64,000 nucleotides of DNA, from positions 1 to 64,000 of the IMG/VR virus record IMGVR_UViG_3300042473_001540; one strand, written 5' to 3'. The notes under the pieces were generated by a model. It was not told the origin of the DNA. It did no database searches and saw nothing but the letters and a program-made list of their open reading frames with translations. A program made the translations under genes and the position numbers. Of the stretch, positions 1-64,000 are shown piece after piece (positions within the stretch are counted from its first letter, which is position 1; each line of letters begins with the position of its first letter).

Positions 1-49
1 TTTTGAAATATTTTTCCAACAAAGCCATTACTTCTTTTTTGTCTACCAT
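1..49 (-). CDS. 5' end of LRR-like cassette protein (runs off window)
   Basis: ATG overlaps the W-stop of 43..687 (AGATGGTAG); reads MVDKKEVMALLEKYFK, nearly identical to the start of 32317..32922. Confidence 0.8.
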   Translation of the reverse strand, partial: MVDKKEVMALLEKYFK

Positions 50-687
50 CTGGCATTTCCTTCAAAGCCTGCATCTTCCAAGTCTTTTTGGCAGTCAAAC
101 ATTGCTCGTTTGCCTTGCCCTGCGTATTTGTTCAAAATATCATGGCATTGAATTACTTTGTCCCAACTTACCTTGGCTTGGCCTGGTGTGAAATCAACAT
201 GAAGTGCTACTAATGTTCGTAGCAGAGGCAAGTCTGGTTCGTAATCCAAACTCATGGTACCAGCAATGTGGTCAGGACAGCCTTCAAGGCTAGTGAGGGG
301 ATTTTTGAACACCATAAATGCACCGCCAACTTTTTTTGGCGCACCAATGAGATTGGTCAGCTTACAACTATAGGCAGTGTAGTCTTCTCCCACCTCAATT
401 GGTCCTCCCTTGAGACTTTCAAGGTTACTGTTGCGTGCCACAGAAAACACCCCAGTAACGCTTGTGGGCGCCCCTTCAAGACTTTTCAATCCCATACTGC
501 TGACATTGAACATGCCTTTGACCTCGCCAAACCTTACATTGAATCCTGATGATCCCATAAGGAATTGTATATCTCCAGTGAGATTCAGCTTGTTTTCATC
601 GTCAAAGCGTATTTGCCTAATACGCGAGGAATCATAATAGAGTTTGAATGTGTTCCAAATCTCTTTTTGTTCAGTGGTTAAGGCCAT
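43..687 (-). CDS. LRR-like repeat protein, cassette family
   Basis: LxSLEGxPxxVxGxF repeats; C-terminus GKRAMFDCQKDLEDAGFEGNARW shared with the 32-38 kb array. Confidence 0.85.
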   Translation of the reverse strand: MALTTEQKEIWNTFKLYYDSSRIRQIRFDDENKLNLTGDIQFLMGSSGFNVRFGEVKGMFNVSSMGLKSLEGAPTSVTGVFSVARNSNLESLKGGPIEVGEDYTAYSCKLTNLIGAPKKVGGAFMVFKNPLTSLEGCPDHIAGTMSLDYEPDLPLLRTLVALHVDFTPGQAKVSWDKVIQCHDILNKYAGQGKRAMFDCQKDLEDAGFEGNARW

Positions 688-708
688 AATGTTCTCAATC
701 TCTAAAAA

Positions 709-725
709 CCTAAATAATATTTAGG
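709..725. promoter_or_regulatory. Palindromic, probably bidirectional late promoter
   Basis: CCTAAATAATATTTAGG carries TAAATA on both strands between divergent genes. Confidence 0.55.
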
Positions 726-734
726 AGAAATCAC

Positions 735-1136
735 ATGTTCGGATTTTTGTCAAATAAGTTGCTGCTGGTTGGAGTAGGTGCCTTTGTGCTGTTGTCTGGC
801 ACTTTTTACATTTATTTCAAACACACACAAACACAACTGCAAATCATGGCTGCTAATGTGGCCAAAGCTGAGATAGCTATTGACTTACAGAAACAAGCTA
901 TCACTCAACTAGAGAACTTTGCACAAGATCAAAAGATCTCCATGGAGATGATGCAAGGACGAATGAGCAAAGCTGAAGCTGATAGAGCCAAACTAGCTAA
1001 AGCTATCAAAGACTTGAATATTGTAGGCAATGCCCAGGTTGATAGGAAACAACTTCAAATCAACTTGAACAATCAATTGAATGAGTTGTTCAACTCAGCT
1101 GTTGAAGGGACAAAAAATGCGCCAACTACCCCTTAA
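735..1136 (+). CDS. Putative inner-membrane spanin (Rz-like)
   Basis: N-terminal TM helix plus coiled coil; overlaps a lipoprotein gene and precedes a holin. Confidence 0.6.
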   Translation: MFGFLSNKLLLVGVGAFVLLSGTFYIYFKHTQTQLQIMAANVAKAEIAIDLQKQAITQLENFAQDQKISMEMMQGRMSKAEADRAKLAKAIKDLNIVGNAQVDRKQLQINLNNQLNELFNSAVEGTKNAPTTP

Positions 1137-1503
1137 ATTTATTACTGCTAGCTTACTTTGTTTGTCTCTAGTGTCTTGTGGACCAAATGTAAAAGAACTG
1201 GAGATCAAAACCAGCAACACAAAAATAACAGTGAGTGAACCTCCATCACCGCGAGAGTTGGTTATCAGCAACTTAAATGTGAATGTAGTTACAGCAGAAA
1301 ATTTCAAAGAACTTGAGGCTCAGTTAAAAGCAGATCCCAAGAGTGTGTTCTTGGTAATGACCCCATCTGATTATGAAAACCTAGCATCAAATATTGCAGA
1401 GATGCGTCGTTATATGCTGCAACAGGGCGCCATTGTGCAATACTATCGCGATATGGTAAAAACCATTACACAAGACACACCCACTCCAGAAAAGACAAAA
1501 TGA
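1117..1503 (+). CDS. Putative outer-membrane spanin lipoprotein (Rz1-like)
   Basis: Start MRQLPLK; lipobox LSLVSC; lysis cassette context. Confidence 0.6.
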   Translation: MRQLPLKFITASLLCLSLVSCGPNVKELEIKTSNTKITVSEPPSPRELVISNLNVNVVTAENFKELEAQLKADPKSVFLVMTPSDYENLASNIAEMRRYMLQQGAIVQYYRDMVKTITQDTPTPEKTK

Positions 1504-1868
1504 GTAATACGCAAGAAAAGTGGTTTGTGAAGTATTGGCGCCCTGCTGCTGCATGGATTTATTTGGCCATATGTGTATTTGATTTTGTAATCATGCCTGT
1601 ATATGTTGCTAAAACTAATTTGAAATTGGAAGACGTAGTCAAAGTTTCCTCAACATTTGAAGGCAGTGAAAAACTGGGCGCACTAACACTCTTAATGAAA
1701 AAGAACACTTGGGAACCCTTGACTGTTATGGAATCCGGAATGTTCCACCTGAGTTTCGGCGCAATACTTGGAGTAGCTGCCTATACTAGGGGCAGAGTAC
1801 AAGAGGCTCAAGTAAATCAACAAAGCACACGCCAGAGCGTTGACAATCCCAATTACTCTCCATCATAA
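1500..1868 (+). CDS. Putative holin (GTA 3TM-holin-like)
   Basis: WRPAAAWIYLAICVFDF motif and hydrophobic segments. Confidence 0.65.
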   Translation: MSNTQEKWFVKYWRPAAAWIYLAICVFDFVIMPVYVAKTNLKLEDVVKVSSTFEGSEKLGALTLLMKKNTWEPLTVMESGMFHLSFGAILGVAAYTRGRVQEAQVNQQSTRQSVDNPNYSPS

Positions 1869-1874
1869 TCACTC

Positions 1875-2250
1875 AACATAGTGGCAACAAATGATGGTGT
1901 TGTGTCCATCCGCAAACGCTCACCGCGAAGGGTGGGAACCTGCGTATCAAGGTCTCTAGTTCAAAAAGCCTTGGCCACAAAATTGAACAAAAAGGATGAA
2001 AAACCTTGAGTTTTTCACCAACTTCTGCCATCAGTTCTGGTGGAGGTTGGGCTTGTTGGATAGGTATATCCAACATAACCGGGCAAAGGCATGATGTGCC
2101 TTGAGTGGTAGATCCTGCGCTGGAAATAGGTGCCCCGCCAGTGCTAGAGGGTCTGAACTGAGACTGTGAAACCGGAATGAGGTTTTTTCCAACCATTCTC
2201 CCCGCAAGGGGAGAAATATGACCGATCCTCCAGAATGAGATGCGTCTTCC
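1875..2250 (+). ncRNA. Candidate large structured RNA
   Basis: About 9 consecutive hairpins with G-U pairs on the + strand and a GCAA tetraloop; no credible ORF. Confidence 0.5.
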
Positions 2251-2262
2251 TGTAAATACTGA

Positions 2263-3390
2263 ATGATGCAAACTAATGAAGCCCAAGATTGGGAACAGAT
2301 AAAAGATCCAGCAAAAAGATGGCTTGGAAGATTCACATATATGAATCAAGGAAAGAATCCCGAAAAGCACGTATTAGATACTCTCATCAAGAAATATCCC
2401 AACAAAGCTGGAGTCATATATCGAGGAATGAATTTCACTCGGGAAGAATCCTATACAGAGTTCATGGAACTGTTCAACAAGTCAAATGGCAAGTTAACGT
2501 TCAATGTGGTCACAAGCTGGAGTGGTGATCCCAGCACTGCTAACCAATTTGCATTGACTCAACCCACTTATCAATTGAATCCTGCTGTGTTAGCCGCTCA
2601 TGACCAACAAATGAAACGTCGAGAAAGGCTTAGTGGTTACAGAGGAGTAATTTTGAAAACCACTGTCTCTGCTGGAGTGGGCATTGATGTTGACGCCACT
2701 GGGGTTGGACATGAGAGTGAAATTGTGTTACCTCCTGGCACTTATCAAACAGAGATTTACCAAGAAGTAAAACAATACAAACACAGTCTTGAGGATGGCG
2801 ACACCTCAGTTGATGATGTGATTTTGAAAACAACAGCAGAGAGCTTACGCAGCCGATCTACAGAGCACAGCTTCTTTGACTATGTGATACATCATCATGG
2901 CCAGGAATTGAGTCCAAAAGCACAGCAGCATTTGTTGAAATTGTTTGGTCCTCAAACTGGTATACCTTTGTTCAAGAGTTCTGTTGATCAGCATACAAAT
3001 TACTTTACCAAAAAACCTGAGGTGACGTTTGACTATCACATACCAAACATACGGCTGTTTGAGTTGGCAGAAAAAGGAATTTTCACTCCTGAAGTAACAA
3101 ATAAGATCAGATTGTTGGGTAAAAAAATCATTAGTCAAGCACTGCCTGTAATAGAGAGTGTTATAGTTGATGCCACTTATTTCAACCCAGCACAGTTGGG
3201 TCTGGTGAGTAGGATTAGTCAGGACAACCGAGTGATTGATGCTATAAGAAAAGCCATTAAGCCAGCAGTAGCCCAATTGAATCAAAAAGTTCAGGACATC
3301 AACAAAATACAAGATCCAAAAGAGAAAAGGCAGGCCATTGAGCATTACAAGGATGAGATGGTGCGCCTGTTAAGCAGATTGGGCATATAG
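2263..3390 (+). CDS. Putative ADP-ribosyltransferase (R-S-E type) domain protein
   Basis: IYRG...TSWS...HESEIVL motifs; TAAATA upstream. Confidence 0.55.
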   Translation: MMQTNEAQDWEQIKDPAKRWLGRFTYMNQGKNPEKHVLDTLIKKYPNKAGVIYRGMNFTREESYTEFMELFNKSNGKLTFNVVTSWSGDPSTANQFALTQPTYQLNPAVLAAHDQQMKRRERLSGYRGVILKTTVSAGVGIDVDATGVGHESEIVLPPGTYQTEIYQEVKQYKHSLEDGDTSVDDVILKTTAESLRSRSTEHSFFDYVIHHHGQELSPKAQQHLLKLFGPQTGIPLFKSSVDQHTNYFTKKPEVTFDYHIPNIRLFELAEKGIFTPEVTNKIRLLGKKIISQALPVIESVIVDATYFNPAQLGLVSRISQDNRVIDAIRKAIKPAVAQLNQKVQDINKIQDPKEKRQAIEHYKDEMVRLLSRLGI

Positions 3391-3465
3391 TAAATACGTC
3401 TATATAACGAAGATCAAGCATGATTACAGGCACACGCAAACTCATCAGCAAGGAAATCCAACAGG

Positions 3466-3729
3466 ATGCTGATGTTTATGTTGGATCCACTGGGGAAGTT
3501 TGGTTCCAAGAAGGCACCCAAACATTACGCTTTGGTGACGATGAAACCCCTGGTGGCATACCACATCACAACTGACAACAGCACCAACAACTGGATTTTT
3601 GCTGTGGTCTACTGGGGAGAAGGGTGGCACAACAATCATCATGCCAATCCTAAAAAATGGAATTTTGGTGAACGCTGGTGGGAAATTGATGTGTCGGGGT
3701 GTATTATACGCCTTGTACAAAAAAGTTGA
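3466..3729 (+). pseudogene. C-terminal fragment of delta-9 fatty acid desaturase
   Basis: Only the third His box (GEGWHNNHH) and WWEID present; first two His boxes absent. Confidence 0.6.
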
Positions 3730-3780
3730 CATAATCCCCATGTCTTGCTATATAAGAGAATAGCCAAAAGGATAGACCTT
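3726..3780 (+). promoter_or_regulatory. Sigma70 promoter plus leader hairpin motif
   Basis: TTGACA-17-TATATA, then AAAAGGATAGACCTT at 3766-3780. Confidence 0.7.
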
Positions 3781-3808
3781 GCGGCAGATTGAGCAAAGGA
3801 TTTTTGCG

Positions 3809-4879
3809 ATGAACAAAGCTGACCTAGGAATCTTTATCGGAAGGTTTTCTCCTTACCATTCAGGTCACCACCATGTGGTAACTGAAGCACTCAAGCACGC
3901 AGACAATTTGGTGATTTTGGTGGGCAGTGCCCGCAGTCCGCGCAGTTATCGTGTGCCGTTTACCTTTCAAGAACGGCGGGACATGATTGAAGGCAGCCTG
4001 CCTGCCGAGCTGAAAAACAGAGTGCGAGTTCTGCCTCTAGAGGACGCCACCTACAACGACAGCAAGTGGATCCACAATGTGCAGACGCTGGCTGCCCAAG
4101 GGGCGACGCTTTTTGGGCTTGACCCAGCCAAAGCCAAGATCACACTAGTGGGCCACAGCCGAGACAACACCAGCTATTACCTGAAACTGTTTCCTCAATG
4201 GAGCAATGTGGAGGTCAGCAGCTTCCGCGACATCAGCGGTACCAACATTCGCAACAGCTACTTCAGCAACATGGGCCACATGTGGGTGAGAGATGCAGAT
4301 GGCCACCAAGCAGGTGACCTGCCTCAGGATGCAGTGGTGACACCCTATGTGCAGAAGTTTCTCAGCAGTTTCCTTGATACTCCCAACCACAAGCTGATCC
4401 GTGACGAGTATGAGTTTGTGCTGAAGTACAAAAGCAGTTGGGCGGCTGCGCCTTACCCTGTGAATCTAGTGTGCGTAGACGCTGTGGTGATCAAAAGCGG
4501 ACATGTGCTAATGGTGGAACGTGGAGCAATGCCAGGGAAAGGCCAGCTTGCACTTCCTGGTGGATACCTAGATGTAACTGAGCGAGTAGTTGACGGGATG
4601 ATCCGTGAGCTGCGTGAGGAAACTCGGTTGAAAGTCCCAGCTCCGGTGCTTAAAGGCAGCATTGTCAAGAAGGAAGTTTTTGACGATCCTAATCGCAGCA
4701 GCCGAGGTCGAGTGCTCACAGTAGCTTATCTCATTGATCTTGGCACAGGTCCACTTGACACAGTCAAGGGCGGAGATGATGCGGCCTCAGCCAAATGGGT
4801 AGCCCTTAAAGATCTTCGGCCAGAAATCTGTTTTGAGGACCACTATCATTTAATCTCTGTACTAGTCGGGGCAATTTAG
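3809..4879 (+). CDS. nadM: Bifunctional NMN adenylyltransferase / ADP-ribose Nudix hydrolase
   Basis: FIGRFSPYHSGH (HxGH), SGTNIR, Nudix box GG...RELREET. Confidence 0.9.
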   Translation: MNKADLGIFIGRFSPYHSGHHHVVTEALKHADNLVILVGSARSPRSYRVPFTFQERRDMIEGSLPAELKNRVRVLPLEDATYNDSKWIHNVQTLAAQGATLFGLDPAKAKITLVGHSRDNTSYYLKLFPQWSNVEVSSFRDISGTNIRNSYFSNMGHMWVRDADGHQAGDLPQDAVVTPYVQKFLSSFLDTPNHKLIRDEYEFVLKYKSSWAAAPYPVNLVCVDAVVIKSGHVLMVERGAMPGKGQLALPGGYLDVTERVVDGMIRELREETRLKVPAPVLKGSIVKKEVFDDPNRSSRGRVLTVAYLIDLGTGPLDTVKGGDDAASAKWVALKDLRPEICFEDHYHLISVLVGAI

Positions 4880-4889
4880 GAAAAAGGTA

Positions 4890-5087
4890 ATGATGACGCG
4901 CATCAAGATTGAAACTTGCACCACCATCAGTAATGTGGACCCCAGCAGTCTCGAGCAGTTGAAACAAACTCTCCGTATCTCACAGAAGCAGGGGTTGATT
5001 AGGCCCACAGGTGATCCCAGTATTGATGCGCCCATCACGGAACAAGAAAATGACAAAGAAAACAAAAAAGAAGATCCCAACAATTGA
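4890..5087 (+). CDS. Hypothetical protein
   Basis: ORF with RBS in operon. Confidence 0.45.
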   Translation: MMTRIKIETCTTISNVDPSSLEQLKQTLRISQKQGLIRPTGDPSIDAPITEQENDKENKKEDPNN

Positions 5088-5199
5088 AGCCGCTCTAGCG
5101 GAATGTTTGGTGCAACAGGCTGGCGAGCTGTGGCAACCTGCTGAGCCAAGCCTGTTGGAACAACTGCTCCGTTACCGCGAAAGGACAGACAGTGAGTGA
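5050..5199 (+). CDS. Hypothetical protein
   Basis: Short ORF MTKKTKKK... overlapping neighbours. Confidence 0.4.
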   Translation: MTKKTKKKIPTIEAALAECLVQQAGELWQPAEPSLLEQLLRYRERTDSE

Positions 5200-5512
5200 C
5201 ACTCCCCAGTTCACAGAAGTTGATCTCAGCAAAACCACACGGCATGGCAGTGATGAGCTAACAGTGGGACCAACCTATATCTGCTTGATTCACGGCAGCT
5301 ATTTCATAGGCACATTCGGCAAGGTATGGTTTGGCTTGAACTTCAATGGTTGGCATGGCTGCGGCTTGCAATACGATCCACCGGGCACTAACTCTAGCCG
5401 TTGGCAGCGGGTGTGGCGGTTTGACAATGCAGAACTCATCAAACAAACTGAATCAGTTGTTGATGCATTGTTGAAAGGCACACCTAATGGGACACTACGA
5501 CGAACAACGTGA
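5192..5512 (+). CDS. Hypothetical protein
   Basis: ORF with AGGA RBS, coupled to neighbours. Confidence 0.6.
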   Translation: MSDTPQFTEVDLSKTTRHGSDELTVGPTYICLIHGSYFIGTFGKVWFGLNFNGWHGCGLQYDPPGTNSSRWQRVWRFDNAELIKQTESVVDALLKGTPNGTLRRTT

Positions 5513-5714
5513 TTTTGACGACTATCAGCAAAGTCTACGGCGAGATAAACAGTTGATTGAAGATGTGAAAAGTGGCAAATTTGGGGTGCTCTTGCATGCT
5601 GCTGACATTGCCAACAGCAATACAGTGATGGTGAACTGTGGCACATTTGCACGCATGATCAGCATCATCTCACGACTTGACCCGAAAACCTACACATACC
5701 CCTGGGAACGATAA
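5487..5714 (+). CDS. Hypothetical protein
   Basis: ORF in operon. Confidence 0.55.
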   Translation: MGHYDEQRDFDDYQQSLRRDKQLIEDVKSGKFGVLLHAADIANSNTVMVNCGTFARMISIISRLDPKTYTYPWER

Positions 5715-5724
5715 GGAAATTTCA

Positions 5725-6282
5725 ATGGTTATGACTGCACGAGCCTACCGGCATTTACGCGATCTCATCTCGGAAAAAAGTTTGATTCAAGATCAAAACT
5801 TCACTCTCAGCAGTGGAGCAGCCAGCAACTACTTCTTCAACATGAAGATCTCCATGTTGGATCCCATGGGCAGCAATCTCATTGCTGATGCTATGCTGGA
5901 TATTCTCGATACATTGGATTTTGACAGCGTAGGAGGGATGGCTGTGGGCAGCGTTCCGTTGGTTACCAGCATTGCCACCAAAAGCTACCTACGCAGTCGC
6001 CATTATCCAGCTTTCTTTGTGCGAAAAGAAGTGAAAGATCACGGCGTGCAAACAAAGATTGATGGCCACTGCACTCCGGGTAGCCGAGTGGTGCTGGTGG
6101 AAGATGTGACTACTACTGGAGGCAGCATCATGCGGGCTGTTGAGGCTGTGCGGGAGATTGGTTGCCAAGTGGACACAGTGCTCACAGTCGTTGACCGACT
6201 GGAAGGTGCGCGAGAGAATCTATCAGCAGAAAAGATTCGCTTGATCCCCCTCTACACACGAGTTGATTTTGAGGATTCATAA
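5725..6282 (+). CDS. pyrE: Orotate phosphoribosyltransferase
   Basis: FTLSSG, RKEVKDHG, PRPP motif VLVEDVTTTGGS. Confidence 0.9.
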   Translation: MVMTARAYRHLRDLISEKSLIQDQNFTLSSGAASNYFFNMKISMLDPMGSNLIADAMLDILDTLDFDSVGGMAVGSVPLVTSIATKSYLRSRHYPAFFVRKEVKDHGVQTKIDGHCTPGSRVVLVEDVTTTGGSIMRAVEAVREIGCQVDTVLTVVDRLEGARENLSAEKIRLIPLYTRVDFEDS

Positions 6283-6285
6283 ATT

Positions 6286-7017
6286 ATGATTATAATTCCT
6301 GACTCTCCCATTGCAGTTACACATCTAAAAAGGCCTATTATTCTCCCAGGAACTCCTTTACCAGATTATGTGGTGGAGAAAATACTCGCAAGTGAACAAG
6401 TTATTGACGATGATGACTCCTCCTTTGAAACAATGTTTTCTGGGGCAAAACCAATTGATTCGTCCGGCTTTACTGGGGCAGTGACTCAGTGGGTTGAAGG
6501 AGAACTTGGAAGTTTAGGGTATCCTATAAATCACAGCAGAGGGATTGACGTACCGCCCTACAGTATCGAGATCAGAACTCGCAGAAAACACGCTACAGCT
6601 CCACAAACTTTTGGGTCTCTCAAACTATCAGATATAATTCAAAACTCATGGCTTACATCTGATATCAAAACAAAGTGTCAACTCCACTATCAAGTGATGT
6701 GGGATGCGCAACACATGGTTGTTTGTGACGATCAAATCGTGGATTTCCGACATCCTTGGAGACAAGAGGCGTTACAAAAAGCTTTTGATAATGCTAGGGA
6801 TGAGCTGATTGCATACTATTCTAGGCCCAATATTACAGTGCCTTTGAAATTCACTTCGACTGCTGGCGGAATTTATCTTGAAAGAACTTCAAGGAAGAAC
6901 AGCAAAAAAAGCTGGTTCTCAGCATTTTACCAGTTTCGAGTACGAAACAATTTGATGGAAAAATGGCATATAGCGGGCAGGAAAAACTCATACGATGAGC
7001 TGTTTTCAAAAATTTAA
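6286..7017 (+). CDS. Hypothetical protein, possible PD-(D/E)xK-like nuclease
   Basis: 243-aa ORF with AT-richer codon use; GID...IEIRTR weakly nuclease-like. Confidence 0.45.
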   Translation: MIIIPDSPIAVTHLKRPIILPGTPLPDYVVEKILASEQVIDDDDSSFETMFSGAKPIDSSGFTGAVTQWVEGELGSLGYPINHSRGIDVPPYSIEIRTRRKHATAPQTFGSLKLSDIIQNSWLTSDIKTKCQLHYQVMWDAQHMVVCDDQIVDFRHPWRQEALQKAFDNARDELIAYYSRPNITVPLKFTSTAGGIYLERTSRKNSKKSWFSAFYQFRVRNNLMEKWHIAGRKNSYDELFSKI

Positions 7018-7020
7018 AAG

Positions 7021-7080
7021 TTGACGTAATTGGGCATCTAGCCTATAAATATGACACAGGAAAAGGATAGACCTTTTCCT
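7021..7080 (+). promoter_or_regulatory. Sigma70/late promoter plus leader hairpin motif
   Basis: TTGACG-17-TATAAATA, then AGGAAAAGG-ATAGA-CCTTTTCCT. Confidence 0.7.
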
Positions 7081-7107
7081 TCACATACTGAACAAGGGAG
7101 ACTTGTT

Positions 7108-8517
7108 ATGTTCAATTACGATAGCGTCATTCTTGACGTCGACAGCTACAAATTCAGCCATCCGTGGCAACTTCCCCCAAACACCACACACATTCACAGC
7201 TACGTAGAAAGTCGCGGCGGACGCTTCCCTCGCACACTGTTTTACGGGCTCCAAATGTGGCTCAAGCGTCGGCTGGTGACTCCAGTGACCATGAGCGACG
7301 TGGACGAGGCTGCTGGATTGGCAGCCGCACACATGGTGCCTTTCCATCGGGAAGGCTGGGAATACATTGTGCGTGAGCACCAGGGCCGGTTGCCAGTAGA
7401 GATTCGAGCAGTGCCCGAAGGCATGGTGATCCCCACTCACAACGTGCTAGCCACTGTGGTGAACACCGATCCCAATGTGCCCTGGCTCACTAGCTTCCTA
7501 GAGACAGCTCTACTCCGTGCTGTTTGGTACCCCACCACAGTGGCCACACTCAGCTGGCATGCCAAGCAGACCATTCGAGCTGCACTGGGGAAGAGCAGCG
7601 ACAACCCCGAAGGCGAGCTTCTGTTTCGACTGCACGACTTTGGCGCTCGTGGCGTCAGCAGCGATGAAAGCGCTCAGCTGGGTGGCAGTGCTCACCTAGT
7701 GAACTTCCGAGGCACCGACACTGTTGCAGCCCTCCTTGCAGCCCGACGCTACTACACCGAGGCCATGGCAGGGTTTAGCATTCCGGCAGCAGAGCACAGC
7801 ACCATCACCAGTTGGGGTCGCGATGGCGAAGCTGAGGCCTATGGCAACATGCTCAAGCAGTTTGCCCGGCCAGGCAGCATCCTTGCAGTGGTGAGCGACA
7901 GCTACGACATCATGAACGCGGTCAACCACATCTGGGGCGAAACACTGCGAGACCGTGTGCTAGACAGTGGGGCCACCCTTGTGATTCGTCCCGACAGCGG
8001 TGATCCAGTTGTGGTGCCAGTTGATGTGGTTGAGGCACTTGGTGAGCGGTTTGGCTACACCGTCAACAGCAAGGGCTACAAGGTGCTGAACAAGAGTGTG
8101 CGTGTGATCCAGGGCGATGGCATGAACATTGACAGCATCAAAACCCTGTATGACAACCTCACAGCACGCGGCTGGAGTGCAGAAAACGTGGCTGTGGGCA
8201 TGGGCGGCCAACTCTTGCAAGGTATTACTCGCGACACCAATCGATTTGCGATGAAAGCTTCAGCTGCCTGTATTGATGGGGAATGGCGCGAGGTATATAA
8301 GGATCCTATTACAGACAAAGGAAAAACATCCAAGAAAGGTAAAGTTACCCTTTGGCAGTCAGGTAACCAATTTCAAACAAGCGTTAACACTCCTCTACGC
8401 GGTCTTGAGAATGGTGTGGTGTGGACCGACGTTCTGCAGACAGTCTACCGGAATGGACGCCTTCTCATTGATCAATCATTCCAGGACATTAGAGATCGAT
8501 CTGAGAAAGTCTTTTAA
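7108..8517 (+). CDS. nadV: Nicotinamide phosphoribosyltransferase (NAMPT)
   Basis: DSYKFSH, LHDFGARG, SIPAAEHS, VSDSYD, IRPDSGDP, IQGDG motifs. Confidence 0.95.
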   Translation: MFNYDSVILDVDSYKFSHPWQLPPNTTHIHSYVESRGGRFPRTLFYGLQMWLKRRLVTPVTMSDVDEAAGLAAAHMVPFHREGWEYIVREHQGRLPVEIRAVPEGMVIPTHNVLATVVNTDPNVPWLTSFLETALLRAVWYPTTVATLSWHAKQTIRAALGKSSDNPEGELLFRLHDFGARGVSSDESAQLGGSAHLVNFRGTDTVAALLAARRYYTEAMAGFSIPAAEHSTITSWGRDGEAEAYGNMLKQFARPGSILAVVSDSYDIMNAVNHIWGETLRDRVLDSGATLVIRPDSGDPVVVPVDVVEALGERFGYTVNSKGYKVLNKSVRVIQGDGMNIDSIKTLYDNLTARGWSAENVAVGMGGQLLQGITRDTNRFAMKASAACIDGEWREVYKDPITDKGKTSKKGKVTLWQSGNQFQTSVNTPLRGLENGVVWTDVLQTVYRNGRLLIDQSFQDIRDRSEKVF

Positions 8518-9611
8518 TAAGACTGTCTCGTCATCGATAACAAGATACACGTCGTAGCCAGCTCTTTGCGCAGCAAAGAGCTTGGCTATATTTTGTTCTA
8601 AGAATGAATTTTTGGGACCAAACAATGTGTATTTTGACTTGACCTCAAAGATTTTGTGTTCAATCCGGAAATCTGCAAAAAAGGTTTTTTCCTTACCGTG
8701 AAACGTGTATTTGATCATTGGTCCTCTTGTGACATTCTCTATGATTCCTACAGCTTTTGCCCGTTCCAAAAAACGCCGTTCATTTGAGTATTGCCAAAAT
8801 ATGCCTTCTATGAAGCCTGAATTTTTAGAGTTGGATTTCCAGTGTGCTCGCTCAAACCCATTTAAGCCAAGTTCATCAATGTTCTGGGATTTGGTTTCTA
8901 CCATAATACTGGCACGTCGCATAGCCTCTGTTTCACCGGTGGCTGGATTAATTACAGTATTCATAGATTTCTGATTTTTTTCGCTTATCTTTGTGATCCA
9001 TTTTTGTCCTTCTTCTGATTTAAGCCATTGTTGGTATTTTTTAGCTGTTAGCTTATGGACATTTAATCCAGTATCGTTGTCAATTTTATTTCTTTTGATG
9101 TTGGCTACTTTTTCAGCATTTCTTTGGTGAGCGTTATTGCCATAGACATCAATATCAGATGCTTTTGTTTTGGCTGCTTTCTGTGATGCAAGAGTCCCCA
9201 AAGTAACTCCTGGAGCTACCTCAATAAATTTTGACTTTCTGATTTTCTGTCCGGCTTGTATCCTTATATGTTCACAATTGGCACTGTTGCGATTACAACA
9301 ATATTTGCTGTTACGGAATTTCCATTTGGCTGTTTTGTTGCACCCGTAATCACATAAATGATCACCATCATACTCAATGGGTTGAATTTTCTTTTTTTGA
9401 GGCTTTCCTTTTGTAGAACAAGCGGGACATTTTGCTGGATTTTGATGACATAGGTGTTTGCCATCCTTAGTTGTATATGTAGCAGGCCCCCCGCATCGGT
9501 GGCAATTCATATTTTATTCTCCTTTTGGTTTATTTATACACTTGAAGGGCTTCACCTATTCTTACTGCTATATAAGTGTCCGTCTTTTCTGCATGACCTA
9601 CCATCAGTATA
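8221..9611. mobile_element. Homing-endonuclease element carrying a replacement NAMPT 3' end (left boundary approximate)
   Basis: Codon style shifts near 8221; displaced original 3' end resumes at 9612. Confidence 0.7.
8476..9510 (-). CDS. Putative free-standing homing endonuclease
   Basis: Cys-rich zinc-binding N-terminus (CHRCG, CDYGC); FADFRIEHKIFEVKS PD-(D/E)xK-like core; TATAAATA (9531-9538, minus strand) and AGGAG RBS. Confidence 0.7.
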   Translation of the reverse strand: MNCHRCGGPATYTTKDGKHLCHQNPAKCPACSTKGKPQKKKIQPIEYDGDHLCDYGCNKTAKWKFRNSKYCCNRNSANCEHIRIQAGQKIRKSKFIEVAPGVTLGTLASQKAAKTKASDIDVYGNNAHQRNAEKVANIKRNKIDNDTGLNVHKLTAKKYQQWLKSEEGQKWITKISEKNQKSMNTVINPATGETEAMRRASIMVETKSQNIDELGLNGFERAHWKSNSKNSGFIEGIFWQYSNERRFLERAKAVGIIENVTRGPMIKYTFHGKEKTFFADFRIEHKIFEVKSKYTLFGPKNSFLEQNIAKLFAAQRAGYDVYLVIDDETVLLKDFLRSISNVLE

Positions 9612-9884
9612 GACACACAGAAGTTTGCAATGAAAGCCTCTGCTGCCAAGATCAATGGTGAGTGGCAGGATGTCTACAAAGACCCTGTGACCGACAAGGG
9701 CAAGACCAGCAAGCGTGGCCGACTGATCCTCACTCGGGAACGTGGCAAGTGGGAAACACTGCCTGTCAACAGTGGATTTGATTGGGCCAACATGCTCCTG
9801 CCAGTCTATCGAAATGGAGAGCTGCTGCGGGACTGGACCTTCCAGGAGGTTCGAGCCAACAGTGACAAGGCTGCACTAGATTAA
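9612..9884 (+). pseudogene. Displaced original 3' end of nadV
   Basis: DTQKFAMKASAAKINGEWQDVYKDPVTDKGKTSK parallels DTNRFAMKASAACIDGEWREVYKDPITDKGKTSK. Confidence 0.85.
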
Positions 9885-9900
9885 GCCGAACGATTGGGAC

Positions 9901-9930
9901 AAAGAGGGGCATTTTTGCCCCTCTTTTCTG
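9901..9930 (+). terminator. Intrinsic terminator
   Basis: AAAGAGGGGCA-TTTT-TGCCCCTCTTT stem followed by T-rich tail. Confidence 0.75.
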
Positions 9931-10008
9931 TTCTGCTTAACACCAAAAGATTTGTCAAAAAAGTGCAAACTATGTTGAAACCCACATAAACTACAACTAT
10001 ATAGTTAT

Positions 10009-10536
10009 ATGAGCGATTTAAAAACACTTACTTGGGCAAATCACAAGCTTGCCGAAAGTACTCCTTTGATGGCTGCTATGCTTTCTGGAGATATAACACC
10101 TGAATGCTACTCTGATCTAGTGTACAGCAAACACTTGTTGTATTCTGTTATTGAAAGCAGACTTGCTTTTGAGTGTGCTGACTTGCCTCGAGCAGGCTGT
10201 GCGTTCCAGGACTGGAAAGAGATGGGGTCCCACAGTCCCACTTTACCTGCCAGTTTTTTTGAATTTCACGAGAGACTGGAAACTGTGTCTGAAAGCCAAT
10301 TGTGGGCGCATGTGTATGTGCACTACCTTGCCCCGCTCTATGGTGGTCAAATCTTGAAGAAGATTTTGAGCCCTCGTTTTCCGGTAAACATGCTGAGTTT
10401 TGAAACACCCAAAGCAGCTATTGCTGAGATTCGCTACAAAACACATGCTGGTTTGGCTGAAGAGGCCAATCTCAGCTTTGAGATGACAACAAGGTACTAT
10501 GACGAACTTCATCAATCTCATCAACCAAACGGCTGA
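10009..10536 (+). CDS. Heme oxygenase
   Basis: LKTLTWANHKLAE (heme-ligand His), AHVYVHYLAPLYGGQIL. Confidence 0.85.
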   Translation: MSDLKTLTWANHKLAESTPLMAAMLSGDITPECYSDLVYSKHLLYSVIESRLAFECADLPRAGCAFQDWKEMGSHSPTLPASFFEFHERLETVSESQLWAHVYVHYLAPLYGGQILKKILSPRFPVNMLSFETPKAAIAEIRYKTHAGLAEEANLSFEMTTRYYDELHQSHQPNG

Positions 10537-11125
10537 TAAATTTGAGCAGCTGATCCAAAACAACACCACTCTCTTGACGGAGATACCAACAGAGGATTTT
10601 GGTTGGACCAATAACCGATGGTATAGCCAACAGTTTCGGCTTGCTCATGTGGAAAGATTTCAGCAACCAAAATTCAGTGTGTTGCACACTGTGATCTTTC
10701 CTCACCTGACTGATCCCAGCCCTATTTTTGGGTTTGATATCATTGCCAGTGACACCAAGGCCACAGGTTTGTTTTTTGATTTCAGTCCCACTGTTGAAAG
10801 TTATGGAATCATATCTAGTCATCTATGGAGTGAGCCACGTGAAAGACCTGAATGGGGAACAATTTTCAGCGAGCATTGGATCGCTTGCAGACCCACATAT
10901 ACGGAAGCTGAAACCATCAGCACATTGGCATGCACACTGTTGGAACAATATCTATCTCAGTTGGGAACAAAAACCACAACAGATGTACCTATGGTCATAA
11001 AGAAGCAAAATCAATACAGTTTGAACCAAAGACAAAACACTCATACTACTAGAGTTCTCATGAAGATACTGGGAGAAGAGCGTGGCCAGTATTTTGTGGA
11101 AAATATTTTATTCCCAACCATATGA
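10499..11125 (+). CDS. Ferredoxin-dependent bilin reductase (PcyA/PcyX-like)
   Basis: VLHTVIFP, PIFGFDII, FDFSP, RERPEWGTIFS, QRQNTHT; overlaps heme oxygenase. Confidence 0.85.
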   Translation: MTNFINLINQTADKFEQLIQNNTTLLTEIPTEDFGWTNNRWYSQQFRLAHVERFQQPKFSVLHTVIFPHLTDPSPIFGFDIIASDTKATGLFFDFSPTVESYGIISSHLWSEPRERPEWGTIFSEHWIACRPTYTEAETISTLACTLLEQYLSQLGTKTTTDVPMVIKKQNQYSLNQRQNTHTTRVLMKILGEERGQYFVENILFPTI

Positions 11126-11181
11126 AGAATTGACACACCCTATACTTGTAGTATCTTTCAGACTGAAGCATGGAGTAGAGT

Positions 11182-12591
11182 ATGACACCCGCTACAACGA
11201 CAGCCAAAACTATTGAAAAATCCAGTGATATGGATGCAACCAAACTGTATCTCAAGCAGGTTGCCAAAAACAAGTTGCTTACACATCAGCAGGAAATTCA
11301 ATTTAGTCAACAAATTGAAAACAGCAAGAAAAACCTGCTCTTGAATCTGTTCTCTATTCCTATGGCAGTATGGCAGTTTGATACCAAGATTCAAGGTGTA
11401 GTAAAAGGGGAAATTGACAGCCACAGCATTTTTGACATTGAAGAAACAGAACTAGCCCCTCTGCTCACAAATCTAGCAAACATTCAACAGGATATTATGC
11501 TGTTAAGCACCAGCCCCAATAGTGAACTCTGTCAACGAGTGGCTGAAACCTGTTCTTCGCTGAGTTTCAAACTCAGCTTTTACGACAGCATGGTTCAGCC
11601 CTTCAACGACATGGTGAAAGACATTATTAGCGCACAAGGAGCTTACCTGCGCTTTGCACAAAGCAAAGGAGTCTCTCGTGAGTTGTTCCTAGCCGCATAC
11701 CAAAGCATGTCACAAGACAAAAATTGGCTGCGGTTCAAAACAGTTCACCAAGCCGAAGTGGAAAAGCATGAGTCGCAACTAGCAAGTTTTGTTGCCAACA
11801 CGGGTATGCCACTTGACACACTCCTTGAAAAATGCCGCCAGATTCGGCAAGAGCAAAAAAACAAGGACGAGGCAGTGGAGATTATGCTCAAGAGCAATCT
11901 TCGACTCGTGGTGAGTGTGGCAAAGAAATACACCAACATCAGTCAAACTCCCATTCTTGATCTCATTCAAGAAGGCAACATTGGTCTCTTGAAAGCTATT
12001 GAGAAGTTTGATTGGAAGATGGGATTTCGTTTCAGCACCTACGCCACTTGGTGGATCAAGCAGTGTGTGCTGAAAGCCTTGAATGAGCATCATCGTATCA
12101 TTCGTATCCCAGCTCACATGAGCGACCTTGCCAAGAAGGTAACGCGAGCACGAGCTGAGTTTGTAAATCACAATGGTTTTGAGCCCAGTGTGCAAGAAAT
12201 TGCAGAGATGCTGGAAATTGATGTGGAAAACGTAGACAAAGTCTACAGTGTTGCGCAGGGCACAATCTCTCTGGAAACGCCAATTGGCGGTGAAGAAGAT
12301 CAAACCATTGCACATCTTATTGAAGACACTGAAGGGGTGAATGCGTTTAACCTCTTGGCTGAGGCTGACAGCGCATATGCAGTGTCAGAGGTCTTGAAAC
12401 ATCTCAGTCCCAAGGAAGAGCGTGTGATCAGGATGCGCTTTGGTATTGGTGTAAACGAACAAAGCACACTGGAAGACATTGGCAACAAATTTGGTGTCAC
12501 TCGTGAGCGTGTGCGCCAGATTGAAAGCAAAGCACTGGAAAAGCTCAAGAGTACGGAACTAGCTCAGAAGCTGCAAGAAGCTTTTACCTAA
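11182..12591 (+). CDS. rpoD: RNA polymerase sigma70 factor (RpoD-like)
   Basis: NLRLVVSVAKKY, DLIQEGNIGLLKAIEKFD, FSTYATWWI, TRERVRQIE. Confidence 0.9.
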   Translation: MTPATTTAKTIEKSSDMDATKLYLKQVAKNKLLTHQQEIQFSQQIENSKKNLLLNLFSIPMAVWQFDTKIQGVVKGEIDSHSIFDIEETELAPLLTNLANIQQDIMLLSTSPNSELCQRVAETCSSLSFKLSFYDSMVQPFNDMVKDIISAQGAYLRFAQSKGVSRELFLAAYQSMSQDKNWLRFKTVHQAEVEKHESQLASFVANTGMPLDTLLEKCRQIRQEQKNKDEAVEIMLKSNLRLVVSVAKKYTNISQTPILDLIQEGNIGLLKAIEKFDWKMGFRFSTYATWWIKQCVLKALNEHHRIIRIPAHMSDLAKKVTRARAEFVNHNGFEPSVQEIAEMLEIDVENVDKVYSVAQGTISLETPIGGEEDQTIAHLIEDTEGVNAFNLLAEADSAYAVSEVLKHLSPKEERVIRMRFGIGVNEQSTLEDIGNKFGVTRERVRQIESKALEKLKSTELAQKLQEAFT

Positions 12592-12596
12592 TCCAC

Positions 12597-12700
12597 TATA
12601 AATAATCTTATGAACAAAACAGCACTGAAACCCAAAACCAAGACAAAGCTGTCAGCTTGCAGGCTCAGTAGAGTCTTGGTTTTGGGTCCGGTGTTTTTCG
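12597..12700 (+). ncRNA. Late-promoter-driven stem-loop RNA (overlaps possible 48-aa ORF 12610-12756)
   Basis: TATAAATA, then perfect 15-bp inverted repeat 12630-12644/12673-12687. Confidence 0.35.
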
Positions 12701-12838
12701 CACTCGTGGGATCCCCCACCTTTGGTATTGGTCCACTGCTTCTTGCAGAAAGCTGACGATATTTCCTTCAAAATATAGAGTTGTTAAGCTTACGCCTGTT
12801 GCATACAGGCGCTATAATTTTTAGGAATGGGAAATCAA

Positions 12839-13513
12839 ATGATTCAATACATTGAAATACGCCAAGCTGAGGGCGGAGAAGACAGTCAACTGTTTGTTGA
12901 TGATTTGGCACGTGCCTATATTCGCATGGCCAGCAAGCTGGGTTGACTCACTACTGTAGTTAAAACGGTCCCAGGCTTCTGTGTTATCAAACTAGAGGGA
13001 CAAGATCTTTCACAGTGGGCACAAGAAGCAGGTGGGCATAGGATACAGAGGGTTCCACCAACTGAAAGACGTGGAAGAGTCCATACCAGTACAGTCACAG
13101 TAGCAGTGCTAGAGTATCCTTCAGAACAAGCCATTGAAATACTTGACAAAGATCTAGTAATAGAGTGGTTTTCTGGCACTGGTCCCGGTGGTCAAAATCG
13201 AAATAAGGTAATGGCCAGTTGTAGATTGCGACACACACCAACTGGGGTAGTCGTTACCGCCCAAACAAGAAGCAGAACCACTAGCTTTGCACAAGCTAGG
13301 CAGGAATTGGAGACACGACTTCAAAACAGGTTCAAGAGCCAAGCAGCCTCTCAAACCAGCCAAGAAAGAAAACATCAGGTTGGTAGCGGCCAGCGCGGAG
13401 ATAAAATACGCACTATCCAAATTCAACATGACTCAGCTGTGGACCATCGCACAGGCAAACGTTGCACTGCGGAAAGTTATCTCAAAGGCGAAATTTACAA
13501 GCTTTGGTTGTGA
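12839..13513 (+). CDS. RF1-like class I peptide release factor lacking domain 1, with in-frame TGA at 12944-12946
   Basis: IEIRQAEGGEDSQLF...KLG*...EAGGHRIQRVPPTERRGRVHTSTVTVAV, GPGGQNRNK, GSGQRGDKIRT all in one frame. Confidence 0.85.
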
Positions 13514-13575
13514 GTTGCATTGTAAATCTAAGTGTGCAATAATACAACTGCACACCAAGATTTTTGTACAGGATC

Positions 13576-13800
13576 ATGACAAAAGAAAAAAAGCTTAAGC
13601 CAAAAAACAAAACGTATGTGGTATGTACTGATACAAATCAACGAGTCAAGGGCCTAATTGTTCAAAAAGATGAACAACAATTGGTCCTTGACTTGCCCAG
13701 TGGGTATCAGATGCACATGGTTCGAAAGCCAAAAAGAAAATTATATATCCATCATGTTGGTATGCTGGAGTTTACTAGCGATGGCTGGGAAGTCAGCTAG
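13576..13800 (+). CDS. Hypothetical protein
   Basis: ORF with AGGA RBS. Confidence 0.55.
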   Translation: MTKEKKLKPKNKTYVVCTDTNQRVKGLIVQKDEQQLVLDLPSGYQMHMVRKPKRKLYIHHVGMLEFTSDGWEVS

Positions 13801-14141
13801 ACTTCGTAAAATTTATTGCCTGTGACATTGATGCTGACAAATCCAAGTTGACTACTGCCAATAATTTGATCCTGTGGGCCCAACCCCACATTTGGCAATA
13901 TAAAGAATTGGTTAGGCAGCAGTTCAGTGTCATAAGCGACCCAATGTTCATCACCCAGCGTACGGCCTGCAGGCAAAACTGCTACTCTAGCAAAATCAAT
14001 AGTTGTACTCGTTACATTTGTAACAATTACATTTACATAATATCCATATTCAGGCCTAGCAACTACAATGACTAGATTTTGTCCTGGAAGTGGTTGACCA
14101 CCTCCCAACAATGCTGGATCGTAAACGGTTTCACTGCACAT
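13797..14141 (-). CDS. Hypothetical, fibre-associated protein
   Basis: Coupled downstream of fibre gene. Confidence 0.6.
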   Translation of the reverse strand: MCSETVYDPALLGGGQPLPGQNLVIVVARPEYGYYVNVIVTNVTSTTIDFARVAVLPAGRTLGDEHWVAYDTELLPNQFFILPNVGLGPQDQIIGSSQLGFVSINVTGNKFYEV

Positions 14142-14457
14142 TTGATGTAACGGGGAAAGTTACCATATAGGTGTCTTGTTGTATTTTGGCCAAAAGTCGT
14201 GATTGCATAGATGCGTTAAGTAATTCAACGTCCAAATTGGCTTCCAGCCAACCAATCAATACGCTTTCTGTTATTTCATCAAAAGGTATGTAGTTGAGAG
14301 GATCAGGTAAAGGTAAAATGCACCGTCCTGTTTCTGACACAGTGTAACCAGCATCTGAACAACTGTATCCCCATAACACTGCCACAATCACATTGTGTAG
14401 GCTACTGTCCTGTCGTTTCACTTGTAAATTTAAAGACGTCCAATTGTATGTTACCAT
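14131..14457 (-). CDS. Putative tail-fibre assembly/associated protein
   Basis: Follows fibre gene; YIPFDEITESVLIGW motif typical of such phage proteins. Confidence 0.55.
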   Translation of the reverse strand: MVTYNWTSLNLQVKRQDSSLHNVIVAVLWGYSCSDAGYTVSETGRCILPLPDPLNYIPFDEITESVLIGWLEANLDVELLNASMQSRLLAKIQQDTYMVTFPVTSNVQ

Positions 14458-14472
14458 TTATATTTCCAATCA

Positions 14473-18564
<4,092 letters not shown>

Positions 18565-18623
18565 TTATAACCAACGTTTTGGATATTTATGCAAGCTACG
18601 ACTATTGTTAAATAGGATTTATA

Positions 18624-19034
18624 ATGTTTGACAAAAGAAGACAACTCACACTATCTCCAACAGACTACTATGAAATTGAAGCCAGCGAAACACTTTGGCA
18701 TCCATTTCAAATCAGCCCCAAAGGCTTTGTGACGTTCACATCTGCTCACACAAAATTTTACAATAACCAAAATTGGACTATTAGATTGTGGGCAAGTGAA
18801 AAGCCATCTGGTATCAGTCTCACAGGAAGCCCGCTGTCAACTCAAAGATTTGTCAGTCCGTTGAAACTGCCCCAAAAATTTGGATTTTATGATGTAACCA
18901 ACGGAATTTTCAAAGACAACACCCTGTTGTTTGCCTATGGATTAGCACCTGATACCACCTATTACATCAACATTGACAACGTTGAAAACAGGAAAAACGG
19001 CTTTTATCTCAAGATAGACTTTGGCGAATTTTAA
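18624..19034 (+). CDS. Hypothetical protein
   Basis: ORF after TAAATA and AGGA. Confidence 0.6.
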   Translation: MFDKRRQLTLSPTDYYEIEASETLWHPFQISPKGFVTFTSAHTKFYNNQNWTIRLWASEKPSGISLTGSPLSTQRFVSPLKLPQKFGFYDVTNGIFKDNTLLFAYGLAPDTTYYINIDNVENRKNGFYLKIDFGEF

Positions 19035-19048
19035 AGTTACAGTTGCGC

Positions 19049-19861
19049 ATGAGCAATTTGAAGACAAGATTCCTAGAGCAAGCCCTTGTTCTTGACACCG
19101 AGACAACAGGACTTGATCCCACGACAGCAGAAATTATTGAATTTGCCACTGCCTTATACCAAGACAGTCAGTGGAAGATCTCAACAAAATTGTTCAATAC
19201 ACCCAATGGCATTCCTCCTGAAAGCAGCGCCAAAAATCAAATCAGCAATAGGATGGTGCAAGGGTCTCCCTATTTTGACCAAAGTGTCTTGTTTGATGTT
19301 TTAGACATGCTGGGTGCACCAAAATATTTTGTAGCTCATTATGCAGAATATGATAGATCAGTTTTGGTCAGCAGTTTTGAAAGAATGAACCAAGGTGATG
19401 TGGCAGCCATGTTTGCCAATCAGGATTTGTGGATCTGCACCTGGCGTGTGGCTAGGCACATTTATTCCCCCACCTTTCAAGACAAAAGTTATGCTCAAAA
19501 CTATCTCAGATATCGCTTGGATCTACCAGTGCCTGATACCATTGGTGTGCACCGAGCTGGCGCTGATGTAGAAGTGTGTGGGGCTTTGATTGAGCGATTG
19601 ATTGAAGATGGAATCAAGCAAGGAGTGTTGGATCCCAATAGAGAAATTGGACCTCAACTTGTGGAGTTGACACAAAAAGCTGTTCCAGTGAAAACCTGGC
19701 CTACAGGCAAGCACAAAGGCCAAGTTCTTGAGAGTATTCCAACAGAATATTATCTATGGAGCATGGAAAACCAGGGTATTCTGCGCGAGAATGACCCTGG
19801 TTATGACTTTGATTTGGCAGAAAGTGTAAGAAAGATTTTGGAGGTTAGGCTCTCTTCTTGA
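19049..19861 (+). CDS. DEDDh 3'-5' exonuclease (ExoX/DnaQ-like)
   Basis: VLDTETTG, VAHYAEYD, HRAGADV, C-terminal GKHKG. Confidence 0.85.
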   Translation: MSNLKTRFLEQALVLDTETTGLDPTTAEIIEFATALYQDSQWKISTKLFNTPNGIPPESSAKNQISNRMVQGSPYFDQSVLFDVLDMLGAPKYFVAHYAEYDRSVLVSSFERMNQGDVAAMFANQDLWICTWRVARHIYSPTFQDKSYAQNYLRYRLDLPVPDTIGVHRAGADVEVCGALIERLIEDGIKQGVLDPNREIGPQLVELTQKAVPVKTWPTGKHKGQVLESIPTEYYLWSMENQGILRENDPGYDFDLAESVRKILEVRLSS

Positions 19862-20390
19862 GCTTGCGACCTTCTTTCAAATGGCGTTGGTTGGGCTCAA
19901 ATCCTTGAGCTATCATCTTCTCAGCCATATCACGGGCTTGCCTGCCAGTTACCCCTGCTTTTGATAATGCCGTTAGCCAACGGGTCATAAGTTCCTTATG
20001 CTCAGCTGCATGTTCTTCAGGACTGCCACGCCAAAATTCCTTAGCGCCTTTTTTCAAACCCTGTAATACATCGCCTATTCCCTCGTTAGTAGCATTGCTC
20101 TCAGCAAGTGTTTGGCTGACCATCTCATACTCGATGTAGTTTTTCACAGCCTCAAGATTTTCAGCAGCAATTGTAATCTTAGCTTGCACCCATCCTTCAA
20201 GTTCGCTAACAAACTTCAACATCTTGTGCAGTTCGATGCTGTTCTTAGCTGCGCGGTAGAGCTGAGATTGGCTCATACGCACTTCATCATCCACATGCTC
20301 TGGTTCTGGCATAGAGGAAGTTGGGGAAGACATGGAGCCCATATCTGGCATGTGCATAGCTGGGGTTGGTGTAGCGAACTCGTCGTTCAT
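19845..20390 (-). CDS. Hypothetical protein
   Basis: Start MNDEF with GGAG RBS and TATAAATA upstream. Confidence 0.65.
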   Translation of the reverse strand: MNDEFATPTPAMHMPDMGSMSSPTSSMPEPEHVDDEVRMSQSQLYRAAKNSIELHKMLKFVSELEGWVQAKITIAAENLEAVKNYIEYEMVSQTLAESNATNEGIGDVLQGLKKGAKEFWRGSPEEHAAEHKELMTRWLTALSKAGVTGRQARDMAEKMIAQGFEPNQRHLKEGRKLKKRA

Positions 20391-20479
20391 TGGTGTCTCC
20401 AAAAGGGGTGCAAATTGTGCATTATTTATATATCTGGGCAATGATGCTATAATGTTTTGTTGAACAAGGAAAAATCTCC

Positions 20480-21208
20480 ATGCCCACACTAGGCATCACA
20501 TGTGTTGACACTAAATTTTATTCAAAAACAAAGGTTGCACTAGAGCGAACCTTGGAAACCTTAAATCATCTTGATATCAAAAAAATCTATTGGTTCAGTG
20601 ATCAGCCATTGCAGATAGACACTAGTGTAACAATACAACATATACAAATTCCTCAGATTGATAACACTCTTGAAGAGGTTTGTTTTCAGAAAGTCTACTC
20701 TGAAGTAATGTTGCGCCAGTGTCCAAAACTGGTGGAAGAAGATTTCAACCTCATAATTCACGCTGATGGCTATGCGGTGAACAAAGATGCCTGGACAGAT
20801 GAGTTCTGGAACTATGATTACACTGGCGCGGTTTGGAAAAAATGGACCTGGTGGTGTGAAAATTTAGTAGGCAATGGCGGTTTTTGCCTTCGCAGTAAAA
20901 AATTGTTATCCGCTCTAGACGCTTTGAATTTACCTACAGATGTTGATGATTATCCTGGCACAGTATTGGAAAAAGACTGGCTGGCCTCACAAGGCTATGC
21001 CAAACAACTTCGTTATATTCCAGAAGACAACATCATCTGTAGATGGTATCGACAAAAATTGGAAAAAGAGTTTGGTATAAAATTTGCACCCCTTGCGCTG
21101 GCTGATCAATTCAGTATCGAAAGAAACTTTGAAAGCCCTTGGCTGGGCAAAAGCTTGGGGTTTCATGGCAAACATGGGGTACATGAATTTTATGGGGTTG
21201 AAATCTAA
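20480..21208 (+). CDS. DUF5672-like putative glycosyltransferase
   Basis: IIHADG, YDYTGAVW, VGNGGFCLRSKK, EDNIIC, GFHG. Confidence 0.7.
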   Translation: MPTLGITCVDTKFYSKTKVALERTLETLNHLDIKKIYWFSDQPLQIDTSVTIQHIQIPQIDNTLEEVCFQKVYSEVMLRQCPKLVEEDFNLIIHADGYAVNKDAWTDEFWNYDYTGAVWKKWTWWCENLVGNGGFCLRSKKLLSALDALNLPTDVDDYPGTVLEKDWLASQGYAKQLRYIPEDNIICRWYRQKLEKEFGIKFAPLALADQFSIERNFESPWLGKSLGFHGKHGVHEFYGVEI

Positions 21209-21224
21209 AAATAATTTTTTTCCG

Positions 21225-21255
21225 TTGACATTTTTTGAACCTTCTCCTATAAATA
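21225..21255 (+). promoter_or_regulatory. Overlapping sigma70 and late promoter
   Basis: TTGACA-17-TATAAATA. Confidence 0.75.
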
Positions 21256-21313
21256 ACTTAAGGTAGCAAACAACAGTATGTTGCCCAAACACAAAAGGAC
21301 TGGAACTATAAAA

Positions 21314-21430
21314 ATGTTTTCAAAACTGATGCATAATATTTGGGAAAGGGATTGCTCATTTAGCAATGAGTATCAGCCCGCCGGTATTGTGCGCAAGCCA
21401 GTCCCAGCACCTGGAGGTGAAAAGATCTAG
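21314..21430 (+). CDS. Attenuator leader peptide (38 aa; alternative in-frame ATG at 21278)
   Basis: MFSKLMHNIWERDCSFSNEYQPAGIVRKPVPAPGGEKI*; last codons form the antiterminator 5' arm. Confidence 0.65.
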   Translation: MFSKLMHNIWERDCSFSNEYQPAGIVRKPVPAPGGEKI

Positions 21431-21465
21431 ATCAACTTTGATATAGACTTTTCAGGACCCTCCAG
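21411..21465 (+). promoter_or_regulatory. Antiterminator hairpin
   Basis: CTGGAGG/CCTCCAG, TGAAAAG/CTTTTCA, TCTA/TAGA, ATCA/TGAT nested pairings. Confidence 0.7.
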
Positions 21466-21491
21466 AGATCACAAGTCTCGGAGGGTTTTTT
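21457..21491 (+). terminator. Intrinsic terminator of attenuator
   Basis: CCCTCC(A)GAGA-loop-TCTCGGAGGG followed by T6. Confidence 0.85.
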
Positions 21492-21555
21492 GTTGGTTGG
21501 ACATTTATGCAAGGAGAGAGGAAAACGAGAAACAAATATGAAAGCACAAACAGAT

Positions 21556-21675
21556 AATCGTAGATGAAACAATTGAGCTAAACGCTCCCAAAGGTCAACT
21601 GGGTGAAAGTCCCCGGTCTAGAGCTGATAATGGTAGACAAATCCATGCAGCCAGTAATATTATTCATCTACGATT
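21556..21675 (+). ncRNA. Candidate structured RNA
   Basis: 13-bp closing stem AATCGTAGATGAA/TTCATCTACGATT enclosing small hairpins. Confidence 0.5.
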
Positions 21676-21700
21676 GTTTTAAGACAAAAGGATAGAATTT

Positions 21701-21775
21701 GGTCAGTTGGCAGAGCGATTATGCAACGGACTGCAAATCCGTTACACGGGGGTTTAAATCCCTCACTGACCTCCA
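21701..21775 (+). tRNA. tRNA-Cys(GCA)
   Basis: Cloverleaf; ACGGA-CTGCAAA-TCCGT; U73, CCA. Confidence 0.9.
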
Positions 21776-21784
21776 AATATTTGT

Positions 21785-21857
21785 GGCGCCATAGTTTAGT
21801 GGTCGAGAACACTCCGTTTTCACCGGAGAGACGGGATTTCAATTATCCCTGGCGCTA
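21785..21857 (+). tRNA. tRNA-Glu(TTC)
   Basis: CTCCG-TTTTCAC-CGGAG anticodon arm; cloverleaf. Confidence 0.85.
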
Positions 21858-21904
21858 TTCACCTATATTGACACCAAGATACATATCCTGTAGATACAAC
21901 TGAT

Positions 21905-21994
21905 GGAGCTGTGGCCGAGAGGCTTAAGGCGACGGTTTGCTAAACCGTTGTACATTGTAAAGGTGTACCGAGGGTTCGAATCCCTCCGGCTCCG
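21905..21994 (+). tRNA. tRNA-Ser(GCT)
   Basis: Long variable arm, TTCGAAT, G73. Confidence 0.92.
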
Positions 21995-22012
21995 GAAATT
22001 TTTGAGAATCAA

Positions 22013-22822
22013 ATGAACAAAGTATATGATTGTTTCAGTTTCAACGGAGAATGGGATTTACTGGAGTTAAGGCTCAATACTCTTGATCCTGTGGTTGATT
22101 ATTTCGTAATTGCTGAAAGCAATCACACACATATGGGCATACCCAAAAAATTACAGTTCAATATTCGTGACAGCAGATTAAGTAAATTCACACGCAAGAT
22201 ACGTTATATCCTGGTTTCAGATATGCCCAATCAAGATGCGTGGGGCAATGATAGATTTCAGCGGAATGCCGCTATGAGAGGCTTGTGGGACGCACAGCCA
22301 CAAGATTTGGTCATTATAAGCGACTGTGACGAACTACCAAGGCGAGAGGCAGTAGGGGTTGCTAGAGATCACAGCTATAACTTGTTTGGTTTTGAACTAG
22401 CTTGGTATTACTGTTACATTAACAATGTGAATGTTCACGGGCATCCTCCAGAAATAGCATCGGTTGGGGTTCGTTTCCAAGAACTCAAAAACCATACGCC
22501 AGATGATTACCGATGGGGTATCCGCGGAGCCAAGTATCAGGGCATTTGGATTTTCACCAACAGTGGTTGGCATTTCAGTTATCTTATGGACAAAGAAAAA
22601 ATAATTGAGAAAGTGCAGAATTTTACTCATCAAGAGTTCAACAACCCAAAAGTTTTGAGCACAATTGATCCAGTTGAAGCTGCATTGGCAGGACGCGACC
22701 TTTTGGGCAGAGACTGGATGAGTTGGAAATTGATGGAAAAAAATCAATTGGACCTACCAGCATATATTTGGAAAAATTGGACCAAATTTGAAAAACACTT
22801 TTTGTCACCAGGATTAGAATGA
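22013..22822 (+). CDS. Glycosyltransferase family 17-like protein
   Basis: VYDCFSFNGEWDLLELRL, FQRNA, ISDCDELP, GWHFSY. Confidence 0.85.
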   Translation: MNKVYDCFSFNGEWDLLELRLNTLDPVVDYFVIAESNHTHMGIPKKLQFNIRDSRLSKFTRKIRYILVSDMPNQDAWGNDRFQRNAAMRGLWDAQPQDLVIISDCDELPRREAVGVARDHSYNLFGFELAWYYCYINNVNVHGHPPEIASVGVRFQELKNHTPDDYRWGIRGAKYQGIWIFTNSGWHFSYLMDKEKIIEKVQNFTHQEFNNPKVLSTIDPVEAALAGRDLLGRDWMSWKLMEKNQLDLPAYIWKNWTKFEKHFLSPGLE

Positions 22823-23625
22823 AAAAGAAAGTTTATGACTGTTTTTGTTTCAATGGTGAATGGAGCATACTCGAGCTACGTTTGAACACACACACCCCTG
22901 TTGTGGACTATTTTGTGATTGTTGAAAGCATTTTCACACATGTGGGTCGCCCCAAGGAATTGAAATTTGATATCTCTGACCCAAGAGTTGCAGATTTTGC
23001 CCACAAAATACGATATATTTTAGTAACGGATTTTCCCAATGAAAGCGTTTGGGGTAACGAAGTCTTTCAAAGAGATGCCATTACCCGAGGATTGTGGGAT
23101 GCAGAGCCCAACAGCTTGATCTTGATATCAGATTGTGATGAAATCATTAGACCTGACTGTATACAAGCCTGTCTTGAAAACCAAGAATACAAGCTTTTTG
23201 GATTTCAACAGTTGAGTTATTTCACGTTTTTAAATAACAAAAATGAAGCAGGCAGTGGTCCTCAAGTTTGGAGTGTGGGGGTATATTTTGAAGAACTCAA
23301 AAATGCCACTCCTACAGAATATCGAATGGGCATTAGAGATGGACATTTCTCTCACATGTGGTGGTGGCACGATGCTGGATGGCATCTCAGCTATATGATG
23401 ACAAAGGAACAAATAATTGAAAAAGTCCAGAACTTTGCTCATCAAGAGTTCAACACTCCTGGCGTTTTGAGCAAGATTGATCCCATCAAACGAGCTAGGG
23501 CTGGGGAAGATATTTTGGGTAGAGAACATTGTCGATGGCAGCTTTTGCCTTTTGACTCTGTGGATTTACCCGCTTACGTGAGGCAAAATCCAGATAAGTA
23601 TCAAAAATACTTTTTAGAGCCTTAA
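22819..23625 (+). CDS. Glycosyltransferase family 17-like protein (tandem paralog)
   Basis: Same motifs as 22013..22822. Confidence 0.85.
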   Translation: MKKKVYDCFCFNGEWSILELRLNTHTPVVDYFVIVESIFTHVGRPKELKFDISDPRVADFAHKIRYILVTDFPNESVWGNEVFQRDAITRGLWDAEPNSLILISDCDEIIRPDCIQACLENQEYKLFGFQQLSYFTFLNNKNEAGSGPQVWSVGVYFEELKNATPTEYRMGIRDGHFSHMWWWHDAGWHLSYMMTKEQIIEKVQNFAHQEFNTPGVLSKIDPIKRARAGEDILGREHCRWQLLPFDSVDLPAYVRQNPDKYQKYFLEP

Positions 23626-23636
23626 CACTACACTAT

Positions 23637-23712
23637 GGGCCTATAGCTCATTTGGGAGAGCGCTTGATTTGCATTCAAGAGGCGCCTGGTTCGAACCCAG
23701 GTAGGTCCACCA
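23637..23712 (+). tRNA. tRNA-Ala(TGC)
   Basis: G3-U70, canonical cloverleaf, CCA. Confidence 0.92.
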
Positions 23713-23726
23713 ATTTAAATAAATGT

Positions 23727-23802
23727 GCCAGCATAGCACAGCGGTAGTTGCATCTGCTTTACACGCAGGATGTCGGGAGTTCAAATCTCTCTGCTGGTAC
23801 CA
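23727..23802 (+). tRNA. tRNA-Val(TAC)
   Basis: Cloverleaf, CCA. Confidence 0.9.
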
Positions 23803-23806
23803 TTAT

Positions 23807-23882
23807 GCCAACCTAGTGATCGTGGTCGACACAAACCGCTGAAGACGGTAAGAGCCTGGTTCAATCCCAGGGGTTGGCACCA
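23807..23882 (+). tRNA. tRNA-Phe(GAA)
   Basis: ACCG-CTGAAGA-CGGT, CCA. Confidence 0.85.
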
Positions 23883-24044
23883 TTTCAAAGATATACCATG
23901 CCTAAAACCCTAATTTCATCATATGCTTAGTCGTAGGGACATGTTGGCAACACAATTGCATCTCGCCACGCAACGTGTTGGGGTAAATCCTCCTCCCCCA
24001 ACCATGGGAATAAATAAGTCAAAAGTCTAATACAGAGGACTAGA

Positions 24045-24506
24045 ATGAGCTCATCTGAATTTTTGAGAAAGCTTTCTCTTTTGATAGAGAACAGTGGGTA
24101 TGATACTAGACTGTTGACTCTTCGAGAAAAGGTTGAGAGAGTCATGAAGCAACCTGACTTAGATTCGTGGAAAGAGTTAACAGAATTTGTGCTGCACTTA
24201 AACACTGACGGCTTGGATGAGCTTGAAAAAATCACTGTTGACAAAATCAAAAATGTGTGTGCCAAAGTTGAAGCCAAACCTCAATTGGCACAAAACATGA
24301 GACTGGTTTTAGATACTCATTATGGGCATTTGGCTTTTTTCACAGGCGGTAAGAAAAGTAACTTCAAGGAAAATGCGCCAACTATTGTGAGTGCTACCAC
24401 CAAAAGTGGAGAAATAGATCGTGCTGTGGCGGACCGGATTGAAGACCCTGAAGGTTATTTCAAAAAGGCGAGCAGTTACTATAGCAAAAAGCGGAAACGG
24501 AAATAA
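24045..24506 (+). CDS. Hypothetical protein
   Basis: TAAATA and GAGGA upstream. Confidence 0.65.
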   Translation: MSSSEFLRKLSLLIENSGYDTRLLTLREKVERVMKQPDLDSWKELTEFVLHLNTDGLDELEKITVDKIKNVCAKVEAKPQLAQNMRLVLDTHYGHLAFFTGGKKSNFKENAPTIVSATTKSGEIDRAVADRIEDPEGYFKKASSYYSKKRKRK

Positions 24507-24591
24507 CGCTTTTTGGAGTTGACAGTGTAAGTTTGCACTGTAAATTTACGATGTTGAGGACCGGTAGTAATTGGTCCTCAACAAAAACTAT

Positions 24592-24670
24592 GGATCACAT
24601 GTACTCACTGGTGTGTACAACGGTCTTTTAAACCGTCCTCTGCGGGGTTCGATTCCCCGGTGATCCTCCA
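24592..24670 (+). tRNA. tRNA-Lys(TTT)
   Basis: ACGGT-CTTTTAA-ACCGT, CCA. Confidence 0.85.
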
Positions 24671-24678
24671 ATACTTTT

Positions 24679-24754
24679 GGACCGTTAACTCAGTGGTAAG
24701 AGTGCCATCCTCTTAAGTTGGAAGTCCTGGGTTCAAATCCCAGACGGTCCTCCA
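24679..24754 (+). tRNA. tRNA-Lys(CTT)
   Basis: Cloverleaf, CTCTTAA loop, CCA. Confidence 0.88.
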
Positions 24755-24760
24755 AATTTT

Positions 24761-24835
24761 GCGCATCTGGCTGAGAAGGGAAGCACACCCTTGATAAGGG
24801 TGGAGAGGCAGGGGCAGTACCTGCGGTGCGCACCA
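24761..24835 (+). tRNA. tRNA-Ile(GAT), atypical T loop
   Basis: CACCC-TTGATAA-GGGTG; T loop GGCAGTA; CCA. Confidence 0.8.
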
Positions 24836-24850
24836 AGTTAAGAATATAAT

Positions 24851-24925
24851 GGGGCATGGGCAAGGTACCCGGAGGATCTTTGCAAGATCCTAGCCTGATC
24901 GGCGCGATACCGATATGCTCCACCA
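24851..24925 (+). tRNA. tRNA-Ala(TGC) second copy, atypical
   Basis: G3-U70; GGATC-TTTGCAA-GATCC; T loop CGCGATA; CCA. Confidence 0.7.
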
Positions 24926-24930
24926 ATTGT

Positions 24931-25004
24931 AGGTCGCTGGTGAATTAGTATCACGTTGAGCTCCAACCTCAAAGTGCCGGGGGCGGTACCTGGGTGGCCT
25001 GCCA
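24931..25004 (+). tRNA. tRNA-Trp(CCA), atypical T loop
   Basis: TTGAG-CTCCAAC-CTCAA; G73; CCA. Confidence 0.8.
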
Positions 25005-25024
25005 ACTATTCTCTCAACCAACAA

Positions 25025-25133
25025 TTGCCATCGAGGTTGGAACAGCCTCCCAACACACCATGAGAATGGTAACTAGCCGGCAGCAATCACCTAGCTGGTG
25101 AAGAAATCCGGAAGTGGCATCCGGCGATGGCGA
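25025..25133 (+). ncRNA. Candidate multibranch RNA
   Basis: TTGCCATCG/CGATGGCGA closing stem with four internal hairpins. Confidence 0.45.
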
Positions 25134-25152
25134 TTTAACGTCAAGACAATAA

Positions 25153-25205
25153 GGGCCTGTAGCTCAACTGAATAGAGCGTGAGACTTTGGATCTCAAGGT
25201 TGAGA
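25153..25205 (+). pseudogene. Truncated tRNA (Arg-like body, TTG anticodon)
   Basis: Intact 5' acceptor strand, D and anticodon arms; no T arm or matching 3' acceptor strand. Confidence 0.55.
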
Positions 25206-25328
25206 TGGTTTACTCCTGTCATACCTGGGGAAATTGTACGCAGATCCTACGGATCAATGTCAGGTTGACTCCACACCCTCTTAAAGCCATGTAAATAAAT
25301 GCAGACAATAAGACAGGAGCAGGGTTAT

Positions 25329-25697
25329 ATGGGAACGCATGACCTTAGAAAATACATCAATATCTTGCAAGAAAATAGCCAAAAGCCTAACGCTCTGTTA
25401 GAATTTGAAGATGACAGAGATGATGGCGACGGAGATGGCGAAGAAGAATATATGGAAGCTAAATTTCGTTTTGTCCTCCGAGGCGTAAAATATGCAGGTA
25501 TAGTACGTGTGTTTCCAGGAGGCAACGAAACAACTGTAGAGTATGATCTTAACGGTAGAAGATATACTAAGACTATGGACTCTAGTTCAGTAGATGACTA
25601 TGATGAATTTATAAGGAATGCCAAAGGATTCATCCAAGAAATCAACATGTTGAAAGGCGATGGCCACCATTCAGTGGAAGATATTCCAACTACCTAA
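25329..25697 (+). CDS. Hypothetical protein
   Basis: TAAATA upstream; HDLRKYINILQE start resembles 41167. Confidence 0.6.
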   Translation: MGTHDLRKYINILQENSQKPNALLEFEDDRDDGDGDGEEEYMEAKFRFVLRGVKYAGIVRVFPGGNETTVEYDLNGRRYTKTMDSSSVDDYDEFIRNAKGFIQEINMLKGDGHHSVEDIPTT

Positions 25698-25782
25698 TAT
25701 AAATCATTTTGGGTAAATCGTATAGCAGCTTTTCAACTGTCTTGGCAAGACAAGTAACGCCTGCGACGTGTACCAAGTTTAT

Positions 25783-25857
25783 GGTGTCTAGAGTCAGCAA
25801 GTGTGGACGCGGGTCTGTGGAACCCGCCAGTCGGGGGCAGTACCCGATAGACACCCA
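25783..25857 (+). tRNA. tRNA-His(GTG)
   Basis: G-1:C73; CGGGT-CTGTGGA-ACCCG; T loop GGCAGTA. Confidence 0.82.
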
Positions 25858-25869
25858 TTAAATATTACT

Positions 25870-26355
25870 ATGAAAATAAGTGAAATCACCTTACCAAAAA
25901 CGCGATGGGATGCACATGGTATTCTTGTAAAAGCTGGATATAAGAGATTGGGCAGCGGAGCATTTGCTTCTGTTTATGAAAAACCTGGCCGCCCATATGT
26001 TATAAAGTTGTTCGGTAGTGAAGACAGTGCATATCGTGCATTTATTGATCTAGCAAGAAAACATCCAAACAAACATTTTCCAAAGTTTTTTGGTAAATTG
26101 ATTCGCTTTCCTGATTTTTATGGTATAAGAATGGAAAAACTCTCACCATATAAAGGAAACTCCAGGTATATCCGAGATTACATCTTGTTTGGAGAAGACG
26201 AGACAGAAGAAATCATGCATCGGCCAGAATTAGCAGAAGCATGCGATTTGATCACGACTTTGCTGGGAAAATACAATCTCGATATCAAGAATGATAATAT
26301 TATGCAGAGAGGAAATACCCTTGTGTTTATTGACCCAGTTTGGGGCAAAGAATAA
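25870..26355 (+). CDS. Minimal protein kinase-like protein
   Basis: LGSGAFASVY, VIK, DIKNDNIM, FIDP. Confidence 0.7.
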   Translation: MKISEITLPKTRWDAHGILVKAGYKRLGSGAFASVYEKPGRPYVIKLFGSEDSAYRAFIDLARKHPNKHFPKFFGKLIRFPDFYGIRMEKLSPYKGNSRYIRDYILFGEDETEEIMHRPELAEACDLITTLLGKYNLDIKNDNIMQRGNTLVFIDPVWGKE

Positions 26356-26379
26356 AAAGCAGACGCCAAGAGATAATAT

Positions 26380-26449
26380 CCCAGGTTGAACCAGCGTTCC
26401 ACCGGCCTTCATACGGCTGAGTGAAAAGGTGCAACTCCTTTGCCTGGGA
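26380..26449 (+). tRNA. tRNA with CAT anticodon (Met-type), atypical
   Basis: CGGCC-TTCATAC-GGCTG; short D arm; T loop TGCAACT. Confidence 0.65.
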
Positions 26450-26537
26450 CTAAAAATATAAGTTGACTGACCCCTCAACGCACTTATAATCTGTGTATTG
26501 ATAGAGAGCGGTGAGGTAGAGACAAAAATAGAGATTA

Positions 26538-26614
26538 TCCCGGACGGGCGCAAGGTGTGCCAGCAGATTGTTAATCTGTTCATCAGGAAAGTTCGATTCT
26601 TTCTCCGGGAGCCA
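26538..26614 (+). tRNA. tRNA-Asn(GTT)
   Basis: GCAGA-TTGTTAA-TCTGT; G73; CCA. Confidence 0.85.
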
Positions 26615-26622
26615 AAAACAAG

Positions 26623-26765
26623 ATAGGACTGACGATGGTCCTCCCTCAAGGGTTCGAGTACATGGTTGGGTTAGCGTCCAACTTGCAGCAATGTGCGAAA
26701 TCACAGCGTCCTCTGGAGCTGGGTGTAATGCCCAGATAGGCAGCCGGTTAAGCCGAACAAGCCGG
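26623..26765 (+). ncRNA. Unknown structured RNA, copy 1
   Basis: Diverged repeat of 26898-27042 with compensatory stem changes. Confidence 0.7.
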
Positions 26766-26897
26766 TATATCATACGCAGACACGGCGCTGCATGGTTGCT
26801 ACAAGGAACATTTTGAGAGAATGGTGTGTAGGGATAGACAAGCGCGACGCCCAGGGTTGGCCAACTTATGAGACGTGAACCGTTTCCGCACCAGCAA

Positions 26898-27042
26898 ATA
26901 GGACTGCCCATGGTCCTCCTGAAAAGGTTTGAGAACATGCCTGGAGTTTATCGCCTAGGTAGTAACAATGTTTGAAATTTACAGAGGTCTCTGGTGCTAC
27001 GTGTAACTCGTAGATAGTCAGCCGGTTAAGACGAAAAGCCGG
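26898..27042 (+). ncRNA. Unknown structured RNA, copy 2
   Basis: See copy 1. Confidence 0.7.
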
Positions 27043-27126
27043 AGTATTTGTTGTTACCTACTCTTTACTGGGGTGTCATTCAAGTCTAGAGACGTGTGCA
27101 GCCAGCGTCAAACTATAAATATCCTT

Positions 27127-27489
27127 ATGTTGATATTTGAAGTTTTGGCGCCAGCGAACACAAGACTGGAATTGGGAAAACAACTACAAAGTATTTTAGA
27201 TGCTGTGCGTGGTCCAGAAAACAGCCGGGTCAAGTTAACCAAACATCTTCTAGATAAAATGTTACAATACAATATTCGTGCCAGTAATGTTGCAGCTATG
27301 GTAAAAAAAGCTTTTCGATTCCACAATCGCCCGTTGGCTGAACTGGGAACAAACAACAGAATCATATTGCGGAAAACAGATAAAACTGGCTTGGTGGTAG
27401 TCAAAAACACACACGGTGATTATGTGCTGGCTACTATTGACCCCAATTTGTATAACGTTAAAAATCCCAGTCCAGAACTGCGTGTGTAG
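27127..27489 (+). CDS. Hypothetical protein
   Basis: TATAAATA immediately upstream. Confidence 0.6.
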   Translation: MLIFEVLAPANTRLELGKQLQSILDAVRGPENSRVKLTKHLLDKMLQYNIRASNVAAMVKKAFRFHNRPLAELGTNNRIILRKTDKTGLVVVKNTHGDYVLATIDPNLYNVKNPSPELRV

Positions 27490-27538
27490 TTGACAGTTTC
27501 CTTCTCTCATATATAATTGAAAATAGATAGATATTTGG

Positions 27539-27657
27539 CCTGCTTTATATGCAGTCCTACAGCAGGTATTGAGTGCTCTGCCCAAAAGCGTTGCACCGTA
27601 CACAAATTCAAATGAATTTGTGGGTTTTGGGCAGGAAGGGGAGTGTGCAACCTCCCT
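27539..27657 (+). ncRNA. Candidate pseudoknotted leader RNA
   Basis: Nested stems plus GTTGCAC/GTGCAAC loop-loop complement, downstream of TTGACA...TATAAT. Confidence 0.45.
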
Positions 27658-27690
27658 GAGAGATTTTTGTTTGAGTGGAAGGAACTCAAA

Positions 27691-27885
27691 ATGACACGAC
27701 TGTTACCAATTGTTGCTTTGTTGGGCCTATTGATTGGCTGTGCACCCGCACCCTACTATTCCGATCACCGATCTGGCTACAGCACATACCCGCGACACTA
27801 TGGTCCTCCAACACCAGTGTGTCATTACACTAGCTATTATGACAGATATCAGCGTCGCCACGTCACTGTCCGACGCTGTCACTAG
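27691..27885 (+). CDS. Small lipoprotein
   Basis: Signal peptide with LLIGC lipobox. Confidence 0.65.
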   Translation: MTRLLPIVALLGLLIGCAPAPYYSDHRSGYSTYPRHYGPPTPVCHYTSYYDRYQRRHVTVRRCH

Positions 27886-27890
27886 ATTTA

Positions 27891-27966
27891 GGGCCATGTT
27901 GGACACCCCACTGGAAAACCCACAGTGGACGATGACGGGGTCTGGGATCATCTCCCAGGTGGTCCA
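27891..27966 (+). ncRNA. tRNA-like RNA with Ala identity (no D or normal anticodon arm)
   Basis: GGGCCAT/GTGGTCC-A with G3-U70; T arm CTGGG-ATCATCT-CCCAG. Confidence 0.45.
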
Positions 27967-27988
27967 CTAAGTTTTCATTTACGAGTTA

Positions 27989-28063
27989 CTGGGTGTAGCT
28001 CAGAAGCAGAGCGCTGGTTTTGGGAACCAGAGGCCAGGATTGCGAAATTCCTCACCCGGACCA
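27989..28063 (+). tRNA. tRNA-Pro(TGG)
   Basis: CTGGT-TTTGGGA-ACCAG; T loop TGCGAAA; CCA. Confidence 0.85.
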
Positions 28064-28075
28064 CTTTTTACCTAT

Positions 28076-28164
28076 GAGCAGCTTCCCCCACACCGGTCTG
28101 TAAAACCGACGCCTTTCAAAACAGTGGGGAATTGAGGCGAGGGGAGAGTTACCCTGGTTGCTCA
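28076..28164 (+). tRNA. Atypical tRNA-Tyr(GTA) lacking a D hairpin
   Basis: GAGCAGC/GTTGCTC-A; CGGT-CTGTAAA-ACCG; long variable arm. Confidence 0.55.
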
Positions 28165-28305
28165 AAACTCTAAATAGCCTTGTAGATAAGGTATCTACAA
28201 ACATTTGAAAAATCAAAGGAAACCTAAAATGCCAAGTGGCAGTATACAGCCGTCAATTTAGGGTTCTCAAGTCTCCTAAGTTGACGGCAATAGTAGGAGA
28301 CAGCT

Positions 28306-28623
28306 ATGCGTAAATTTATCAAGAATAGGTTTGAGATTTTGGCTGAGTGGATCAGCGCCAATTTGGGTCACCCATATGCGTTTTTGAGCGCAGCAGGTTC
28401 AGTTGTATTATGGGCCTTGCTGGGGCCAGTGTTTGGATTCAGTGACACATGGCAGCTGGTAATCAATACCAGCACAACCATTGTTACGTTTTTGATGGTG
28501 TTCCTATTGCAGAACACTGGCAATAGAGGCATCAAAGAAATGGACGAGCGTATCAAAAGTCTGGAGCGGCAAAACAATCAATTGCTGACGGAGATACGTG
28601 CAATGGTTCACACCAAAGTTTAA
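28306..28623 (+). CDS. Low-affinity iron permease family protein
   Basis: GPVFGFSDTWQLVINTSTTIVTFLMVFLLQNT. Confidence 0.85.
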   Translation: MRKFIKNRFEILAEWISANLGHPYAFLSAAGSVVLWALLGPVFGFSDTWQLVINTSTTIVTFLMVFLLQNTGNRGIKEMDERIKSLERQNNQLLTEIRAMVHTKV

Positions 28624-28713
28624 GGAAGTGTGGCAGAGCGGCTCTAATGCACTGGTCTTGAAAACCAGCGAAGGCAGGAATGTCTTCCGTGGGTTCGAAT
28701 CCCACCACTTCCG
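28624..28713 (+). tRNA. tRNA-Ser(TGA)
   Basis: Long variable arm, TTCGAAT, G73. Confidence 0.92.
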
Positions 28714-28752
28714 TTCGTTGACACAGCCTAGTGGACGCCCATATAATTGAGA

Positions 28753-29007
28753 ATGAATATCACTTCTACTAGAGTGGCTCCCACAAGTGAGGAAATCACT
28801 GCTGCAAGAAAATGGGTTCGAAAACAGTTTCCCTATGCACTTGCGCCATCGTATAGTCCAGGACAAGGCCATTTGATGTTCAGGTTCATGGAAGAAACTT
28901 TTGGTCCTTGTGACGTCTGCTGGACCTATCTTGAGCCAGAAGTGTTGTTTAAAACAGAAGAAGATCGAGCAGCATTTTTACTCAGCTGGGGAAAATGGGA
29001 CGAATAG
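28753..29007 (+). CDS. Small hypothetical protein, F-x7-8-F-x-L-x-W family
   Basis: C-terminus FKTEEDRAAFLLSW; sigma70 promoter upstream. Confidence 0.6.
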   Translation: MNITSTRVAPTSEEITAARKWVRKQFPYALAPSYSPGQGHLMFRFMEETFGPCDVCWTYLEPEVLFKTEEDRAAFLLSWGKWDE

Positions 29008-29059
29008 CCTGCATGGATCATTTGCAGCTAGCAAGATGCTGCTATATACTATGTACTGT

Positions 29060-29222
29060 GCCGGATTAGCTCATTTGGTAGAGCAATTGATTTTTCCGTG
29101 GCGGGATAATGCCACCAACTGGTGAATAAATTTACCAGTTGTTTGTGGGCAACACTGGCCTAAAGCCAGTACGCCAAATGGTAATCAATAGGTGGTCAGT
29201 TCGAAACTGACATCCGGCACCA
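29060..29222 (+). tRNA. tRNA-Thr (TGT or GGT) with 87-nt anticodon-loop insertion
   Basis: Perfect 5' and 3' tRNA halves (ATTGA/TCAAT stem, TTCGAAA, ACCA) separated by a structured insert. Confidence 0.8.
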
Positions 29223-29241
29223 TAATTGAAAGGCAGCAACA

Positions 29242-29823
29242 ATGCAACAGCTTCAAACCTACAGCAATCTCATTTGGAGTTTTGATGGGGCTATGAGCGA
29301 CAGTCTTTGCAGTCTGTTACAGGACCACATGAGCCTTTTAAAATTCAGTAATCAACCCAGTATTGATGGTCGCATGCCTTGGGAAGACCAAGACGACTTG
29401 CCTTATAACCAAATACAAGACATCACAGTCAAACGTGCTATAGAGGCGTATCGCTTCACCTGTAGTCAGTTGGTATATCAAGTCACAAGGCAATTTGCCT
29501 ACCCCAACTACACTGACTTAGTGCTGTGGCGGCCTGGACGACAAATGCATGAACACAAAGACAATGGTTACACTGACGACAGCAATCTCCGTCCTCGAGT
29601 TTGGTCATCTGTTACCTATCTCAACGACGACTATCAAGGCGGAGTGACGTTTATAAAAAATGAACGTGGTGAATACTATAGCTCAGCACCTCGTAAGGGG
29701 CGGATAGTGATTTTTGCCAGTGATGACCGTTGCACGCATGGTGTCACACCTGTTGAGGGTGGGAACAGATTTACGTTAAGTATTTGGTTCGCAACTGATC
29801 CCTACGCTCTTGAGCGCACTTGA
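29242..29823 (+). CDS. 2OG-Fe(II) oxygenase (prolyl hydroxylase-like)
   Basis: HKD...TYLNDDYQGG...HGV...RFTLSIW. Confidence 0.85.
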   Translation: MQQLQTYSNLIWSFDGAMSDSLCSLLQDHMSLLKFSNQPSIDGRMPWEDQDDLPYNQIQDITVKRAIEAYRFTCSQLVYQVTRQFAYPNYTDLVLWRPGRQMHEHKDNGYTDDSNLRPRVWSSVTYLNDDYQGGVTFIKNERGEYYSSAPRKGRIVIFASDDRCTHGVTPVEGGNRFTLSIWFATDPYALERT

Positions 29824-29832
29824 CTTCAACTC

Positions 29833-30183
29833 ATGCCACTACGAGACGAGGACAAGAAGCTGTGGCAACAGGTGATGCAAGGGGTTAAGCCATTAACCAC
29901 TGCAACTCAAGTCCCCTTGCCTCAGTCTCTCCCAAAAACAAGTTCGTCATACCATAATCCCCTTCACACTTGGGATTTACATGGCATGACCTTGAGCGAA
30001 GCCTATCAAAGAACTATTGAACAAGTGTCAAACAAACATTTTCCCAGTCTAACCTTCATCACTGGCAAAAGTGGATTGATGCAACAGGAATTTTCACATT
30101 GGTTGGAGAAGAATCCAGCTGTGCAGCGTGTGGAAAGTTTGCCAGGTGGTGGGGCCTTCCGGGTGTATCTCAAGAAAAAATAA
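29833..30183 (+). CDS. Smr-domain protein
   Basis: DLHGMT, ITGKSG, GGGAFRVYL. Confidence 0.85.
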   Translation: MPLRDEDKKLWQQVMQGVKPLTTATQVPLPQSLPKTSSSYHNPLHTWDLHGMTLSEAYQRTIEQVSNKHFPSLTFITGKSGLMQQEFSHWLEKNPAVQRVESLPGGGAFRVYLKKK

Positions 30184-30257
30184 GCAGGTATGGTGTAATA
30201 GGAACTCAGTGCGTTGCCAACGCACAGTCGCCGGAGCGTTACCGGCTACCTGCTCCA
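30184..30257 (+). tRNA. tRNA-Gly(GCC), atypical T loop
   Basis: GTGCG-TTGCCAA-CGCAC; U73; CCA. Confidence 0.8.
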
Positions 30258-30305
30258 AACTTCCTTCTGTAAATATCCCAAACTGTTTACAGAAAGGACA
30301 AAAAA

Positions 30306-30698
30306 ATGGAAATAGTTGTAACGCGTCAACCCTCAGCCAATGGCTGCACAATTGGCACCATGAACATTGACGGAGCATTTGAATGCTACACTCTAGAGGA
30401 TGTGGTTCGTCCCAACGGAGAAAAAGTCTATGGCCAAACTGCTATCCCTGAGGGTCGCTATCAAATCAAGCTGACCATGAGCAACAGATTCAAGATTGTG
30501 TTGCCACTGTTGGAAAACGTACCAAACTTTGAGGGTGTGAGAATACATCCAGGCAACACAGCAGCTGACACTGATGGATGCATATTGGTGGGTCAAACCA
30601 AAACTAGCAACAGCATTGGATCAAGCCGAGTGGCTTTTGACAAGTTGTTTTCACGATTGCAGGCCCACAAGGGAGAAATTTGGCTCACTGTAAAATAA
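30306..30698 (+). CDS. DUF5675-family protein
   Basis: CYTLED, TAIPEGRY, IHPGNT..DTDGCILVG. Confidence 0.75.
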   Translation: MEIVVTRQPSANGCTIGTMNIDGAFECYTLEDVVRPNGEKVYGQTAIPEGRYQIKLTMSNRFKIVLPLLENVPNFEGVRIHPGNTAADTDGCILVGQTKTSNSIGSSRVAFDKLFSRLQAHKGEIWLTVK

Positions 30699-30763
30699 GT
30701 TGGTTGCACGACTCCTTTTGTTTGTTTAGACTTCAACTCTGAACTTACAAAAGGAGAAGTTTT

Positions 30764-31390
30764 TTGTTCAATTTACAAGCTATTGATCGAAGTTTGTTGT
30801 GGAAGCTGGTGTGTTTCCACACATTTGTAATTGCTCTCAGCAATTATCTAGTGACAATCAAATTTTCAATGTTTGGATTGCCGCTAACCTGGGCTGCATT
30901 TACTTTCCCACTTATTGTGGTGGCAACTGACTTAACTGTGCGGTTGGTTAACAAAGAAAATGCACGAGCTATTGTTAGTGCAGCTTTTGTGCCAGCAATT
31001 ATTGCCAGCATTGCTGTTGTGTATCTCAGCGGTGCTCCCTCAAGTGTGGCTTGGCGTATTGGCCTTGCATCTGGTGTTGCTTACCTCTTCAGTAACCTTA
31101 TGGACGTGTTTGTGTTTCAAAAGGTGAGAGAGCGACTTCAAATGTGGTTTTGGGCACCTGCCATCTCAGCTGTGTTTGCCAACATTGTAGACACCTTTGT
31201 GTTCTTTGCTGTAGCCTTTTACAACAGTGCTAACGCCTATATGGCAGCCAACTGGCACATTCTTGCATTGAATCAAACTGGAGCCAAGGTGCTGGTATCA
31301 GCAGCAGTGATTCTGCCCATTTATGGTGTGCTGTTGGCTTGGTTGCAAACCCGAGTTGAACGAGACATTATGGGGCCAACAGGCTCATAA
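30764..31390 (+). CDS. yhhQ: Queuosine precursor transporter (VUT family)
   Basis: SNYLV, TWAAFTFP..ATDLTVRL, DTFVFFAVAF; multi-TM. Confidence 0.8.
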   Translation: MFNLQAIDRSLLWKLVCFHTFVIALSNYLVTIKFSMFGLPLTWAAFTFPLIVVATDLTVRLVNKENARAIVSAAFVPAIIASIAVVYLSGAPSSVAWRIGLASGVAYLFSNLMDVFVFQKVRERLQMWFWAPAISAVFANIVDTFVFFAVAFYNSANAYMAANWHILALNQTGAKVLVSAAVILPIYGVLLAWLQTRVERDIMGPTGS

Positions 31391-31398
31391 AAGGTTTT

Positions 31399-31472
31399 CG
31401 TCCTGTAGCTCAACTGAATAGAGCATTTGAATCCTAGTCAAAAGGTTGCGAGTTTGAATCTCGCCAGGACGT
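31399..31472 (+). tRNA. tRNA-Arg(CCT)
   Basis: TTTGA-ATCCTAG-TCAAA; Arg-type D loop. Confidence 0.75.
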
Positions 31473-31537
31473 TGACACAAACGGAAACTGTGTAATAATA
31501 GTATAGATATCCATTGCAGGAAGGAATTTAAATACCT

Positions 31538-31730
31538 TTGATGCACAGACGCCAGTAACCTGCGTTTGTGAGGGCAAGCTGGGATTTTGAGCTTGTCCTG
31601 TGAGAGTGATCAAATTGTTCTCTCTCCAAAATCAAAATCGAGATTGACAAAAATGTCAACTTCGTATTTTGGCGTGAAAGTCTTGTGCTTTCATGCAAAA
31701 GTTGTCTCTGTCATTTTGACTGCGGCAATC
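31538..31730 (+). ncRNA. Hairpin-chain leader upstream of cell-wall hydrolase
   Basis: About six back-to-back stem-loops with G-U pairs. Confidence 0.4.
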
Positions 31731-31752
31731 CAAGAAAAGAAGGAGCATTGCT

Positions 31753-32301
31753 TTGAAAACTATCTTATGGCTAGCCTTTGCAGGGCTGCTGTTGATCATC
31801 AAGCCAGTAACCGCACAAACATACGGTTTCAACAGTTATACAGCACAACTTACAAGTGTTCAGCCTTTGACAGCTGATCCCAATAGTGTCAAGGAAATCA
31901 TTTGCATGAGCCTCAACATTTACCATGAGGCCCGGGGCACAAGCCTTGCCAATCAAATTGGCGTTGCACATGTAACCAGAAACCGGCACAAACAAAAGAA
32001 AATGAGCATTTGTGACGTAGTGTTTGAAAGAAAAGGGGCGTCAGCTCAATTTTCCTGGAGCAACAAACCAGGTGCCAAACAAAAGCGTCTTGAGATTGAA
32101 AGTTGGGACCGGGCACAAGAAATTGCCTACAGCGTTCTCTACACCAAAACTCACGACATCACAAAAGGTGCAACGTATTTTCACGAAAAAACCATACGTC
32201 CTGTTTGGGCTTCACGAGCTCGGGAAAAAACAGCCATTGGTGCACATGTTTTTATTCGACTGGAAGAAGTTGCTGAGGCTCGGCCAGTAACGTTGCCGTA
32301 A
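31753..32301 (+). CDS. SleB-like cell wall hydrolase
   Basis: CMSLNIYHEARG, QFSW, GATYFH, IGAHVF; signal peptide. Confidence 0.85.
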   Translation: MKTILWLAFAGLLLIIKPVTAQTYGFNSYTAQLTSVQPLTADPNSVKEIICMSLNIYHEARGTSLANQIGVAHVTRNRHKQKKMSICDVVFERKGASAQFSWSNKPGAKQKRLEIESWDRAQEIAYSVLYTKTHDITKGATYFHEKTIRPVWASRAREKTAIGAHVFIRLEEVAEARPVTLP

Positions 32302-32316
32302 GCAACGCTACTGGTC

Positions 32317-32922
32317 TTACCATCTTGCATTATCCTCAAATCCAGCATCTTCTAGTTCTTTTTGACAATCAAACATGGCACGTTTGCCTTGTCCTGCGTA
32401 TTTGTTCAAGATTGTTTCAACAGTCGTGTGATTCATTGCTGACCGCAACGAGATACTTTTGGCTGCCAAACAACGGAGCAGTGGAAGAGTAGGCGTGTAA
32501 GGTATAGCCAAGTAATTGAGCTCTGAAGGCATACCTTGGAGTGAGGTTAATGGGTTGAGGTGACAACTAAAAAGATCACCAACACTGCTGGGAGCACCTT
32601 CCAGTGAAGTCAGTTGGTTGTTGAAGCATACGAAACTTCCAACCACATTCTTGGGTGCAGCTTTAAGTGAAATAAGTTGGTTACTTGAGCCTAAGAAACT
32701 TCCACCAACACTCTCTGGCGCCCCGTCCAGTGTGGTTAGTTGGTTGTAATCGCACTGGAAGTGTCCAAGAACACTCTTGAAACGCACAGGGAACTGGGGT
32801 AATTGTCTTTTAAGTATAACATTACCCTGGCAAGTGATCAACCCCTCAGGATCTATTGTGACTTGGCCTGTTGTTTTGAAATTAGCTTTCAACAAAGCCA
32901 TTACTTCTTTTTTGTCTACCAT
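32317..32922 (-). CDS. LRR-like cassette protein 9
   Basis: LRR-like repeats plus conserved C-terminal block. Confidence 0.85.
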   Translation of the reverse strand: MVDKKEVMALLKANFKTTGQVTIDPEGLITCQGNVILKRQLPQFPVRFKSVLGHFQCDYNQLTTLDGAPESVGGSFLGSSNQLISLKAAPKNVVGSFVCFNNQLTSLEGAPSSVGDLFSCHLNPLTSLQGMPSELNYLAIPYTPTLPLLRCLAAKSISLRSAMNHTTVETILNKYAGQGKRAMFDCQKELEDAGFEDNARW

Positions 32923-33668
32923 CTTGCATTCCCTTCAAATCCAGCATCTTCCAGTTCTTTTTGGCAGTCAAACATGGCACGTTTGCCTTGACCCATATAC
33001 TTTTGCAGAATAGCCCGCACCTCGTGTGGCCATCCCATACCCGACCACAGTTTTTTAGCATTTAAACAACGCAAGAGCGGCAGAGTGGGGCTGTAGTCAA
33101 TCCATAAAACCCTTACTTCAGTAGGCATTCCTTCAAGTGACTCTAGCTGATTACCCCATGCTCTCAACTCGCCAGTGATGGTTTTTGGTGCACCGTGTAG
33201 TGAGACTAGTTTGTTTTCCATGCAAAACAAATCATGCACTTTCTCAGGAACATGTTCCAGTGATGAGAGTTGATTTGTCATACAAGAGAAATTGGCACCA
33301 ACTGATTTGGGACAGTGTTCAAGGCTTTCTATGTTGTTATTATCGCATTTGAAATCTCCGCCCACATGTTGAGGCGAACCCAACAAACTGGTGAGTTGGT
33401 TGTGGCCACACTTGAAATCTCTACCTACCCAAGAGGGTGCGCCTTCTAGACTCACCAGATCGGTATGCTGTACAGCAAAATCGTAGCGTATTTTTCCAAA
33501 CCTTACCCGCAAGGTTTTTATACCTGGCTTACCATCAAGGTAAGATTTCTCCTTGCTCTTGACACTGCCTGTGCAGGATATCAATCCTGTGTTGGGATCA
33601 ACAGAGAGTTTACCTGTGTGAGAGTAATATTTGTCAAAAGTTTTTTTGATCCCGGCTAGATCTACCAT
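32916..33668 (-). CDS. LRR-like cassette protein 8
   Basis: Same; 7-nt ATGGTAG start/stop overlap. Confidence 0.85.
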   Translation of the reverse strand: MVDLAGIKKTFDKYYSHTGKLSVDPNTGLISCTGSVKSKEKSYLDGKPGIKTLRVRFGKIRYDFAVQHTDLVSLEGAPSWVGRDFKCGHNQLTSLLGSPQHVGGDFKCDNNNIESLEHCPKSVGANFSCMTNQLSSLEHVPEKVHDLFCMENKLVSLHGAPKTITGELRAWGNQLESLEGMPTEVRVLWIDYSPTLPLLRCLNAKKLWSGMGWPHEVRAILQKYMGQGKRAMFDCQKELEDAGFEGNARW

Positions 33669-34279
33669 CGTGCATTTCCTTCAAATCCAGAGTCTTCCAA
33701 ATCTTTTTGGCAGTCAAACATGGCAGCTTTGCCTTGACCTGCATATTTGTTCATGATTTCTTGAACCTTCTGGGGTGGCTCCGATTCATCAACCCTATGC
33801 ATGAATACAATTTTTTTGGCAACCAATGCACGTAGCAAAGGCAAAGTGGGCGAATATTGTAACACTAGTCGCCCTAAACCTTCTTGCGGTATGCCTTCAA
33901 GACTTTCAAGTGGATTGCCCACACAACTCAAAGATCCAAGAACTTTTTTGGGTGCACCTTGCAAGCTCTTGAGCTGGTTGAACCCACATAAGTAGTGTTC
34001 GCCAACAGCATCAGGACCGCCTTCAAGAGTTTGTAAATTGTTCTCAGTACAACGAAATTCATTGTAGACATATTTGGGAGATCCTTGAAGGCTTGTGAGC
34101 CCCATGCCCCCCACATCAAATCCTTCCACTTCATAAAAGCCAACTGGCAACTTCTTAACATGCAACATAAGCGTTACGTAACCTTTTGTGCTTATTGTTC
34201 CATCAGAATTGATTACAATGCTTTCATTACATTGAAAATAATCATCAAAAGTTTTTTTGATGTTATCAACGTCTACCAT
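33662..34279 (-). CDS. LRR-like cassette protein 7
   Basis: Same. Confidence 0.85.
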   Translation of the reverse strand: MVDVDNIKKTFDDYFQCNESIVINSDGTISTKGYVTLMLHVKKLPVGFYEVEGFDVGGMGLTSLQGSPKYVYNEFRCTENNLQTLEGGPDAVGEHYLCGFNQLKSLQGAPKKVLGSLSCVGNPLESLEGIPQEGLGRLVLQYSPTLPLLRALVAKKIVFMHRVDESEPPQKVQEIMNKYAGQGKAAMFDCQKDLEDSGFEGNARW

Positions 34280-34911
34280 TTTGCATGATCCTCAAATCCA
34301 GCGTCTTCCAAATCTTTTTGGCAATCAAACATGGCACGTTTGCCTTGGCCAGCATATTTGTTCAAAATTGTCTGCACTTTTCCCTTCTCCACAGTGTGAG
34401 TGTCGTCAGCAGGCTCTAAAAATATATGCCTTGCTGCCAAGGTACGTAAGAGAGGCAAATGTGGTAGATACGGTAACCAAGCTGCATTTTCCACTTTCAA
34501 CGGAAATCCATCCAAGCTTTTCAACGGATTACCAATGCAATTGAAATTATTGGGTATCTGGACAGGTGCCCCCTTCAAATCAACAAGTTGATTATGGTCA
34601 CAGTAGTAGTTCCAACCTACAATTTCTGGCCCCCCACTAAGGCTTTTGAGCATGTTACGTGAACAGTCAAAACTCACGCCCACTTCAGGGGGACAGCCTT
34701 CCAAGGTTACTAGTGCGTTCTCATCTAACGATAGATTTTCAGTTACAGCTTTGAAGGCAACTGGCAGTTTTTCAAAACGTGTATAGTGGAGATTCAACAA
34801 TTGAATATCGCCATTTACTGTTACCAGTCCATCTGATGAAACTTTTGCACTGTTGTAGTCAAAGCTGAAATGGTCTTTCAATAACTGCAAGATTTCTCGT
34901 TTGTTTACCAT
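34273..34911 (-). CDS. LRR-like cassette protein 6
   Basis: Same. Confidence 0.85.
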   Translation of the reverse strand: MVNKREILQLLKDHFSFDYNSAKVSSDGLVTVNGDIQLLNLHYTRFEKLPVAFKAVTENLSLDENALVTLEGCPPEVGVSFDCSRNMLKSLSGGPEIVGWNYYCDHNQLVDLKGAPVQIPNNFNCIGNPLKSLDGFPLKVENAAWLPYLPHLPLLRTLAARHIFLEPADDTHTVEKGKVQTILNKYAGQGKRAMFDCQKDLEDAGFEDHAKW

Positions 34912-35564
34912 CTGGCGTTGTCCTCAAATCCGGCATCTTCCAATTCTTTTTGACAATCAAACATAACACGTTTTCCTTGCCCCAAATATTTTTCCAAAAT
35001 GTATAACACCTTCCAGGCATCGCTGCCCTCGCTTTGATACGGCCAAAAAATAATCTCTGGTGCCACCAATGTGCGCAACAAAGGCAGCTGAGTATCATAA
35101 GTGATATACAAACTATCTCCAATTTTTTGAGGAAAGCCCTGCAAGCTCTCTAGAGGATTGGCTGAACAATTGAACACACTGGGGATTTCTCTAGGTGCCC
35201 CTTCCAAATCCTTCAATTGATTTTTACTGCAATTATAACTGCCGCCAAATGTGGGTGTTTGTGTCGTGCCTATTGTTTTGGGTCCAAACTTCAAACTTTT
35301 GAGTTCATTATTGTCACACTCAAAATTCTTACCAACAGTTTCTGGACAACCCTCTAGTGTCTTGAGTTGGTTGATGCTGAGCATCATACTGCCTTCAATG
35401 TGAGAAAATTTCACCGGTAGTTCTTGAAAAGAACTGTGAAATTTGTTGTATAACACAACGTCTCCCATGACACTGACTTTGCCAGCTGGATCAACAATGG
35501 GGTCCCCATCTACCATGAAATGTTGAGTTAGCGTGTTCAACACATGCTGTTTGACGTCTACCAT
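34905..35564 (-). CDS. LRR-like cassette protein 5
   Basis: Same. Confidence 0.85.
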   Translation of the reverse strand: MVDVKQHVLNTLTQHFMVDGDPIVDPAGKVSVMGDVVLYNKFHSSFQELPVKFSHIEGSMMLSINQLKTLEGCPETVGKNFECDNNELKSLKFGPKTIGTTQTPTFGGSYNCSKNQLKDLEGAPREIPSVFNCSANPLESLQGFPQKIGDSLYITYDTQLPLLRTLVAPEIIFWPYQSEGSDAWKVLYILEKYLGQGKRVMFDCQKELEDAGFEDNARW

Positions 35565-36163
35565 CTTGCATTTCCTTCAAAGCCCGCATCTTCCAGTTCT
35601 TTTTGGCAATCAAACAGGGCACGTTTGCCTTGTCCTGCGTATTTGTAAAATATTCCTTCAATTGTTAGAAGTTTGCTTTGCATAACATTGTGGGCATACA
35701 GCATTAGGCCCTGTTGGCAGTTCAAAGCTCGAAGCAAGGGCAATTTATTGTGATAATTTATGCTCAAGTGTTGGCCTACTCGTTGGGGAAACCCAGCAAG
35801 ACTCAACACTGGAACCTCTTGTCTAAATCCCACACGACCTGAAACCTCAAGGGGCCCACCTGTCATGTCTTTCAAAGGATTTTTGTTGGCAGTGAATCTG
35901 CCTCCCACAATCTGCGGACAACCTTCAAGACTGGAGAGTCCACATCTGTCTAAAATCAAACTGGCATGGCAAACGCCAAATTTTACAGGCAGTTTTCCAT
36001 TGGGAAACGGTCCTTGTATGGCCAAGAGCACACCATATCCTGGTGTGATCTCCTGCACATTTACTATACCACTATCTTCAATTTGAAAGCGCACCCGGTT
36101 GTCTGCCTCACCATTACGAAAATAAGTGTTCAACATGTGCTGAACTTCTTGTTTGTCTACCAT
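35558..36163 (-). CDS. LRR-like cassette protein 4
   Basis: Same. Confidence 0.85.
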   Translation of the reverse strand: MVDKQEVQHMLNTYFRNGEADNRVRFQIEDSGIVNVQEITPGYGVLLAIQGPFPNGKLPVKFGVCHASLILDRCGLSSLEGCPQIVGGRFTANKNPLKDMTGGPLEVSGRVGFRQEVPVLSLAGFPQRVGQHLSINYHNKLPLLRALNCQQGLMLYAHNVMQSKLLTIEGIFYKYAGQGKRALFDCQKELEDAGFEGNARW

Positions 36164-36756
36164 CTTGCATTTCCTTCAAATCCAGCATCCTCTAGATCTT
36201 TTTGACATTCAAACAGGGCACGCTTGCCCTGTCCTTTGTATTTTTCAATTATTTCTTCAATGGGATTAGTGTTAAAGGATGATGAGCTCAATATTACACC
36301 ATCTTGGCAAGCTAACGTGCGCAGCAGCGGCAACTTGTCATGGTAAGGCAGTTTAGCATAGTCACCCACCCTATCAGGAAAACCATCCAAACTCTCTAAT
36401 AGGTTTTTCTGCATCCCAAGCCAAAACCTACCTGTGACTTCTTTGGGCCCACCCTTGAAATTTTTCAATTGATTGCCAAGTGCAACAAAATTGCCTTGGA
36501 TTACAGGGGGACAACCAACCAAGTCCACGATTTGATTCCGGTCCAATTTTAAGCTGGCTTTGAACAAGCCAAATCTCACAGGCAACTGACCTCCAGGGAA
36601 GGGTTTGTCCTTAATAGTGCGGAGATGGCCGCGACCAGGAGTCAGCTCAAGCACATTAACCAAGCCCTCAGGACCTATGTCAAATTTCACAGCGTCATTT
36701 GGCTCAAAGAAAAAATACTCTGCCAACAGTTCCAAAATTTCCCTTTTGTCTACCAT
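36157..36756 (-). CDS. LRR-like cassette protein 3
   Basis: Same. Confidence 0.85.
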   Translation of the reverse strand: MVDKREILELLAEYFFFEPNDAVKFDIGPEGLVNVLELTPGRGHLRTIKDKPFPGGQLPVRFGLFKASLKLDRNQIVDLVGCPPVIQGNFVALGNQLKNFKGGPKEVTGRFWLGMQKNLLESLDGFPDRVGDYAKLPYHDKLPLLRTLACQDGVILSSSSFNTNPIEEIIEKYKGQGKRALFECQKDLEDAGFEGNARW

Positions 36757-37571
36757 TTGGCGTTCCTTTCAAATCCTGCGTCTTCCAATTCTTTTTGACA
36801 GTCAAACAGGGCTCGTTTGCCCTGGCCTGCGTATTTTTTCAAGATGGTTTCCACTTGAATATACTTGCCCCACAGCACAGGCCAAAAATTGACCTTCTGG
36901 GCTACCAAAAGCCGTAACAAGGGCAAATCGGATTTGTAACTGACTTCAATCAAATCAGGAGTTTGGGAGCCTAACCCCTCAAGATTTTCCAAGGGATTGT
37001 GATCAAAAATAAACTGCTTGGAAATATTCAAAGAGGCACCTTTGAGTGTTGTGAGCTTGTTGTTGGTTGCCCAAAAATATTCCACGGTCTGTGGTGCGTC
37101 TTGAAGATCAGTCAAGAGATTTTTACTGACATCAAACATACCACCTATTTGCAGGGGAGCACCTCGCAAACTCACTAAATTGTTGTTGTATGCAATGTAT
37201 TCTTGTGTAAAGTCTCGTGGACTTCCCAACAAATCTGAGAGTTTATTATTCTGGCAAGAATATTGTCCTTTTACTGTTTTTGGGCCACCAACCAAGCTGA
37301 TCAACTGGTTTTCACTGCAATCAAATGTGTCCAAGACAGTGTGAGGACAGCCTTCAAGTGTTTCCAACTTGTTCCTGTGACAGAGAAAATTGCCTTCCAC
37401 CACTCCAAATCTCACAGGCAATCGAGAGGTCTCTTTGCTCAACAAAATTGATCCATGAGCATCTACAACACCTGTATCATGTATAGTGAAAAGGGTACTT
37501 TCCCAACCAAAGTATTCATTCAGTAACTGACGAACAGTTGTTTTGTCTTGTGGGAATTCCTGGTTTACCAT
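36750..37571 (-). CDS. LRR-like cassette protein 2
   Basis: Same; longest member. Confidence 0.85.
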   Translation of the reverse strand: MVNQEFPQDKTTVRQLLNEYFGWESTLFTIHDTGVVDAHGSILLSKETSRLPVRFGVVEGNFLCHRNKLETLEGCPHTVLDTFDCSENQLISLVGGPKTVKGQYSCQNNKLSDLLGSPRDFTQEYIAYNNNLVSLRGAPLQIGGMFDVSKNLLTDLQDAPQTVEYFWATNNKLTTLKGASLNISKQFIFDHNPLENLEGLGSQTPDLIEVSYKSDLPLLRLLVAQKVNFWPVLWGKYIQVETILKKYAGQGKRALFDCQKELEDAGFERNAKW

Positions 37572-38221
37572 CGTGCATTTTCCTCAAAACCCGCATCTTC
37601 CAATTCTTTTTGGCAGTCAAACAAAGCACGTTTGCCTTTGCCTGCATAACTGTTCAAAATTTTATGTAACTGCTGGAATTTTCCTTCGTTTCCTCGCTTA
37701 TATTGCATAGGCACAATAAGGTCCACATGCAAGGCTCCTAATGTTCTCAACAGTGGTATTGTGGGACTATACGTCAATGTTACCCAAGCAATGCTCTTGG
37801 GCAAGTGGTCAAGTGACTCCAGTGGGTTGTCTTGAATCTCCAGATTGTCAGATACTGTGTCCGGCAAACCTTGTAGAGAAGTCAACTTGTTGCTATTGAG
37901 AAGGATACTGCCACTGACCCAATGCGGAAAACTGGTTAACTTTGATAGCAAGTTGAAGCTGGCGTCGAAATCTCCTTCAATCTCAAATGGGCATCCTTCC
38001 AAGGTTCTTAGATTCTTGTTGTTGCAGGTGAAGGTACCATGCACCTTACTGAAACGCAAAGGTAACTGAGATTGAGGCCGCGTTAGGTGTAAGTCACCAG
38101 CCACAACAATCTTACCATCTTGATCAAACATCCAACCAGCTGGATATAAGGCATTGCTCTCTATCTTGAAGTTCTGGCTCAAGATGGTTTTGGTTTGTTC
38201 ATATTCCACATCACTTACCAT
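37565..38221 (-). CDS. LRR-like cassette protein 1
   Basis: Same. Confidence 0.85.
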   Translation of the reverse strand: MVSDVEYEQTKTILSQNFKIESNALYPAGWMFDQDGKIVVAGDLHLTRPQSQLPLRFSKVHGTFTCNNKNLRTLEGCPFEIEGDFDASFNLLSKLTSFPHWVSGSILLNSNKLTSLQGLPDTVSDNLEIQDNPLESLDHLPKSIAWVTLTYSPTIPLLRTLGALHVDLIVPMQYKRGNEGKFQQLHKILNSYAGKGKRALFDCQKELEDAGFEENARW

Positions 38222-38358
38222 CTTGCATGCAGTCCTACGCCAGAGTCTTCCAACTCTTTTTGGCAGGCAAACAAAGCACGTTTGCCACTCTCTGAATCAA
38301 CATTGTAGGTGCCAAAAACATTGAACCAGCTCTCAAAATCTTCAATGGGCTGAGGCAT
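38215..38358 (-). CDS. 47-aa mini cassette made mostly of the conserved C-terminal block
   Basis: MPQPIEDFESWFNVFGTYNVDSESGKRALFACQKELEDSGVGLHARW*; coupled at both ends. Confidence 0.65.
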   Translation of the reverse strand: MPQPIEDFESWFNVFGTYNVDSESGKRALFACQKELEDSGVGLHARW

Positions 38359-38678
38359 TATTTGCCCAACTCATTCAAGGTGTCCACATCCACAAAAGTT
38401 TTGTCTGTGCCTGAGGTCATTATACAAGTGAGGCTCTCACTTTGTCCAGGCACGCTGAGAGTATTTGTTACTAAGATTTCTTTTTGAGGGTTGATCCATA
38501 CTGACACCATCTGGGTTTGAAACTGACTTACAATAACAGGCTGGTAATTTTCCTTCTTAAACATAGCAAAAGCTTGGCTTGTGGTTGTGCAAAGTTTTTT
38601 GCTGTCAACAGGGGTCCAAGCTTGGGCACATGATATGGTTAGCAGAGAAAAAGCTAGAGACAAAATGGGGAGACGCAT
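38358..38678 (-). CDS. Secreted hypothetical protein
   Basis: Signal peptide MRLPILSLAFSLLTISCAQA; TAAATA upstream. Confidence 0.65.
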   Translation of the reverse strand: MRLPILSLAFSLLTISCAQAWTPVDSKKLCTTTSQAFAMFKKENYQPVIVSQFQTQMVSVWINPQKEILVTNTLSVPGQSESLTCIMTSGTDKTFVDVDTLNELGK

Positions 38679-38805
38679 CAGAAAGTCCTTGAGGTTTTTC
38701 CTATTTATCAAAGGTTGACGGTGGCGAAAAAACCGCGTATAACAATGATGTTGAAGCGCACTACACGGTGTGTGGCAAACAAAAGGAGACTATATACTAC
38801 TGGAT

Positions 38806-38891
38806 GCCCTGGTGGCGGAACGGTCTACGCGGATGACTCAAAATCATCTCCTCTTACGAGGTTGGGAGTTCGAATCTCCCCTAGGGCACCA
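38806..38891 (+). tRNA. tRNA-Leu(CAA)
   Basis: Class II cloverleaf, CCA. Confidence 0.92.
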
Positions 38892-38912
38892 AAATTTTGG
38901 AAGTGACTTTGA

Positions 38913-38988
38913 TGGGGAGTAGCTCAATTGGTGGAGCATCCGACTTTGAATCGGAAGGCCGTGGGATCGTACCCCACCTCCCCTACCA
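38913..38988 (+). tRNA. tRNA-Gln(TTG)
   Basis: TCCGA-CTTTGAA-TCGGA; CCA. Confidence 0.85.
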
Positions 38989-39010
38989 ACTTTTAAGACT
39001 TGTACCATGT

Positions 39011-39084
39011 GGCCCTGTATCCCAATTGGCAGAGGAGACAGACTTAAAATCTGTTAGTTGAGGGTTCGAATCCCTCTGGGGCCA
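39011..39084 (+). tRNA. tRNA-Leu(TAA), short variable loop
   Basis: ACAGA-CTTAAAA-TCTGT; TTCGAAT. Confidence 0.85.
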
Positions 39085-39183
39085 TATTCCCTTATAGGAT
39101 AGGTTCTCCGGTTCGGAGATTATATTTTTCAATTATTTTCCCTGTTATTGTGTATGTCTTGGAACACCAGCTATAATTCCTAT

Positions 39184-39873
39184 ATGACATACCTAGATAT
39201 ACAACAACATCACAAGCCAAATCATAAACATCCTTTCAAGAATCTGCTGTTCACCTGGTTCAATGAAGTCTACTCCCGGGAGCTCACAGCTAAGGAATAT
39301 TATCTCCAAATCCCAGGCATGAGTGGAAAAAAGTATCGCTATCTCATGAACAAAATTTCCAGCAGCTTGGAGGAAGCTCGCTACTTGGAAATAGGCAGTT
39401 GGAAAGGCAGCACACTTTGCAGCGTGTTGAGCAACAATAGGGTGCAAGCCACAGCCATTGACAATTGGAGTCAGTTTGATGGCCCCAGGGATGAATTTTT
39501 TGCCAATGTAGACAAGACAATCCAGCTGGGAACCCAACTCACAGTGTTGGAAAAGGATTTTCGTTCAATTGACTATAGCACTCTAGGCAAGTTCAACATG
39601 TATTTGTTTGATGGTCCACACACTGCACAAGATCAATATGATGGCTTGATGATGGCCCAACCCGCTCTAGATCCTGATTATCTTCTTGTGGTAGATGATT
39701 GGAACTGGCCGCCTGCTAGAGAAGGAACACATCGAGCCTTGAGAGAATTGGGGGCTGAGGTCAGCTATATCACAATTATGACCACACCAGATGGCAGTCA
39801 TCCCAACAATCATAGTGAAAACAGTGATTGGCACAATGGGTATTTTCTTGCTGCGGTTTCCAAGAAAGCTTGA
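39184..39873 (+). CDS. Class I SAM-dependent methyltransferase
   Basis: YLEIGSWKGST, FDGPH, VVDDWNW. Confidence 0.8.
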   Translation: MTYLDIQQHHKPNHKHPFKNLLFTWFNEVYSRELTAKEYYLQIPGMSGKKYRYLMNKISSSLEEARYLEIGSWKGSTLCSVLSNNRVQATAIDNWSQFDGPRDEFFANVDKTIQLGTQLTVLEKDFRSIDYSTLGKFNMYLFDGPHTAQDQYDGLMMAQPALDPDYLLVVDDWNWPPAREGTHRALRELGAEVSYITIMTTPDGSHPNNHSENSDWHNGYFLAAVSKKA

Positions 39874-39908
39874 CAGTGTTGATATGATAGTGTAATATAG
39901 ATGTGTAA

Positions 39909-39994
39909 GCGGCGTTAGCTCAGGGGTTAGAGCACAAGTCTTCCAAACTTGAGGCGAATAGGTTCCATCGGTTCGAATCCGATACGCCGCTCCA
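39909..39994 (+). tRNA. tRNA-Gly(TCC), enlarged variable region
   Basis: CAAGT-CTTCCAA-ACTTG; U73; CCA. Confidence 0.85.
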
Positions 39995-40124
39995 TTTAAA
40001 CTTACTAACAGTTTTTGAGACGCATACTATCGTGTTTGTTTTTGATTGTGTTAAACTTAAAATTACTACAAACATTCGTAGTTGACGTTGCAGAAAAGAT
40101 CAATATAGTAAAACTACAAGTTAA

Positions 40125-40248
40125 GGATCCGTGGTCTAATTGGATAAGGCAAGAGCCTTCCGGTCCCGCAGGTAGCATTCAAGGTTCGAATCCTTGGGGA
40201 CCGCTCCTAAGCTCTTCGATGGGGGTTCGAATCCCTCCGGGTCCGCCA
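40125..40248 (+). tRNA. tRNA-Arg (probably TCT) with 47-nt tRNA-mimic insertion in anticodon
   Basis: GGATCCG/CGGGTCC-GCCA; AGAGC/GCTCT stem; two TTCGAAT T arms. Confidence 0.8.
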
Positions 40249-40280
40249 CTTACTACACTCTTATAAAAGAACCCAACCTA

Positions 40281-41072
40281 ATGCAACCACTCACCCCCGA
40301 TCAAACCCAACGCATAAAAGAATTATGGCATCAAGCCGAAGGAATTGTGATCTTGGCTGGTGCCGGCATGAGTGTAGACAGTGGCTTGCCAGATTTTCGA
40401 GGCGCCACAGGCTTGTGGACCGAGGCCAAAGAAAACTTTCTCAAGAAAGCTACAGCCAAAAGTTTTGACACCAATCCCCTTGAGGCTTGGAACTTTTACG
40501 TTGGCCGCATGATTAAATATCAAGACACTGTCCCACATGAGGGTTACAAGATCCTCCTGGATCTCCTACAATCACACAACAAAAAAAGTTTTGTAGTAAC
40601 CAGTAATGTTGATGGCCATTTTTTGAAAGCTGGTTATGACCCACAATATCTCTATGAGATACATGGCAATCTGCGAAAAATTCAGTGCACTCAACCCTGT
40701 TGCCGAAACTTACCCTCTATGCCAAAATTTTCTTCCCTGCTCACCTCAGAACAGGAAATCCCCAAATGCCCCTACTGCAACAAGAATGCTCGACCAAATG
40801 TGCTGATGTTCAACGACCCAGGGATTGTTTGGACACAAATTGATCAAGGTCAAGAAAATTTTCGGAATTGGGCAGCATCAAAGATGGAGGTTTTGGGTAT
40901 TGAAATTGGTGCAGGAACTGGAATCCCCAGCATTAGGATCTTTGGTCAAGAACGCACCACTAACTTGATTCGCATCAATCCACATGAGTTTGAAACTTCA
41001 CGTACAAGTGATTTAGGAATCTCTGCCGGTGGGTTAGAAGGGATACGGGCCCTAGAGAGGGCTGTGGGCTAG
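40281..41072 (+). CDS. Sir2-family NAD-dependent deacylase
   Basis: GAGMSVDSGLPDFRG, TSNVDG, EIHG, CxxC pairs, RPNVLMF. Confidence 0.9.
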   Translation: MQPLTPDQTQRIKELWHQAEGIVILAGAGMSVDSGLPDFRGATGLWTEAKENFLKKATAKSFDTNPLEAWNFYVGRMIKYQDTVPHEGYKILLDLLQSHNKKSFVVTSNVDGHFLKAGYDPQYLYEIHGNLRKIQCTQPCCRNLPSMPKFSSLLTSEQEIPKCPYCNKNARPNVLMFNDPGIVWTQIDQGQENFRNWAASKMEVLGIEIGAGTGIPSIRIFGQERTTNLIRINPHEFETSRTSDLGISAGGLEGIRALERAVG

Positions 41073-41166
41073 CCTTACGCCCTCGCTATCTCTTGCTGAT
41101 GTTGCATATGGTTATTTAAAGAATCTCCTAGAGATATAAATAATTTAAAATCTTAAGGAATACTCT

Positions 41167-41412
41167 ATGAGCGACGACATCAAAAAATACAGAGCCATTG
41201 TGGAACAATCACACGCTAATGTATCAGGCAAAAAGAGGTTGACAGAAAATACCCAATCAACAGCACAAATGATTCTAGAGAGCCTACAAGGACAAAAGGT
41301 CAGCAAGGACCAATTGTTTGGCGCGCTAATCAACAATCCTCGCATTCGCTCTAGTTCTGCTGCTGTGCGTGTGTTGCAGGAAATGAAGGCTGGTCTCAAA
41401 AAGTCTGTGTGA
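41167..41412 (+). CDS. Hypothetical protein
   Basis: TATAAATA and AAGGA upstream. Confidence 0.6.
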   Translation: MSDDIKKYRAIVEQSHANVSGKKRLTENTQSTAQMILESLQGQKVSKDQLFGALINNPRIRSSSAAVRVLQEMKAGLKKSV

Positions 41413-41439
41413 AACACAACTGATTATAGTCAATAATTT

Positions 41440-41476
41440 AGTCCTGACCTGGAAACTCTGGGTCAGGACTTTCTTT
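41440..41476 (+). terminator. Probable intrinsic terminator
   Basis: AGTCCTGACC/GGTCAGGACT stem then TTCTTT. Confidence 0.6.
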
Positions 41477-41507
41477 GGTTAAATACTCGACCTAGGAGAC
41501 GTAGAGA

Positions 41508-42464
41508 ATGCAACTGGATCAAGTATTAGCACAAGAAAATCAAAACCTTACAGAGGCATTGGGCAAGTGGGGCACGCTGGGGGCACTGGGCTTGAGTGCA
41601 GCTTTGGGTGCCTATGGTGGCTCTGCTCAAGGAAGTGCATTAGCCAAAAGCCTTTTGGGCAAAAGTGCACCTGGCCAAGAGCGAGTGGTTTCTCCATCAA
41701 TTCCTCCACTGGCTGTGCCACCAACAGCATCCACACCACAAACCGTTGCGCCCAAGCCCGCAACCGACCTTCCCCTGCCCCCAATTCCGCCAAAAGCTGT
41801 GCCAACAGTGAAACCCAGTGGCAAAGATGTGCATCCCAATTTTCCGCCAGCCCTACAATCTCAGCCTACAGCAGCTCCTGGCGACAAAATCAACAGCTTT
41901 GTACAAAACTTGTTGCCTAGTATTCGTGAGATAAATCAAGAAATATTACGTGACAGGACGACGTTGAAATCTATTATGCAGAGGCAAAGTCTCACACCAG
42001 CACAACAAACATGGCTGGAAGACAAGATGACCCGTTACAGAGCTAGTAATGTTCGTGAGCTGTTGCAAAAGATGGATGTGATTCCTCCCAGCTTGGTATT
42101 GAGCCAAGCAGGCTTGGAAAGCGGCTGGGGAACATCAGACATTGCCCGCCAATTCAATGCCTTTTTTGGTCAAAAAACTTGGGGAGACAAAAATGCTGTT
42201 ATTGCACCTGGTGGTGAACGCTATCAAACCTTTGACAATCCCGCCCAAAGCATACGAAGTTACATTCAAAATTTGAACAGTCATCCTGCTTATCAAAGTT
42301 TGCGACAAACTCGAGCACAGCTTAGGAAAGCCAACAAGCCCTTGACAGGCGATGTATTGGCTACTGGGTTGGAAAAATACAGCACCAAGGGCAAGGATTA
42401 TGTACGCCAAGTTCAAGGCATGATCCGGGGCAGACAGTGGACAGATTTGGATAAAAATCACTAG
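41508..42464 (+). CDS. GH73 glucosaminidase (Bax-like) peptidoglycan hydrolase
   Basis: QAGLESGWGTS, FFGQ, YIQNLNSHPAY, LEKYST. Confidence 0.85.
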   Translation: MQLDQVLAQENQNLTEALGKWGTLGALGLSAALGAYGGSAQGSALAKSLLGKSAPGQERVVSPSIPPLAVPPTASTPQTVAPKPATDLPLPPIPPKAVPTVKPSGKDVHPNFPPALQSQPTAAPGDKINSFVQNLLPSIREINQEILRDRTTLKSIMQRQSLTPAQQTWLEDKMTRYRASNVRELLQKMDVIPPSLVLSQAGLESGWGTSDIARQFNAFFGQKTWGDKNAVIAPGGERYQTFDNPAQSIRSYIQNLNSHPAYQSLRQTRAQLRKANKPLTGDVLATGLEKYSTKGKDYVRQVQGMIRGRQWTDLDKNH

Positions 42465-42501
42465 TATTGTATACTCCAACTAAAAATTTGGAGAACTAGA
42501 G

Positions 42502-43881
42502 TTGAGTTACAAAGGTAAAATTGTTATTTTGGGATTTGGCAGCATTGGCAGTGGACTTTTACCATTGTTGCTCAAACATTTTCAGCCGGAAAAGATTTTA
42601 GTTATTGGTGCTGATGACCGAAACATCAACATCTCCGCCAAATACAGTGTGGCTCACATTATTGAGCCAGTGCTTCCTGGTAATTATCAAAGTGTGCTGG
42701 CTCGCTATACTCAACCGGGTGATTTTTTGGTCAATCTCAGTGTAAATGTGAGTAGCAAGGCCCTAGTTGAGTGGTGCCAACTGAACCAAGTTCTCTACCA
42801 AGACACTTGTATTGAGCCCTGGGAAGGTTTTTATACTGACACAAGCCTTCCAGTAGAGCGTAGGAGCAATTATGCACTACGCCAAGAGATGTTGGACTAC
42901 AGAGCCAACCTGCCCAACGGAAACAAAGGCCCTACAGCCATTATGGCACACGGTGCCAATCCAGGCCTAGTGAATCATTTTGTGAAGCGTGCGCTTTTGA
43001 ACATTGCATACAAACTGGGAAGCAACCTAAACCCAAAAACACGAGCTGATTGGACCACTCTCTCCCAAACACTGGGCTTGAAAGTGATCCACATTGCTGA
43101 ACGCGATACTCAAACTCCCAAGAGTCCAAAAGCTCGCGGCGAGTTTGTGAACACCTGGAGTGTGGATGGCTTTGTGAGTGAGGGCTTGCAACCCAGTGAG
43201 TTGGGCTGGGGAACTCATGAGAAAAGTTTACCCCAGGATGCCCAACGTTTCAGCTTTGGTTGTCAGTCTGCGATCTACTTGAACCGACCAGGTTGTGTTA
43301 CCAAGGTACGGAGTTGGACACCTGGCGAAGGGGCGTATCAAGGTTGGTTGGTAACACACAATGAAAGCATCAGCATCTCTGACTACTTCAGCAACAGTGA
43401 GTATCGTCCCACAGTGCATTACGCATATCATCCCTGTGACTCAGCAGTAATGAGCATGCACGAGCTGGCTGGCAAAAACTACACTCAACAAACCTCTCAA
43501 AGACTCATTGTGGATGAAGTAGAAAGTGGGGTAGATGAGCTGGGGGTGTTGCTCATGGGAACATTTGGGGCCTATTGGTATGGCAGCCATCTCAGCATTC
43601 AAGAGGCAAGGAAACTGGCTCCCCACAACAATGCCACAAGCTTGCAAGTGGTGGCACCAGTGCTGGCAGGAATTTTGTGGGCCATTGAGCATCCCAATGA
43701 GGGCATCCTGGAAGCTGATGAGCTGCCTTTCCAAGAGATTACCAAGGTCACTGATCCCTATATGGGAAATTTGGTTGGCGCCTACACAAACTGGACTCCA
43801 CTGGAGGATCGCGGACTTTTGTTTCCGGAAGAGGTTGACTCAAGTGATCCTTGGCAGTTCCTAAACTTTAGAGTCAGTTGA
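42502..43881 (+). CDS. hss: Homospermidine synthase
   Basis: GFGSIG, HGANPG, HIAERD, NTWSVDGF, HNE, NATSLQV, DPWQF. Confidence 0.93.
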   Translation: MSYKGKIVILGFGSIGSGLLPLLLKHFQPEKILVIGADDRNINISAKYSVAHIIEPVLPGNYQSVLARYTQPGDFLVNLSVNVSSKALVEWCQLNQVLYQDTCIEPWEGFYTDTSLPVERRSNYALRQEMLDYRANLPNGNKGPTAIMAHGANPGLVNHFVKRALLNIAYKLGSNLNPKTRADWTTLSQTLGLKVIHIAERDTQTPKSPKARGEFVNTWSVDGFVSEGLQPSELGWGTHEKSLPQDAQRFSFGCQSAIYLNRPGCVTKVRSWTPGEGAYQGWLVTHNESISISDYFSNSEYRPTVHYAYHPCDSAVMSMHELAGKNYTQQTSQRLIVDEVESGVDELGVLLMGTFGAYWYGSHLSIQEARKLAPHNNATSLQVVAPVLAGILWAIEHPNEGILEADELPFQEITKVTDPYMGNLVGAYTNWTPLEDRGLLFPEEVDSSDPWQFLNFRVS

Positions 43882-43926
43882 CAGACAGCCAATGCATGTT
43901 ATGCTCTATTATTAGAGGAGTAGCAG

Positions 43927-44727
43927 ATGCATTGGATTATTCAGGACAACCTGCTCAATGAGCGCAACTATAGCAGCCTTCTGGAAGCTCTAGTTCGTCT
44001 TCAAATCCCTCATGACATTGTCAAGGTGATTCCGTTCACAAGTGGGTTGCCATGGGAAGAGCGAATTACTCCCCTGGTAGACCCTCAAGGACACGTGATG
44101 GTGAGTGGGAGCATCAGCCTGGCTACACTGGCTACTGATCGTGGTTGGACCCCAGGCAGCTTTCACAATGAGAACCATGACTTTCAAGTGTGGCGTGAAC
44201 ACATGAAAGGTCATCTCCTCAATGAGGAGGCAGTGGTGTGCAAGTTTGGTGATGTGCCCCATTTGTGGGATCGCTTTTTTATCCGACCCACAGAAGACAC
44301 CAAGAGCTTCAACGGGCAGATAATAGACTGGCAGGCGTTCCTATCTTGGCAACGTAAGGTGATTGGATTGCGTGAGACCTATACTACTCTTGATGAGAAC
44401 ACTCCAGTTGTGGTGAGTGAACTCAAACAGATATATCGGGAGGCCCGATTTTTTGTAGTAGATGGAGAAGTCATCACAGGCAGCACCTACAAGATTGGAA
44501 GCCGCGTTTGTCCAACAGCAGAAGTGCCACCCACAATGTGGGAATATGCTCAACGCATGGCTGGAAAGTGGGGACCAGCTCGAGCCTATGTGATTGACCT
44601 GGCTCTTACTGACGATGCTGATGATGGATACAACAAGATTATTGAATACAACTGCTGCAATTGTGCAGGGTTTTATGAGATTGATGTGCAGAAATGGATT
44701 ATGGCCATTGAAAACATGGAGTTTTAG
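43927..44727 (+). CDS. ATP-grasp domain protein (DUF4343-like)
   Basis: FIRPTEDTKSFNG, EARFFVVDG, YVIDLA, IIEYN. Confidence 0.7.
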   Translation: MHWIIQDNLLNERNYSSLLEALVRLQIPHDIVKVIPFTSGLPWEERITPLVDPQGHVMVSGSISLATLATDRGWTPGSFHNENHDFQVWREHMKGHLLNEEAVVCKFGDVPHLWDRFFIRPTEDTKSFNGQIIDWQAFLSWQRKVIGLRETYTTLDENTPVVVSELKQIYREARFFVVDGEVITGSTYKIGSRVCPTAEVPPTMWEYAQRMAGKWGPARAYVIDLALTDDADDGYNKIIEYNCCNCAGFYEIDVQKWIMAIENMEF

Positions 44728-45336
44728 GTGTTCAAGTTGCTGGCCAAGTTGCCTCGAGAACTGGGGGTAGCGTGTAGCGGTGGTGTAGACAGCATGGCGG
44801 TGCTGGATTTTTTGCGCCTCCGGCACAACGTCACTGTGTGTTTTTTTCATCATGACACCGAAACAAGTTCAAAAGCGTTGAGCTTTCTCAGCACATACTG
44901 TTATGAGAACTCCATTCCCATGCGAGTGGATTTTTTGGTTGATGCGTGCCCCAAAGGGGTTTCAATGGAAGAACATTGGCGCAACAGTCGATATGAGTTT
45001 TTGCACAGCATCGAAGGAGTTGTGGTAACAGGGCATCATCTAGATGATTGTGTGGAGACCTATCTCTTCAACTGTTTGCATGGGAAAACACACACCATTC
45101 CCATGTGGCGGAACAATGTGGTGCGACCCTTTCTCACCACACCCAAGAGTGTGTTTGAAAGTTGGTGTGTGAGACATGAGGTGCCTTGGGTTGAGGATGA
45201 GAGCAATAAAGATTTGAAGTATATGCGGAATCACATTCGTCATAAGATTGTACCGGAGGCACTCAAGGTCAATCCAGGCTTGAGGAAGGTGGTCAAGCGG
45301 CTGGTTCTTCAAAGCATGCAAACAGAAAATAGTTGA
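44728..45336 (+). CDS. tilS: tRNA(Ile)-lysidine synthetase (catalytic domain only)
   Basis: SGGVDS PP-loop, GHHLDDCVET, VRPFL, EDESN, RNHIRH. Confidence 0.9.
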   Translation: MFKLLAKLPRELGVACSGGVDSMAVLDFLRLRHNVTVCFFHHDTETSSKALSFLSTYCYENSIPMRVDFLVDACPKGVSMEEHWRNSRYEFLHSIEGVVVTGHHLDDCVETYLFNCLHGKTHTIPMWRNNVVRPFLTTPKSVFESWCVRHEVPWVEDESNKDLKYMRNHIRHKIVPEALKVNPGLRKVVKRLVLQSMQTENS

Positions 45337-45376
45337 CAGACTGCGATTTAGCGCATATTATATGAGCAGTTGATAA

Positions 45377-45450
45377 GGACGCATAGCTCAATTGGTTAGA
45401 GTCGGCCGCTCATAACGGTCTTGTTCCAGGTTCGAGCCCTGGTGTGTCCA
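45377..45450 (+). tRNA. tRNA-Ile2(CAT)
   Basis: GGCCG-CTCATAA-CGGTC; adjacent to tilS. Confidence 0.8.
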
Positions 45451-45501
45451 GTAACCCCCTAACATTTTGACCTCCGTCTCCTGCACCATTATAATCAGCC
45501 T

Positions 45502-46089
45502 ATGCAGCCTCCATTTGAATTCAAGGTGACTGATGTAGTCACCGCACAAACACTTATTAAAAACCAATGGCCAACAAAAATCATCACTCTCTTGGGGCAA
45601 GAATATCCCAATGGTGTGCCCAGCGAGGGAAGTCATCATCTCACTGTCTCTGTTGATGACATCACCTATCCTGCTCCTGGCTGGAACACACCTTCAACAT
45701 TCCATGTTGATACTATTTTGAAATTCTCAAAAGGTTTTGAGCCAACTGATCGAGTGTTGTTTCATTGTTTCGCCGGAATAAGCAGAAGCACTGCAACAGC
45801 AATTGGGGTATTATGCCAACATCAAATCTCTCCAACTGATGCAGTTGTGTTGGTTGAACAAGCTACCGCAGGGTTAGATCCAAATGAACTGATTCTATTT
45901 CACTTTGACAGCCTGTTGGGATTGAAGTTGGGTTTGATGGACAGTTATCGGAGCTGGAGTGTGACTCAAAACGGAAGGCTGGTGAATCGCATGCCACGAA
46001 ACTTCTCAGCTGAGCTTGAGCGCAATGCTCGAGAGTATTACTCTCAAATGAGTCAGCGCAAGAGCATCAAAAATATGGATCTGTTATAA
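45502..46089 (+). CDS. Protein tyrosine/dual-specificity phosphatase-like
   Basis: HCFAGISRS (CX5R). Confidence 0.8.
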   Translation: MQPPFEFKVTDVVTAQTLIKNQWPTKIITLLGQEYPNGVPSEGSHHLTVSVDDITYPAPGWNTPSTFHVDTILKFSKGFEPTDRVLFHCFAGISRSTATAIGVLCQHQISPTDAVVLVEQATAGLDPNELILFHFDSLLGLKLGLMDSYRSWSVTQNGRLVNRMPRNFSAELERNAREYYSQMSQRKSIKNMDLL

Positions 46090-46645
46090 CCCAAACCGTT
46101 CCGCGTCGCATGATGTTGAGGGGATGCAGGTCCAGTCTAGGACCAATCTTTTTCAATTGGCGTGTCATCAGCTGAACCACTTCCTCTGCATCTCTGCTGA
46201 GAGATGAACACTCAATAACGTCTTTGTCTATGTTTGTCCAATATAATGTTTGGCCAAGATTAGCATACAGTTGTTTGGCCACACAAAATGCCTCAGGCAT
46301 TTCAATTTTTATATCAAATTCAGTCACTCGGGCTAGTTTTTCCATTCTCACATAACTGAAAAGCGTGCCAGGAATCTTTCTCTGCTCTCTACTGAATTTG
46401 GGAAAATGTGGGTTTTGAGGCACTCTTTGCGCCAAATCCACAAACTTGGTGTAGAGGCTCCCTGTGGGGTAGATTTTCAGCACATAAAGCTTGCTGGGAT
46501 GCTCGGCCACAGCCGCCTCACTTCCTCTACCCAACACAGTCCAGCCACGCTCTCGCAACAGGTTTGACAGTTCTGTTCCAAACCCATAATTCAATTTGCC
46601 AATGGCTTTGAGCTCACGCTTCAGTTGTAGTTCAGCTAATTGCAT
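46067..46645 (-). CDS. Minimal protein kinase-like protein (paralog of 25870)
   Basis: LGRGSEAAV, VLK, NPHFPKF, RMEKL, DLHPLNIM, ITDP. Confidence 0.7.
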   Translation of the reverse strand: MQLAELQLKRELKAIGKLNYGFGTELSNLLRERGWTVLGRGSEAAVAEHPSKLYVLKIYPTGSLYTKFVDLAQRVPQNPHFPKFSREQRKIPGTLFSYVRMEKLARVTEFDIKIEMPEAFCVAKQLYANLGQTLYWTNIDKDVIECSSLSRDAEEVVQLMTRQLKKIGPRLDLHPLNIMRRGTVWVITDPYF

Positions 46646-46715
46646 ATGATATTTACTGATTTGTGATGAAAATTCTGTTTAAATAAACTAGCTGCTTTAT
46701 TTTGGGAGACAGAGT

Positions 46716-47156
46716 TTGATCGTTGTGCTCAACACGCCACACAGTCCATTAGCCGAGCTCATCCTGGGAGATCCTGTTCGACCTCATATTCCAATTGAAA
46801 CTCGATTCACCAATGGCGAAGTTTGGATGCTGTGCAATGAGCAAGATGATGTTGCGGCTGTGTTGTGTGTAAGTTGGCAGGATTTTGTGCCCGAGAGTGA
46901 AAGTGAGTTGTTCCAATGCAGTGGAGTGAGCCCAAGTGTGGCTGTGTTTTACACGGTGTGGAGTCTCTCACCAGGCGCCGGGCAAAAGATGATCCAGGAA
47001 GCGCAAAAACGTTTGAAACACGCTTATCCACATATTCAGCGTGCAGTAACACTCAGTCCGCCCACAGCTATGGCACGCAAGTTTCATCTCCGGAATGGGG
47101 CATTTGAATTGCAAGTAAATTCCACAACTGTGAATTTTGAATACGCCCTCTCTTGA
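46716..47156 (+). CDS. Hypothetical protein (possible GNAT-like fold)
   Basis: FYTVWS..GAG, TLSP..MARKFHLRNGA. Confidence 0.55.
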   Translation: MIVVLNTPHSPLAELILGDPVRPHIPIETRFTNGEVWMLCNEQDDVAAVLCVSWQDFVPESESELFQCSGVSPSVAVFYTVWSLSPGAGQKMIQEAQKRLKHAYPHIQRAVTLSPPTAMARKFHLRNGAFELQVNSTTVNFEYALS

Positions 47157-47192
47157 CGTTGTGTTTCGAGTCTGCTATACAATGTCTAGTAC

Positions 47193-47266
47193 GGCCCCAT
47201 AAGACAAAGGTAGTCAGCTGGACTCTAAATCCAGTGGTGTGAGTTCAAATCTCACTGGTGCCACCA
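47193..47266 (+). tRNA. Amber suppressor tRNA (CTA)
   Basis: CTGGA-CTCTAAA-TCCAG; TTCAAAT; ACCA; own TTGACG-17-TATACA promoter. Confidence 0.85.
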
Positions 47267-47400
47267 AAAGTTTACAAAAAGGTTTTCAAACAAAATAATG
47301 ACCTAGGTTTCACACAAGTTTGAACTTTTCTTTGACCCGCAAGCGGCCTCTGTGCCCTTGCGGGTTTCTTCATATCAACTCAACAAGAAGGAACAAAAAC

Positions 47401-47949
47401 ATGACTGAGATTTTCTGCGAAGAAATTGTCTTCCATTTTAACAAAAAGAACTTGGAAGATCCCGCTGTACCAATGTGGACCTTGAAAACCAAGGGCCAGT
47501 CACTATATGTGAGCCACGTTAGTTGCGAGTGTCCTTGGACCACCAAGGAAACACCTGATAACCAATCTACTAAAGGATCAATAAAAGTTAAGAACGCACT
47601 ACTAATCATCAATGATTTCAATGAGGCAACCTTGCGACCAGCGACCTCAGCGGACAAGGCACGTTTGAAAGGAGAATGCCTGGTTAGAGTGGGCTGGTTG
47701 GGATTGGACCACAATGTGATGAAGGAGTTTTTGCAGAAGAATGAAATTGCTACCACCGAATGGAAAAATCTCCTTGGAGGATGTGGCAGCAGCTATTGGA
47801 TAACTGATGTGTTGAGCAATAGTGATGTAGTGCAGATGGAATTGGCACTTTGGGGAAAATTCAGAAGGCTACAGCCCAACGAGCCATTGTATAGAGGTTA
47901 TGATAGCGCAGGGAATGAATGGATTGACGATGATGACGAGGGCGGTTAA
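47401..47949 (+). CDS. Hypothetical phage protein
   Basis: FHFNKK...TKETPDN...KGSIK; AAGGA RBS. Confidence 0.65.
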   Translation: MTEIFCEEIVFHFNKKNLEDPAVPMWTLKTKGQSLYVSHVSCECPWTTKETPDNQSTKGSIKVKNALLIINDFNEATLRPATSADKARLKGECLVRVGWLGLDHNVMKEFLQKNEIATTEWKNLLGGCGSSYWITDVLSNSDVVQMELALWGKFRRLQPNEPLYRGYDSAGNEWIDDDDEGG

Positions 47950-48152
47950 CTCATCCAAGCCAGCATGAACGCTGTTTTCAACTCATTGTTAGGAAAGTAT
48001 ATCAAAAAGTTGCCAGTGGGGGTTTTGATAGCCTTAGCCTCATAGAGGTCAAACAACCAATCGTGTGCGTCGTTCCAACTGACAAATCCCTGCGAGCGCC
48101 AGAGAAGGGGCCACCAAAGGCTGTTGCGAGTCACTAATACTGAGTCTGTCAT
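47946..48152 (-). CDS. Small F-x-L-x-W family protein
   Basis: FPNNELKTAFMLAW. Confidence 0.6.
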   Translation of the reverse strand: MTDSVLVTRNSLWWPLLWRSQGFVSWNDAHDWLFDLYEAKAIKTPTGNFLIYFPNNELKTAFMLAWMS

Positions 48153-48379
48153 TCACTTGCCCACGAGAGTTGAAATTGAACTTTGGTATCAGCATCAGGA
48201 AAACACAAGATCAACACATCCGAATGCTCTACCATAGCCACACCGTATTTTTCCTGCAGAAAATTTCTCAAGCCTTCATACGTGCTGGCGTCAACAGTGG
48301 CAATAAAGTCTCGCCACCAATTGCTGCGCGGCACAACAAAAAGACAACACGCATGAGTCATAGGTAGGCTAGCACTCAT
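48149..48379 (-). CDS. Small F-x-L-x-W family protein
   Basis: FPDADTKVQFQLSW. Confidence 0.6.
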   Translation of the reverse strand: MSASLPMTHACCLFVVPRSNWWRDFIATVDASTYEGLRNFLQEKYGVAMVEHSDVLILCFPDADTKVQFQLSWASE

Positions 48380-48443
48380 AGAGTGTGCGATTCTTGGAGA
48401 GTGATGGGTTCAAAAGATTCACATTCTGTTGCTTAAATAGAGT

Positions 48444-49409
48444 ATGCTAATACGTGAACTTTTGAGTGAAGTCAAGCGGCCTCTAACCGTAGTTGACCTT
48501 CGATATGAAGAACCCGCTGACCCCAAGAAAGTGCTAAAGCACTGGGGGAGTGAGCCCAAAGAGTATATTCATCCTCAAGATGGATATTTTTGGCACTGGA
48601 GTGAAGGCAAACTTTTGCTACACAGTGAGAGAAATGAGCACTACAGTTGGAAAATGACCCAATTGTTGGGCTTGCGCGACTCAACGGAAACAAAGCAGCC
48701 TTTGGGAGAACTTTGGAACACCTTAAATGGCAAGGTGGATTTCAATAATCGTACAGTTACCATACTCAAGGAATATACAAATAACACGTCACGCCAAAGA
48801 GCCATCAGCAATCTTAAAGAATTACAAGATGCATTCATAGTTTTGATGCGTTATGGTTTAGGTGAAGATTTCAAGGTAGCTGGAGTTCCATCACATGTTG
48901 CTAAAACTGTAGGCAAAGTATTGGCCCAAACAGATCCCACTAGTATTGTGCTCAGAGGAGACTCTCCTGTCATGTATCACGGCACAAGTAGTGACAGGTG
49001 GGAACAAATACAACAAAAGGGGTTGCAGCCAGGACACACTGGAGAAGCTTATGCGGATCTGCGTCCTGGATATAGTGAACACAATGTTTATTTGGCAACT
49101 AATCCCAAAGTAGCAGAGTTTTATGCCAAAAGACAGGCCAAGAAAGATGGCAGTTCGTCAGGTGTAATACTTAAAGTAACAGTGCCTGATCCTGCTAGGT
49201 TACTGAGCGATGATGAGTGGATCCCTTCTGGCCAATGGAGCGAGAAAGAACAAAGAGTGATACCGCCTAGCCCCAGTGCTCAATTGCGGCGAGGAGGCAG
49301 TCAACAAGCCTTACGCAGCAGTGGGAGGCAGTTGGGCAGTTTTGCATACCGCGGGCGTATTCCCAGTTCAAGAATTGAACTTGTGCGGAATGTGGCTGTG
49401 AAAAGTTAG
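48444..49409 (+). CDS. Putative ADP-ribosyltransferase-fold (H-Y type) protein
   Basis: MYHGTS...IQQKGLQP...VYLAT...AEFYA. Confidence 0.55.
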   Translation: MLIRELLSEVKRPLTVVDLRYEEPADPKKVLKHWGSEPKEYIHPQDGYFWHWSEGKLLLHSERNEHYSWKMTQLLGLRDSTETKQPLGELWNTLNGKVDFNNRTVTILKEYTNNTSRQRAISNLKELQDAFIVLMRYGLGEDFKVAGVPSHVAKTVGKVLAQTDPTSIVLRGDSPVMYHGTSSDRWEQIQQKGLQPGHTGEAYADLRPGYSEHNVYLATNPKVAEFYAKRQAKKDGSSSGVILKVTVPDPARLLSDDEWIPSGQWSEKEQRVIPPSPSAQLRRGGSQQALRSSGRQLGSFAYRGRIPSSRIELVRNVAVKS

Positions 49410-49413
49410 CTGG

Positions 49414-49611
49414 TTATAGATAAGTCAAAACAAACTGGGTTTTTTCTTCCAAAGAAGGGAATGAGATGGTGATAGACCCGTTCCCAAAATACACTCCTGC
49501 TGCATGATCATTCTCCAATTTCAAAAGCAGCATTGATGGCACAATTTTAGCATCACGTGACATTTCATACCATTTGCTCCATGGAATGGAAATAGAGCAG
49601 TTCATAGCCAA
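49414..49611 (-). CDS. Small F-x-L-x-W family protein
   Basis: FPSLEEKTQFVLTY. Confidence 0.55.
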   Translation of the reverse strand: MAMNCSISIPWSKWYEMSRDAKIVPSMLLLKLENDHAAGVYFGNGSITISFPSLEEKTQFVLTYL

Positions 49612-49757
49612 GTCAGTACAAATTCTGAGTAGTGTTCACTATTCTCAAACTCAATCAAAAATGTGCGCTCGTTAGTGTACTCGAACCTATTAAGTGGTAT
49701 GCTCATCAACCAGGTATAGACCTTCCCTGAGATCTGCAACCAACGCTGTTCGCTCAT
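49602..49757 (-). CDS. Small F-x-L-x-W family protein (51 aa, not in ORF track)
   Basis: MSEQRWLQ...FENSEHYSEFVLTWL*. Confidence 0.55.
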   Translation of the reverse strand: MSEQRWLQISGKVYTWLMSIPLNRFEYTNERTFLIEFENSEHYSEFVLTWL

Positions 49758-49758
49758 C

Positions 49759-49974
49759 TCAATAGTGTTGCTCATTGTCAACCCAAACTAGGCGAAAGGC
49801 TATAGCATCTGATTGATGTTTGAAATAGAAGTTGGCACCAGCACTTCTCCATAGATGCCTAGTGGGGCCAGGATCGCCCAGCGTGCGTAGGCACCACCAA
49901 TAGGCTCCGTAGACGTCTCTAGTGACTCTTACTAAATGAGGCCTGTGAGGATCAGCTGCTGGCGTGCTCATCAC
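49759..49974 (-). CDS. Small F-x-L-x-W family protein
   Basis: FKHQSDAIAFRLVW. Confidence 0.6.
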   Translation of the reverse strand: MMSTPAADPHRPHLVRVTRDVYGAYWWCLRTLGDPGPTRHLWRSAGANFYFKHQSDAIAFRLVWVDNEQHY

Positions 49975-50213
49975 TTTTGTTCCAACACATGTTGCTCATC
50001 AAGGCAAGTCTCCCAGAATTGGAGACAGCAAACGTTTCACATCAGCACGTAGGAGTAGCCTTCATCGTTTTTCATACTTCACATATAGCATGCCTTCCGA
50101 ATTGACGCAAGGTAAATTACCCAGTTGCAGCCCTAGAAAAAATTGTTGACACCAATTTTTTTGGTGCTATATTGCACACATAGCTGAAACAGAAAACGGG
50201 AGTTTATTCTCAA

Positions 50214-50477
50214 ATGACTGAAAAGACTTTCACCTATGTGGGCATTGCCACAATGAAAAATCGCACCAAGTTCAAATATGCCAACGGCAGCATTGATGCG
50301 CGGGTCAAGAGCATGCAGCGGCTGGGTTTCACAAACATTGAGTTTGTGGGGCTTCCAGGTCCCATGACCAAAGCTGATGCCAAGAATTCAATTGCGGCAC
50401 AGGAAATGGCTCAACGCCATAACTTTTCCTTGCCCAAGGCACCTGTGAGTCAAGAGGCTGAGGAAACTGAGGCTTAA
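50214..50477 (+). CDS. Hypothetical protein
   Basis: TTGACA promoter and GGGAG RBS upstream. Confidence 0.7.
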   Translation: MTEKTFTYVGIATMKNRTKFKYANGSIDARVKSMQRLGFTNIEFVGLPGPMTKADAKNSIAAQEMAQRHNFSLPKAPVSQEAEETEA

Positions 50478-50541
50478 AAGCCTTTGACATACGTCTCCCT
50501 GTGTATAGACTTTGAACTAGCATATACACAGGGAGACACTT

Positions 50542-50769
50542 ATGCTGACGCAAACTGAAAAGGTTTTTAACTATCTTGAGGCTGGTCGCACGCTAACTGC
50601 TCCAGAAGCTCGAGCTCGCTTTGGTATTCAAAATCTTCGTGCTCGAGTACATGAGCTGCGTGAAGATGGGGCTAATATTACCACTGTTCCTTATATTCGA
50701 AAGAATGGTCAGCGAGCAGTAAAATATCAACTCATTACCCGCGCCACAAAGCGTGTTTCTCGAGCTTGA
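50542..50769 (+). CDS. Winged helix-turn-helix DNA-binding protein
   Basis: LTAPEARARFGIQNLRARVHELREDG. Confidence 0.75.
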   Translation: MLTQTEKVFNYLEAGRTLTAPEARARFGIQNLRARVHELREDGANITTVPYIRKNGQRAVKYQLITRATKRVSRA

Positions 50770-50859
50770 TAGCTAAATAGGCAGTTGCACAAATAGACTG
50801 TCTAATTAAATTACAGCTGGTGTCACTTACACTGAACACTGGTTTTTTAAAAATAACTG

Positions 50860-50897
50860 GGTGGGTTGAGAGTTTTTCTCAACCCACTTTTTTGTTT
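50860..50897 (+). terminator. Intrinsic terminator
   Basis: GTGGGTTGAGA/TCTCAACCCAC stem plus T run. Confidence 0.75.
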
Positions 50898-50929
50898 GAC
50901 GGGTGGGAAGGATAGTGTATAGTTGATTT

Positions 50930-51352
50930 ATGACAATGCATCTTCTCCCTGCCTTCATCAACACAAATGGCAACACCAAGCGGAAGAAAACACCGCAGCA
51001 GGTGAAAGCTCAACAGGAACATGAAAAGTGGCTGAAAAAGAATGGCGTTCACCCTGAACAATTGGCCAGCAAGACTCAAACTAAAAGCCGCAAGCTGAAG
51101 CTAGATCTTGTCAAGGACAAGAGCAGTGCTAAATGCAGCAATGGTTTTGCCCCAGGTGGCGCCAAGCGGTCAGTGTTTGATAACGAATGGCAAAATCGTT
51201 ATGATAATGATCCTGCTATGGCTGAACGCGAGAAGGCGGCACTTCGTGCTGCTCAAGAAAAGAAGAATCGTGTGATGCCCCTTTTCAACAAAGGCGGTCT
51301 TCAATATTCAGGCAATCTCAAGATGACAGAGCTGGGTAAGCGTCGTCCATGA
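50930..51352 (+). CDS. Hypothetical basic protein
   Basis: ORF after TTGACG promoter; PLFNKGGLQY. Confidence 0.7.
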   Translation: MTMHLLPAFINTNGNTKRKKTPQQVKAQQEHEKWLKKNGVHPEQLASKTQTKSRKLKLDLVKDKSSAKCSNGFAPGGAKRSVFDNEWQNRYDNDPAMAEREKAALRAAQEKKNRVMPLFNKGGLQYSGNLKMTELGKRRP

Positions 51353-51356
51353 CGCT

Positions 51357-53024
<1,668 letters not shown>

Positions 53025-53045
53025 CTACAACCACTTGGGCCCACA

Positions 53046-53249
53046 ATGCATTTACTACACGAACTCAAAGAGACTTTCTCTCAACAAAATTGGATCAAAA
53101 AGGTCTATGATTGTTGGCTTGTTGTTTGTTTTGTTTTGGCAATTCTTGCATTGTTTGGAGAAATCTCTCTACAAGCAATGAGTGTCTTGATGTTGCCTAT
53201 GGTTGTAGTAGGCTACTTTGTAAGGCTAGTAGTTTATTTGAAGGGTTAA
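53046..53249 (+). CDS. Small membrane protein
   Basis: Two hydrophobic segments. Confidence 0.45.
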   Translation: MHLLHELKETFSQQNWIKKVYDCWLVVCFVLAILALFGEISLQAMSVLMLPMVVVGYFVRLVVYLKG

Positions 53250-53295
53250 CTATCCAAAAGGCAAGGATAGTGAACTGGTAGTGTAGGAATAGTCA

Positions 53296-53332
53296 AAAAA
53301 AGTTGGCTTGGAATCTAGTTCTCCAAGCCAAC
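53296..53332. terminator. Terminator between convergent genes
   Basis: A run, then GTTGGCTTGGA/TCCAAGCCAAC stem. Confidence 0.65.
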
Positions 53333-53359
53333 ATATCCTGGTCTTGAGTCCTAGCTGGG

Positions 53360-53824
53360 TTATTCTCTGTTTTGTTTTGTTGTCGCACGTAACATCCAAC
53401 CGTGCTTGGCATGCCTCTCTAGACGTCCTCCTAGGAAGTTGATAAGACCTTCATCATTGGAGATTTTGGCTTGCTCAACAGCTTTTTTCAGGCTGTCAAT
53501 TACACGATCGTTGGTTTCCAGCAACTTGCTGACCATAGCACTGCTGGTGGGAATCTTGCTGTCATCTTCAACTGTAGCCAATTCTCCCAAACGACCAAAA
53601 TTGAATGGCACATATTCATCTAGTGCACGGATCTTTTCAGCAATATCATCCACTGATGCCCAAAGCTCTTCGTAGATTTTTTGAAACAACTTGTGGTATT
53701 CATAAAAATCTCTGCCTTCCACATTGAAATGATACTTGTGTGCTATCATATACATGGTGAAAGTGTCGGCCAATACAACTTTCATTGCGTTGCCTAAATC
53801 GCTCATTTGGTTTTCCTCAGTCAT
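53360..53824 (-). CDS. dps: Dps ferritin-like protein
   Basis: HKYHFNVEG..F.EYHKLF...DDIAEKIRAL, KHGWML. Confidence 0.9.
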   Translation of the reverse strand: MTEENQMSDLGNAMKVVLADTFTMYMIAHKYHFNVEGRDFYEYHKLFQKIYEELWASVDDIAEKIRALDEYVPFNFGRLGELATVEDDSKIPTSSAMVSKLLETNDRVIDSLKKAVEQAKISNDEGLINFLGGRLERHAKHGWMLRATTKQNRE

Positions 53825-54290
53825 CGTTTTCCCTATTTATAAGGGTTGTTTCATAGTTCACACCCGCAGCCTTGAGCATGCTTTGACTGACTTGAATTTG
53901 TTCACTCCATTTGGTAAAGAATATTCCTGTGGAGTCTAAACAAGCTTGGTCCACAATCAAGTGTGTTATGCCGCTTTGGATGATTGCTCGAGTGCAATCA
54001 CAACAGGGCCAGTGTGTTACAACCAATGTACAATCGTCACAACTGATGCCGTTGCGTGCACACGCATAAACTACATTCCTCTCCGCATGCTCAAACAGCC
54101 AGTTCTTTTGAGGTTTTTGCCACACATGGGGGTCACTGTCATCAATGTTGCGTGGTGGGCCATTGTAACCAAAGCCACGAGGATTGCGATTCTTGTCAAA
54201 AATTACAGCGCCAACTTTGATCTCATCTTTGCTCCAGCTGGCTACCTCATGTGCCAACCTTAACCATCTTTGATTCCATTTATGTGACAT
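53817..54290 (-). CDS. dCMP deaminase-like protein
   Basis: GYNG, HAERN, PCCDC. Confidence 0.85.
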   Translation of the reverse strand: MSHKWNQRWLRLAHEVASWSKDEIKVGAVIFDKNRNPRGFGYNGPPRNIDDSDPHVWQKPQKNWLFEHAERNVVYACARNGISCDDCTLVVTHWPCCDCTRAIIQSGITHLIVDQACLDSTGIFFTKWSEQIQVSQSMLKAAGVNYETTLINRENDD

Positions 54291-54355
54291 AACGCAAATA
54301 TCCCTATATCATATGAGCTTAACTTAAATACGTCCCTAGTGCAAGGCCCTTTGAG

Positions 54356-54847
54356 ATGACCAAGATAGTGTTTTTAGACTTTGACGGCGTGTTATTACCT
54401 GATCCTGATGCTAGAGAGCAAGCAGAGCAGGGACTGACTACCAATAACTATCTCTCTAAAGTTGTATTCAATCCCAGTTGTGTGAAAAATTTGAATGCCT
54501 TGCTCAAGGCAACTCATGCTGAAATAGTTCTCAGCACAAGTTGGGCTGAGGGACACAGTGTTAGTGAAGTCAGCAATTGTCTCATGCGCAATGGTATTGA
54601 TCCTTCCTGTATATTTGAATACGATGATCCCAGTGAAGGCAATTACATGACTCCTAGACAGCAAGGGTCAAATCGGGGTCAAGAAGTTTTGAACTGGATT
54701 GCTGATCATCCTGAGATTGACACTTGGGTAGCAATAGATGACAACCCAGCCATCTTGTATTTGAAAACCAATTATGTGAGAACACATCCTGATCATGGTT
54801 TTGACAAAGCCAGCTTAGCAAAAGCCTTGAGCATTTTGAACAAATAA
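54356..54847 (+). CDS. HAD phosphatase (RNA-repair-associated type)
   Basis: FLDFDGVL, VLSTSW, RGQEV..W, VAIDD. Confidence 0.75.
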   Translation: MTKIVFLDFDGVLLPDPDAREQAEQGLTTNNYLSKVVFNPSCVKNLNALLKATHAEIVLSTSWAEGHSVSEVSNCLMRNGIDPSCIFEYDDPSEGNYMTPRQQGSNRGQEVLNWIADHPEIDTWVAIDDNPAILYLKTNYVRTHPDHGFDKASLAKALSILNK

Positions 54848-54893
54848 TCTACTTAAATAATAACTGTAAATTATCCTAGGGAAAGCAGGCATT

Positions 54894-55307
54894 ATGGTAG
54901 GGTTTGTAACAAACAATGGTATTTCATATGCAGGACAGCATCTTTTGATTGACTTGTATGACTGTCAACAGCATGGTACCCTTAACGAAATTCAAGAAGT
55001 TATGGAAGACAGTTGTAAGGCTACAGGCGCAACTGTGCTGTTTTCATATCTGCACCCCTTTGATGGAGGAGGGGTAAGTGGTGCTGTGATATTAGCTGAA
55101 TCCCATGAATCCATCCATACCTGGCCTGAATCAAAATTCGTTAGCTTGGATATTTTTGTGTGCGGCAATTGTGATCCGCATCAGGCAGTACCTATACTAC
55201 AGAAATGGTTCAAGCCAGCATATTCTTCAATCAAGATGGAATTGCGGGGCATTGTGAAGCCAAATAAACTGCCTGTTGACATAAAGCAGTTTTGTCCTCA
55301 TACATAA
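54894..55307 (+). CDS. speD: S-adenosylmethionine decarboxylase proenzyme
   Basis: GQHLLID, GVSGAVILAESH.SIHTWPE, DIFVCG. Confidence 0.9.
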   Translation: MVGFVTNNGISYAGQHLLIDLYDCQQHGTLNEIQEVMEDSCKATGATVLFSYLHPFDGGGVSGAVILAESHESIHTWPESKFVSLDIFVCGNCDPHQAVPILQKWFKPAYSSIKMELRGIVKPNKLPVDIKQFCPHT

Positions 55308-55309
55308 TT

Positions 55310-55621
55310 ATGTTTGAATCAATAACGTTTTTGGAAGTATTGCAGTTCAGAGAGGAACGAAGTGACAAACTGTGGGGTCGTTTTCAACTTGACGATGATA
55401 CTTGGCATGTATTCTGGTGTGCCTGGAAAGGCAGCAGCAGTTTCAAAACACATGGTGTTGGCTGGGAAGGTATGATTGGCTCACAGCGATCCAAAAACAC
55501 TAAGTTGAAAAAAGGTTACAAAACAATTGACTACCAGGAAGTTGTCAAAGACTGGCCTGAATTTCCCACTATGATGTTGGAAAGATTCACTTGGCACAAA
55601 TTGCTGAGCTCTGCAATTTAA
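55310..55621 (+). CDS. Hypothetical protein (WGR-like)
   Basis: SDKLWG...KLKKGY. Confidence 0.55.
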   Translation: MFESITFLEVLQFREERSDKLWGRFQLDDDTWHVFWCAWKGSSSFKTHGVGWEGMIGSQRSKNTKLKKGYKTIDYQEVVKDWPEFPTMMLERFTWHKLLSSAI

Positions 55622-55641
55622 ATACAAGAAAAGGATACCCC

Positions 55642-56187
55642 ATGAGCTTACGAAATCATATTTGTTTAGTAGAGGCTGCATCTCTCATAGAGCCTATCAA
55701 GATCACTAAGCTGCCTTATGGATTGAAAGATCTTGAACCAGCAATGAGTGAGCACAGCGTAGATGTGCATTACAATATTTTAACAAAAAACTACTTCAAG
55801 AAGTACAAAGCCACTGGTGACTTGTTTCAAAAAGCAGGTGCCCTATTACACAATGACTTCTTTTGGCCACTAATGCAACCTTATTCAAAAAACAACCAAC
55901 CCGGTAATGCATTGGAAAAAAAGATCTCATCAACGCACGGAACCTTAGATGCGTTCAAGAAAGCTGTGGTAGATGCAGCGTTGACTATCCAAGGCAATGG
56001 TTGGGTATTGATAATGGAAGATTTACAAATACAAACCATCCAGAACCATGTTTTGAAACCTGGAATTGCCATGGCAATAGACCTTTGGGAACACACTACA
56101 GTTGATTACGATTTCAATCGGGAAAAGTTTTTCACGGAGTTTTGGAATGTAGTGAACTGGGATCACTTGGAACTCAAAATCAAATGA
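55642..56187 (+). CDS. Fe/Mn superoxide dismutase
   Basis: LPY..LEP.MS...HY, HNDFFW, QGNGW, DLWEH, FWNVVNW. Confidence 0.85.
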   Translation: MSLRNHICLVEAASLIEPIKITKLPYGLKDLEPAMSEHSVDVHYNILTKNYFKKYKATGDLFQKAGALLHNDFFWPLMQPYSKNNQPGNALEKKISSTHGTLDAFKKAVVDAALTIQGNGWVLIMEDLQIQTIQNHVLKPGIAMAIDLWEHTTVDYDFNREKFFTEFWNVVNWDHLELKIK

Positions 56188-56516
56188 AATCTGTAATAAA
56201 CTTAACACCATCAGCTGAGCAGCACATAGATCTCATATTGTCTGAGGCAGTCCAAACAGTGTTCGTAATAGGCCTTGACAACAAAGGCTGTTCCGGACAT
56301 AGTTACGTTTATGAACTGTGTAATAATGATCAACTATCTAAATTTGATGAAACTATTGAAATTACAAATGGCACTATTGCCATCAAAGCTGATAGTGTAA
56401 TGAAATTATTGGGCAGCACATTGGGCTTGGAAAGCGATTTATTTGGCAAAAAGTTTGTTTGGACCAATCCTCATGTATCTAACACCTGTGGCTGTGGCAA
56501 AAGTGTGAGTTTTTAA
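56184..56516 (+). CDS. IscA/HesB Fe-S assembly protein
   Basis: GCSGHSY, NP...CGCGKSVSF. Confidence 0.88.
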   Translation: MKSVINLTPSAEQHIDLILSEAVQTVFVIGLDNKGCSGHSYVYELCNNDQLSKFDETIEITNGTIAIKADSVMKLLGSTLGLESDLFGKKFVWTNPHVSNTCGCGKSVSF

Positions 56517-56521
56517 CTTAG

Positions 56522-57127
56522 ATGATCAAAACAAACTATTCCAGTAAACTGTTTTTTGGAAAGTATAGCACCAAAATTACGGTGTCAACTGTTGTACCCA
56601 GCAAAAAAAGATATAATTATGGATATCCAAAACCACCTGAGGTTTTTGTTATACACGACTGGTGCAAAGATAACTTTGAAGAAAGCTATCTAATAAAAGA
56701 TCATTTCATCAAGACCACCAATGATCTTCAATATCATCAAATGGTTTATACGTCTAGCCTTGTGGACAAAAACAAATTAATTTTGGAATTTGGAACCAGG
56801 ATACTTGAAATAACACAACCGTTGAACTTGGATCACGAAAAATCTCTCGATGTAAGAAATCTTGTGGTAGTCAGAAAAAATCTCCTGTTCAACAAATACA
56901 AATATAGTGTCTACTTCAAATATGACCCAACTCATGAAACTTGGGACTGGCTCAAAAACTTTTTCCAAGATGAAACTGATTACAAGCTTGTGCCTAGCTC
57001 TAATGATATAACCTCATACCCAGTTTGGCCCCGAATTTATTTGACTGATGACACTCACCTCATGAGTTTGAAACTCATGTGGCAGGAACGCATTGATTAC
57101 ATCAAATCTGTAGAGTTACTGCCCTAA
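56522..57127 (+). CDS. Hypothetical protein
   Basis: 201-aa ORF in operon. Confidence 0.65.
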   Translation: MIKTNYSSKLFFGKYSTKITVSTVVPSKKRYNYGYPKPPEVFVIHDWCKDNFEESYLIKDHFIKTTNDLQYHQMVYTSSLVDKNKLILEFGTRILEITQPLNLDHEKSLDVRNLVVVRKNLLFNKYKYSVYFKYDPTHETWDWLKNFFQDETDYKLVPSSNDITSYPVWPRIYLTDDTHLMSLKLMWQERIDYIKSVELLP

Positions 57128-57180
57128 ACCTGTTTTCACAATAGCCTTAAATATTGGTAATCAAAAATAATGGATTACCA

Positions 57181-60100
57181 ATGACGTCTTATCCTTTTTG
57201 GGTTACAGAAGGTCTGCTACCAAGCAGAAGTGAGGGCTATAGCTACAGCAGTAACCCAGAAATACTGTCTTATGGAGAAACTCTAGATCTTCCCTGCAAT
57301 GTAAGCATTCCTCCAATAAATGGAAGTTTGCCTCCTGGCACACGTTTGGAATTTATCAACAGTCAAATTGAGATTTTAGGACAGATTTCAGGAGTTGTGG
57401 GCACACAAACTTTTAGTTTTACACTCCGACTAAACAACGGCACATTTTCAACTGATCGCACATTTTACATAACTGCTACAAATAGTGTTGACATTCTGGA
57501 ATGGCAGACCACCAATACAAGTGTTTTGGGCTACTATTATCAATCTGAACCACAAGAATTCGTAGTGGCTGCCCAAAATACACCTTTGAAATCCATTACC
57601 TACAGCTTTCCTCCTGTTATTACCTGGAGCCAAGGAGTTTCTATTGAAGCGCAAACAGGCTTGGTCACTGTTGACCTGTCTTGGAAACCCACTTCGTTGT
57701 ATTCAATAATTGATTATGTTTTTAACAATGGCTATTTGTATAAGTGTACAGTGCCTGGAAAGAGCGGGATAGCCAATGGTCCTTATGTTTCTGGACTGAA
57801 TATAGTAGACAGCATTGACCCGCCTTGGCAGCCCAATACTTATTATGTAATAAACCAAATTGTGTCAAATGACACTGGAAAACTCTACGTGTGTTTGGCA
57901 AGTGGGTTCAGTGCACCTGCTGGTGGTCCCACAGGCACAGGAGGATATATTCCTGACGGATACCCTACTGCCTGGCAATACATTGCCCAAGCTGCTGTGT
58001 GGGACCAAGTAACACCTGGCACAATTGACTCGCTTGATTTCACAATTATTGCATCAACCAACACTAAAACCATTTCTCAGGTGTTTTCAGTAGGGTTGAT
58101 AAGTCCCCCACATGCGCCTATTTGGATTACTCCCTCAGGAAGCTTAGGCACTATTGCGCCTGGCACTAATTTTAATTTTCCTTTGATAGTATTTGAACCA
58201 GACTTGCAGAGCGTAGCTTTCTCTAGCGTAAACCTGCCTCCTTGGTTAAATCTCAGCATTCTTGGAGAGCTCTGGGGGCAGGCGCCTAATGTCTCTATTA
58301 CCACTGTGTATTCGTTTACAGTGATTGCAAGTGATGGTACAAATGCAATACCGCAAAACTTTTTTGTTACAGTGGCACAAGATGCCAAACAAATCACTTG
58401 GATAACACCAAATGATTTGGGCTCCGTAAATGACGGTGAATTCAGTAGCATACAATTTCAAGCCATTACAACTAGGCCTGGAGCTAGCATACAATACGGT
58501 CTCAGGGGTGGCAATATACCTCCCTACACTATAGTAGTGAGTGAAACCGGCATGCTAAGTGGTTTTGTGGAGTATCATGCTGTTTCCAAAACATATTATT
58601 TTGAAGTAAGTGCTGGAGACGGTGTAGATGTAGCTATTCAATGGTTCCGTCTAACAGTCCAAAGTCAGAATCTTGAACATTATATGAGCATACAGATTCC
58701 CATAACAGGCACAAACAAACTGGACTTTATTATCAATAACAGCACCAGCCTAATGCCACCTGAATATCTGTTTAGAGAGGCTGATAAAAATTGGAGTCGA
58801 AATGACAGTCCAGCAGTCTCTATTATAAATGGTTTAAATTATCAAAATGTTTCAACTGTTAGAGATGCTATTAGCAATTATTTGACAGAGTTTAAGCTGG
58901 GTTATGGCAACGTTTATGTAAGTGAAGGCAATCAACTGCCGTATCAAACATTATTTGTTGCTGTAAAAGATGCGAACAGTAATAGGACTTGGACTCCCTT
59001 TTCATTTTATCATAGTAATGAAAGAGTAAGCACTAGCACCGGACTGCAACTTGTAGCTAGTGTTAGTGGAAAGAGTGGAGATTTTCCTGAACCCACCACA
59101 CCTGGTGCTGATGGATCAGTAGTTTGGCAGCTGGTTGCCTTCCCTAACATCGCTACTAGCCGTTTGTTACCATTGCCTTGGTATCCCCAGCACAGATATC
59201 AAACACAACAAACAATTGTAAATCAAGACCTACTTTTGACTGCACAAACCACTGGTTGGTCAGCAGGTGGGCTAGGACCTTCAGGAACAGCCATTCCCAT
59301 AATAGATAATCAAGTTGTTTGGCTCAAACAAAACAAACAAGGTCCTAATCAAGCTTTTCCAGCCAGTGTCTATAATATCCGGCAAACAACAGAAAGATTG
59401 TTTGGGTTTTCCAACGCCAAAGGCTCTGGGGCACAAGCAACTGCATCAGTGAACTTGAGCAGTGGTGCATTGACAAACATAGCAGTAAATTCCTCTGGAA
59501 CAGGATATTATAGTCAACCCAAAATCTCTGTTATTGGACAAGGCTCGGGCGCACAAGTAGTGGGATATCTAGGTTTGCAGAGCGGTACTATTGAAAGCTC
59601 AACACCTGGATTCTTAGCTGACCAAGAGTTTGAAGTGAAAGTCGGCTCAGCAGTAAATCAACAATTTGGCAAAATAAAAATAGTCAGCGTAAACAACATA
59701 GGTGTAGTAACCAGTATTCAAGTAACAGTTCCTGGACTTTTTTCGCATTTTCCCAAAGGGAACATTACATTTTTCAATGGTACAAAAAACTTTGCAGTAT
59801 TATTTGATTTAGGGGTATCAACAGTCTCTATATTGAGCCCTGGGCAAGGATATCAGTCAGGAGCATTTATTGATTTTTCAGGAACAGAATTACTGCCTTC
59901 TTGGCAAGAAGTTTGGGCAGACAATTTTGTATTATCAGTTCCGTTGGCGGAAGTCTCAGATTCTGGAGCAGAGTGGTTTAAAAACAATCCTTTTCCTGTA
60001 AATCCTTACGATGGTAACTTGATTGAAGTCAAACAAGTGGAGTTGACTGTTCAAGGCATTGTTTGGACTGGATCTACAACTTTTGATGAGGATACTATGA

Positions 60101-60363
60101 CTTGGGATGTTGGCCAAACAGCCTTGGTAGAGTATGAACCCGCTAGCGAGACAGTGTTTGATAACAATACAACTTATTTTGACGAGTTTACAACTGAGTT
60201 TGACTTTGTGAACAACACTAATATTCCCTTTAGCCAGGTAATATTTGATGAAAACAAGACTATTTTTGATTATTATAGCACTGTGTTCAATCAAAGGGCC
60301 TCAGTGACAGCAAGCAGGTTCTCTAGGACATGGGTTTTGAATTTTGGGAAACCTTGGCAATAA
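57181..60363 (+). CDS. Large virion structural protein (baseplate/tail, Ig-like repeats)
   Basis: Repeated WITP.G.LG / LPP Ig-like modules; acidic TxFD tail; TAAATA upstream. Confidence 0.65.
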   Translation: MTSYPFWVTEGLLPSRSEGYSYSSNPEILSYGETLDLPCNVSIPPINGSLPPGTRLEFINSQIEILGQISGVVGTQTFSFTLRLNNGTFSTDRTFYITATNSVDILEWQTTNTSVLGYYYQSEPQEFVVAAQNTPLKSITYSFPPVITWSQGVSIEAQTGLVTVDLSWKPTSLYSIIDYVFNNGYLYKCTVPGKSGIANGPYVSGLNIVDSIDPPWQPNTYYVINQIVSNDTGKLYVCLASGFSAPAGGPTGTGGYIPDGYPTAWQYIAQAAVWDQVTPGTIDSLDFTIIASTNTKTISQVFSVGLISPPHAPIWITPSGSLGTIAPGTNFNFPLIVFEPDLQSVAFSSVNLPPWLNLSILGELWGQAPNVSITTVYSFTVIASDGTNAIPQNFFVTVAQDAKQITWITPNDLGSVNDGEFSSIQFQAITTRPGASIQYGLRGGNIPPYTIVVSETGMLSGFVEYHAVSKTYYFEVSAGDGVDVAIQWFRLTVQSQNLEHYMSIQIPITGTNKLDFIINNSTSLMPPEYLFREADKNWSRNDSPAVSIINGLNYQNVSTVRDAISNYLTEFKLGYGNVYVSEGNQLPYQTLFVAVKDANSNRTWTPFSFYHSNERVSTSTGLQLVASVSGKSGDFPEPTTPGADGSVVWQLVAFPNIATSRLLPLPWYPQHRYQTQQTIVNQDLLLTAQTTGWSAGGLGPSGTAIPIIDNQVVWLKQNKQGPNQAFPASVYNIRQTTERLFGFSNAKGSGAQATASVNLSSGALTNIAVNSSGTGYYSQPKISVIGQGSGAQVVGYLGLQSGTIESSTPGFLADQEFEVKVGSAVNQQFGKIKIVSVNNIGVVTSIQVTVPGLFSHFPKGNITFFNGTKNFAVLFDLGVSTVSILSPGQGYQSGAFIDFSGTELLPSWQEVWADNFVLSVPLAEVSDSGAEWFKNNPFPVNPYDGNLIEVKQVELTVQGIVWTGSTTFDEDTMTWDVGQTALVEYEPASETVFDNNTTYFDEFTTEFDFVNNTNIPFSQVIFDENKTIFDYYSTVFNQRASVTASRFSRTWVLNFGKPWQ

Positions 60364-60395
60364 TGATCCGTTAAATAGCGCAGATATTTTTGTGA

Positions 60396-62638
<2,243 letters not shown>

Positions 62639-62639
<1 letters not shown>

Positions 62640-63064
62640 TGGCAGTAATCAGCAGAGTAAATCCCAATTTTCCAGTTCCTGGTATTGATCAAAGCTCAAA
62701 AGGCTTTCGAGACAATTTCTCCACTATCAAAACAGAGATTGAAAATCTTCAAGGCAAAACAATCTTGATTACTGGCGATGTAGTATCTGGACCAGTGCTT
62801 ATTGATTCAGGCACAAGTCCAGTAATTATCTCCACAGTGGGTTTGGTGTTTCGTCAAAGTTTTGTAGCTGCGGACTTAGTGGGAGGTGTGCTCCCAGTAG
62901 CTCATAACCTGGGACAGAAAATAGTTTTGGTGCAGGTAAGCAACAATTTGAGCCAAGTAATAACACCTGATAGCATTACGCTCACAAGTACCAGCGCATG
63001 TTCAATTGATTTAACAAGTTTTCTGCCACTTGTGGGTAATTGGAACTTGATAGTGAGGGCTTAG
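62639..63064 (+). CDS. Structural protein sharing the FPV...GFRDNF N-terminal domain
   Basis: N-terminus paralogous to 60402. Confidence 0.7.
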
Positions 63065-64000
63065 CCCTCATTTGCCACACTGCTGAGTTCAATCAAACAT
63101 GCTGAAAAATTGATCTCAGGATCAGCACACATGGCATGGTCTCTCAGCCGGTTAGCAATGATAACAATCGCTGCATTCTGTTGTTTATCACTTGGACCCC
63201 ACCAGTTGAGATTTTGATACAAAAGTCGATAAGCTTCTTCAAATTCAGCACCTTGCAGCTTGGGTGCCAACAGCTTTCTGGCTTCTTGAATCTTGCCTTC
63301 GCGGAACAGTCCAACAGCTTGCACGATGTAGTCGCTTGTGGCGCTAGCAGTGCCTTCACCTGGTCGTTGTAGTGTTTTGTTGATGCAGTTTTGTTGCAGC
63401 ATGTTGATACACTTGCGTAGATCAGGATAGCATGCTGATACGTAATCATCCAGAATCTCAAAATTATGTTCAGTGAGATCAATGCCTTCGCTCATAAGAA
63501 CTGTAGCAATGCGCTCTACAAACTGATCGCGTTCAAGGCTTTGGATTTCAAATGTTTGGCACCTGCTCTTGAGTGCTGGAATGATTTTGTGACCATAATT
63601 AGCAGTGAGAATGAAACGTGCCCCATCACTGTAGGTCTCAACCATGTTGCGCAATCCTGATTGCGCTGCGACAGTTAGACCGTCAGCTTCGTCGATAATC
63701 ACATAACGAAACTCGCCCATGGGCATAGTAGACACAAAGTTTTCAAGATCACGTACAAAGTCGATACCATTTGTTGTAGATCCATTTACAAACTTGATAT
63801 CTGAATTATCTACATCCAGCTCTCTCATCAGCATCATAGCTAGTGCAGTCTTACCAATTCCTGGATGCCCAATTAGCAATAGATTAGGCAGATGGCGCTC
63901 AGCTACCCAAGTTTCCACTTGGGCTTTCTGAGCACTGTTACTCCAAACATACTCACTAAGTTGGCTTGGTCGATATTGTTGTACCCAAAGCTTTTTGCTC
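63061..64000 (-). CDS. Clamp loader subunit (gp44/RFC small), 5' end outside window
   Basis: LWVQQYRP, GHPGIGKT, DEAD, SRC motifs. Confidence 0.9.
   Translation of the reverse strand, partial: SKKLWVQQYRPSQLSEYVWSNSAQKAQVETWVAERHLPNLLLIGHPGIGKTALAMMLMRELDVDNSDIKFVNGSTTNGIDFVRDLENFVSTMPMGEFRYVIIDEADGLTVAAQSGLRNMVETYSDGARFILTANYGHKIIPALKSRCQTFEIQSLERDQFVERIATVLMSEGIDLTEHNFEILDDYVSACYPDLRKCINMLQQNCINKTLQRPGEGTASATSDYIVQAVGLFREGKIQEARKLLAPKLQGAEFEEAYRLLYQNLNWWGPSDKQQNAAIVIIANRLRDHAMCADPEINFSACLIELSSVANEG

What the first reader, a model, noticed from the sequence alone, without database searches (positions are those of the whole stretch)
26623..27042. Two diverged copies of an unknown ~145-nt RNA with built-in covariation
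Seen: copies at 26623-26765 and 26898-27042 keep linkers (ATAGGACTG, ATGGTCCTCC, GAAAT, GTGTAA, AGATAG.CAGCCGGTTAAG.CGAA..AGCCGG) while stems change in compensating pairs: CTGGG/CCCAG vs CTACG/CGTAG, GTTGG/CCAAC vs CCTGG/CTAGG, GTACAT/ATGTGC vs GAACAT/ATGTTT, CCC/GGG vs CCT/AGG. The spacer holds a further TGGTGTG...CGCACCA closed element. This is direct evidence of selection on RNA structure; I do not recognise the family.
Basis: seen in the sequence. Interest (0 to 1): 0.7.

Follow-up and report, generated by a model that had tools for sequence, protein, structure and literature searches.

The report
New structured RNA in phage tRNA arrays
The two repeats are real copies of a previously undescribed, ~150-nucleotide, pseudoknotted RNA that sits among the tRNA genes of uncultured giant lake phages; its fold is strongly supported by compensating mutations, but what it does is still unknown.

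Summary
Confirmed. Window 26622-26766 and 26897-27043 are two diverged copies (74% identity) of one RNA. They lie on the tRNA strand, just after tRNA-Asn and a consensus sigma-70-type promoter.

Pattern scans and a covariance model found nine more distinct copies in six other freshwater phage contigs. All sit inside tRNA gene arrays, and some are tandem (three copies in L002; a long and a short copy in L041).

Across 11 distinct sequences, 20 of 31 modelled pairs show changes on both sides, and 0 of 500 shuffles reach that. The fold has:
- an invariant 4-bp hairpin (P1) whose loop pairs with a downstream ACAG-NGGC stretch (a pseudoknot or kissing loop, itself covarying);
- a GNRA-capped P2;
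- a P3/P3a arm with a conserved 7-nt bulge;
- two 3' hairpins with conserved loops.

There is no Rfam 15 match (E up to 10), no blastn match in GenBank phages, and no true hit in the GTDB genomes.

Phage T4's species 1 and 2 RNAs are the closest analogue in position, but the model does not match them.

No RNA sequencing run was listed, so expression, processing and function are all inferred. My best guess is a stable trans-acting RNA cut out of tRNA transcripts. A new self-cleaving ribozyme is the main rival.

The parts
26463..26490 (+). Sigma-70-type promoter-like site (TTGACT, 16 nt, TATAAT; 11 of 12) upstream of tRNA-Asn and both copies
   Evidence: a consensus match only, transcription not shown
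26538..26614 (+). tRNA-Asn (GTT) with encoded CCA, ending 11 nt before P1 of copy 1
   Evidence: ARAGORN
26622..26766 (+). Copy 1 of the RNA (whole unit)
   Evidence: R1 model 137.1 bits, E 3e-37; 81% identical to the copy in L046, 74% to copy 2
26626..26641 (+). Copy 1 P1 hairpin: GGAC (26626-29), 8-nt loop L1 (26630-37), GTCC (26638-41). The stem is invariant in all 11 members
   Evidence: helix 1
26643..26652 (+). Copy 1 P2: CCC, TCAA loop, GGG
   Evidence: helix 3; third pair covaries CG/UA/AU/UG
26658..26696 (+). Copy 1 P3/P3a arm: P3 26658-62 with 26692-96; P3a 26664-69 with 26678-83; conserved 3' bulge 26684-90
   Evidence: helices 4, 5; the domain folds this way on its own
26703..26716 (+). 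Copy 1 ACAG + CGTC + CTGG segment. 26707-10 pairs with L1 26631-34 (pseudoknot); a possible 3-bp P4 is 26704-06 with 26713-15
   Evidence: helix 2
26719..26735 (+). Copy 1 P5 hairpin (CTGGG/CCCAG) with a GUAA-containing loop
26736..26765 (+). Copy 1 conserved ATAGGCAG linker and P6 hairpin (CCGG 26744-47 with CCGG 26762-65; loop carries the conserved AGCCGAA)
   Evidence: (helix 7)
26767..26896 (+). Spacer between the copies. No detectable RNA family, no relative elsewhere, not part of the family
26897..27043 (+). Copy 2 of the RNA (whole unit)
   Evidence: R1 model 125.4 bits, E 5e-34
26901..26927 (+). Copy 2 P1 (26901-04 with 26913-16; L1 26905-12) and P2 (26918-20, GAAA loop, 26925-27)
26933..26973 (+). 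Copy 2 P3/P3a arm: P3 26933-38 with 26968-73; P3a 26939-44 with 26955-60; bulge 26961-67
26981..26994 (+). Copy 2 ACAG + AGGT + CTGG. 26986-88 pairs with L1 26906-08
26997..27042 (+). Copy 2 P5 (26997-27001 with 27009-13), ATAGTCAG linker, P6 (27022-25 with 27039-42), followed by a T-rich tract

Best explanation
These are two genes for a small (~150 nt), compactly folded non-coding RNA of a family not described before. The family is found in the tRNA gene arrays of uncultured giant freshwater phages. SHOWN: (1) The family has 11 distinct sequences in 7 contig groups. (2) The functional strand is the tRNA strand. (3) The fold is P1 with a loop-loop pseudoknot, a GNRA-capped P2, a P3/P3a arm with a conserved bulge, and P5 and P6 with conserved loops. 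(4) About 45 positions are invariant. (5) The RNA is always embedded among tRNA genes. (6) It often occurs in tandem, diverged copies. INFERRED: The RNA is transcribed from the promoter at 26463-26490 together with tRNA-Asn. It is freed from the polycistronic transcript by the host's tRNA-processing nucleases and accumulates as a stable discrete RNA, as the species 1 and 2 RNAs of phage T4 do. It then acts in trans: the invariant P1/pseudoknot core and the conserved loops form a rigid surface recognised by a protein or RNA partner concerned with tRNA or translation, for example as a decoy or scaffold during infection. The variable hairpin tips carry no information. The first 105 nt (P1 to the pseudoknot) form the essential domain, because the short copy in L041 keeps only that part and keeps the pseudoknot through a compensating change.
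For: - Family and structure. Covariation is 0/500 shuffles and each domain folds alike on its own.
- Pseudoknot: pair 11-101 is CG x8, GU x2, AU x1; pair 13-99 is GC x3, CG x1, otherwise C/A. The short L041 copy turns the 3-4 bp contact into a perfect 5 bp one, GCCCG with CGGGC.
- Strand: pair 48-70 is G-U in 10 of 11 members and several other G-U pairs occur. These would be C-A on the other strand.
- Context: every member lies in a tRNA array on the tRNA strand.
- Promoter: a promoter-like site lies upstream of tRNA-Asn.
- No conserved neighbouring protein gene, so a cis-regulator of one gene is unlikely.
- 3' end: P6 is followed by a T-rich tract at the last copy of some arrays (L002 copy C, L040, window copy 2), read directly. 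That fits a discrete RNA 3' end.
- T4 precedent: tRNA-Arg is followed by two tandem small stable RNAs of 119 and 139 nt.
Against: No RNA run could be listed, so expression, ends and stability are untested. No partner is identified. The trans-acting decoy or scaffold role is an argument from context and from the invariant stem sequence, not from data. Single-sequence folding energies are unremarkable. In other strains of the same phage, the tRNA-Asn plus copy 1 block is replaced by other sequence, so copy 1 at least is dispensable.
Confidence: 0.4

Rival explanations
1. A new class of self-cleaving ribozyme that cuts polycistronic tRNA-array transcripts into units, playing the part that hammerhead and HDV-like theta ribozymes play next to phage tRNAs.
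For: Its size, pseudoknot, many invariant junction nucleotides, freedom from any particular gene, and head-to-tail arrays with 8-11 nt linkers are what small ribozymes look like. Three members start 5-14 nt after a tRNA 3' end. L002 has a hammerhead-like core (CUGAUGAG, CGAAAC, GUC) about 130 nt upstream of its array. Theta ribozymes show that phages do place ribozymes next to tRNAs (PMC10879173).
Against: No known ribozyme model matches. The distance to the upstream tRNA ranges from 5 nt to 145 nt or there is no tRNA upstream, whereas 77% of theta ribozymes are within 1 nt. Terminator-like T tracts after P6 in some members argue against cleavage, by the reasoning applied to skipping-rope RNA in PMC5737381. 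The hammerhead-like element scores only 19.7 bits against a cutoff of 48.5. No cleavage site can be named.
Confidence: 0.25
2. An RNA that assembles with itself into a homo-oligomer through the L1 / ACAG-NGGC loop contact made between molecules, on the model of phi29 pRNA or the ROOL/GOLLD cages.
For: In the window the two copies carry mutually incompatible loop pairs: GACG with CGTC in copy 1, and GCC with GGT in copy 2. Specificity between assemblies would favour exactly that. ROOL and GOLLD also lie near phage tRNAs (PMC5737381) and are reported to form RNA-only complexes (title and abstract of bioRxiv 10.1101/2024.12.08.627333).
Against: The three L002 copies share identical loops. A 3-5 bp contact is equally well explained within one molecule. 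There is no similarity to ROOL, GOLLD or pRNA. It cannot be tested here; the complex tool refuses RNA-only jobs.
Confidence: 0.08
3. A cis-acting riboswitch or leader (tandem aptamers) controlling the downstream ORF 27073-27489.
For: Tandem aptamers are known for riboswitches. Copy 2 ends about 30 nt before an ORF. The number of conserved nucleotides is riboswitch-like.
Against: What follows differs in every locus: tRNA-Ile in L047, another copy in L002, unrelated or no ORFs elsewhere. The downstream ORF has no Pfam family.
Confidence: 0.05
4. A Y-RNA-like partner of a phage Ro60 (TROVE) protein.
For: The 376-kb phage G001, which has one copy, encodes a TROVE protein. The invariant GGUCC of P1 recalls, from my memory of metazoan Y RNAs, the Ro-binding helix.
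Against: That TROVE gene has its own Y-like stem about 300 nt upstream and lies 91 kb from the RNA. No TROVE gene is present in the 310 kb held for the window's phage. The RNA has no terminal 5'/3' stem. No Y-RNA family is among the Rfam matches at E up to 10.
Confidence: 0.03
5. A DNA-level repeat (a recombination or protein-binding site) or a decaying duplicate with no RNA function.
For: The tRNA-Asn plus copy 1 block is present or absent between strains, and homing endonuclease genes lie nearby in L002 and L040.
Against: Compensating changes in six helices, strand-specific G-U pairs, and conservation across phages that share almost nothing else nearby are not expected of a DNA site or a pseudogene.
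Confidence: 0.02

Closest known systems
Phage T4 species 1 and species 2 RNAs (rnaC, rnaD)
   Same: Two tandem small stable RNAs (139 and 119 nt) lie directly after tRNA-Arg inside the T4 tRNA cluster, next to a homing endonuclease gene (segB); the record annotates them only as small, stable RNAs and names no function. Position, size, number and neighbourhood match the window's arrangement.
   Different: No homology is detectable: model R1 with filters off gives nothing above 6 bits on the T4 region. The T4 pair are not copies of each other in any way I could see.
skipping-rope, ROOL and GOLLD RNAs (orphan structured RNAs of phages)
   Same: All are structured RNAs of unknown function. ROOL and GOLLD are often near tRNAs and in prophages (PMC5737381). 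A skipping-rope RNA lies 1.5 kb upstream in this same tRNA region.
   Different: Unrelated in sequence and fold (no Rfam match). From memory, ROOL and GOLLD are several times larger. Skipping-rope associates with particular nearby protein genes; this RNA does not.
HDV-like theta ribozymes and hammerheads next to phage tRNAs
   Same: Small pseudoknotted RNAs placed beside phage tRNA genes, and plausibly part of tRNA transcript processing (PMC10879173).
   Different: Different topology: P1 here is a local hairpin, not the nested double pseudoknot (from my knowledge of the HDV fold). It is about twice the size, its spacing from tRNAs is variable, it comes from freshwater rather than gut phages, and it has no model match.
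Bacterial and phage Y RNAs (YrlA)
   Same: Small structured RNAs, some phage-encoded, with tRNA-related features (PMC4201824).
   Different: Y RNAs have a long terminal stem and are encoded beside Ro60. This RNA has neither feature.

Membership tests
Any Rfam 15 family | cmscan score at or above the family's gathering score (or at least a consistent weak hit across members) | tested here: not met
   No match on any copy at E up to 10 in the window, L002, L047, L011 or L043
tRNA / tmRNA | Cloverleaf detected by ARAGORN or the Rfam tRNA model | tested here: not met
   ARAGORN at default and at 75% thresholds, and Rfam, call only the flanking tRNA-Asn
HDV-like / theta ribozyme | Nested double-pseudoknot topology, with P1 closed by distant strands | tested here: not met
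   The covariation-supported fold has a local P1 hairpin and a single loop-loop contact; no HDV-family hit. The defining topology itself is from my knowledge of the family.
HDV-like / theta ribozyme | Cleavage site within a few nt of a tRNA 3' end (77% within 1 nt; PMC10879173) | tested here: not met
   Gaps of 11, 5, 14 and 145 nt, or no upstream tRNA
Hammerhead ribozyme | Conserved CUGANGA and GAAA core around three stems | tested here: not met
   Only copy 1 happens to read CTGACGA in L1; copy 2 and most members read CTGCCCA
Self-cleaving ribozyme (any class) | Site-specific self-scission | not testable with these tools
   Needs an in-vitro transcription and cleavage assay; no RNA reads available
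T4 rnaC / rnaD | Sequence and structure homology | tested here: not met
   R1 with filters off over AF158101 66000-76000: best 5.7 bits, and not on rnaC or rnaD
T4 rnaC / rnaD | Small RNAs in tandem directly after a tRNA inside a phage tRNA cluster | tested here: met
   (this is context only; it shows analogy, not membership)
Y RNA / YrlA | Long stem formed by the 5' and 3' ends; gene beside a TROVE/Ro60 gene | tested here: not met
   No conserved closing stem in the flanks (read). TROVE is absent from G000 and G002, and in G001 it is 91 kb away with its own Y-like RNA
Riboswitch / cis-regulatory leader | Consistent position in the 5' UTR of a conserved gene family | tested here: not met
   Downstream features differ in every locus
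Type III antitoxin RNA (ToxI-like) | Near-identical short tandem repeats (a few tens of nt, from my knowledge of ToxI) beside an endoribonuclease toxin gene | tested here: not met
   Units are ~150 nt and 74-84% identical; no conserved neighbouring gene

The most novel reading that the evidence does not exclude
The RNA is a new class of catalytic RNA: a self-cleaving, or otherwise tRNA-processing, ribozyme that giant freshwater phages insert between tRNA genes to mature their own tRNA arrays independently of host nucleases.
Probability: 0.2. Interest if true: 0.85.

Novelty: new variant of a known kind. Interest (0 to 1): 0.6.

Why it matters
Phage tRNA clusters have carried unexplained small stable RNAs since the T4 species 1 and 2 RNAs were sequenced in the 1970s, a history I give from memory. 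ROOL, GOLLD and skipping-rope show that phages invest in elaborate RNAs whose roles are still unknown. This family adds a compact case that can be worked on. It is short enough to synthesise. It has an unusually clear covariation-supported fold, a testable pseudoknot, natural tandem arrays, and a natural truncated variant that marks the core domain. If it proves to be a ribozyme or a decoy in the tRNA-centred conflict between phages and bacterial defences, it would give a mechanism to a whole class of tRNA-cluster RNAs. If it is only a structural passenger, it is still a new RNA family for Rfam.

Tried and rejected
- One IMG/VR scan was wasted on a mis-registered pattern and returned only chance hits in coding sequence.
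- Patterns allowing a covarying P1 stem, or built from the 3' half (ACAG..TAGG, or the P6 loop), found no new members in IMG/VR.
- The GTDB genome scan gave only coding-sequence chance matches in Clostridia and other MAGs.
- blastn in 'distant' mode with three different members against 50,697 GenBank phage records found no match.
- An RNA-run search listed none, so expression is untested.
- An all-against-all column covariation scan for tertiary pairs was swamped by the two-clade phylogeny and gave nothing usable.
- A 5'/3' closing stem: copy 2 has an 8-bp possibility and copy 1 a 4-bp one, but the other members have none, so I rejected it as a family feature (read).
- A conserved partner protein: an all-against-all BLAST of ORFs around the loci found none adjacent. 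Pfam shows only homing endonucleases, NADAR, a phosphatase and a methyltransferase, scattered.
- RtcB is absent from G000, G001 and G002.
- Alternative genetic code: not indicated. TAG ends 20 of 63 long ORFs.
- The cultured-relative search with the phage sigma factor found nothing closer than 33-48% identity.

Full report
**The observation**

The window is part of a 180.7-kb IMG/VR virus record, estimated 44% complete. Lake-water metagenomes from many studies hold the same DNA.

The stretch 21.7-47.3 kb carries 18 tRNA genes, all on the + strand. tRNA-Asn (26538-26614) lies behind a near-consensus promoter-like site at 26463-26490.

Eleven bases after the tRNA comes copy 1 (26622-26766). A 130-nt spacer follows, then copy 2 (26897-27043). 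The copies are 74% identical over aligned positions, and their differences include short indels that are not multiples of three.

One more exists: the loop of the first hairpin pairs with a stretch about 70 nt downstream (GACG with CGTC in copy 1; GCC with GGT in copy 2).

**Relatives**

I scanned for exact patterns built on the invariant 5' part. This found the same phage on three more IMG/VR contigs, plus new members:
- L002 (also held as L039 and L045) has three head-to-tail copies with 8-11 nt linkers.
- L011 (also L037) lies in a 376-kb, 93%-complete phage, G001, and is a single copy there.
- L040, L046 and L047 have one copy each.
- L041 (also L043 and L044) has a full copy.

A covariance model (R1) recovered all of these at 119-147 bits. 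It also found a truncated 110-nt copy directly upstream of the full copy in L041 (55.9 bits).

That makes 11 distinct sequences in 7 contig groups. The window's phage recurs in lake-water metagenome runs; by their record names the other members come from JGI/ENA metagenome assemblies, whose environments I did not check individually.

Searches elsewhere were negative:
- The GTDB genome collection gave only chance hits in coding sequence.
- GenBank phages gave no blastn match with three different members as queries.
- Looser or 3'-based patterns added nothing in IMG/VR.

Copy 1 is closer to the L046 copy (81%) than to its neighbour copy 2 (74%). The two are therefore old paralogues or exchanged cassettes, not a recent duplication.

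**The fold**

On the model-based alignment A4, the structure I wrote down has seven helices:
- P1 is GGAC/GUCC and never varies.
- The 8-nt P1 loop makes a 3-5 bp contact with the stretch after an invariant ACAG. The pair types are CG, GU and AU at one position, and GC and CG against C/A at another.
- P2 is a 3-bp stem capped by GAAA, GCAA or UCAA.
- P3 is continued by P3a. They are separated by a conserved 7-nt bulge on the 3' side only (consensus close to GYARCAA).
- P5 has a loop containing GAAA or GUAA.
- A conserved UAGGYAG linker follows.
- P6 has a loop carrying AGCYGA.

Overall, 89.5% of cells are paired and 20 of 31 pairs change on both sides. None of 500 shuffles reaches any of the five measures. 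Sliding the partners by 1-3 columns drops the covariation score from 0.473 to 0.03-0.10.

The alignment still mis-registers P3 in the two window rows and P5 in the window-type rows, so these figures are conservative. When the P3, P5 and P6 domains are cut out by their anchors and folded separately, 9 of the 10 full-length members give the same hairpins. The tenth was mis-parsed by my regular expression, not misfolded.

The short L041 copy keeps P1, P2, P3/P3a and the ACAG region but lacks P5 and P6. Its P1 loop has A changed to G, and the partner stretch has changed to make a perfect GCCCG/CGGGC contact. I read this as evidence that the 5' two-thirds is a domain under selection in its own right.

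G-U pairs fix the functional strand as the tRNA strand; for example, pair 48-70 is G-U in 10 of 11 members.

**What it is not**

No Rfam 15 family matches any member at E up to 10. It is not a tRNA or tmRNA.

It does not have the HDV/theta topology or the theta ribozymes' fixed position at tRNA 3' ends (against gaps of 5-145 nt here). The hammerhead-like CTGACGA in the P1 loop of copy 1 is not conserved.

It is not a Y RNA. It has no terminal stem. The one phage with a Ro60/TROVE gene (G001) has a separate Y-like stem beside that gene, 91 kb from this RNA.

It is not a leader for a conserved gene, because downstream features differ everywhere.

T4's rnaC and rnaD sit in the same kind of place but do not match the model.

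**Context**

The neighbourhoods are typical tRNA-array accessory regions. They hold free-standing HNH and GIY-YIG homing endonuclease genes (L002, L040), plus NADAR, a phosphatase and small unknown ORFs.

Contigs of other lake runs laid on the region show strain differences:
- In run X20, tRNA-Asn plus copy 1 (26519-26770) is replaced by 106 other letters.
- In X24, a contig enters at 26771 from unrelated sequence.
- 26776-27300, which includes copy 2, is covered by contiguous pieces in three of the four runs and by two overlapping contigs in X23.

A contig in X21 carries yet another variant of the family. Copy 1 therefore behaves as part of an exchangeable cassette.

**How it most likely works**

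Shown: this is a real structured RNA family, on the tRNA strand, in tRNA arrays, with a pseudoknotted core and two GNRA-type loops.

Inferred: it is co-transcribed with tRNAs, released by tRNA-processing nucleases, accumulates as a stable RNA and acts in trans through its invariant core.

I put 0.4 on this trans-acting reading. Three things point to it:
- The P1 stem never covaries although every other stem does, which suggests sequence-specific recognition.
- There is no conserved cis partner.
- P6 is followed by T-rich tracts at the ends of some arrays.

I put 0.25 on a new self-cleaving ribozyme. The features for it are the tandem arrays, the proximity to tRNA ends in three loci, and a hammerhead-like core 130 nt upstream in L002 that scores well below Rfam's threshold. 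The remaining rivals get small weights. No RNA run was listed, so none of the functional steps is tested.

**Verdict**

The family appears to be new to Rfam 15, to GenBank phages and to the literature I could search (searches found no description).

It belongs to the known phenomenon of orphan structured RNAs in phage tRNA clusters. That is why I rate it a new variant of a known kind rather than categorically new.

Noticed in passing
window 26519-26770: In lake run X20 a contig joins 26518 to 26771 with 106 other letters between, and in X24 a contig enters at 26771 from unrelated sequence. The block tRNA-Asn plus copy 1 is therefore present or absent between strains. 26776-27300, with copy 2, is covered in all four runs (by two overlapping contigs in X23).
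   Followed up: partly
window 25026-25132: A skipping-rope RNA (RF02924, 44.5 bits, above its gathering score) lies in the same tRNA region, 1.5 kb upstream of copy 1.
   Followed up: no
window 40125-40245: A 121-nt tRNA-model hit carries an insertion of about 48 nt that itself contains a T-arm-like GGTTCGAATCC, so this may be an interrupted or composite tRNA. A similar 120-nt tRNA hit lies at L002 7013-7132.
   Followed up: no
window 47193-47266: A suppressor-type tRNA with anticodon CTA (ARAGORN labels it Pyl) is present. Even so, TAG ends 20 of 63 long ORFs, and code 11 gives normal coding density, so there is no sign of recoding in this window.
   Followed up: partly
window 26383-26473: A tRNA-like stretch closed by TCCCAGG/CCTGGGA, with a T-arm-like hairpin, lies just upstream of the promoter. 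It gives a weak hit to the Tymovirus tRNA-like element (23.4 bits, E 0.017, below threshold). ARAGORN does not call it on this strand.
   Followed up: partly
L002 about 7955-8008, minus strand: A type-I hammerhead-like core (CUGAUGAG, stem II, CGAAAC, stem III, GUC) lies about 130 nt upstream of the three-copy array. Rfam scores it only 19.7 bits on the type III model.
   Followed up: partly
G001:188399-189403 (L067 1501-2505) and L067 1130-1199: The 376-kb phage that carries one copy of the RNA encodes a Ro60/TROVE protein (104 bits). About 300 nt upstream of that gene is a Y-RNA-like stem (ACGGGCCGAAG paired with CUUGCCCGU; weak hit to the ceN72-3_ceN74-2 family, which I recall as nematode Y-RNA homologues; 28.8 bits).
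   Followed up: partly
window 3779-4879, 7051-8517, 11182-12591: The phage encodes an NMNAT-Nudix fusion and a nicotinamide phosphoribosyltransferase (NAD salvage), plus a full-length RpoD-like sigma factor with regions 1.2 to 4. Two large collagen-repeat proteins lie at 14473-18555 and 60402-62639.
   Followed up: no
L002 8053-8475 and 6218-6850; L040 884-1462: Free-standing HNH and GIY-YIG (Seg-like) homing endonuclease genes flank the RNA arrays, much as segB sits in the T4 tRNA cluster.
   Followed up: no
lake run X21, contig matching window 26898-26947: A 391-nt contig matches the 5' part of copy 2 with 8 differences, then continues with sequence resembling the P3a/P3 region of copy 1-type members. 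It is a further family variant that the exact-pattern scans missed.
   Followed up: no

Follow-up and report, generated by a model that had tools for sequence, protein, structure and literature searches.

How can a tRNA-Thr gene of a huge phage yield a tRNA when its anticodon loop is interrupted by 87 nt of folded sequence, and what kind of element is the insert? The question arises from a 64,000-nt stretch of DNA (hereafter the window), which is the minus strand of bases 116698-180697 of a 180.7-kb IMG/VR virus record estimated to be 44% complete. A near-identical 310-kb contig (G001) starts with the same 64 kb, as indicated by 100% identity over the 501 bases compared and by a hit of our covariance model at the same coordinates; about 20 lake-water metagenome runs from 2020-2024 contain the stretch, and this is therefore a freshwater huge phage. 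It has about 45% GC and carries NAD-salvage genes, a sigma-70 factor and collagen-repeat proteins, and all of its tRNA genes lie inside the window. A search of INPHARED phages revealed no close relative. The features discussed below are collected in Table 1.

Table 1. Coordinates of the interrupted tRNA genes and associated features; positions without a prefix refer to the window, and prefixed positions to the loci of related or identical phages numbered in this study.
Feature	Position	Strand	Description
Promoter	29021-29050	+	Sigma-70-like site (TTTGCA-18-TATACT) 10 nt upstream of the tRNA; a consensus match only; an equivalent TTGACA-N17-TATAGT stands upstream of the L140 and L150 alleles
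tRNA-Thr exon 1	29060-29093	+	Acceptor 5' strand, D arm, anticodon stem 5' strand, U32 U33 U34
tRNA-Thr intron (family A)	29094-29180	+	87 nt, between nt 34 and 35 of the tRNA
Hairpin H1	29098-29115	+	Insert nt 5-22; 6 bp, loop GGAUAA, starting 4 nt after the 5' splice site
Hairpin H2	29116-29141	+	Insert nt 23-48; 11 bp; distal part varies in sequence, base CAAC/GUUG conserved
Spacer	29142-29147	+	Conserved single-stranded UUUGUG (family consensus UUGUG followed by GGG)
Hairpin H3	29148-29175	+	Insert nt 55-82; outer 3 bp GGC/GCC, variable internal loop, inner 6-bp stem, invariant loop CUAAA; population SNP 29172 C>A falls in the internal loop
3' tail	29176-29180	+	Conserved AAAUG (family: CC-AAAU-N, then the splice site); AAA can pair with U32-U34 of exon 1 (inferred from the sequence)
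tRNA-Thr exon 2	29181-29222	+	G35 U36, anticodon stem 3' strand, T arm, acceptor 3' strand, encoded CCA
2OG-Fe(II) oxygenase gene	29242-29823		Neighbouring gene used to find relatives
tRNA-Pro(UGG)	27989-28063	+	Uninterrupted; replaced in sister strains L151-L156 by a tRNA-Pro with an 83-nt family A intron
tRNA-Pro intron (family A)	L151:182-264		83 nt, between nt 36 and 37, in a 160-nt tRNA-Pro gene (L151:145-304)
tRNA-Arg(UCU) exon 1	40125-40160	+	Second interrupted tRNA of the window
tRNA-Arg intron (family B)	40161-40207	+	47 nt, tRNA-like, between nt 35 and 36; 7-bp acceptor-like stem, 12 nt, T arm with loop UUCGAAU, 4-nt tail
tRNA-Arg(UCU) exon 2	40208-40248	+	With CCA
Uninterrupted tRNA-Arg(TCT)	L194:10211-10287		Same place in a relative
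Insert in a CUA-anticodon tRNA	L140:11327-11474		Similar to the tRNA-Arg insert; of the Lak megaphage kind
HAD_SAK_2 phosphatase	54356-54847	+	RNA-repair type; candidate end-healing enzyme
Rnl1-type RNA ligase	L013:12458-13675		In G001; with the T4_Rnl1_C domain
Second RNA ligase	L013:4521-5732		In G001; PF09414 and the PHA02142 OB fold
Kinase-phosphoesterase	L186:1474-2706		In G001; 410 aa, AAA_33 kinase fused to a calcineurin-like phosphoesterase (Metallophos)

The first-pass annotation, made from the sequence alone, described a tRNA-Thr with two flawless halves split by an 87-nt insert of three hairpins, and this observation is confirmed. ARAGORN run with intron search calls the interrupted tRNA-Thr, and both excisions proposed in that annotation give perfect 76-nt cloverleaves with encoded CCA, tRNA-Thr(TGT) when 29094-29180 is deleted and tRNA-Thr(GGT) when 29093-29179 is deleted. 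The insert alone folds into the three hairpins at -35.9 kcal/mol (z = -4.06, with 0 of 200 shuffles as good), and the whole precursor keeps the cloverleaf (z = -5.5). The locus is identical in three other IMG/VR contigs, and among 509 tRNAs in 1.1 Mb of other viral loci ARAGORN found no other credible interrupted tRNA; chance and assembly artefact are therefore excluded. The default ARAGORN scan and the Rfam tRNA model at its gathering score both missed the gene. It is the only tRNA-Thr in the 180-kb record. Standard bacterial tRNA finders miss such genes, so the tRNA sets of huge phages, and inferences about their codon use, are incomplete. The statement in the same annotation that known bacterial tRNA introns are self-splicing group I or II introns and much longer is out of date, since small "enigmatic" introns of 79-114 nt were reported in Lak megaphage tRNAs in 2019 (Devoto et al. 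2019, PMC6784885).

To decide between the two splice registers, we scanned IMG/VR for uninterrupted tRNA-Thr genes with the same anticodon stem, which occur in at least 120 contigs; of the 118 genes extracted, position 34 is T in 111, C in 5, A in 2 and G in none. Relatives found through the neighbouring oxygenase gene (loci L134-L139, L141-L142 and L150) carry an uninterrupted tRNA-Thr(TGT) at the same place, just upstream of that gene, whereas more distant oxygenase neighbours (P0006 and P0008) have lost the shared gene order. TGT has a single solution, which places the insert between U34 and G35. The GGT reading and a UUU (Lys) reading of the splice site were rejected on the gene order in relatives, the absence of G34 among the look-alikes and the G1-C72/C2-G71 Thr-type acceptor stem.

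The insert has homologues from which selection on both the fold and the interrupted tRNA can be read. L140, a JGI contig whose oxygenase is 74% identical, has the same interrupted gene with an 87-nt insert that differs at 16 of 88 aligned columns. On the three-hairpin structure 98% of cells pair; three pairs changed on both sides (G-C to A-U in H1, and G-C to A-U and A-U to U-A in H2), and one pair went from G-U to G-C. Sliding the 3' partner of every pair by 1-3 columns drops pairing to 18-47%. However, only four distinct Thr sequences and one Pro sequence are known and the covariation statistics are thin, 12 of 500 shuffles reaching the observed values, and two mispairs occur in H3, one each in L140 and L147. 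The exons of the window and L140 alleles differ at 13 of 73 positions, yet all 21 stem pairs remain standard, with double compensatory changes at 6-67 and 50-64. This is the signature of a tRNA gene still under selection, implying removal of the insert from the RNA. None of the 13 differences falls in the 17-nt anticodon arm next to the insert (P = 0.02), which could reflect a requirement for splicing or co-conversion during intron spread. L150 belongs to the L140 lineage and shares its promoter and flank, but has an uninterrupted tRNA-Thr(TGT) with a different anticodon stem. L147 (oxygenase 97% identical) and strain variants add a few more substitutions, and the locus is stable in lake populations from 2020 to 2024.

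A second host tRNA shows that the insert, not the tRNA, sets the boundaries. In the sister strains L151-L156 the tRNA-Pro(UGG) of the window is replaced by a different tRNA-Pro gene whose insert has the same plan of 4 nt, a 6-bp H1, H2, GUUGUGGG, H3 with loop CUAAA, then CCAAAU-N. A covariance model (R1) built only from the Thr inserts matches it from first to last position (27.0 bits, E = 8e-4 in 184 kb); the window scores 113.8 bits, L147 112.9 and L140 97.9, but as the Thr sequences built the model only the Pro hit is independent. The model finds nothing in 877 kb of other viral tRNA loci and only one copy in each of the four records of the phage (G000-G003). Relative to Thr, four of the six H1 pairs and several H3 pairs changed on both sides and still pair, and the Pro insert folds alone into the same three hairpins (z = -4.5), as does each family member (z about -4). 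Excision at the family-consistent positions restores the loops UUUGUAA in Thr and UUUGGGA in Pro, the latter identical to that of the window's uninterrupted tRNA-Pro. The boundaries thus keep a fixed distance from the helices of the insert and not from the tRNA body; the last base of the insert is G in Thr but U in Pro, and the last exon base is U in Thr but G in Pro. We refer to these 83-87-nt introns, which have no ORF, as family A. Exact or degenerate pattern scans of IMG/VR returned only the same phage plus chance hits (L008 and L009, a different RNA sharing the H3 hairpin, and L157 and L158), two scans of JGI metagenome contigs found nothing, and none of 20 hits in GTDB genomes was confirmed by the covariance model, suggesting that the family is rare or confined to this clade. 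No paper in the literature searched describes this family or a mechanism for such introns.

The element was compared with each known system in turn. No Rfam family matches at E <= 10; a cmscan of 29040-29240 at that cut-off, which covers the hammerhead, twister, twister-sister, pistol, hatchet, HDV-like and hairpin ribozymes, lists only chance-level hits (psRNA14 at 20.8 bits and a partial tRNA). The signatures of group II introns (5' GUGYG, 3' AY, domain V) are absent, as the introns start UUCCG or AUGCG and end AUG or AUU, and neither RF00029 nor a related model matches. The Pro H1 (GAGCGU-GAGA-ACGUUC) resembles the base of group II domain V, but this was rejected because the Thr H1 (GUGGCG...) lacks the AGC triad. 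The Lak megaphage introns are likewise small inserts without ORFs in the anticodon loops of huge-phage tRNA genes, have no Rfam family, are present or absent between related genomes and are highly conserved where present. Every Lak intron listed in Table S6 of PMC6784885, however, contains an acceptor-like stem plus a T arm (GGTTCGAATCC-type), whereas the Thr intron has no T loop and no tRNA match, and no sequence similarity was seen; Lak phages are gut phages with 26% GC. A 14-bp alternative helix between the 5' end of the tRNA and the intron appears in the minimum-energy fold of the L140 precursor, but we consider it lineage-specific, since it is interrupted in the window (1 of 4 central pairs), broken in L147 and without counterpart in the Pro precursor.

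The first-pass annotation had inferred enzyme- or trans-assisted splicing, with a HAD protein at 54356 that could help heal the ends, or alternatively a latent tRNA protected from anticodon nucleases until processed; this interpretation is partly supported. Its core idea, a small intron that is not a group I intron and needs something other than classical self-splicing, is supported. The HAD is PF18143 HAD_SAK_2 (E = 1.9e-27), and the search for RNA ligase and endonuclease genes suggested there revealed in G001 the Rnl1-type ligase with its tRNA-specific C-terminal domain, the second ligase, the kinase-phosphoesterase and a PTH2-like protein. These enzymes could turn either kind of break into a sealed anticodon loop, but such sets are common in huge phages whether or not they have introns (PMC7824862), so their presence is permissive and not specific. 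Neither EndA (PF01974) nor RtcB (PF01139) was found in G000-G003, which are 34-76% complete, the host being unknown. The hint of a group I intron (exon ending in U, insert ending in G) is not supported, as it does not hold in the Pro member. Nor is the protective latent tRNA, for which there is no evidence either way; close relatives carry interrupted and uninterrupted alleles of the same genes (tRNA-Pro in the window versus L151; tRNA-Thr in L140 versus L150), the pattern of a mobile, dispensable element rather than of a fixed adaptive device.

We propose that the insert is a genuine intron of a functional tRNA-Thr(UGU) gene, cut out by an as yet unidentified endonuclease and sealed by the phage's own repair enzymes. 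In this view the pre-tRNA is transcribed from its own promoter and folds into the normal cloverleaf with the intron standing on the anticodon stem; an endonuclease of phage or host that recognises the intron fold would cut 4 nt before H1 and 5 nt after H3, the tRNA body would hold the halves together, and the AAA_33 kinase-metallophosphoesterase, possibly HAD_SAK_2, and the Rnl1-type ligase would then close the nick in the anticodon loop, the reaction for which T4 Rnl1 is known. At the DNA level the intron behaves as a dispensable, probably mobile element. What our data establish is a conserved, structured, dispensable intervening sequence, with boundaries set by itself, in tRNA genes that remain under selection; its removal at the RNA level, and the enzymes that would carry this out, are inferred. 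We put the probability of this whole statement at roughly 0.45, with about 0.8 on a real intron removed from a functional tRNA and about 0.4 on the protein cut-and-seal route. The latter is preferred because nothing in 85 nt resembles a known catalytic core and the terminal nucleotides vary, yet no candidate endonuclease was identified and the evidence comes from DNA only: a search for RNA runs listed none that contains the phage, and one metatranscriptome (run X26) aligned to the window gave only tRNAs of other organisms, the apparent joints at 29085/29190 being their uninterrupted tRNA-Thr(TGT) genes and not spliced or intron-less alleles of this phage. The proposed route resembles T4 anticodon-loop repair, in which a PrrC cut is sealed by Pnkp plus Rnl1 and the joint likewise lies in the anticodon loop next to the wobble base; in T4, however, this is repair of host-inflicted damage to a normal tRNA, whereas here it would be a constitutive maturation step, and the link between enzymes and introns is hypothetical. 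It also parallels archaeal and eukaryal protein-spliced tRNA introns, which are short, structured, without an ORF, extend the anticodon stem and are excised by nuclease and then ligase; Trl1-type healing and sealing (kinase, phosphoesterase, ATP-dependent ligase) parallels the phage's enzyme set. The splice positions here, however, are 34/35 and 36/37 rather than 37/38.

The main rival, which we consider unlikely, is a new small ribozyme that either splices itself or cleaves itself at both junctions, with the phage enzymes healing and sealing the ends; pairing between the intron and the exons would define the splice sites. Boundaries that follow the intron, and conserved single-stranded motifs next to both splice sites, fit an autocatalytic RNA equally well, and the conserved unpaired motifs UUGUG, CUAAA and CCAAAU lie next to conserved helices. 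The end of exon 1 is complementary to the tail in both hosts (AUUU/AAAU and UUUGG/CCAAA, so that (CC)AAA would pair with U32-U34(-G36)), both second exons start with G and intron nt 4, which could pair with it, is C in all members, the anticodon arm flanking the intron is free of exon differences, and a kinase-phosphoesterase plus Rnl1 is exactly what ribozyme products with 2',3'-cyclic phosphate and 5'-OH need. On the other hand, 83-87 nt is far below any known self-splicing intron, the terminal nucleotides are not conserved (5' U or A, 3' G or U), the 5' splice site is not in a fixed register with the proposed guide but shifts by 2 nt between Thr and Pro, two precise cuts by one very small ribozyme would be unprecedented, and two host tRNAs allow no covariation test of the exon-guide pairing. 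The boldest form of this reading, also unlikely, is a new class of catalytic intron of about 85 nt that excises itself from anticodon loops by self-splicing, or by double self-cleavage followed by ligation, chooses its splice sites by pairing its 3' tail with the end of exon 1 and spreads between phage tRNA genes, which would make it by far the smallest autonomous intron known.

It is less likely still that the intron is not removed, the insert being a small selfish, MITE-like element that has inactivated the tRNA gene, or the locus making another product such as a stable 87-nt RNA or tRNA halves and no tRNA-Thr. Presence/absence polymorphism among close relatives, the dispensability of the intron, the lack of RNA evidence for splicing and TnpB/IS605 genes nearby in L140 and in L148/L149, which mark the region as prone to mobile DNA, are consistent with this view. 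Exons that have diverged by 18% while keeping every cloverleaf pair through compensatory changes are not expected of a dead gene, however; exact removal restores canonical 7-nt loops in three different tRNAs, three independent interruptions (Thr, Pro and Arg) all lie in the anticodon loop, and the promoter is kept in the only tRNA-Thr of the record. The hallmarks of an IS200/IS605-derived miniature element also fail, as the target words differ (ATTT versus TTGG, in flanks ending GATTT in Thr and TTTGG in Pro), the end hairpins H1 and H3 are unrelated in sequence, and no other copy occurs in the phage records.

A degenerate group I intron with its missing core (P3-P9) supplied in trans by another RNA is very improbable and already largely refuted, since, although the site between U34 and N35, the exon-terminal U and the intron-terminal G in tRNA-Thr are those of the cyanobacterial tRNA-Leu(UAA) group I intron, and group I introns of bacterial tRNA anticodon loops likewise define their own boundaries and occur at different loop positions in different tRNAs, the insert is less than half the size of the smallest natural group I intron (that of Azoarcus tRNA-Ile is about 205 nt), RF00028 has no match in the insert at E <= 10 or in the four records of the phage at E <= 1, the terminal G and exon U are not conserved in the family, and the H2 loop that could serve as a guide (GAAU) is not conserved in L140. 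Equally improbable is an archaeal/eukaryal-type intron cut at a bulge-helix-bulge motif by an EndA-like enzyme and joined by RtcB, because, by inspection of sequences and folds, each strand in tRNA-Thr has the bulge before the helix, the mirror image of the true motif, the 34/35 site cannot be placed in a 3-4-3 motif without giving an 8-nt loop and no register gives a 7-nt loop, and the Pro member can be drawn as a near motif (UUUG/CAAA flanked by bulges) only if shifted by one base to 37/38, with a 4-nt bulge and A37 instead of the G37 of the window's own tRNA-Pro.

Bacterial and phage tRNA introns are generally held to be self-splicing group I (rarely group II) ribozymes, and protein-spliced tRNA introns to belong to archaea and eukaryotes; the small Lak introns did not fit and have stayed unexplained. 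The present locus gives the problem a tractable form, with a second, structurally distinct family of tiny phage tRNA introns, comparative evidence that both the intron fold and the interrupted tRNA are under selection, natural intron-plus and intron-minus alleles, two host tRNAs with different insertion positions and a defined set of candidate sealing enzymes in the same genome. Either outcome is significant, one being a bacterial-world enzymatic tRNA splicing pathway built from RNA-repair enzymes and the other a new miniature ribozyme.

The tRNA-Arg of the window is split by an insert of a different kind, which is of the same kind as the Lak megaphage introns, so that this phage clade harbours two unrelated families of tiny tRNA introns, of which the Thr/Pro family is the undescribed one. 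A strain variant in run X18 has nine substitutions in the Arg insert and none in the exons, including the compensatory pair 40165 C>T with 40199 G>A, and only excision at the boundaries in Table 1 gives tRNA-Arg(UCU) in both variants. Excision by RNase P and RNase Z is attractive for this insert, which starts exactly at the first base of its acceptor-like stem, but finds no matching helix in the Thr intron. The 5' half of the tRNA-Arg gene matches T5-like phage tRNA-Arg genes.

The tRNA-Thr gene is not the only interrupted tRNA gene of this phage clade (Table). A second one in the window is a tRNA-Arg(UCU) gene split by a 47-nt insert that resembles a tRNA minihelix; a strain variant shows a compensatory change in it, and a relative carries an uninterrupted tRNA-Arg(TCT) at the same place. 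This insert is of the same kind as the introns of the Lak megaphages. In the sister strain represented by contig L151, the uninterrupted tRNA-Pro gene of the window is replaced by a tRNA-Pro(UGG) gene that is interrupted by an 83-nt member of the same intron family as the tRNA-Thr insert. A remnant of the window-type tRNA-Pro 3' end (TCACCCGGACCA) remains just downstream, which indicates cassette replacement by recombination. In addition, L140, a contig of a related phage, contains a tRNA with a CUA (amber-reading) anticodon that carries an insert of roughly 62 nt, its boundaries being approximate, with a T arm (GCUAG-UUCGAUU-CUAGC) inside it.

Other features were noted among the RNA genes of the window. 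A tRNA with the anticodon CUA, which ARAGORN labels 'Pyl' and which scores 58.5 bits against the Rfam tRNA model, is a potential amber suppressor on the basis of its sequence alone, and no alternative code is claimed for the phage. A skipping-rope RNA (RF02924, 44.5 bits) sits inside the tRNA region and is immediately followed by the 5' two-thirds of a tRNA-Gln(UUG)-like sequence, which has the acceptor 5' strand, the D arm and the anticodon arm but no matching T arm or acceptor 3' strand, and is either a pseudo-tRNA or an oddly interrupted gene. The tRNA-Gly(UCC), at 86 nt, has an unusually long variable region for a glycine tRNA, and the same long form is conserved next to the methyltransferase gene in the relatives L194 and L195.

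With regard to mobile DNA, genes encoding TnpB (IS605 OrfB / Cas12f-like) lie inside the tRNA region of related phages, and in the relatives L148 and L149 a TnpB gene end stands where the tRNA-Thr gene is in the other relatives. Free-standing HNH endonuclease genes lie next to the RNA ligase and kinase-phosphoesterase genes in two loci (L013 and L186) of G001, a near-identical contig of the phage, and these are conceivable helpers of intron mobility at the DNA level.

The protein-coding genes of the window include eight tandem, back-to-back overlapping ORFs of about 200-270 aa that look like a paralogous gene array; no Pfam domains are on record for them, and similar arrays follow the tRNA region in the relatives L134, L140 and L148. 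The NAD-related genes are those for an NMN adenylyltransferase-Nudix fusion, a nicotinamide phosphoribosyltransferase and a SIR2-family protein, the last of which lies directly downstream of the interrupted tRNA-Arg. Three large proteins contain collagen triple-helix repeats, and one region (16-20 kb) has a strongly negative GC skew.

Table. Coordinates of additional RNA and protein-coding features in the window and in related contigs.
Sequence	Coordinates	Strand	Feature
Window	40125-40248		Interrupted tRNA-Arg(UCU); insert 40161-40207
L151 (sister strain)	145-304		Interrupted tRNA-Pro(UGG); replaces window 27989-28063
L140 (related phage)	11327-11474		Interrupted tRNA with CUA anticodon
Window	47193-47266		tRNA with CUA anticodon
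Window	25026-25132 and 25153-25200		Skipping-rope RNA, then partial tRNA-Gln(UUG)-like sequence
Window	39909-39994		tRNA-Gly(UCC)
Window	32317-38221	minus	Array of eight ORFs
L140 (related phage)	748-1947 and 11878-12582		TnpB genes
L148 (related phage)	1-447		TnpB gene
Window	3779-4879, 7051-8517, 40194-41072		NAD-related genes
Window	14473-18555, 51357-53015, 60402-62639		Proteins with collagen triple-helix repeats
L013 (G001)	10303-11085		HNH endonuclease gene
L186 (G001)	2735-3316		HNH endonuclease gene

Follow-up and report, generated by a model that had tools for sequence, protein, structure and literature searches.

The region 32317-38358 of the window (the whole 64,000-nucleotide stretch of DNA analysed here) is a single operon of a lake-water jumbo myovirus. 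Its core is a series of nine consecutive paralogous ORFs, g1 to g9, which follow each other head-to-tail on the minus strand between 32317 and 38221 and encode proteins of 199-273 aa, all of them present as the first-pass annotation had described (Table 1). Profile E-values range from 1e-40 to 1e-106, and by these sequence scores the paralogy of the nine genes is far above chance level. Their N-termini, which had been called divergent, are not strongly so and share the moderately conserved MVDKxE..LL..YF, and the true period of the repeat is 21 aa (95 of 106 unit spacings) instead of the announced 22 or so. An eleventh family member heads a second array that continues past the contig end; L018 and L026, which reach beyond window position 1, carry there a 265-aa cassette and then another.

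Table 1. Features of the cassette array and its flanks (positions in the window).
Feature	Coordinates	Strand	Remarks
Family member no. 11	43-687	-	214 aa, begins MALTTE; head gene of second array
14-bp hairpin	32284-32314	-	directly after g9 stop; -27.1 kcal/mol, z = -4.4
g9 LRR cassette	32317-32922	-	201 aa; last of the array; protein used for structure model
g8 LRR cassette	32916-33668	-	250 aa; two deep allele classes for the slot in the population
g7 LRR cassette	33662-34279	-	205 aa; missing in syntenic relative L051
g6 LRR cassette	34273-34911	-	212 aa
g5 LRR cassette	34905-35564	-	219 aa
g4 LRR cassette	35558-36163	-	201 aa
g3 LRR cassette	36157-36756	-	199 aa; sister paralog of g4; L051 ortholog 89%
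g2 LRR cassette	36750-37571	-	273 aa, longest of the array; orthologs L051 92%, L037 56%
g1 LRR cassette	37565-38221	-	218 aa; orthologs L051 99%, L037 63%
Junction block, g9 (example)	32317-32406	-	~90 nt (last 29 codons + stop)
Equivalent junction blocks	32916-33005, 33662-33751, 34273-34362, 34905-34994, 35558-35647, 36157-36246, 36750-36839, 37565-37654	-
Mini-ORF, C-block only	38215-38358	-	47 aa; tenth element; in-frame internal deletion (136 codons) of first cassette
Small secreted protein gene	38358-38711	-	117 aa, signal peptide; probable start ATG at 38678
Sigma-70-like promoter candidate	38419-38448	-	TGGACA-18-TATAAT, 11/12 matches; ~60 nt upstream of mini-ORF

The overlap within each gene pair is exactly 7 nt long (A-TGG-TAA or A-TGG-TAG). 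All nine proteins consequently begin with MV, and all end in a near-constant ...KYAGQGKRAMFDCQKELEDAGFExNARW. The DNA block at these ends codes for the C-terminal module's final helix and its tail and also contains the overlapped ATG of the next gene, preceded at 7-10 nt by a Shine-Dalgarno (SD)-like core (GAGGA/AAGGA); the overlap and the purine-rich stretch noted in the first-pass annotation are both present at every pair. Across the family, A-TGG-TAR is found at 72 of 102 distinct C-module ends; of these 72, 58 have the SD-like core and 64 run on into another ORF, the other eight dangling at array ends. The ATG after g9, which had also been singled out, exists, but it is no extra feature because the conserved R-W-stop codons AGA TGG TAA create it automatically. 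The 7-nt junction is conserved between subfamilies at 35-40% identity, and the variable residue before NARW is limited to purine-rich codons that preserve the SD core. In L033 and RsoM2USA, which are distant subfamilies, the junctions are of an ordinary kind, either abutting or with a 4-nt overlap. Translational coupling along the chain is plausible from this arrangement.

The chain would be headed by the upstream secreted-protein gene (96% identical in L051; no Pfam match), since the stop of this gene and the start of the mini-ORF overlap in TAATG. The mini-ORF retains the start of the first cassette, a remnant of its C-block and the A-TGG-TAA junction into g1, the deletion having fused ...SESGK to the block at GQGK/RA. 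In L051 its counterpart is intact, a cassette of 183 aa whose first 26 residues differ by a single substitution, and in this comparison frame and junction are kept while the protein motif decays (86% nucleotide identity versus 97% upstream). Leader ORFs consisting of the C-block alone recur independently at L040, L028 and L029. The sigma-70-like candidate is a consensus match of a kind not enriched over shuffled sequence, and no T4-type late promoter (TATAAATA) is found ahead of the array on its strand. At the other end, the hairpin, which is common to the 3' end of a convergent cell-wall hydrolase gene and has no U-run after its stem, probably marks the end of the operon.

Each of the nine products consists of a capped LRR solenoid of the bacterial type and, after it, a constant C-terminal module of three helices that is restricted to this phage family. 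The AlphaFold model of g9 has a pLDDT of 96.5 and a pTM of 0.91, a search with the family profile finds the LRR domains of YopM, SspH2 and IpaH (E 6e-18 to 1e-8), and structure comparison with VIA-align returned LRR proteins only (Z up to 10.6). The C-terminal module is novel, with no Pfam match, no PDB sequence match and no fold match. In the block pN is 0.10, versus 0.48 elsewhere. With its strong conservation throughout the family and its novelty, the module may plausibly serve as a common docking domain for all paralogs. A search with the C-module profile gave 964 cluster representatives; among the best 150 of these, almost every one is a protein of 170-310 aa with the module at its extreme C-terminus. 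The cassettes form a large, previously undescribed, phage-only family of about 1,000 clusters at 50% identity, found only in viral or metagenomic sequence. Related arrays hold 3 to 11 cassettes, the syntenic pair L004/L050 having 4 and 8, and in several phages they adjoin non-structural accessory genes (gyrase/topoisomerase, AAA+, VWA-like, Hsp70, ClpS, rIIB). The phage of the window encodes its own ATP-dependent protease.

Repeated gene families in metagenomes may be joined wrongly, and some signs of this danger are visible: assemblies break within arrays (at window position 1, and at both ends of a 71-kb contig), Logan unitigs end at the blocks, and some blocks are connected to one another by ambiguous joints. 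The array is nevertheless not an assembly artefact, a reading that we regard as almost inconceivable. Three other IMG/VR assemblies, made from other samples, contain the whole ten-element array at 100% identity, twelve lake-water runs hold 98-99% of the words sampled from it, and exact contigs from four further runs bridge five junctions (g8/g7, g6/g5, g5/g4, g3/g2 and g2/g1), with the order unchanged wherever bridged. Moreover, protein-level divergence among the paralogs is about 50%, which makes them easy to assemble.

Between related phages, whole cassettes come and go, a comparison made on short-read assemblies, which for such repeats can be chimeric. Compared with the window, the syntenic L051 carries one cassette more, placed between g2 and g3, and is without g7; both indels are bounded within 120-140 nt of block and junction (121 nt for the g7 deletion). 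Identity between L024 and L022 is about 100% through a block and the ATGGTAG, drops to about 40% for exactly one cassette body and is back at 100% in the next block; L019 and L004 give a further case of cassette turnover at the block. At the g8 slot, L001 and L051 have alleles that share 97% identity, against only 64-66% with that of the window, identity to the window returning at the start of the g8 C-block. Cassette orders are permuted between the window and L037, where a g2-like cassette stands ahead of a g1-like one, and between L022 and L038. Nine of the twelve mapped breakpoint ends lie in block or junction; a mosaic patch of L002/L003, divergent over the g9 body (80-91% nucleotide identity in a background of 99-100%), begins inside the body and not at the block. 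The view of the block as a recombination joint is borne out by these events. As for the order of the cassettes, which if fixed across relatives would have told against that proposal, it is fixed among the closest strains (identical in the three assemblies, unchanged where bridged in the four runs, and retained for g5-g9 in L002/L003) and differs only at about 90% identity and beyond. The term "recombinase-free", applied earlier to the repertoire, has no meaning, as ordinary homologous recombination is implied. Exact matches between the blocks of the window are only 10-29 nt long, and exchange would therefore be rare, taking place chiefly between slots that are homologous in related phages.

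Within the cassettes, entropy peaks at unit positions 9, 14, 16, 18 and 19, and variation is concentrated on the concave face, at positions 14, 16, 18 and 19 of the 21-aa unit. In recent paralogs dN/dS is about 3.4 at the concave positions, compared with 0.50 for the scaffold and 0.41 for the parts that flank the repeats, a contrast drawn from a sister subfamily, one gene of which lies in the second array of the window phage and not in the nine-gene array, and from unit alignments that may be non-orthologous in such repeats; the divergence of the nine-gene array itself is saturated. In 29 units compared, scaffold codons are identical, and about 80% of unit pairs differ at positions 14, 16 and 18. 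The earlier suggestion of variable binders agrees with this pattern. In the block, synonymous conservation, put forward as a check on the joint, is mild: differences reach 63% of the number expected from codon usage, compared with 96% elsewhere, but with a pS of 0.59 the sites are close to saturation. This argues against recent homogenisation, and the block is, judging from these substitution patterns, maintained by protein-level selection and not by ongoing homogenisation.

The model we propose, to which we assign as a whole a probability of about 0.6, builds on the anatomy of the array, the fold class, the size of the family, the pattern of variable sites and the cassette turnover with its breakpoints in the block. 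Its architectural and evolutionary part is held with high confidence. Variation arises at three nested levels: diversifying selection acts on four or five surface positions of the concave strand (xFxCxxN) in each 21-aa unit, the number of units changes in steps of 21 aa, and entire cassettes appear, disappear, are replaced or change order from one related phage to another. The cassette events would proceed by ordinary homologous recombination, with crossovers in the stretch of conserved sequence that spans the C-module and the opening codons of the gene after it. As the same stretch bears the SD-like core and the next ATG, overlapped with the W-stop codons, any exchange there would regenerate an intact, translationally chained operon. 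The concave face would bind variable targets, and the constant module would dock all paralogs to one common partner. Tentatively, and at somewhat less than even odds, this partner would be a virion component and the cassettes virion-borne proteins for host recognition, or ejected ones. The guess derives from a single proteomic observation of a distant family member: genes 88-90 of phage RsoM2USA belong to the family (ORF89 matches the profile at E 4e-18, beyond the reach of BLAST), and ORF89 (28.57 kDa; computed mass 28.56 kDa) was assigned by LC-MS/MS to one of ten bands of purified virions, in a report whose band assignments are worded "most likely correspond" (PMC8504454).

The selected role of the junction in this model can be disputed. 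An ancestral gene ending in ...RW-stop may simply have been duplicated in tandem with intragenic unit boundaries; the block would then be kept for the needs of the protein alone, recombination would fall there as the sole homology, and the junction would be a by-product without any plug-and-play adaptation. Tandem paralog arrays with unequal crossing-over are common, the near-saturated synonymous sites and short exact matches of the block fit this reading, and so do the automatic origin of the overlapped ATG, the dangling junctions and the ordinary junctions of L033 and RsoM2USA. Yet the synonymous deficit in the block, the SD-preserving codons before NARW, the deleted first cassette that holds frame, start and junction, the independent C-block leaders and the junction shared by subfamilies so far diverged all speak for more than a by-product, which we consider possible but rather doubtful. 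The source of the variable positions can be disputed as well. Targeted hypermutation, by a diversity-generating retroelement or similar enzyme, would explain why recent paralogs vary at a few codons only, and there in bases one and two but not in the fixed third base (NNT, NNC), a pattern superficially like adenine mutagenesis of AAY codons. The many adenines of the scaffold codons never vary, however, TGG and AAA codons occur at variable sites, the 180-kb contig yielded no reverse transcriptase, and there is no template/variable repeat pair; with the nine-gene array also identical in three assemblies and exact in the contigs of four runs, this explanation is already largely refuted and highly improbable.

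A different function for the same proteins would be that of intracellular binders for host takeover or anti-defence, made early, cytoplasmic and not part of the virion, each LRR face being directed to a different host protein, such as a defence sensor, and the constant module recruiting a common effector or protease or just stabilising the fold. The sole promoter candidate is sigma-70-like, with no late motif before the array, and would fit early expression better than a structural role; the accessory surroundings of several arrays, the protease of the phage, and the diversifying selection and cassette turnover, which would suit an arms race, point the same way. We nevertheless judge this function unlikely, since the sole experimental datum puts a family member in virions, although packaged and ejected anti-defence proteins would be compatible with it, and the cassettes match no known anti-defence family in Pfam or PHROGs. 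The first-pass annotation had named host defence proteins or receptors as possible targets, and nothing identifies either. The LRR type of the cassettes is the kind by which bacterial effectors bind their target proteins, a likeness that also counts for the intracellular function.

The nine cassette genes, g1 to g9 from the high-coordinate end, succeed one another on the minus strand as open reading frames of 199-273 aa, and every pair of neighbours overlaps by exactly 7 nt. At each junction an R or K codon is followed by TGG and TAA or TAG; its final base together with these codons gives ATG GTA one frame over, and all nine proteins accordingly begin with MV. The genes are paralogs (profile E-values 1e-40 to 1e-106), they share the C-terminal ending ...KYAGQGKRAMFDCQKELEDAGFExNARW, and a purine-rich GAGGA or AAGGA core lies 7-10 nt before every overlapped ATG. 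Inspection of the ORFs and junctions bore out the tandem genes, the constant C-terminal block (the last 29 codons and the stop), the 7-nt overlap and the MV starts described in the first-pass annotation. The repeat period, which it put at about 22 aa, was measured at 21 aa (95/106 spacings; 171 LRR units from 71 proteins), the N-termini it called divergent were found moderately conserved, and the ATG 'dangling' past g9, which it took for a special feature, merely reflects the conserved R-W-stop codons. Its interval, running to 38358, stands for the nine genes; the final 144 nt are a tenth element, a mini-ORF that encodes only the C-block and whose ATG shares bases with the stop of the 117-aa signal-peptide gene lying upstream.

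At all nine window junctions a stop/start overlap is combined with an SD inside the upstream gene, and translational coupling would be a reasonable inference from this arrangement for the whole array. Elsewhere, the A-TGG-TAR junction was counted at 72 of the 102 distinct C-module ends in the sampled loci; 64 of these lead into a further ORF of 100 aa or more, the other 8 are left dangling where an array ends, and 58 of the 72 have an SD-like core 5-16 nt upstream. It is kept in the subfamilies of L028, L034 and L036, three of the related loci in other phage contigs, despite only 35-40% identity. The proteins of the L033 subfamily and of the Ralstonia phage RsoM2USA end in L, M or I, with junctions that are 4-nt or abutting. 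Leader ORFs made of the C-block only are found again in L028 and L029 and in L040, where one of 47 aa precedes the first MV gene. A strong hairpin follows the g9 stop (-27.1 kcal/mol, z = -4.4), and within the array neither promoter-like sites (16 vs 12.1 expected) nor terminator-like sites (9 vs 9.4 expected) exceed shuffles. Stop recoding by the phage tRNA(CTA) was considered and rejected: six junction stops of the array are TAG, read-through there would add just 1-20 residues, and all three stops end long ORFs genome-wide (TAA 80, TAG 45, TGA 64), neither the stop usage nor the read-through lengths giving any sign of recoding.

Coordinates of the array, its neighbours and related features (window positions unless another record is named)
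Feature	Position	Description
Cassette genes g1-g9	32317-38221	minus strand
Mini-ORF, tenth element	38215-38358	47 aa, before g1
Hairpin	32284-32314	after g9 stop
Eleventh family gene	43-687 (-)	214 aa, 42 nt from contig end
Continuation of second array	L018 9363-10926	265-aa cassette, then another
NAD-salvage pair	3779-4879 and 7051-8517	NMN adenylyltransferase/Nudix-like protein and nicotinamide phosphoribosyltransferase
TATAAATA sites	7044, 12597, 21248, 41135	examples from 8 sites
Sigma factor	11182-12591	469 aa, RpoD/RpoS-like, PHROG 351, E 1e-86
Collagen-like (Gly-X-Y) tail-fibre genes	14473-18555, 51357-53015, 60402-62639	
Skipping-rope RNA	25026-25132	RF02924, 44.5 bits (above gathering score), among tRNA genes
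Accessory block downstream of array	29833-32301	Smr-domain protein, DUF5675, VUT-family transporter, tRNA-Arg, SleB-like cell-wall hydrolase; conserved and syntenic in L001 and L051
Rfam tRNA match	40125-40245	121 nt, 43.8 bits; none reported by ARAGORN; overlaps start of Sir2-family ORF
Sir2-family protein gene	40194-41072	
tRNA, anticodon CTA	47193-47266	ARAGORN label Pyl; potential amber suppressor among 18 scattered tRNAs
Two Nol/NodU-like carbamoyltransferase genes	G000 5755-7452 and 64688-66292	loci L042, L045
ATP-dependent protease homolog	G000 84051-86420	789 aa
Three-gene array of RsoM2USA (L048)	RsoM2USA 65163-67654	annotated hypothetical
Recent-paralog loci	L015 528-2242, L018 10001-10798, L009 465-1136, L004 10001-10735	

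The repeat units have the consensus LTSLEGAPxxVGGxFxCxxNx. A profile built from 44 sequences and compared with the PDB sequences matches LRR structures, among them YopM (4ow2, E 5.9e-18), SspH2 (3g06, 1.5e-17), InlJ (6e-15) and the IpaH LRR domains (1e-11 to 1e-5), the whole LRR match set, SlrP included, extending from 6e-18 to 1e-4; all these matches are confined to profile positions ~41-164. The AlphaFold model of g9 (pLDDT 96.5, pTM 0.91) is composed of an N-terminal helix cap, a beta-solenoid, a strand-helix-strand, two helices and a nine-residue tail. Its VIA-align matches are exclusively LRR proteins (Z 8-10.6 over ~140-180 residues), variable lymphocyte receptor (VLR) structures are found among its fold matches, and its Foldseek TM-scores to the PDB are low (0.3-0.45 for the whole model against LPX effector structures). 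The closest whole-length structural relatives are unnamed viral proteins, and bacterial AFDB clusters align mostly to residues ~1-160, i.e. without the constant C-terminal part of the protein, the C-module. Units of 20-22 residues, profile similarity and a curved, capped beta-solenoid are all found, as in the LRR class. The NEL domain of IpaH/SspH effectors, ~300 aa with a catalytic cysteine, is absent after the LRR, where just ~60 residues remain, with no PDB or Pfam match. The C-module has no match in Pfam at E up to 10, none among the PDB sequences, and no named Atlas cluster or neighbour; modelled alone it forms a three-helix unit (pLDDT 82.6) for which Foldseek returned no fold match. The profile, fold and C-module results mark the proteins as true LRR proteins within the bacterial short-unit class and place them outside the IpaH/YopM effector families.

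A profile search with the C-module recovered 964 representatives at 50% identity, 235 of them at E <= 1e-10. Among the best 150 of the 964, nearly all carry the module at the extreme C-terminus of a protein of 170-310 aa; about a dozen are stand-alone module proteins of 47-92 aa, one is an odd 1,640-aa protein with 12 partial module matches, and no clearly different module architecture was seen in these 150. Searching with the whole protein yielded 1,173 relatives, in nearly every case unnamed metagenomic proteins, labelled by NCBI or JGI as 'hypothetical' or with the spurious 'DUF1330', and the Atlas neighbours are overwhelmingly Uroviricota. A Pfam scan of all nine proteins at E <= 0.01 returned no family, DUF7941 included, and PHROGs gave just weak matches to the unknown-function families 21719 and 7816. 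The array has no blastn match among 50,697 phage records; tblastn of g2 matched by the LRR part only, in huge uncultured phages and two Vibrio phages, and tblastn of RsoM2USA_89 found no further isolate. In the cellular genomes of 185,579 species, queried with a single exact peptide pattern of limited sensitivity, only one Rhizobium match appeared, which was rejected as a spurious family member, being matched by neither HMM. In the literature searched on phage LRR arrays, no description of these proteins came up. The LRR-plus-C-module combination is thus an undescribed family, found just in phage and metagenomic sequence in the libraries and literature searched; there the fold class is known, and no account of the C-module, of the family or of the chained architecture came up. 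This unnamed family comprises about 1,000 clusters at 50% identity and fills a considerable part of some jumbo-phage genomes. The present phage has 11 members or more, and probably ~26 if a 71-kb sibling contig belongs to the same virus.

The constancy of the block is a matter of protein more than of DNA. Mean pairwise pN is 0.10 in its 29 codons against 0.48 in the rest of the gene, while pS is 0.59 against 0.79. Where the residues of two genes are identical, the codons differ in 0.355 of the pairs in the block (0.565 expected from codon usage) and in 0.634 in the rest (0.662 expected), i.e. observed/expected ratios of 0.63 and 0.96. The pN/pS and codon-pair comparisons therefore point mainly to purifying selection at the protein level, with an additional but modest DNA-level constraint. 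This extra constraint fits the embedded SD core, since the variable residue ahead of NARW is limited to G, D, E or R, all with purine-rich codons, and it would also fit occasional exchange. When the nine genes are compared in pairs, the longest exact nucleotide match measures 10-29 nt and almost always falls in the block; with a maximum of 29 nt and such a pS, recent gene conversion homogenising the window's own blocks was rejected. The synonymous conservation of the block is thus a modest reduction, and does not extend to a recent homogenisation.

The behaviour of the cassettes depends on the distance at which they are compared. At close range, their order is fixed: the array is identical to the window in three IMG/VR assemblies, exact contigs of four further runs span five junctions in the canonical order, and the order from g5 to g9 is unchanged in strains L002 and L003, which are 99-100% identical save for a ~480-nt patch over the g9 body (80-91% identity, dS 0.2). 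Nine block-to-block 'joints' in the read contigs, candidate rearrangements with sides of 34-76 nt and 80% likeness, were treated as paralog cross-mapping. A further strain, L001, shows ~96% identity over g9 and the downstream genes and just 60-67% nucleotide identity in g8, the identity returning exactly at the start of the g8 C-block. Because the g8 alleles of L001 and of L051, the syntenic relative, are 97% alike and far from that of the window, two deep allele classes segregate at the g8 slot.

Farther off, both content and order change. The array of L051, a 94-kb scaffold with the same flanking genes as the window, is set against that of the window below.

Cassettes of L051 and their counterparts in the window
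L051	Length (aa)	Window	Identity or relation
c0	183	mini-ORF, 47 aa	deleted form; first 26 residues shared, one substitution
g1	218	g1	99%
g2	273	g2	92%
cX	202		absent from window
g3	199	g3	89%
g4	199	g4	87%
g5	219	g5	88%
g6	212	g6	93%
		g7	absent from L051
g8'	251	g8	64%
g9	201	g9	92%

The mini-ORF corresponds to a c0 of the L051 type minus 136 codons, in frame, with ...SESGK joined to its own block's GQGK/RA; since the deletion this block has diverged faster (86% nucleotide identity vs 97% upstream), the frame and the junction with g1 being kept. The boundaries of the cX and g7 indels can be resolved only to the 140 and 121 nt, respectively, formed by the block, the junction and the shared first codons, and both indels are, to judge by these sequences, the footprint of unequal homologous exchange. 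Among the other loci, L024 and L022 match at ~100% along a cassette with its block and ATGGTAGACAAA, fall to ~40% identity over exactly one cassette body and return to 100% in the following block; L019 and L004 are 100% identical up to the block start, after which they carry unlike cassettes of 183 and 244 aa; and the arrays of L004 and L050, a syntenic pair, comprise 4 and 8 cassettes. Permutations are also found. The orthologs of the window's g1, g2, g4 and g5 stand in L037 in the order g2', g1', g4', g5', and cassettes A, B, C and D of L022 occupy positions 4, 2, 6 and 5 of L038, these pairs having starred support in the cassette tree and being reciprocal best hits on the bodies only (g6, which ends in HAKW, was left out of the tree by the C-terminal motif filter, and its orthology was checked apart). 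Of the 12 breakpoint ends that were mapped, nine by our own count lie within the zone of block and junction, ~20% of the array length; the binomial tail of ~1e-4 is informal, as the ends are non-independent and the sample is not unbiased. These comparisons support the role of recombination joint that had been proposed for the block; over the time span of a single population, cassettes are seldom exchanged.

A second level of variation lies within the repeats. Entropy across the 171 units peaks at unit positions 9, 14, 16, 18 and 19, the last four being the x residues of xFxCxxN on the concave strand. A clade of recent paralogs, with lengths of 223, 244, 265 and 307 aa, i.e. in 21-aa steps, includes the gene following the window's 214-aa gene in L018. 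Their pooled dN/dS amounts to 3.4 at the hypervariable unit positions, 0.50 in the LRR scaffold and 0.41 outside the repeats, values that are to be read with the caveat that the units are perhaps not orthologously aligned and that such repeats are hard to assemble. The diversifying selection predicted by the first-pass annotation for the concave face is supported for the recent paralogs; between the nine-gene array and its orthologs divergence is saturated, and the same positions are there merely the most changed. The 63-nt units of the recent paralogs are nearly alike as DNA outside codons 14, 16, 18 and 19. In 29 units the scaffold codons are virtually identical and synonymous differences hardly occur; positions 14, 16 and 18 are unlike in ~80% of the unit pairs, and changes at the variable codons are limited to the first two bases. 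The same units are found at different positions of different genes, and this recurrence of identical units indicates shuffling at the level of the unit. Mutagenesis of the DGR type was rejected, as the scaffold adenines are invariant, TGG and AAA are present at variable sites and no template repeat was found; a search for a reverse transcriptase (RVT_1) gave no match in the 180-kb contig, which is ~44% complete.

The window is the terminal 64 kb of this single viral contig (180,697 bp), whose family-B DNA polymerase shares 42-47% identity with its counterparts in Atu_ph07 and the GAP32/CBB-type jumbo myoviruses (350-490 kb), and which also encodes an ATP-dependent protease, collagen-like tail fibres, an NAD-salvage pair, a sigma factor and 18 tRNAs. 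A 309,756-bp IMG/VR contig starts at the very first base of the window, with 100% identity over the 20.6 kb and 10.7 kb compared, and a 71,398-bp contig from the same samples, flagged 'inverted terminal repeats', carries family arrays at its two ends and also in its middle part; CheckV puts the completeness of these two contigs at ~76% and ~17%. The W-stop/ATG junction of the eleventh family gene opens a further cassette, and this second array continues in sibling assemblies. Since contig ends fall in family arrays, the assemblies break inside the arrays, which accounts for the breakage of such genomes in short-read assemblies, and the true genome probably measures ~380-400 kb. All the runs that hold the array are lake-water metagenomes. 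Among the neighbours, the GC of 0.53 and GC skew of -0.33 at 16-18 kb are due to the 1,360-aa collagen-like gene located there, the 121-nt Rfam match may be an intron-containing or degenerate tRNA, and the NAD-salvage pair and the Sir2-family protein may relate to NAD-depleting host defences. No partner gene recurs beside the arrays, the contexts differing between phages.

Two explanations compete for the place where these proteins act. In the one we favour, at a probability of roughly 0.4, the cassettes would be virion-borne binders, either host-recognising or ejected into the cell; in its main rival, they would be purely intracellular binders engaged in host takeover. The one experimental lead comes from RsoM2USA, a 344-kb Ralstonia jumbo phage in which the tandem trio of genes 90-89-88 fits the family profile, C-module included (E 2e-8, 4e-18 and 3e-16, respectively). 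ORF89 (28.57 kDa) was assigned by LC-MS/MS to one of ten bands of purified virions, and the adjacent ORF86 to another (PMC8504454). The computed mass of RsoM2USA_89 is 28.56 kDa, and the assignment, which concerns a distant family member, would speak against a purely intracellular role. The transcription signals of the window lean the other way. Sites of the T4-type late promoter motif TATAAATA are more numerous than expected (8 vs 1.5, no shuffle reaching 8), which suggests gp55-type late transcription in this jumbo phage, yet none of the 8 window sites lies ahead of the array, whose sole candidate promoter is sigma-70-like; these two facts favour host-takeover binders and count against a structural role here.

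A wider model, which we regard as unlikely as a whole, would integrate the virion or intracellular action of the cassettes in a germline system of freshwater jumbo phages resembling a receptor repertoire, with docked LRR binders, hierarchical diversification and a bifunctional junction. Each genome would hold dozens of small LRR binders with one common docking module, which would mount them on the virion or deliver them into the cell. Diversity would arise in tiers: selection on the contact residues, shuffling of units and exchange of cassettes. A single DNA element would act as docking module, as RBS and start of the next gene and as crossover site, and because it carries all three, cassettes would move between phages in a plug-and-play manner. 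If this model is true, the cassettes would be the phage counterpart of LRR repertoires such as variable lymphocyte receptors or those of the NLR type, and host range or counter-defence would evolve by a new principle. The docking of the constant module, if it occurs, would account for many alternative binders being fielded at once, for host recognition or counter-defence. The family also offers a clean natural case of modular binder evolution, in which an invariant LRR scaffold with three or four hypervariable contacts per unit is combined with a variable unit number and whole-gene exchange at a conserved, expression-preserving joint; in practice, the scaffold could serve LRR binder libraries as a naturally validated design.

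Several known systems share part of these features. The LPX effectors YopM, SspH1/2, SlrP and IpaH resemble the cassette proteins in their repeat region (profile E 6e-18 to 1e-5), in units of 20-22 residues of the form L..L....P..L...L.V..N, and in a solenoid whose variable concave face is used for target binding. The phage proteins differ by units of 21 aa, the lack of a NEL E3-ligase domain, a setting in a lake-water phage genome in place of a secretion context, an unlike N-cap, a C-terminal module unique to them and a size of just ~200-270 aa, and they were found only in phages. Lamprey and hagfish VLRs and engineered consensus LRR libraries combine a near-invariant scaffold with hypervariable concave beta-strand residues, and the assembly of VLRs is somatic and deaminase-driven, within one organism. 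Whole LRR units are likewise shuffled here between copies with identical scaffold DNA, but the diversity is germline, lies between genes and phages and was built over evolutionary time, and programmed rearrangement is not evidenced. With DGRs the cassettes share the focusing of variation on a few codons of phage binding proteins, whereas the reverse transcriptase, the template repeat and the adenine-specific pattern are lacking. The amplification of tifA in T4 is a tandem gene 'accordion' under host pressure (PMC9391042), where the copy number also changes by recombination at short homologous sequences, in response to host defence; those copies are recent, near-identical and serve dosage, whereas the present paralogs are old (~50% identity), have each diversified separately and keep a stable order within a population. 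The DUF7941 'fiber cloud' proteins of Goslar combine one constant module, proposed as a docking device, with variable domains of the carbohydrate-binding, hydrolase or LRR type; members have been found in virions, and a part in host recognition is proposed for them (bioRxiv 10.64898/2026.04.21.720040). They too form a multi-paralog jumbo-phage family of constant module plus variable binding domains, but DUF7941 is N-terminal, sequence-unrelated and restricted to chimalliviruses, its genes have no shared chaining junction, and the docking proposed here is inferred.

The closest known mechanism is the modular shuffling mediated by PeSLs, promoter-plus-terminator cassettes that lie in hyperplastic regions of T4-type phage genomes (Arbiol et al. 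2010, PMC2839356; Comeau et al. 2014, PMC4122927). In both cases, variable genes, most of them non-essential, are bordered by short conserved sequences that act as points of homologous recombination, leading to insertion, deletion and replacement between closely related phages, and the expression signals lie inside the conserved element, so that a swapped gene is still expressed. We found that close relatives differ by indels and replacements whose breakpoints lie in the conserved motif beside the cassettes, and the phage studied here belongs to the wider T4-like jumbo group by its DNA polymerase. A PeSL-type intergenic element, in which a sigma-70-like early promoter is coupled with a terminator stem-loop, is absent from the array, which holds no intergenic DNA since its genes overlap by 7 nt. 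PeSLs are non-coding and stand between unrelated genes, each of which is its own transcription unit, whereas the present element is coding, unites the C-terminal module of the upstream protein with an SD and the overlapped ATG, and joins paralogs within one operon. If the constant module docks, the PeSL concept of expression-preserving joints would thus widen from non-coding to coding sequence.

Follow-up and report, generated by a model that had tools for sequence, protein, structure and literature searches.

Introns in the anticodon loop of tRNA genes are known from two systems. The protein-spliced introns of archaea and eukaryotes are short and non-catalytic, interrupt the canonical position 37/38, and have a bulge-helix-bulge (BHB) motif in which two 3-nt bulges carrying the splice sites are separated by a 4-bp helix. 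The exons are held together by the tRNA body while the EndA/Sen endonuclease cuts and the ligase RtcB or Trl1 seals, and bacteria lack this splicing endonuclease. Group I introns of bacteria and phages (in tRNA-Leu UAA, fMet, Arg CCU and Ile) are mobile, show presence/absence polymorphism, usually exceed 200 nt and possess a conserved catalytic core (P3-P9, G-binding site). Outside splicing, tRNA mimics recruit RNase P and/or RNase Z to define RNA ends, as in mitochondrial tRNA punctuation, plant mitochondrial t-elements and mascRNA at the MALAT1 3' end, but these elements lie between or at the ends of transcripts and their flanks are never rejoined. Top-half tRNA mimics with an acceptor stem, a T arm and a D-loop remnant but no anticodon arm are found in the tRNA-like domain of tmRNA and in bacterial YrlA (Y RNA) modules, which are stand-alone RNAs with other partners (SmpB/AlaRS, Ro60). 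Rejoining of two tRNA halves at a break in the anticodon loop by phage enzymes is represented by phage T4, where Pnkp heals and Rnl1 seals tRNA cleaved by PrrC. This is a repair of host-inflicted damage in an uninterrupted tRNA, and no intervening sequence is removed.

Here we report on a tRNA-Arg gene of a giant aquatic phage whose anticodon is split by a 47-nt insert with the shape of a tRNA top half. The stretch of DNA analyzed (the window) comprises the first 64,000 nucleotides of the 309,756-bp phage contig IMGVR_UViG_3300042473_001540, about a fifth of the genome. The original prediction had described a mini-tRNA nested inside the anticodon of tRNA-Arg(UCU), and this observation is confirmed. 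The Rfam tRNA model (RF00005) matches 40125-40245 (+) end to end (model positions 1-71) with 43.8 bits (gathering score 29, E 4.9e-8), and about 50 nt are treated as an insertion in the anticodon loop. ARAGORN in default mode misses the gene, while in intron mode it reports tRNA-Arg at 40125-40248 with a 47-nt intron. By direct reading the locus is composed as follows.

40082-40109 (+): sigma-70-like promoter (TTGACG, 16 nt, TATAGT) ending 15 nt upstream of the tRNA, by consensus match only
40125-40160 (+): 5' exon, tRNA positions 1-35 (acceptor 5' strand, D arm with A20, anticodon stem 5' strand 40152-40156, loop CTTC)
40161-40207 (+): 47-nt insert (mini-tRNA); a boundary shifted one nucleotide to the left, 40160-40206, gives the same product
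40161-40167 (+): acceptor-like stem, 5' strand (CGGTCCC), pairing with 40197-40203 (7 bp)
40168-40179 (+): 12-nt linker containing AGGTAG (40170-40175), whose GG plausibly stands in for D-loop G18 G19, a tertiary role that is inferred
40180-40196 (+): T arm, 5-bp stem CAAGG/CCTTG (40180-40184 with 40192-40196) and loop TTCGAAT (40185-40191)
40197-40203 (+): acceptor-like stem, 3' strand (GGGACCG)
40204-40207 (+): 4-nt single-stranded tail (CTCC)
40208-40248 (+): 3' exon, loop TAA, anticodon stem 3' strand 40211-40215, variable loop, T arm, acceptor 3' strand 40238-40244, discriminator G 40245, CCA 40246-40248

The insert alone folds in this way (−18.5 kcal/mol, z = −2.3). For the whole precursor, however, the thermodynamic minimum-energy fold is not the nested cloverleaf (−45.6 versus −41.1 kcal/mol). 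Two GGTTCGAATCC motifs, that is two canonical T-loop motifs, 30 nt apart are not expected by chance (0 in 100 shuffles). The original prediction named uniqueness to this contig and an assembly artefact as grounds for rejection, and neither applies: the sequence is identical in four independent metagenome assemblies, and homologous sequences occur in four more contigs.

To investigate the conservation of the insert we collected relatives. A syntenic contig at 72-80% nucleotide identity (L123) carries, between the same neighbors, a tRNA with completely different stems but a nearly identical 48-nt insert. A metagenome scan added the contigs L127 and L131 only, and a scan with the T arm of another insert added the more distant contig L158. 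This results in four distinct sequences of the insert type containing AGGT (window, L123, L127, L158), two in tRNA-Arg(TCT) and two in tRNA(CAT). Across these, 47 of 48 base-pair cells are standard pairs and 7 of 12 pairs change on both sides, 4 of 7 in the acceptor-like stem and 3 of 5 in the T stem. At most 1 of 500 column shuffles reaches any observed measure, and sliding the partners gives at most 3 such pairs. G2 and G3 with C70 and C71, the AGGT of the linker and the T-arm nucleotides universal in tRNAs (G53, T54, T55, C56, A58 and C61) are invariant, and the loop keeps TTCRANT in all four homologues. The length of the tail is conserved while its sequence is not (CTCC, TCCC, TTCC and AACT). 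The mini-tRNA fold is therefore an evolutionary fact and not a fold seen in one sequence only. Two further insert families share the same plan, namely one unpaired or mispaired first nucleotide, a 4-bp closing stem, a first hairpin with GG in its loop, a T-arm-like hairpin and a tail. One of them is located in tRNA(TAA) of L123, L127 and L158, the other in tRNA-Leu(CAA) of L123 and L158.

Orthologous genes without the insert exist for three of the four host tRNAs. The interrupted tRNA(TAA) of L123 corresponds to window 39011-39084 with the loop CTTAAAA, the interrupted tRNA(CAT) of L127 to window 45377-45450 with the loop CTCATAA, and the interrupted tRNA-Arg of L123 to L158 3117-3194 with the loop CTTCTAA. 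In each case removal of the stem unit plus four nucleotides restores the 7-nt anticodon loop exactly. The TAA pair fixes its insert unambiguously between positions 35 and 36, whereas the insert lies at 34/35 or 35/36 in Arg and at 33/34 or 34/35 in CAT, as a leftward shift of both boundaries by one nucleotide gives the same product in the AGGT family and cannot be excluded. In Arg the loop contributes 4 nt before and 3 nt after the insert, in CAT 3 nt before and 4 nt after. Although the 5'/3' flanks thus differ (4/7 nt in Arg, 3/8 nt in tRNA(CAT) of L127 and L158), what is removed is always N1 to N72 plus 4 nt, and the same rule holds for the TAA and CAA families. The excision points hence track the mini-tRNA, at the equivalents of tRNA positions 1 and 76, and not a fixed position of the host tRNA.

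The Arg pair settles the window gene as Arg(UCU), the register given in the original prediction, and together with A20 and G73 excludes the CCT register, which the prediction had regarded as formally possible, as well as TCC (Gly). By the E. coli identity rules for tRNA-Arg (A20, C35 and discriminator A or G), the D loop AATTGGATA carries A20, the discriminator is G at 40245, and C35 results from the TCT register. There is a need for the product: there is no other tRNA(TCT) in the window (tRNA-Arg(CCT) is at 31399), and AGA is the most used Arg codon in window ORFs (8.4 per 1000).

The interrupted genes stay good tRNAs. Among three Arg(TCT) genes 13 of 21 exon pairs change on both sides and 98.9% of cells stay paired. 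Two interrupted tRNA-Leu(TAA) orthologues (L127, L158) differ by compensatory changes in the T stem and the variable arm, while their inserts are 49/51 identical although the surrounding protein genes are only about 68% identical. All seven interrupted genes give normal tRNAs when spliced in silico, the window gene being called tRNA-Arg(tct) of 77 nt by ARAGORN. This argues for function after removal of the insert. One must keep in mind that the same insert occurs in unrelated tRNA bodies (window versus L123 Arg; L123 versus L127 TAA), so some insertions or cassette swaps may be recent, which weakens the argument that exons were maintained while interrupted.

Compared to the BHB introns the insert shares the short length, the location in the anticodon loop and, most likely, the logic of removal by an endonuclease plus a ligase. 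It has no bulge-helix-bulge, however: 4 nt (CTTC) on the 5' strand and 7 nt (CTCC TAA) on the 3' strand, or 3 and 8 nt, form an internal loop next to a 7-bp helix, no central 4-bp helix is present, the position is inside the anticodon, the host is a bacteriophage and the intron is itself tRNA-shaped. Group I introns likewise interrupt the anticodon loop of bacterial-type tRNA genes and show presence/absence polymorphism, but the inserts are 47-62 nt long and have no P3-P9 core. No Intron_gpI match was found in 39800-40400 at E up to 10 or in 20000-50000 at E up to 0.1, and the insert cannot plausibly self-splice. The tRNA-like processing signals are the nearest analogue for how the proposed mechanism would work, with the difference that here the mimic is nested inside a tRNA and the flanks must be religated. 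With the tmRNA domain and YrlA modules, which are not embedded in a tRNA, the insert shares no sequence. We found no description of tRNA-shaped or other small non-group-I introns in phage tRNA genes in the literature searched, which did not cover subscription journals, so that an earlier report cannot be excluded; this agrees with the original prediction, whose author knew of no such intron class.

The original prediction further proposed an intron that recruits host tRNA-processing enzymes as its splicing endonuclease, followed by ligation, and this interpretation is partly supported. The best explanation, in our view, is an RNA-level intron of a new type, a copy of the top half of a tRNA (acceptor stem, T arm, D-loop GG) placed inside the anticodon of a functional phage tRNA-Arg(UCU). 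The precursor would fold as a tRNA body carrying a mini-tRNA on its anticodon stem, the mini-tRNA would be cut out 5' of nucleotide 1 and 3' of the fourth nucleotide past the stem, and the two exon halves, held together by the tRNA body, would be sealed in the anticodon loop by an RNA ligase. The elements also appear to move or be exchanged between tRNA genes. The analysis itself establishes the fold, its conservation, the boundaries (with the one-nucleotide ambiguity given above) and the maintenance of the exons, whereas cleavage, ligation and every enzyme are inferred from sequence alone. We hold excision guided by tRNA mimicry with involvement of RNase P with moderate confidence only, and RNA-level splicing of any kind to be likely.

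The most concrete candidate for the 5' cut is host RNase P. The conserved module, the acceptor/T-arm stack plus the D-loop GG, is what RNase P, RNase Z and the CCA-adding enzyme read; RNase P cleaves acceptor/T-arm minihelices and leaves 3'-OH and 5'-phosphate, so that a cut 5' of position 1 would leave a 3'-OH on the 5' exon. The coaxial 7-bp acceptor-like and 5-bp T stems with a T loop are present and covary, a single-stranded 5' leader is present as well, while the 3' RCCA tail that pairs with P RNA in type A enzymes is absent, a feature dispensable for cyanobacterial RNase P. The weak point is the 3' cut. Canonical RNase Z cuts directly after position 73, whereas the boundary deduced from the empty sites is equivalent to 76/77, and a cut at 73/74 would leave three extra nucleotides and thus a 10-nt loop. 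A cut after position 76 is not known beyond the Thermotoga enzyme and RNase BN in vitro, and no standard bacterial endonuclease is known to cut at 76/77 on a tail that is not CCA. An RNase Z/BN-like activity cutting after position 76, RNase E or a phage enzyme may be considered. The proposed mechanism is thus plausible for the 5' cut but leaves the 3' cut unexplained. If the 3' cut left a 5'-phosphate, the two halves would be a direct substrate for an Rnl-type ligase, in parallel to the sealing of anticodon-loop breaks by T4 Rnl1; a phage Rnl-type or heal-and-seal system appears most likely. Related jumbo phages commonly encode Rnl1, Rnl2 or RtcB (PMC7824862). In the present phage Pfam and PHROGs searches found no RNA ligase, kinase or RtcB among about 70 window ORFs, nor was one found in 20 kb further to the right, where the structural genes are reached, a scope that leaves out about 225 kb of the genome. 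The window does encode an RNA-repair type HAD phosphatase (HAD_SAK_2, E 1.9e-27) at 54356-54847 and an RNase T-family exonuclease.

A serious, though in our judgement less probable, rival is a spliced intron cut by a dedicated, unidentified phage or host endonuclease that measures from the base of the closing helix, blunt on the 5' strand and 4-5 nt out on the 3' strand, with repair by a heal-and-seal pathway (kinase/phosphatase plus ligase) or by RtcB. RNase P would then not be involved, and the tRNA-like elbow would serve only as a folding or recognition handle. The constant ruler holds in three insert families whose closing stems are 4-7 bp long and whose arms differ. Position 1:72 is a mismatch in some members (G.A in L158 CAT; C.A or G.A in the TAA and CAA families, whose closing stems are only 4 bp), one CAA-family member lacks a canonical T loop, and inserts in another phage (L011) carry the minihelix at their 3' end with a long 5' extension that RNase P could not remove cleanly. 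The HAD_SAK_2 phosphatase would also fit. On the other hand no candidate endonuclease was identified, and the conservation of the T-loop and GG nucleotides in the AGGT family is hard to explain unless something that reads tRNA elbows is involved.

It appears unlikely that the insert is a selfish DNA-level element, for example a miniature hairpin moved by a single-strand transposase or a product of cassette recombination, and that the interrupted genes are recent pseudogenes or dispensable copies. Presence/absence polymorphism between close relatives and the same insert in unrelated tRNA bodies do indicate mobility, GenBank annotates one interrupted, 125-nt tRNA of Serratia phage BF as a pseudogene, and as all stem pairs are Watson-Crick, DNA hairpins are not excluded. 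Against this, the sites share structure and not sequence, always inside the 7-nt anticodon loop of different tRNAs (CTTC^TAA, CTC^ATAA, CTTA^AAA), strand-specific tRNA tertiary motifs are conserved, the only tRNA in the window for the commonest Arg codon would be dead, and compensatory evolution is seen in the exons of two interrupted orthologues. There is one copy in the window and none outside tRNA genes in about 0.9 Mb of loci, and no endonuclease or transposase gene lies in or beside the insert. Similarly doubtful is the idea that the mini-tRNA itself is the product, released by host tRNA-processing enzymes from a host tRNA that acts as scaffold or is sacrificed, in order to serve as a decoy or inhibitor for tRNA-targeting defence nucleases or tRNA-binding factors, or to time tRNA supply during infection. 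The very strong conservation of insert sequence (49/51 across phages whose genes are about 68% identical), the precise elbow mimicry and the interaction of phage tRNAs with anticodon-nuclease defences speak for it, but it explains neither why excision restores a perfect loop in every case nor why the exons stay intact, and it is compatible with splicing rather than opposed to it. An assembly chimera, or overlapping or tandem tRNA fragments misread as nested, is effectively refuted. Tandem tRNAs with att-type fragments and ARAGORN fusions of neighboring tRNAs do account for most of the more than 118 double-T-arm loci in viral contigs, but here, in addition to the recurrence across assemblies and contigs, the 3' strand after the inner T arm pairs within the insert and not with the tRNA 5' end, and both the inner and the outer structures covary.

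A more far-reaching reading remains tentative. The mini-tRNA introns of large phages would represent a third mechanistic class of tRNA intron beside self-splicing group I and BHB/endonuclease introns, matured at both ends by the tRNA end-processing machinery of the cell (RNase P at the 5' end, a 76/77 endonuclease at the 3' end) and sealed by a phage RNA ligase. This would give Rnl-type ligases a constitutive splicing role and offer a simple route for intron spread, as the ligase could insert a free mini-tRNA into any cleaved anticodon loop. If the inserts are spliced, viruses of bacteria have an undescribed protein-dependent tRNA splicing pathway built from tRNA mimicry rather than from a ribozyme or a bulge-helix-bulge. 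Phage RNA ligases and RNA-repair enzymes would gain a housekeeping role, a natural case of RNase P and a partner nuclease acting as a splicing endonuclease would be supplied, and a plausible mechanism for intron gain by RNA ligation would be provided. The compact, portable excision module could also be useful as an RNA-processing tool. As standard tRNA finders miss these genes or call them pseudogenes, phage tRNA repertoires and codon-supply analyses are incomplete.

Further searches concerned the distribution of the element. The 21-mer tested as a possible copy of a bacterial tRNA 3' half was not found in any GTDB representative genome. The AGGTAG pattern in viral contigs and in genomes gave only ordinary tRNAs beyond this clade, a search anchored on tRNA-Gln gave only contigs already known, and a covariance model of the insert found no further copies in the window or in 100 loci. 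Among cultured phages there was no blastn match to the inserts, and neither the PA5oct tRNA cluster nor a piece of the 635-kb phage LR745206 contains interrupted tRNAs. Serratia phage BF carries three interrupted tRNAs of a different insert family. For tRNA-Gly at 39909-39994 an alternative pairing of the extra variable-region bases with its own acceptor strand was rejected, because the extra bases are identical in phage BF while the acceptor differs. The phage itself carries NAD-salvage genes, a sigma factor, a T4-type clamp loader and collagen-like fibres as well as cyanophage-type auxiliary genes (heme oxygenase, bilin reductase, speD, SOD and ferritin), and its nearest cultured relatives are PA5oct-like, Atu_ph07 and XacN1 jumbo phages at about 47% identity in the clamp loader.

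A second interrupted tRNA gene was found in the same window, at 29060-29222 (+). It has a perfect cloverleaf (acceptor GCCGGAT/ATCCGGC, CCA encoded) and carries an 87-nt insert in the anticodon loop, which has a 5-bp closing stem and two hairpins but no T loop. If the insert is removed in silico at TTT^GTAA the product is tRNA-Thr(TGT), and ACA is by far the commonest Thr codon. Both ARAGORN in default mode and Rfam at E up to 0.1 miss this gene.

The relatives of the window phage carry up to three interrupted tRNAs each (Leu CAA, TAA, CAT, Arg TCT). They lie at 2880-3027 and 3135-3262 in the syntenic contig L123, at c7549-7687 and c150-274 in the metagenome contig L127, and at 347-484, 1386-1525 and 10602-10726 in the more distant contig L158. 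The tRNA bodies at syntenic positions are often swapped for unrelated ones between conserved flanks. By contrast, tRNA-Gln is 100% identical in the window and L123 and differs only at the discriminator in L127. In the cultured jumbo phage Serratia phage BF (KY630187 294918-296691; locus L124) three interrupted tRNAs occur at L124 8217-8333, 8663-8789 and 9866-9990, with a different insert family of 34-51 nt consisting of a GAATC/GATTC hairpin followed by TWAC-RGCA, with no T arm. One of them is annotated as tRNA-Pseudo (125 nt), and in the Tyr-like gene the insert sits at the 5' edge of the loop. An unrelated 99-kb phage contig (IMGVR_UViG_3300014047_000002, locus L011) has three tRNAs, at L011 c1453-1613, c3925-4065 and c5772-5936, whose anticodon-loop inserts of 65-92 nt end in an acceptor-like stem (7-8 bp) stacked on a canonical T arm; a further locus, L100 12546-12669, is grouped with them. 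As these inserts have a long 5' extension and little or no 3' tail, their geometry differs from that of the window family.

A variation of another kind was observed in tRNA-Gly(TCC) at 39909-39994 (+), which is 86 nt long, with an insertion of roughly 13 nt in the variable region (variable segment AGGCGAATAGGTTCC). The same segment is present, base for base, in Serratia phage BF, although the acceptor stems differ, and the same gene matches at about 84% in the Erwinia and Yersinia jumbo phages. L123 and L127, in contrast, have ordinary tRNA-Gly genes of 75 nt. Inside the tRNA region a skipping-rope RNA (RF02924) is matched at 25026-25132 (+) with 44.5 bits, above the gathering score of 36.7, and is followed by a weak tRNA-like match at 25153-25227 (27.6 bits).

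The window further contains an amber-suppressor-type tRNA (anticodon CTA) at 47193-47266 (+), and a short RF-1-domain protein (ArfB/ICT1-like, 135 aa) at 13106-13513 (+), which is preceded by a 39-aa ORF with a weak PCRF match. As TAG ends 23 of 82 crude ORFs, there is no sign of wholesale recoding. A TilS-like PP-loop protein at 44728-45336 (+) sits directly upstream of tRNA(CAT) at 45377-45450 (+), which suggests a phage-supplied tRNA-Ile2 together with its lysidine synthetase. The closest TilS homologues are in uncultured phages of 635-642 kb and in PA5oct-like phages. A stand-alone HAD_SAK_2 domain protein, an RNA-repair type phosphatase by its profile match (E 1.9e-27), lies at 54356-54847 (+) between a dCMP deaminase and speD, while its kinase and ligase partners were not found in the window.

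The same phage is binned inside two NCBI metagenome-assembled genomes, GCA_043528745.1 (contig JBFDET010001780.1, 124.5 kb; loci L160/L161) and GCA_043534135.1 (locus L163), which could be due to mis-binning or could represent a hint towards the host. On the opposite strand, at 32317-38221 (-), we observed nine tandem paralogous ORFs of about 200-270 aa with similar N-terminal parts and no Pfam match, and a related array is present in L123 and L127.
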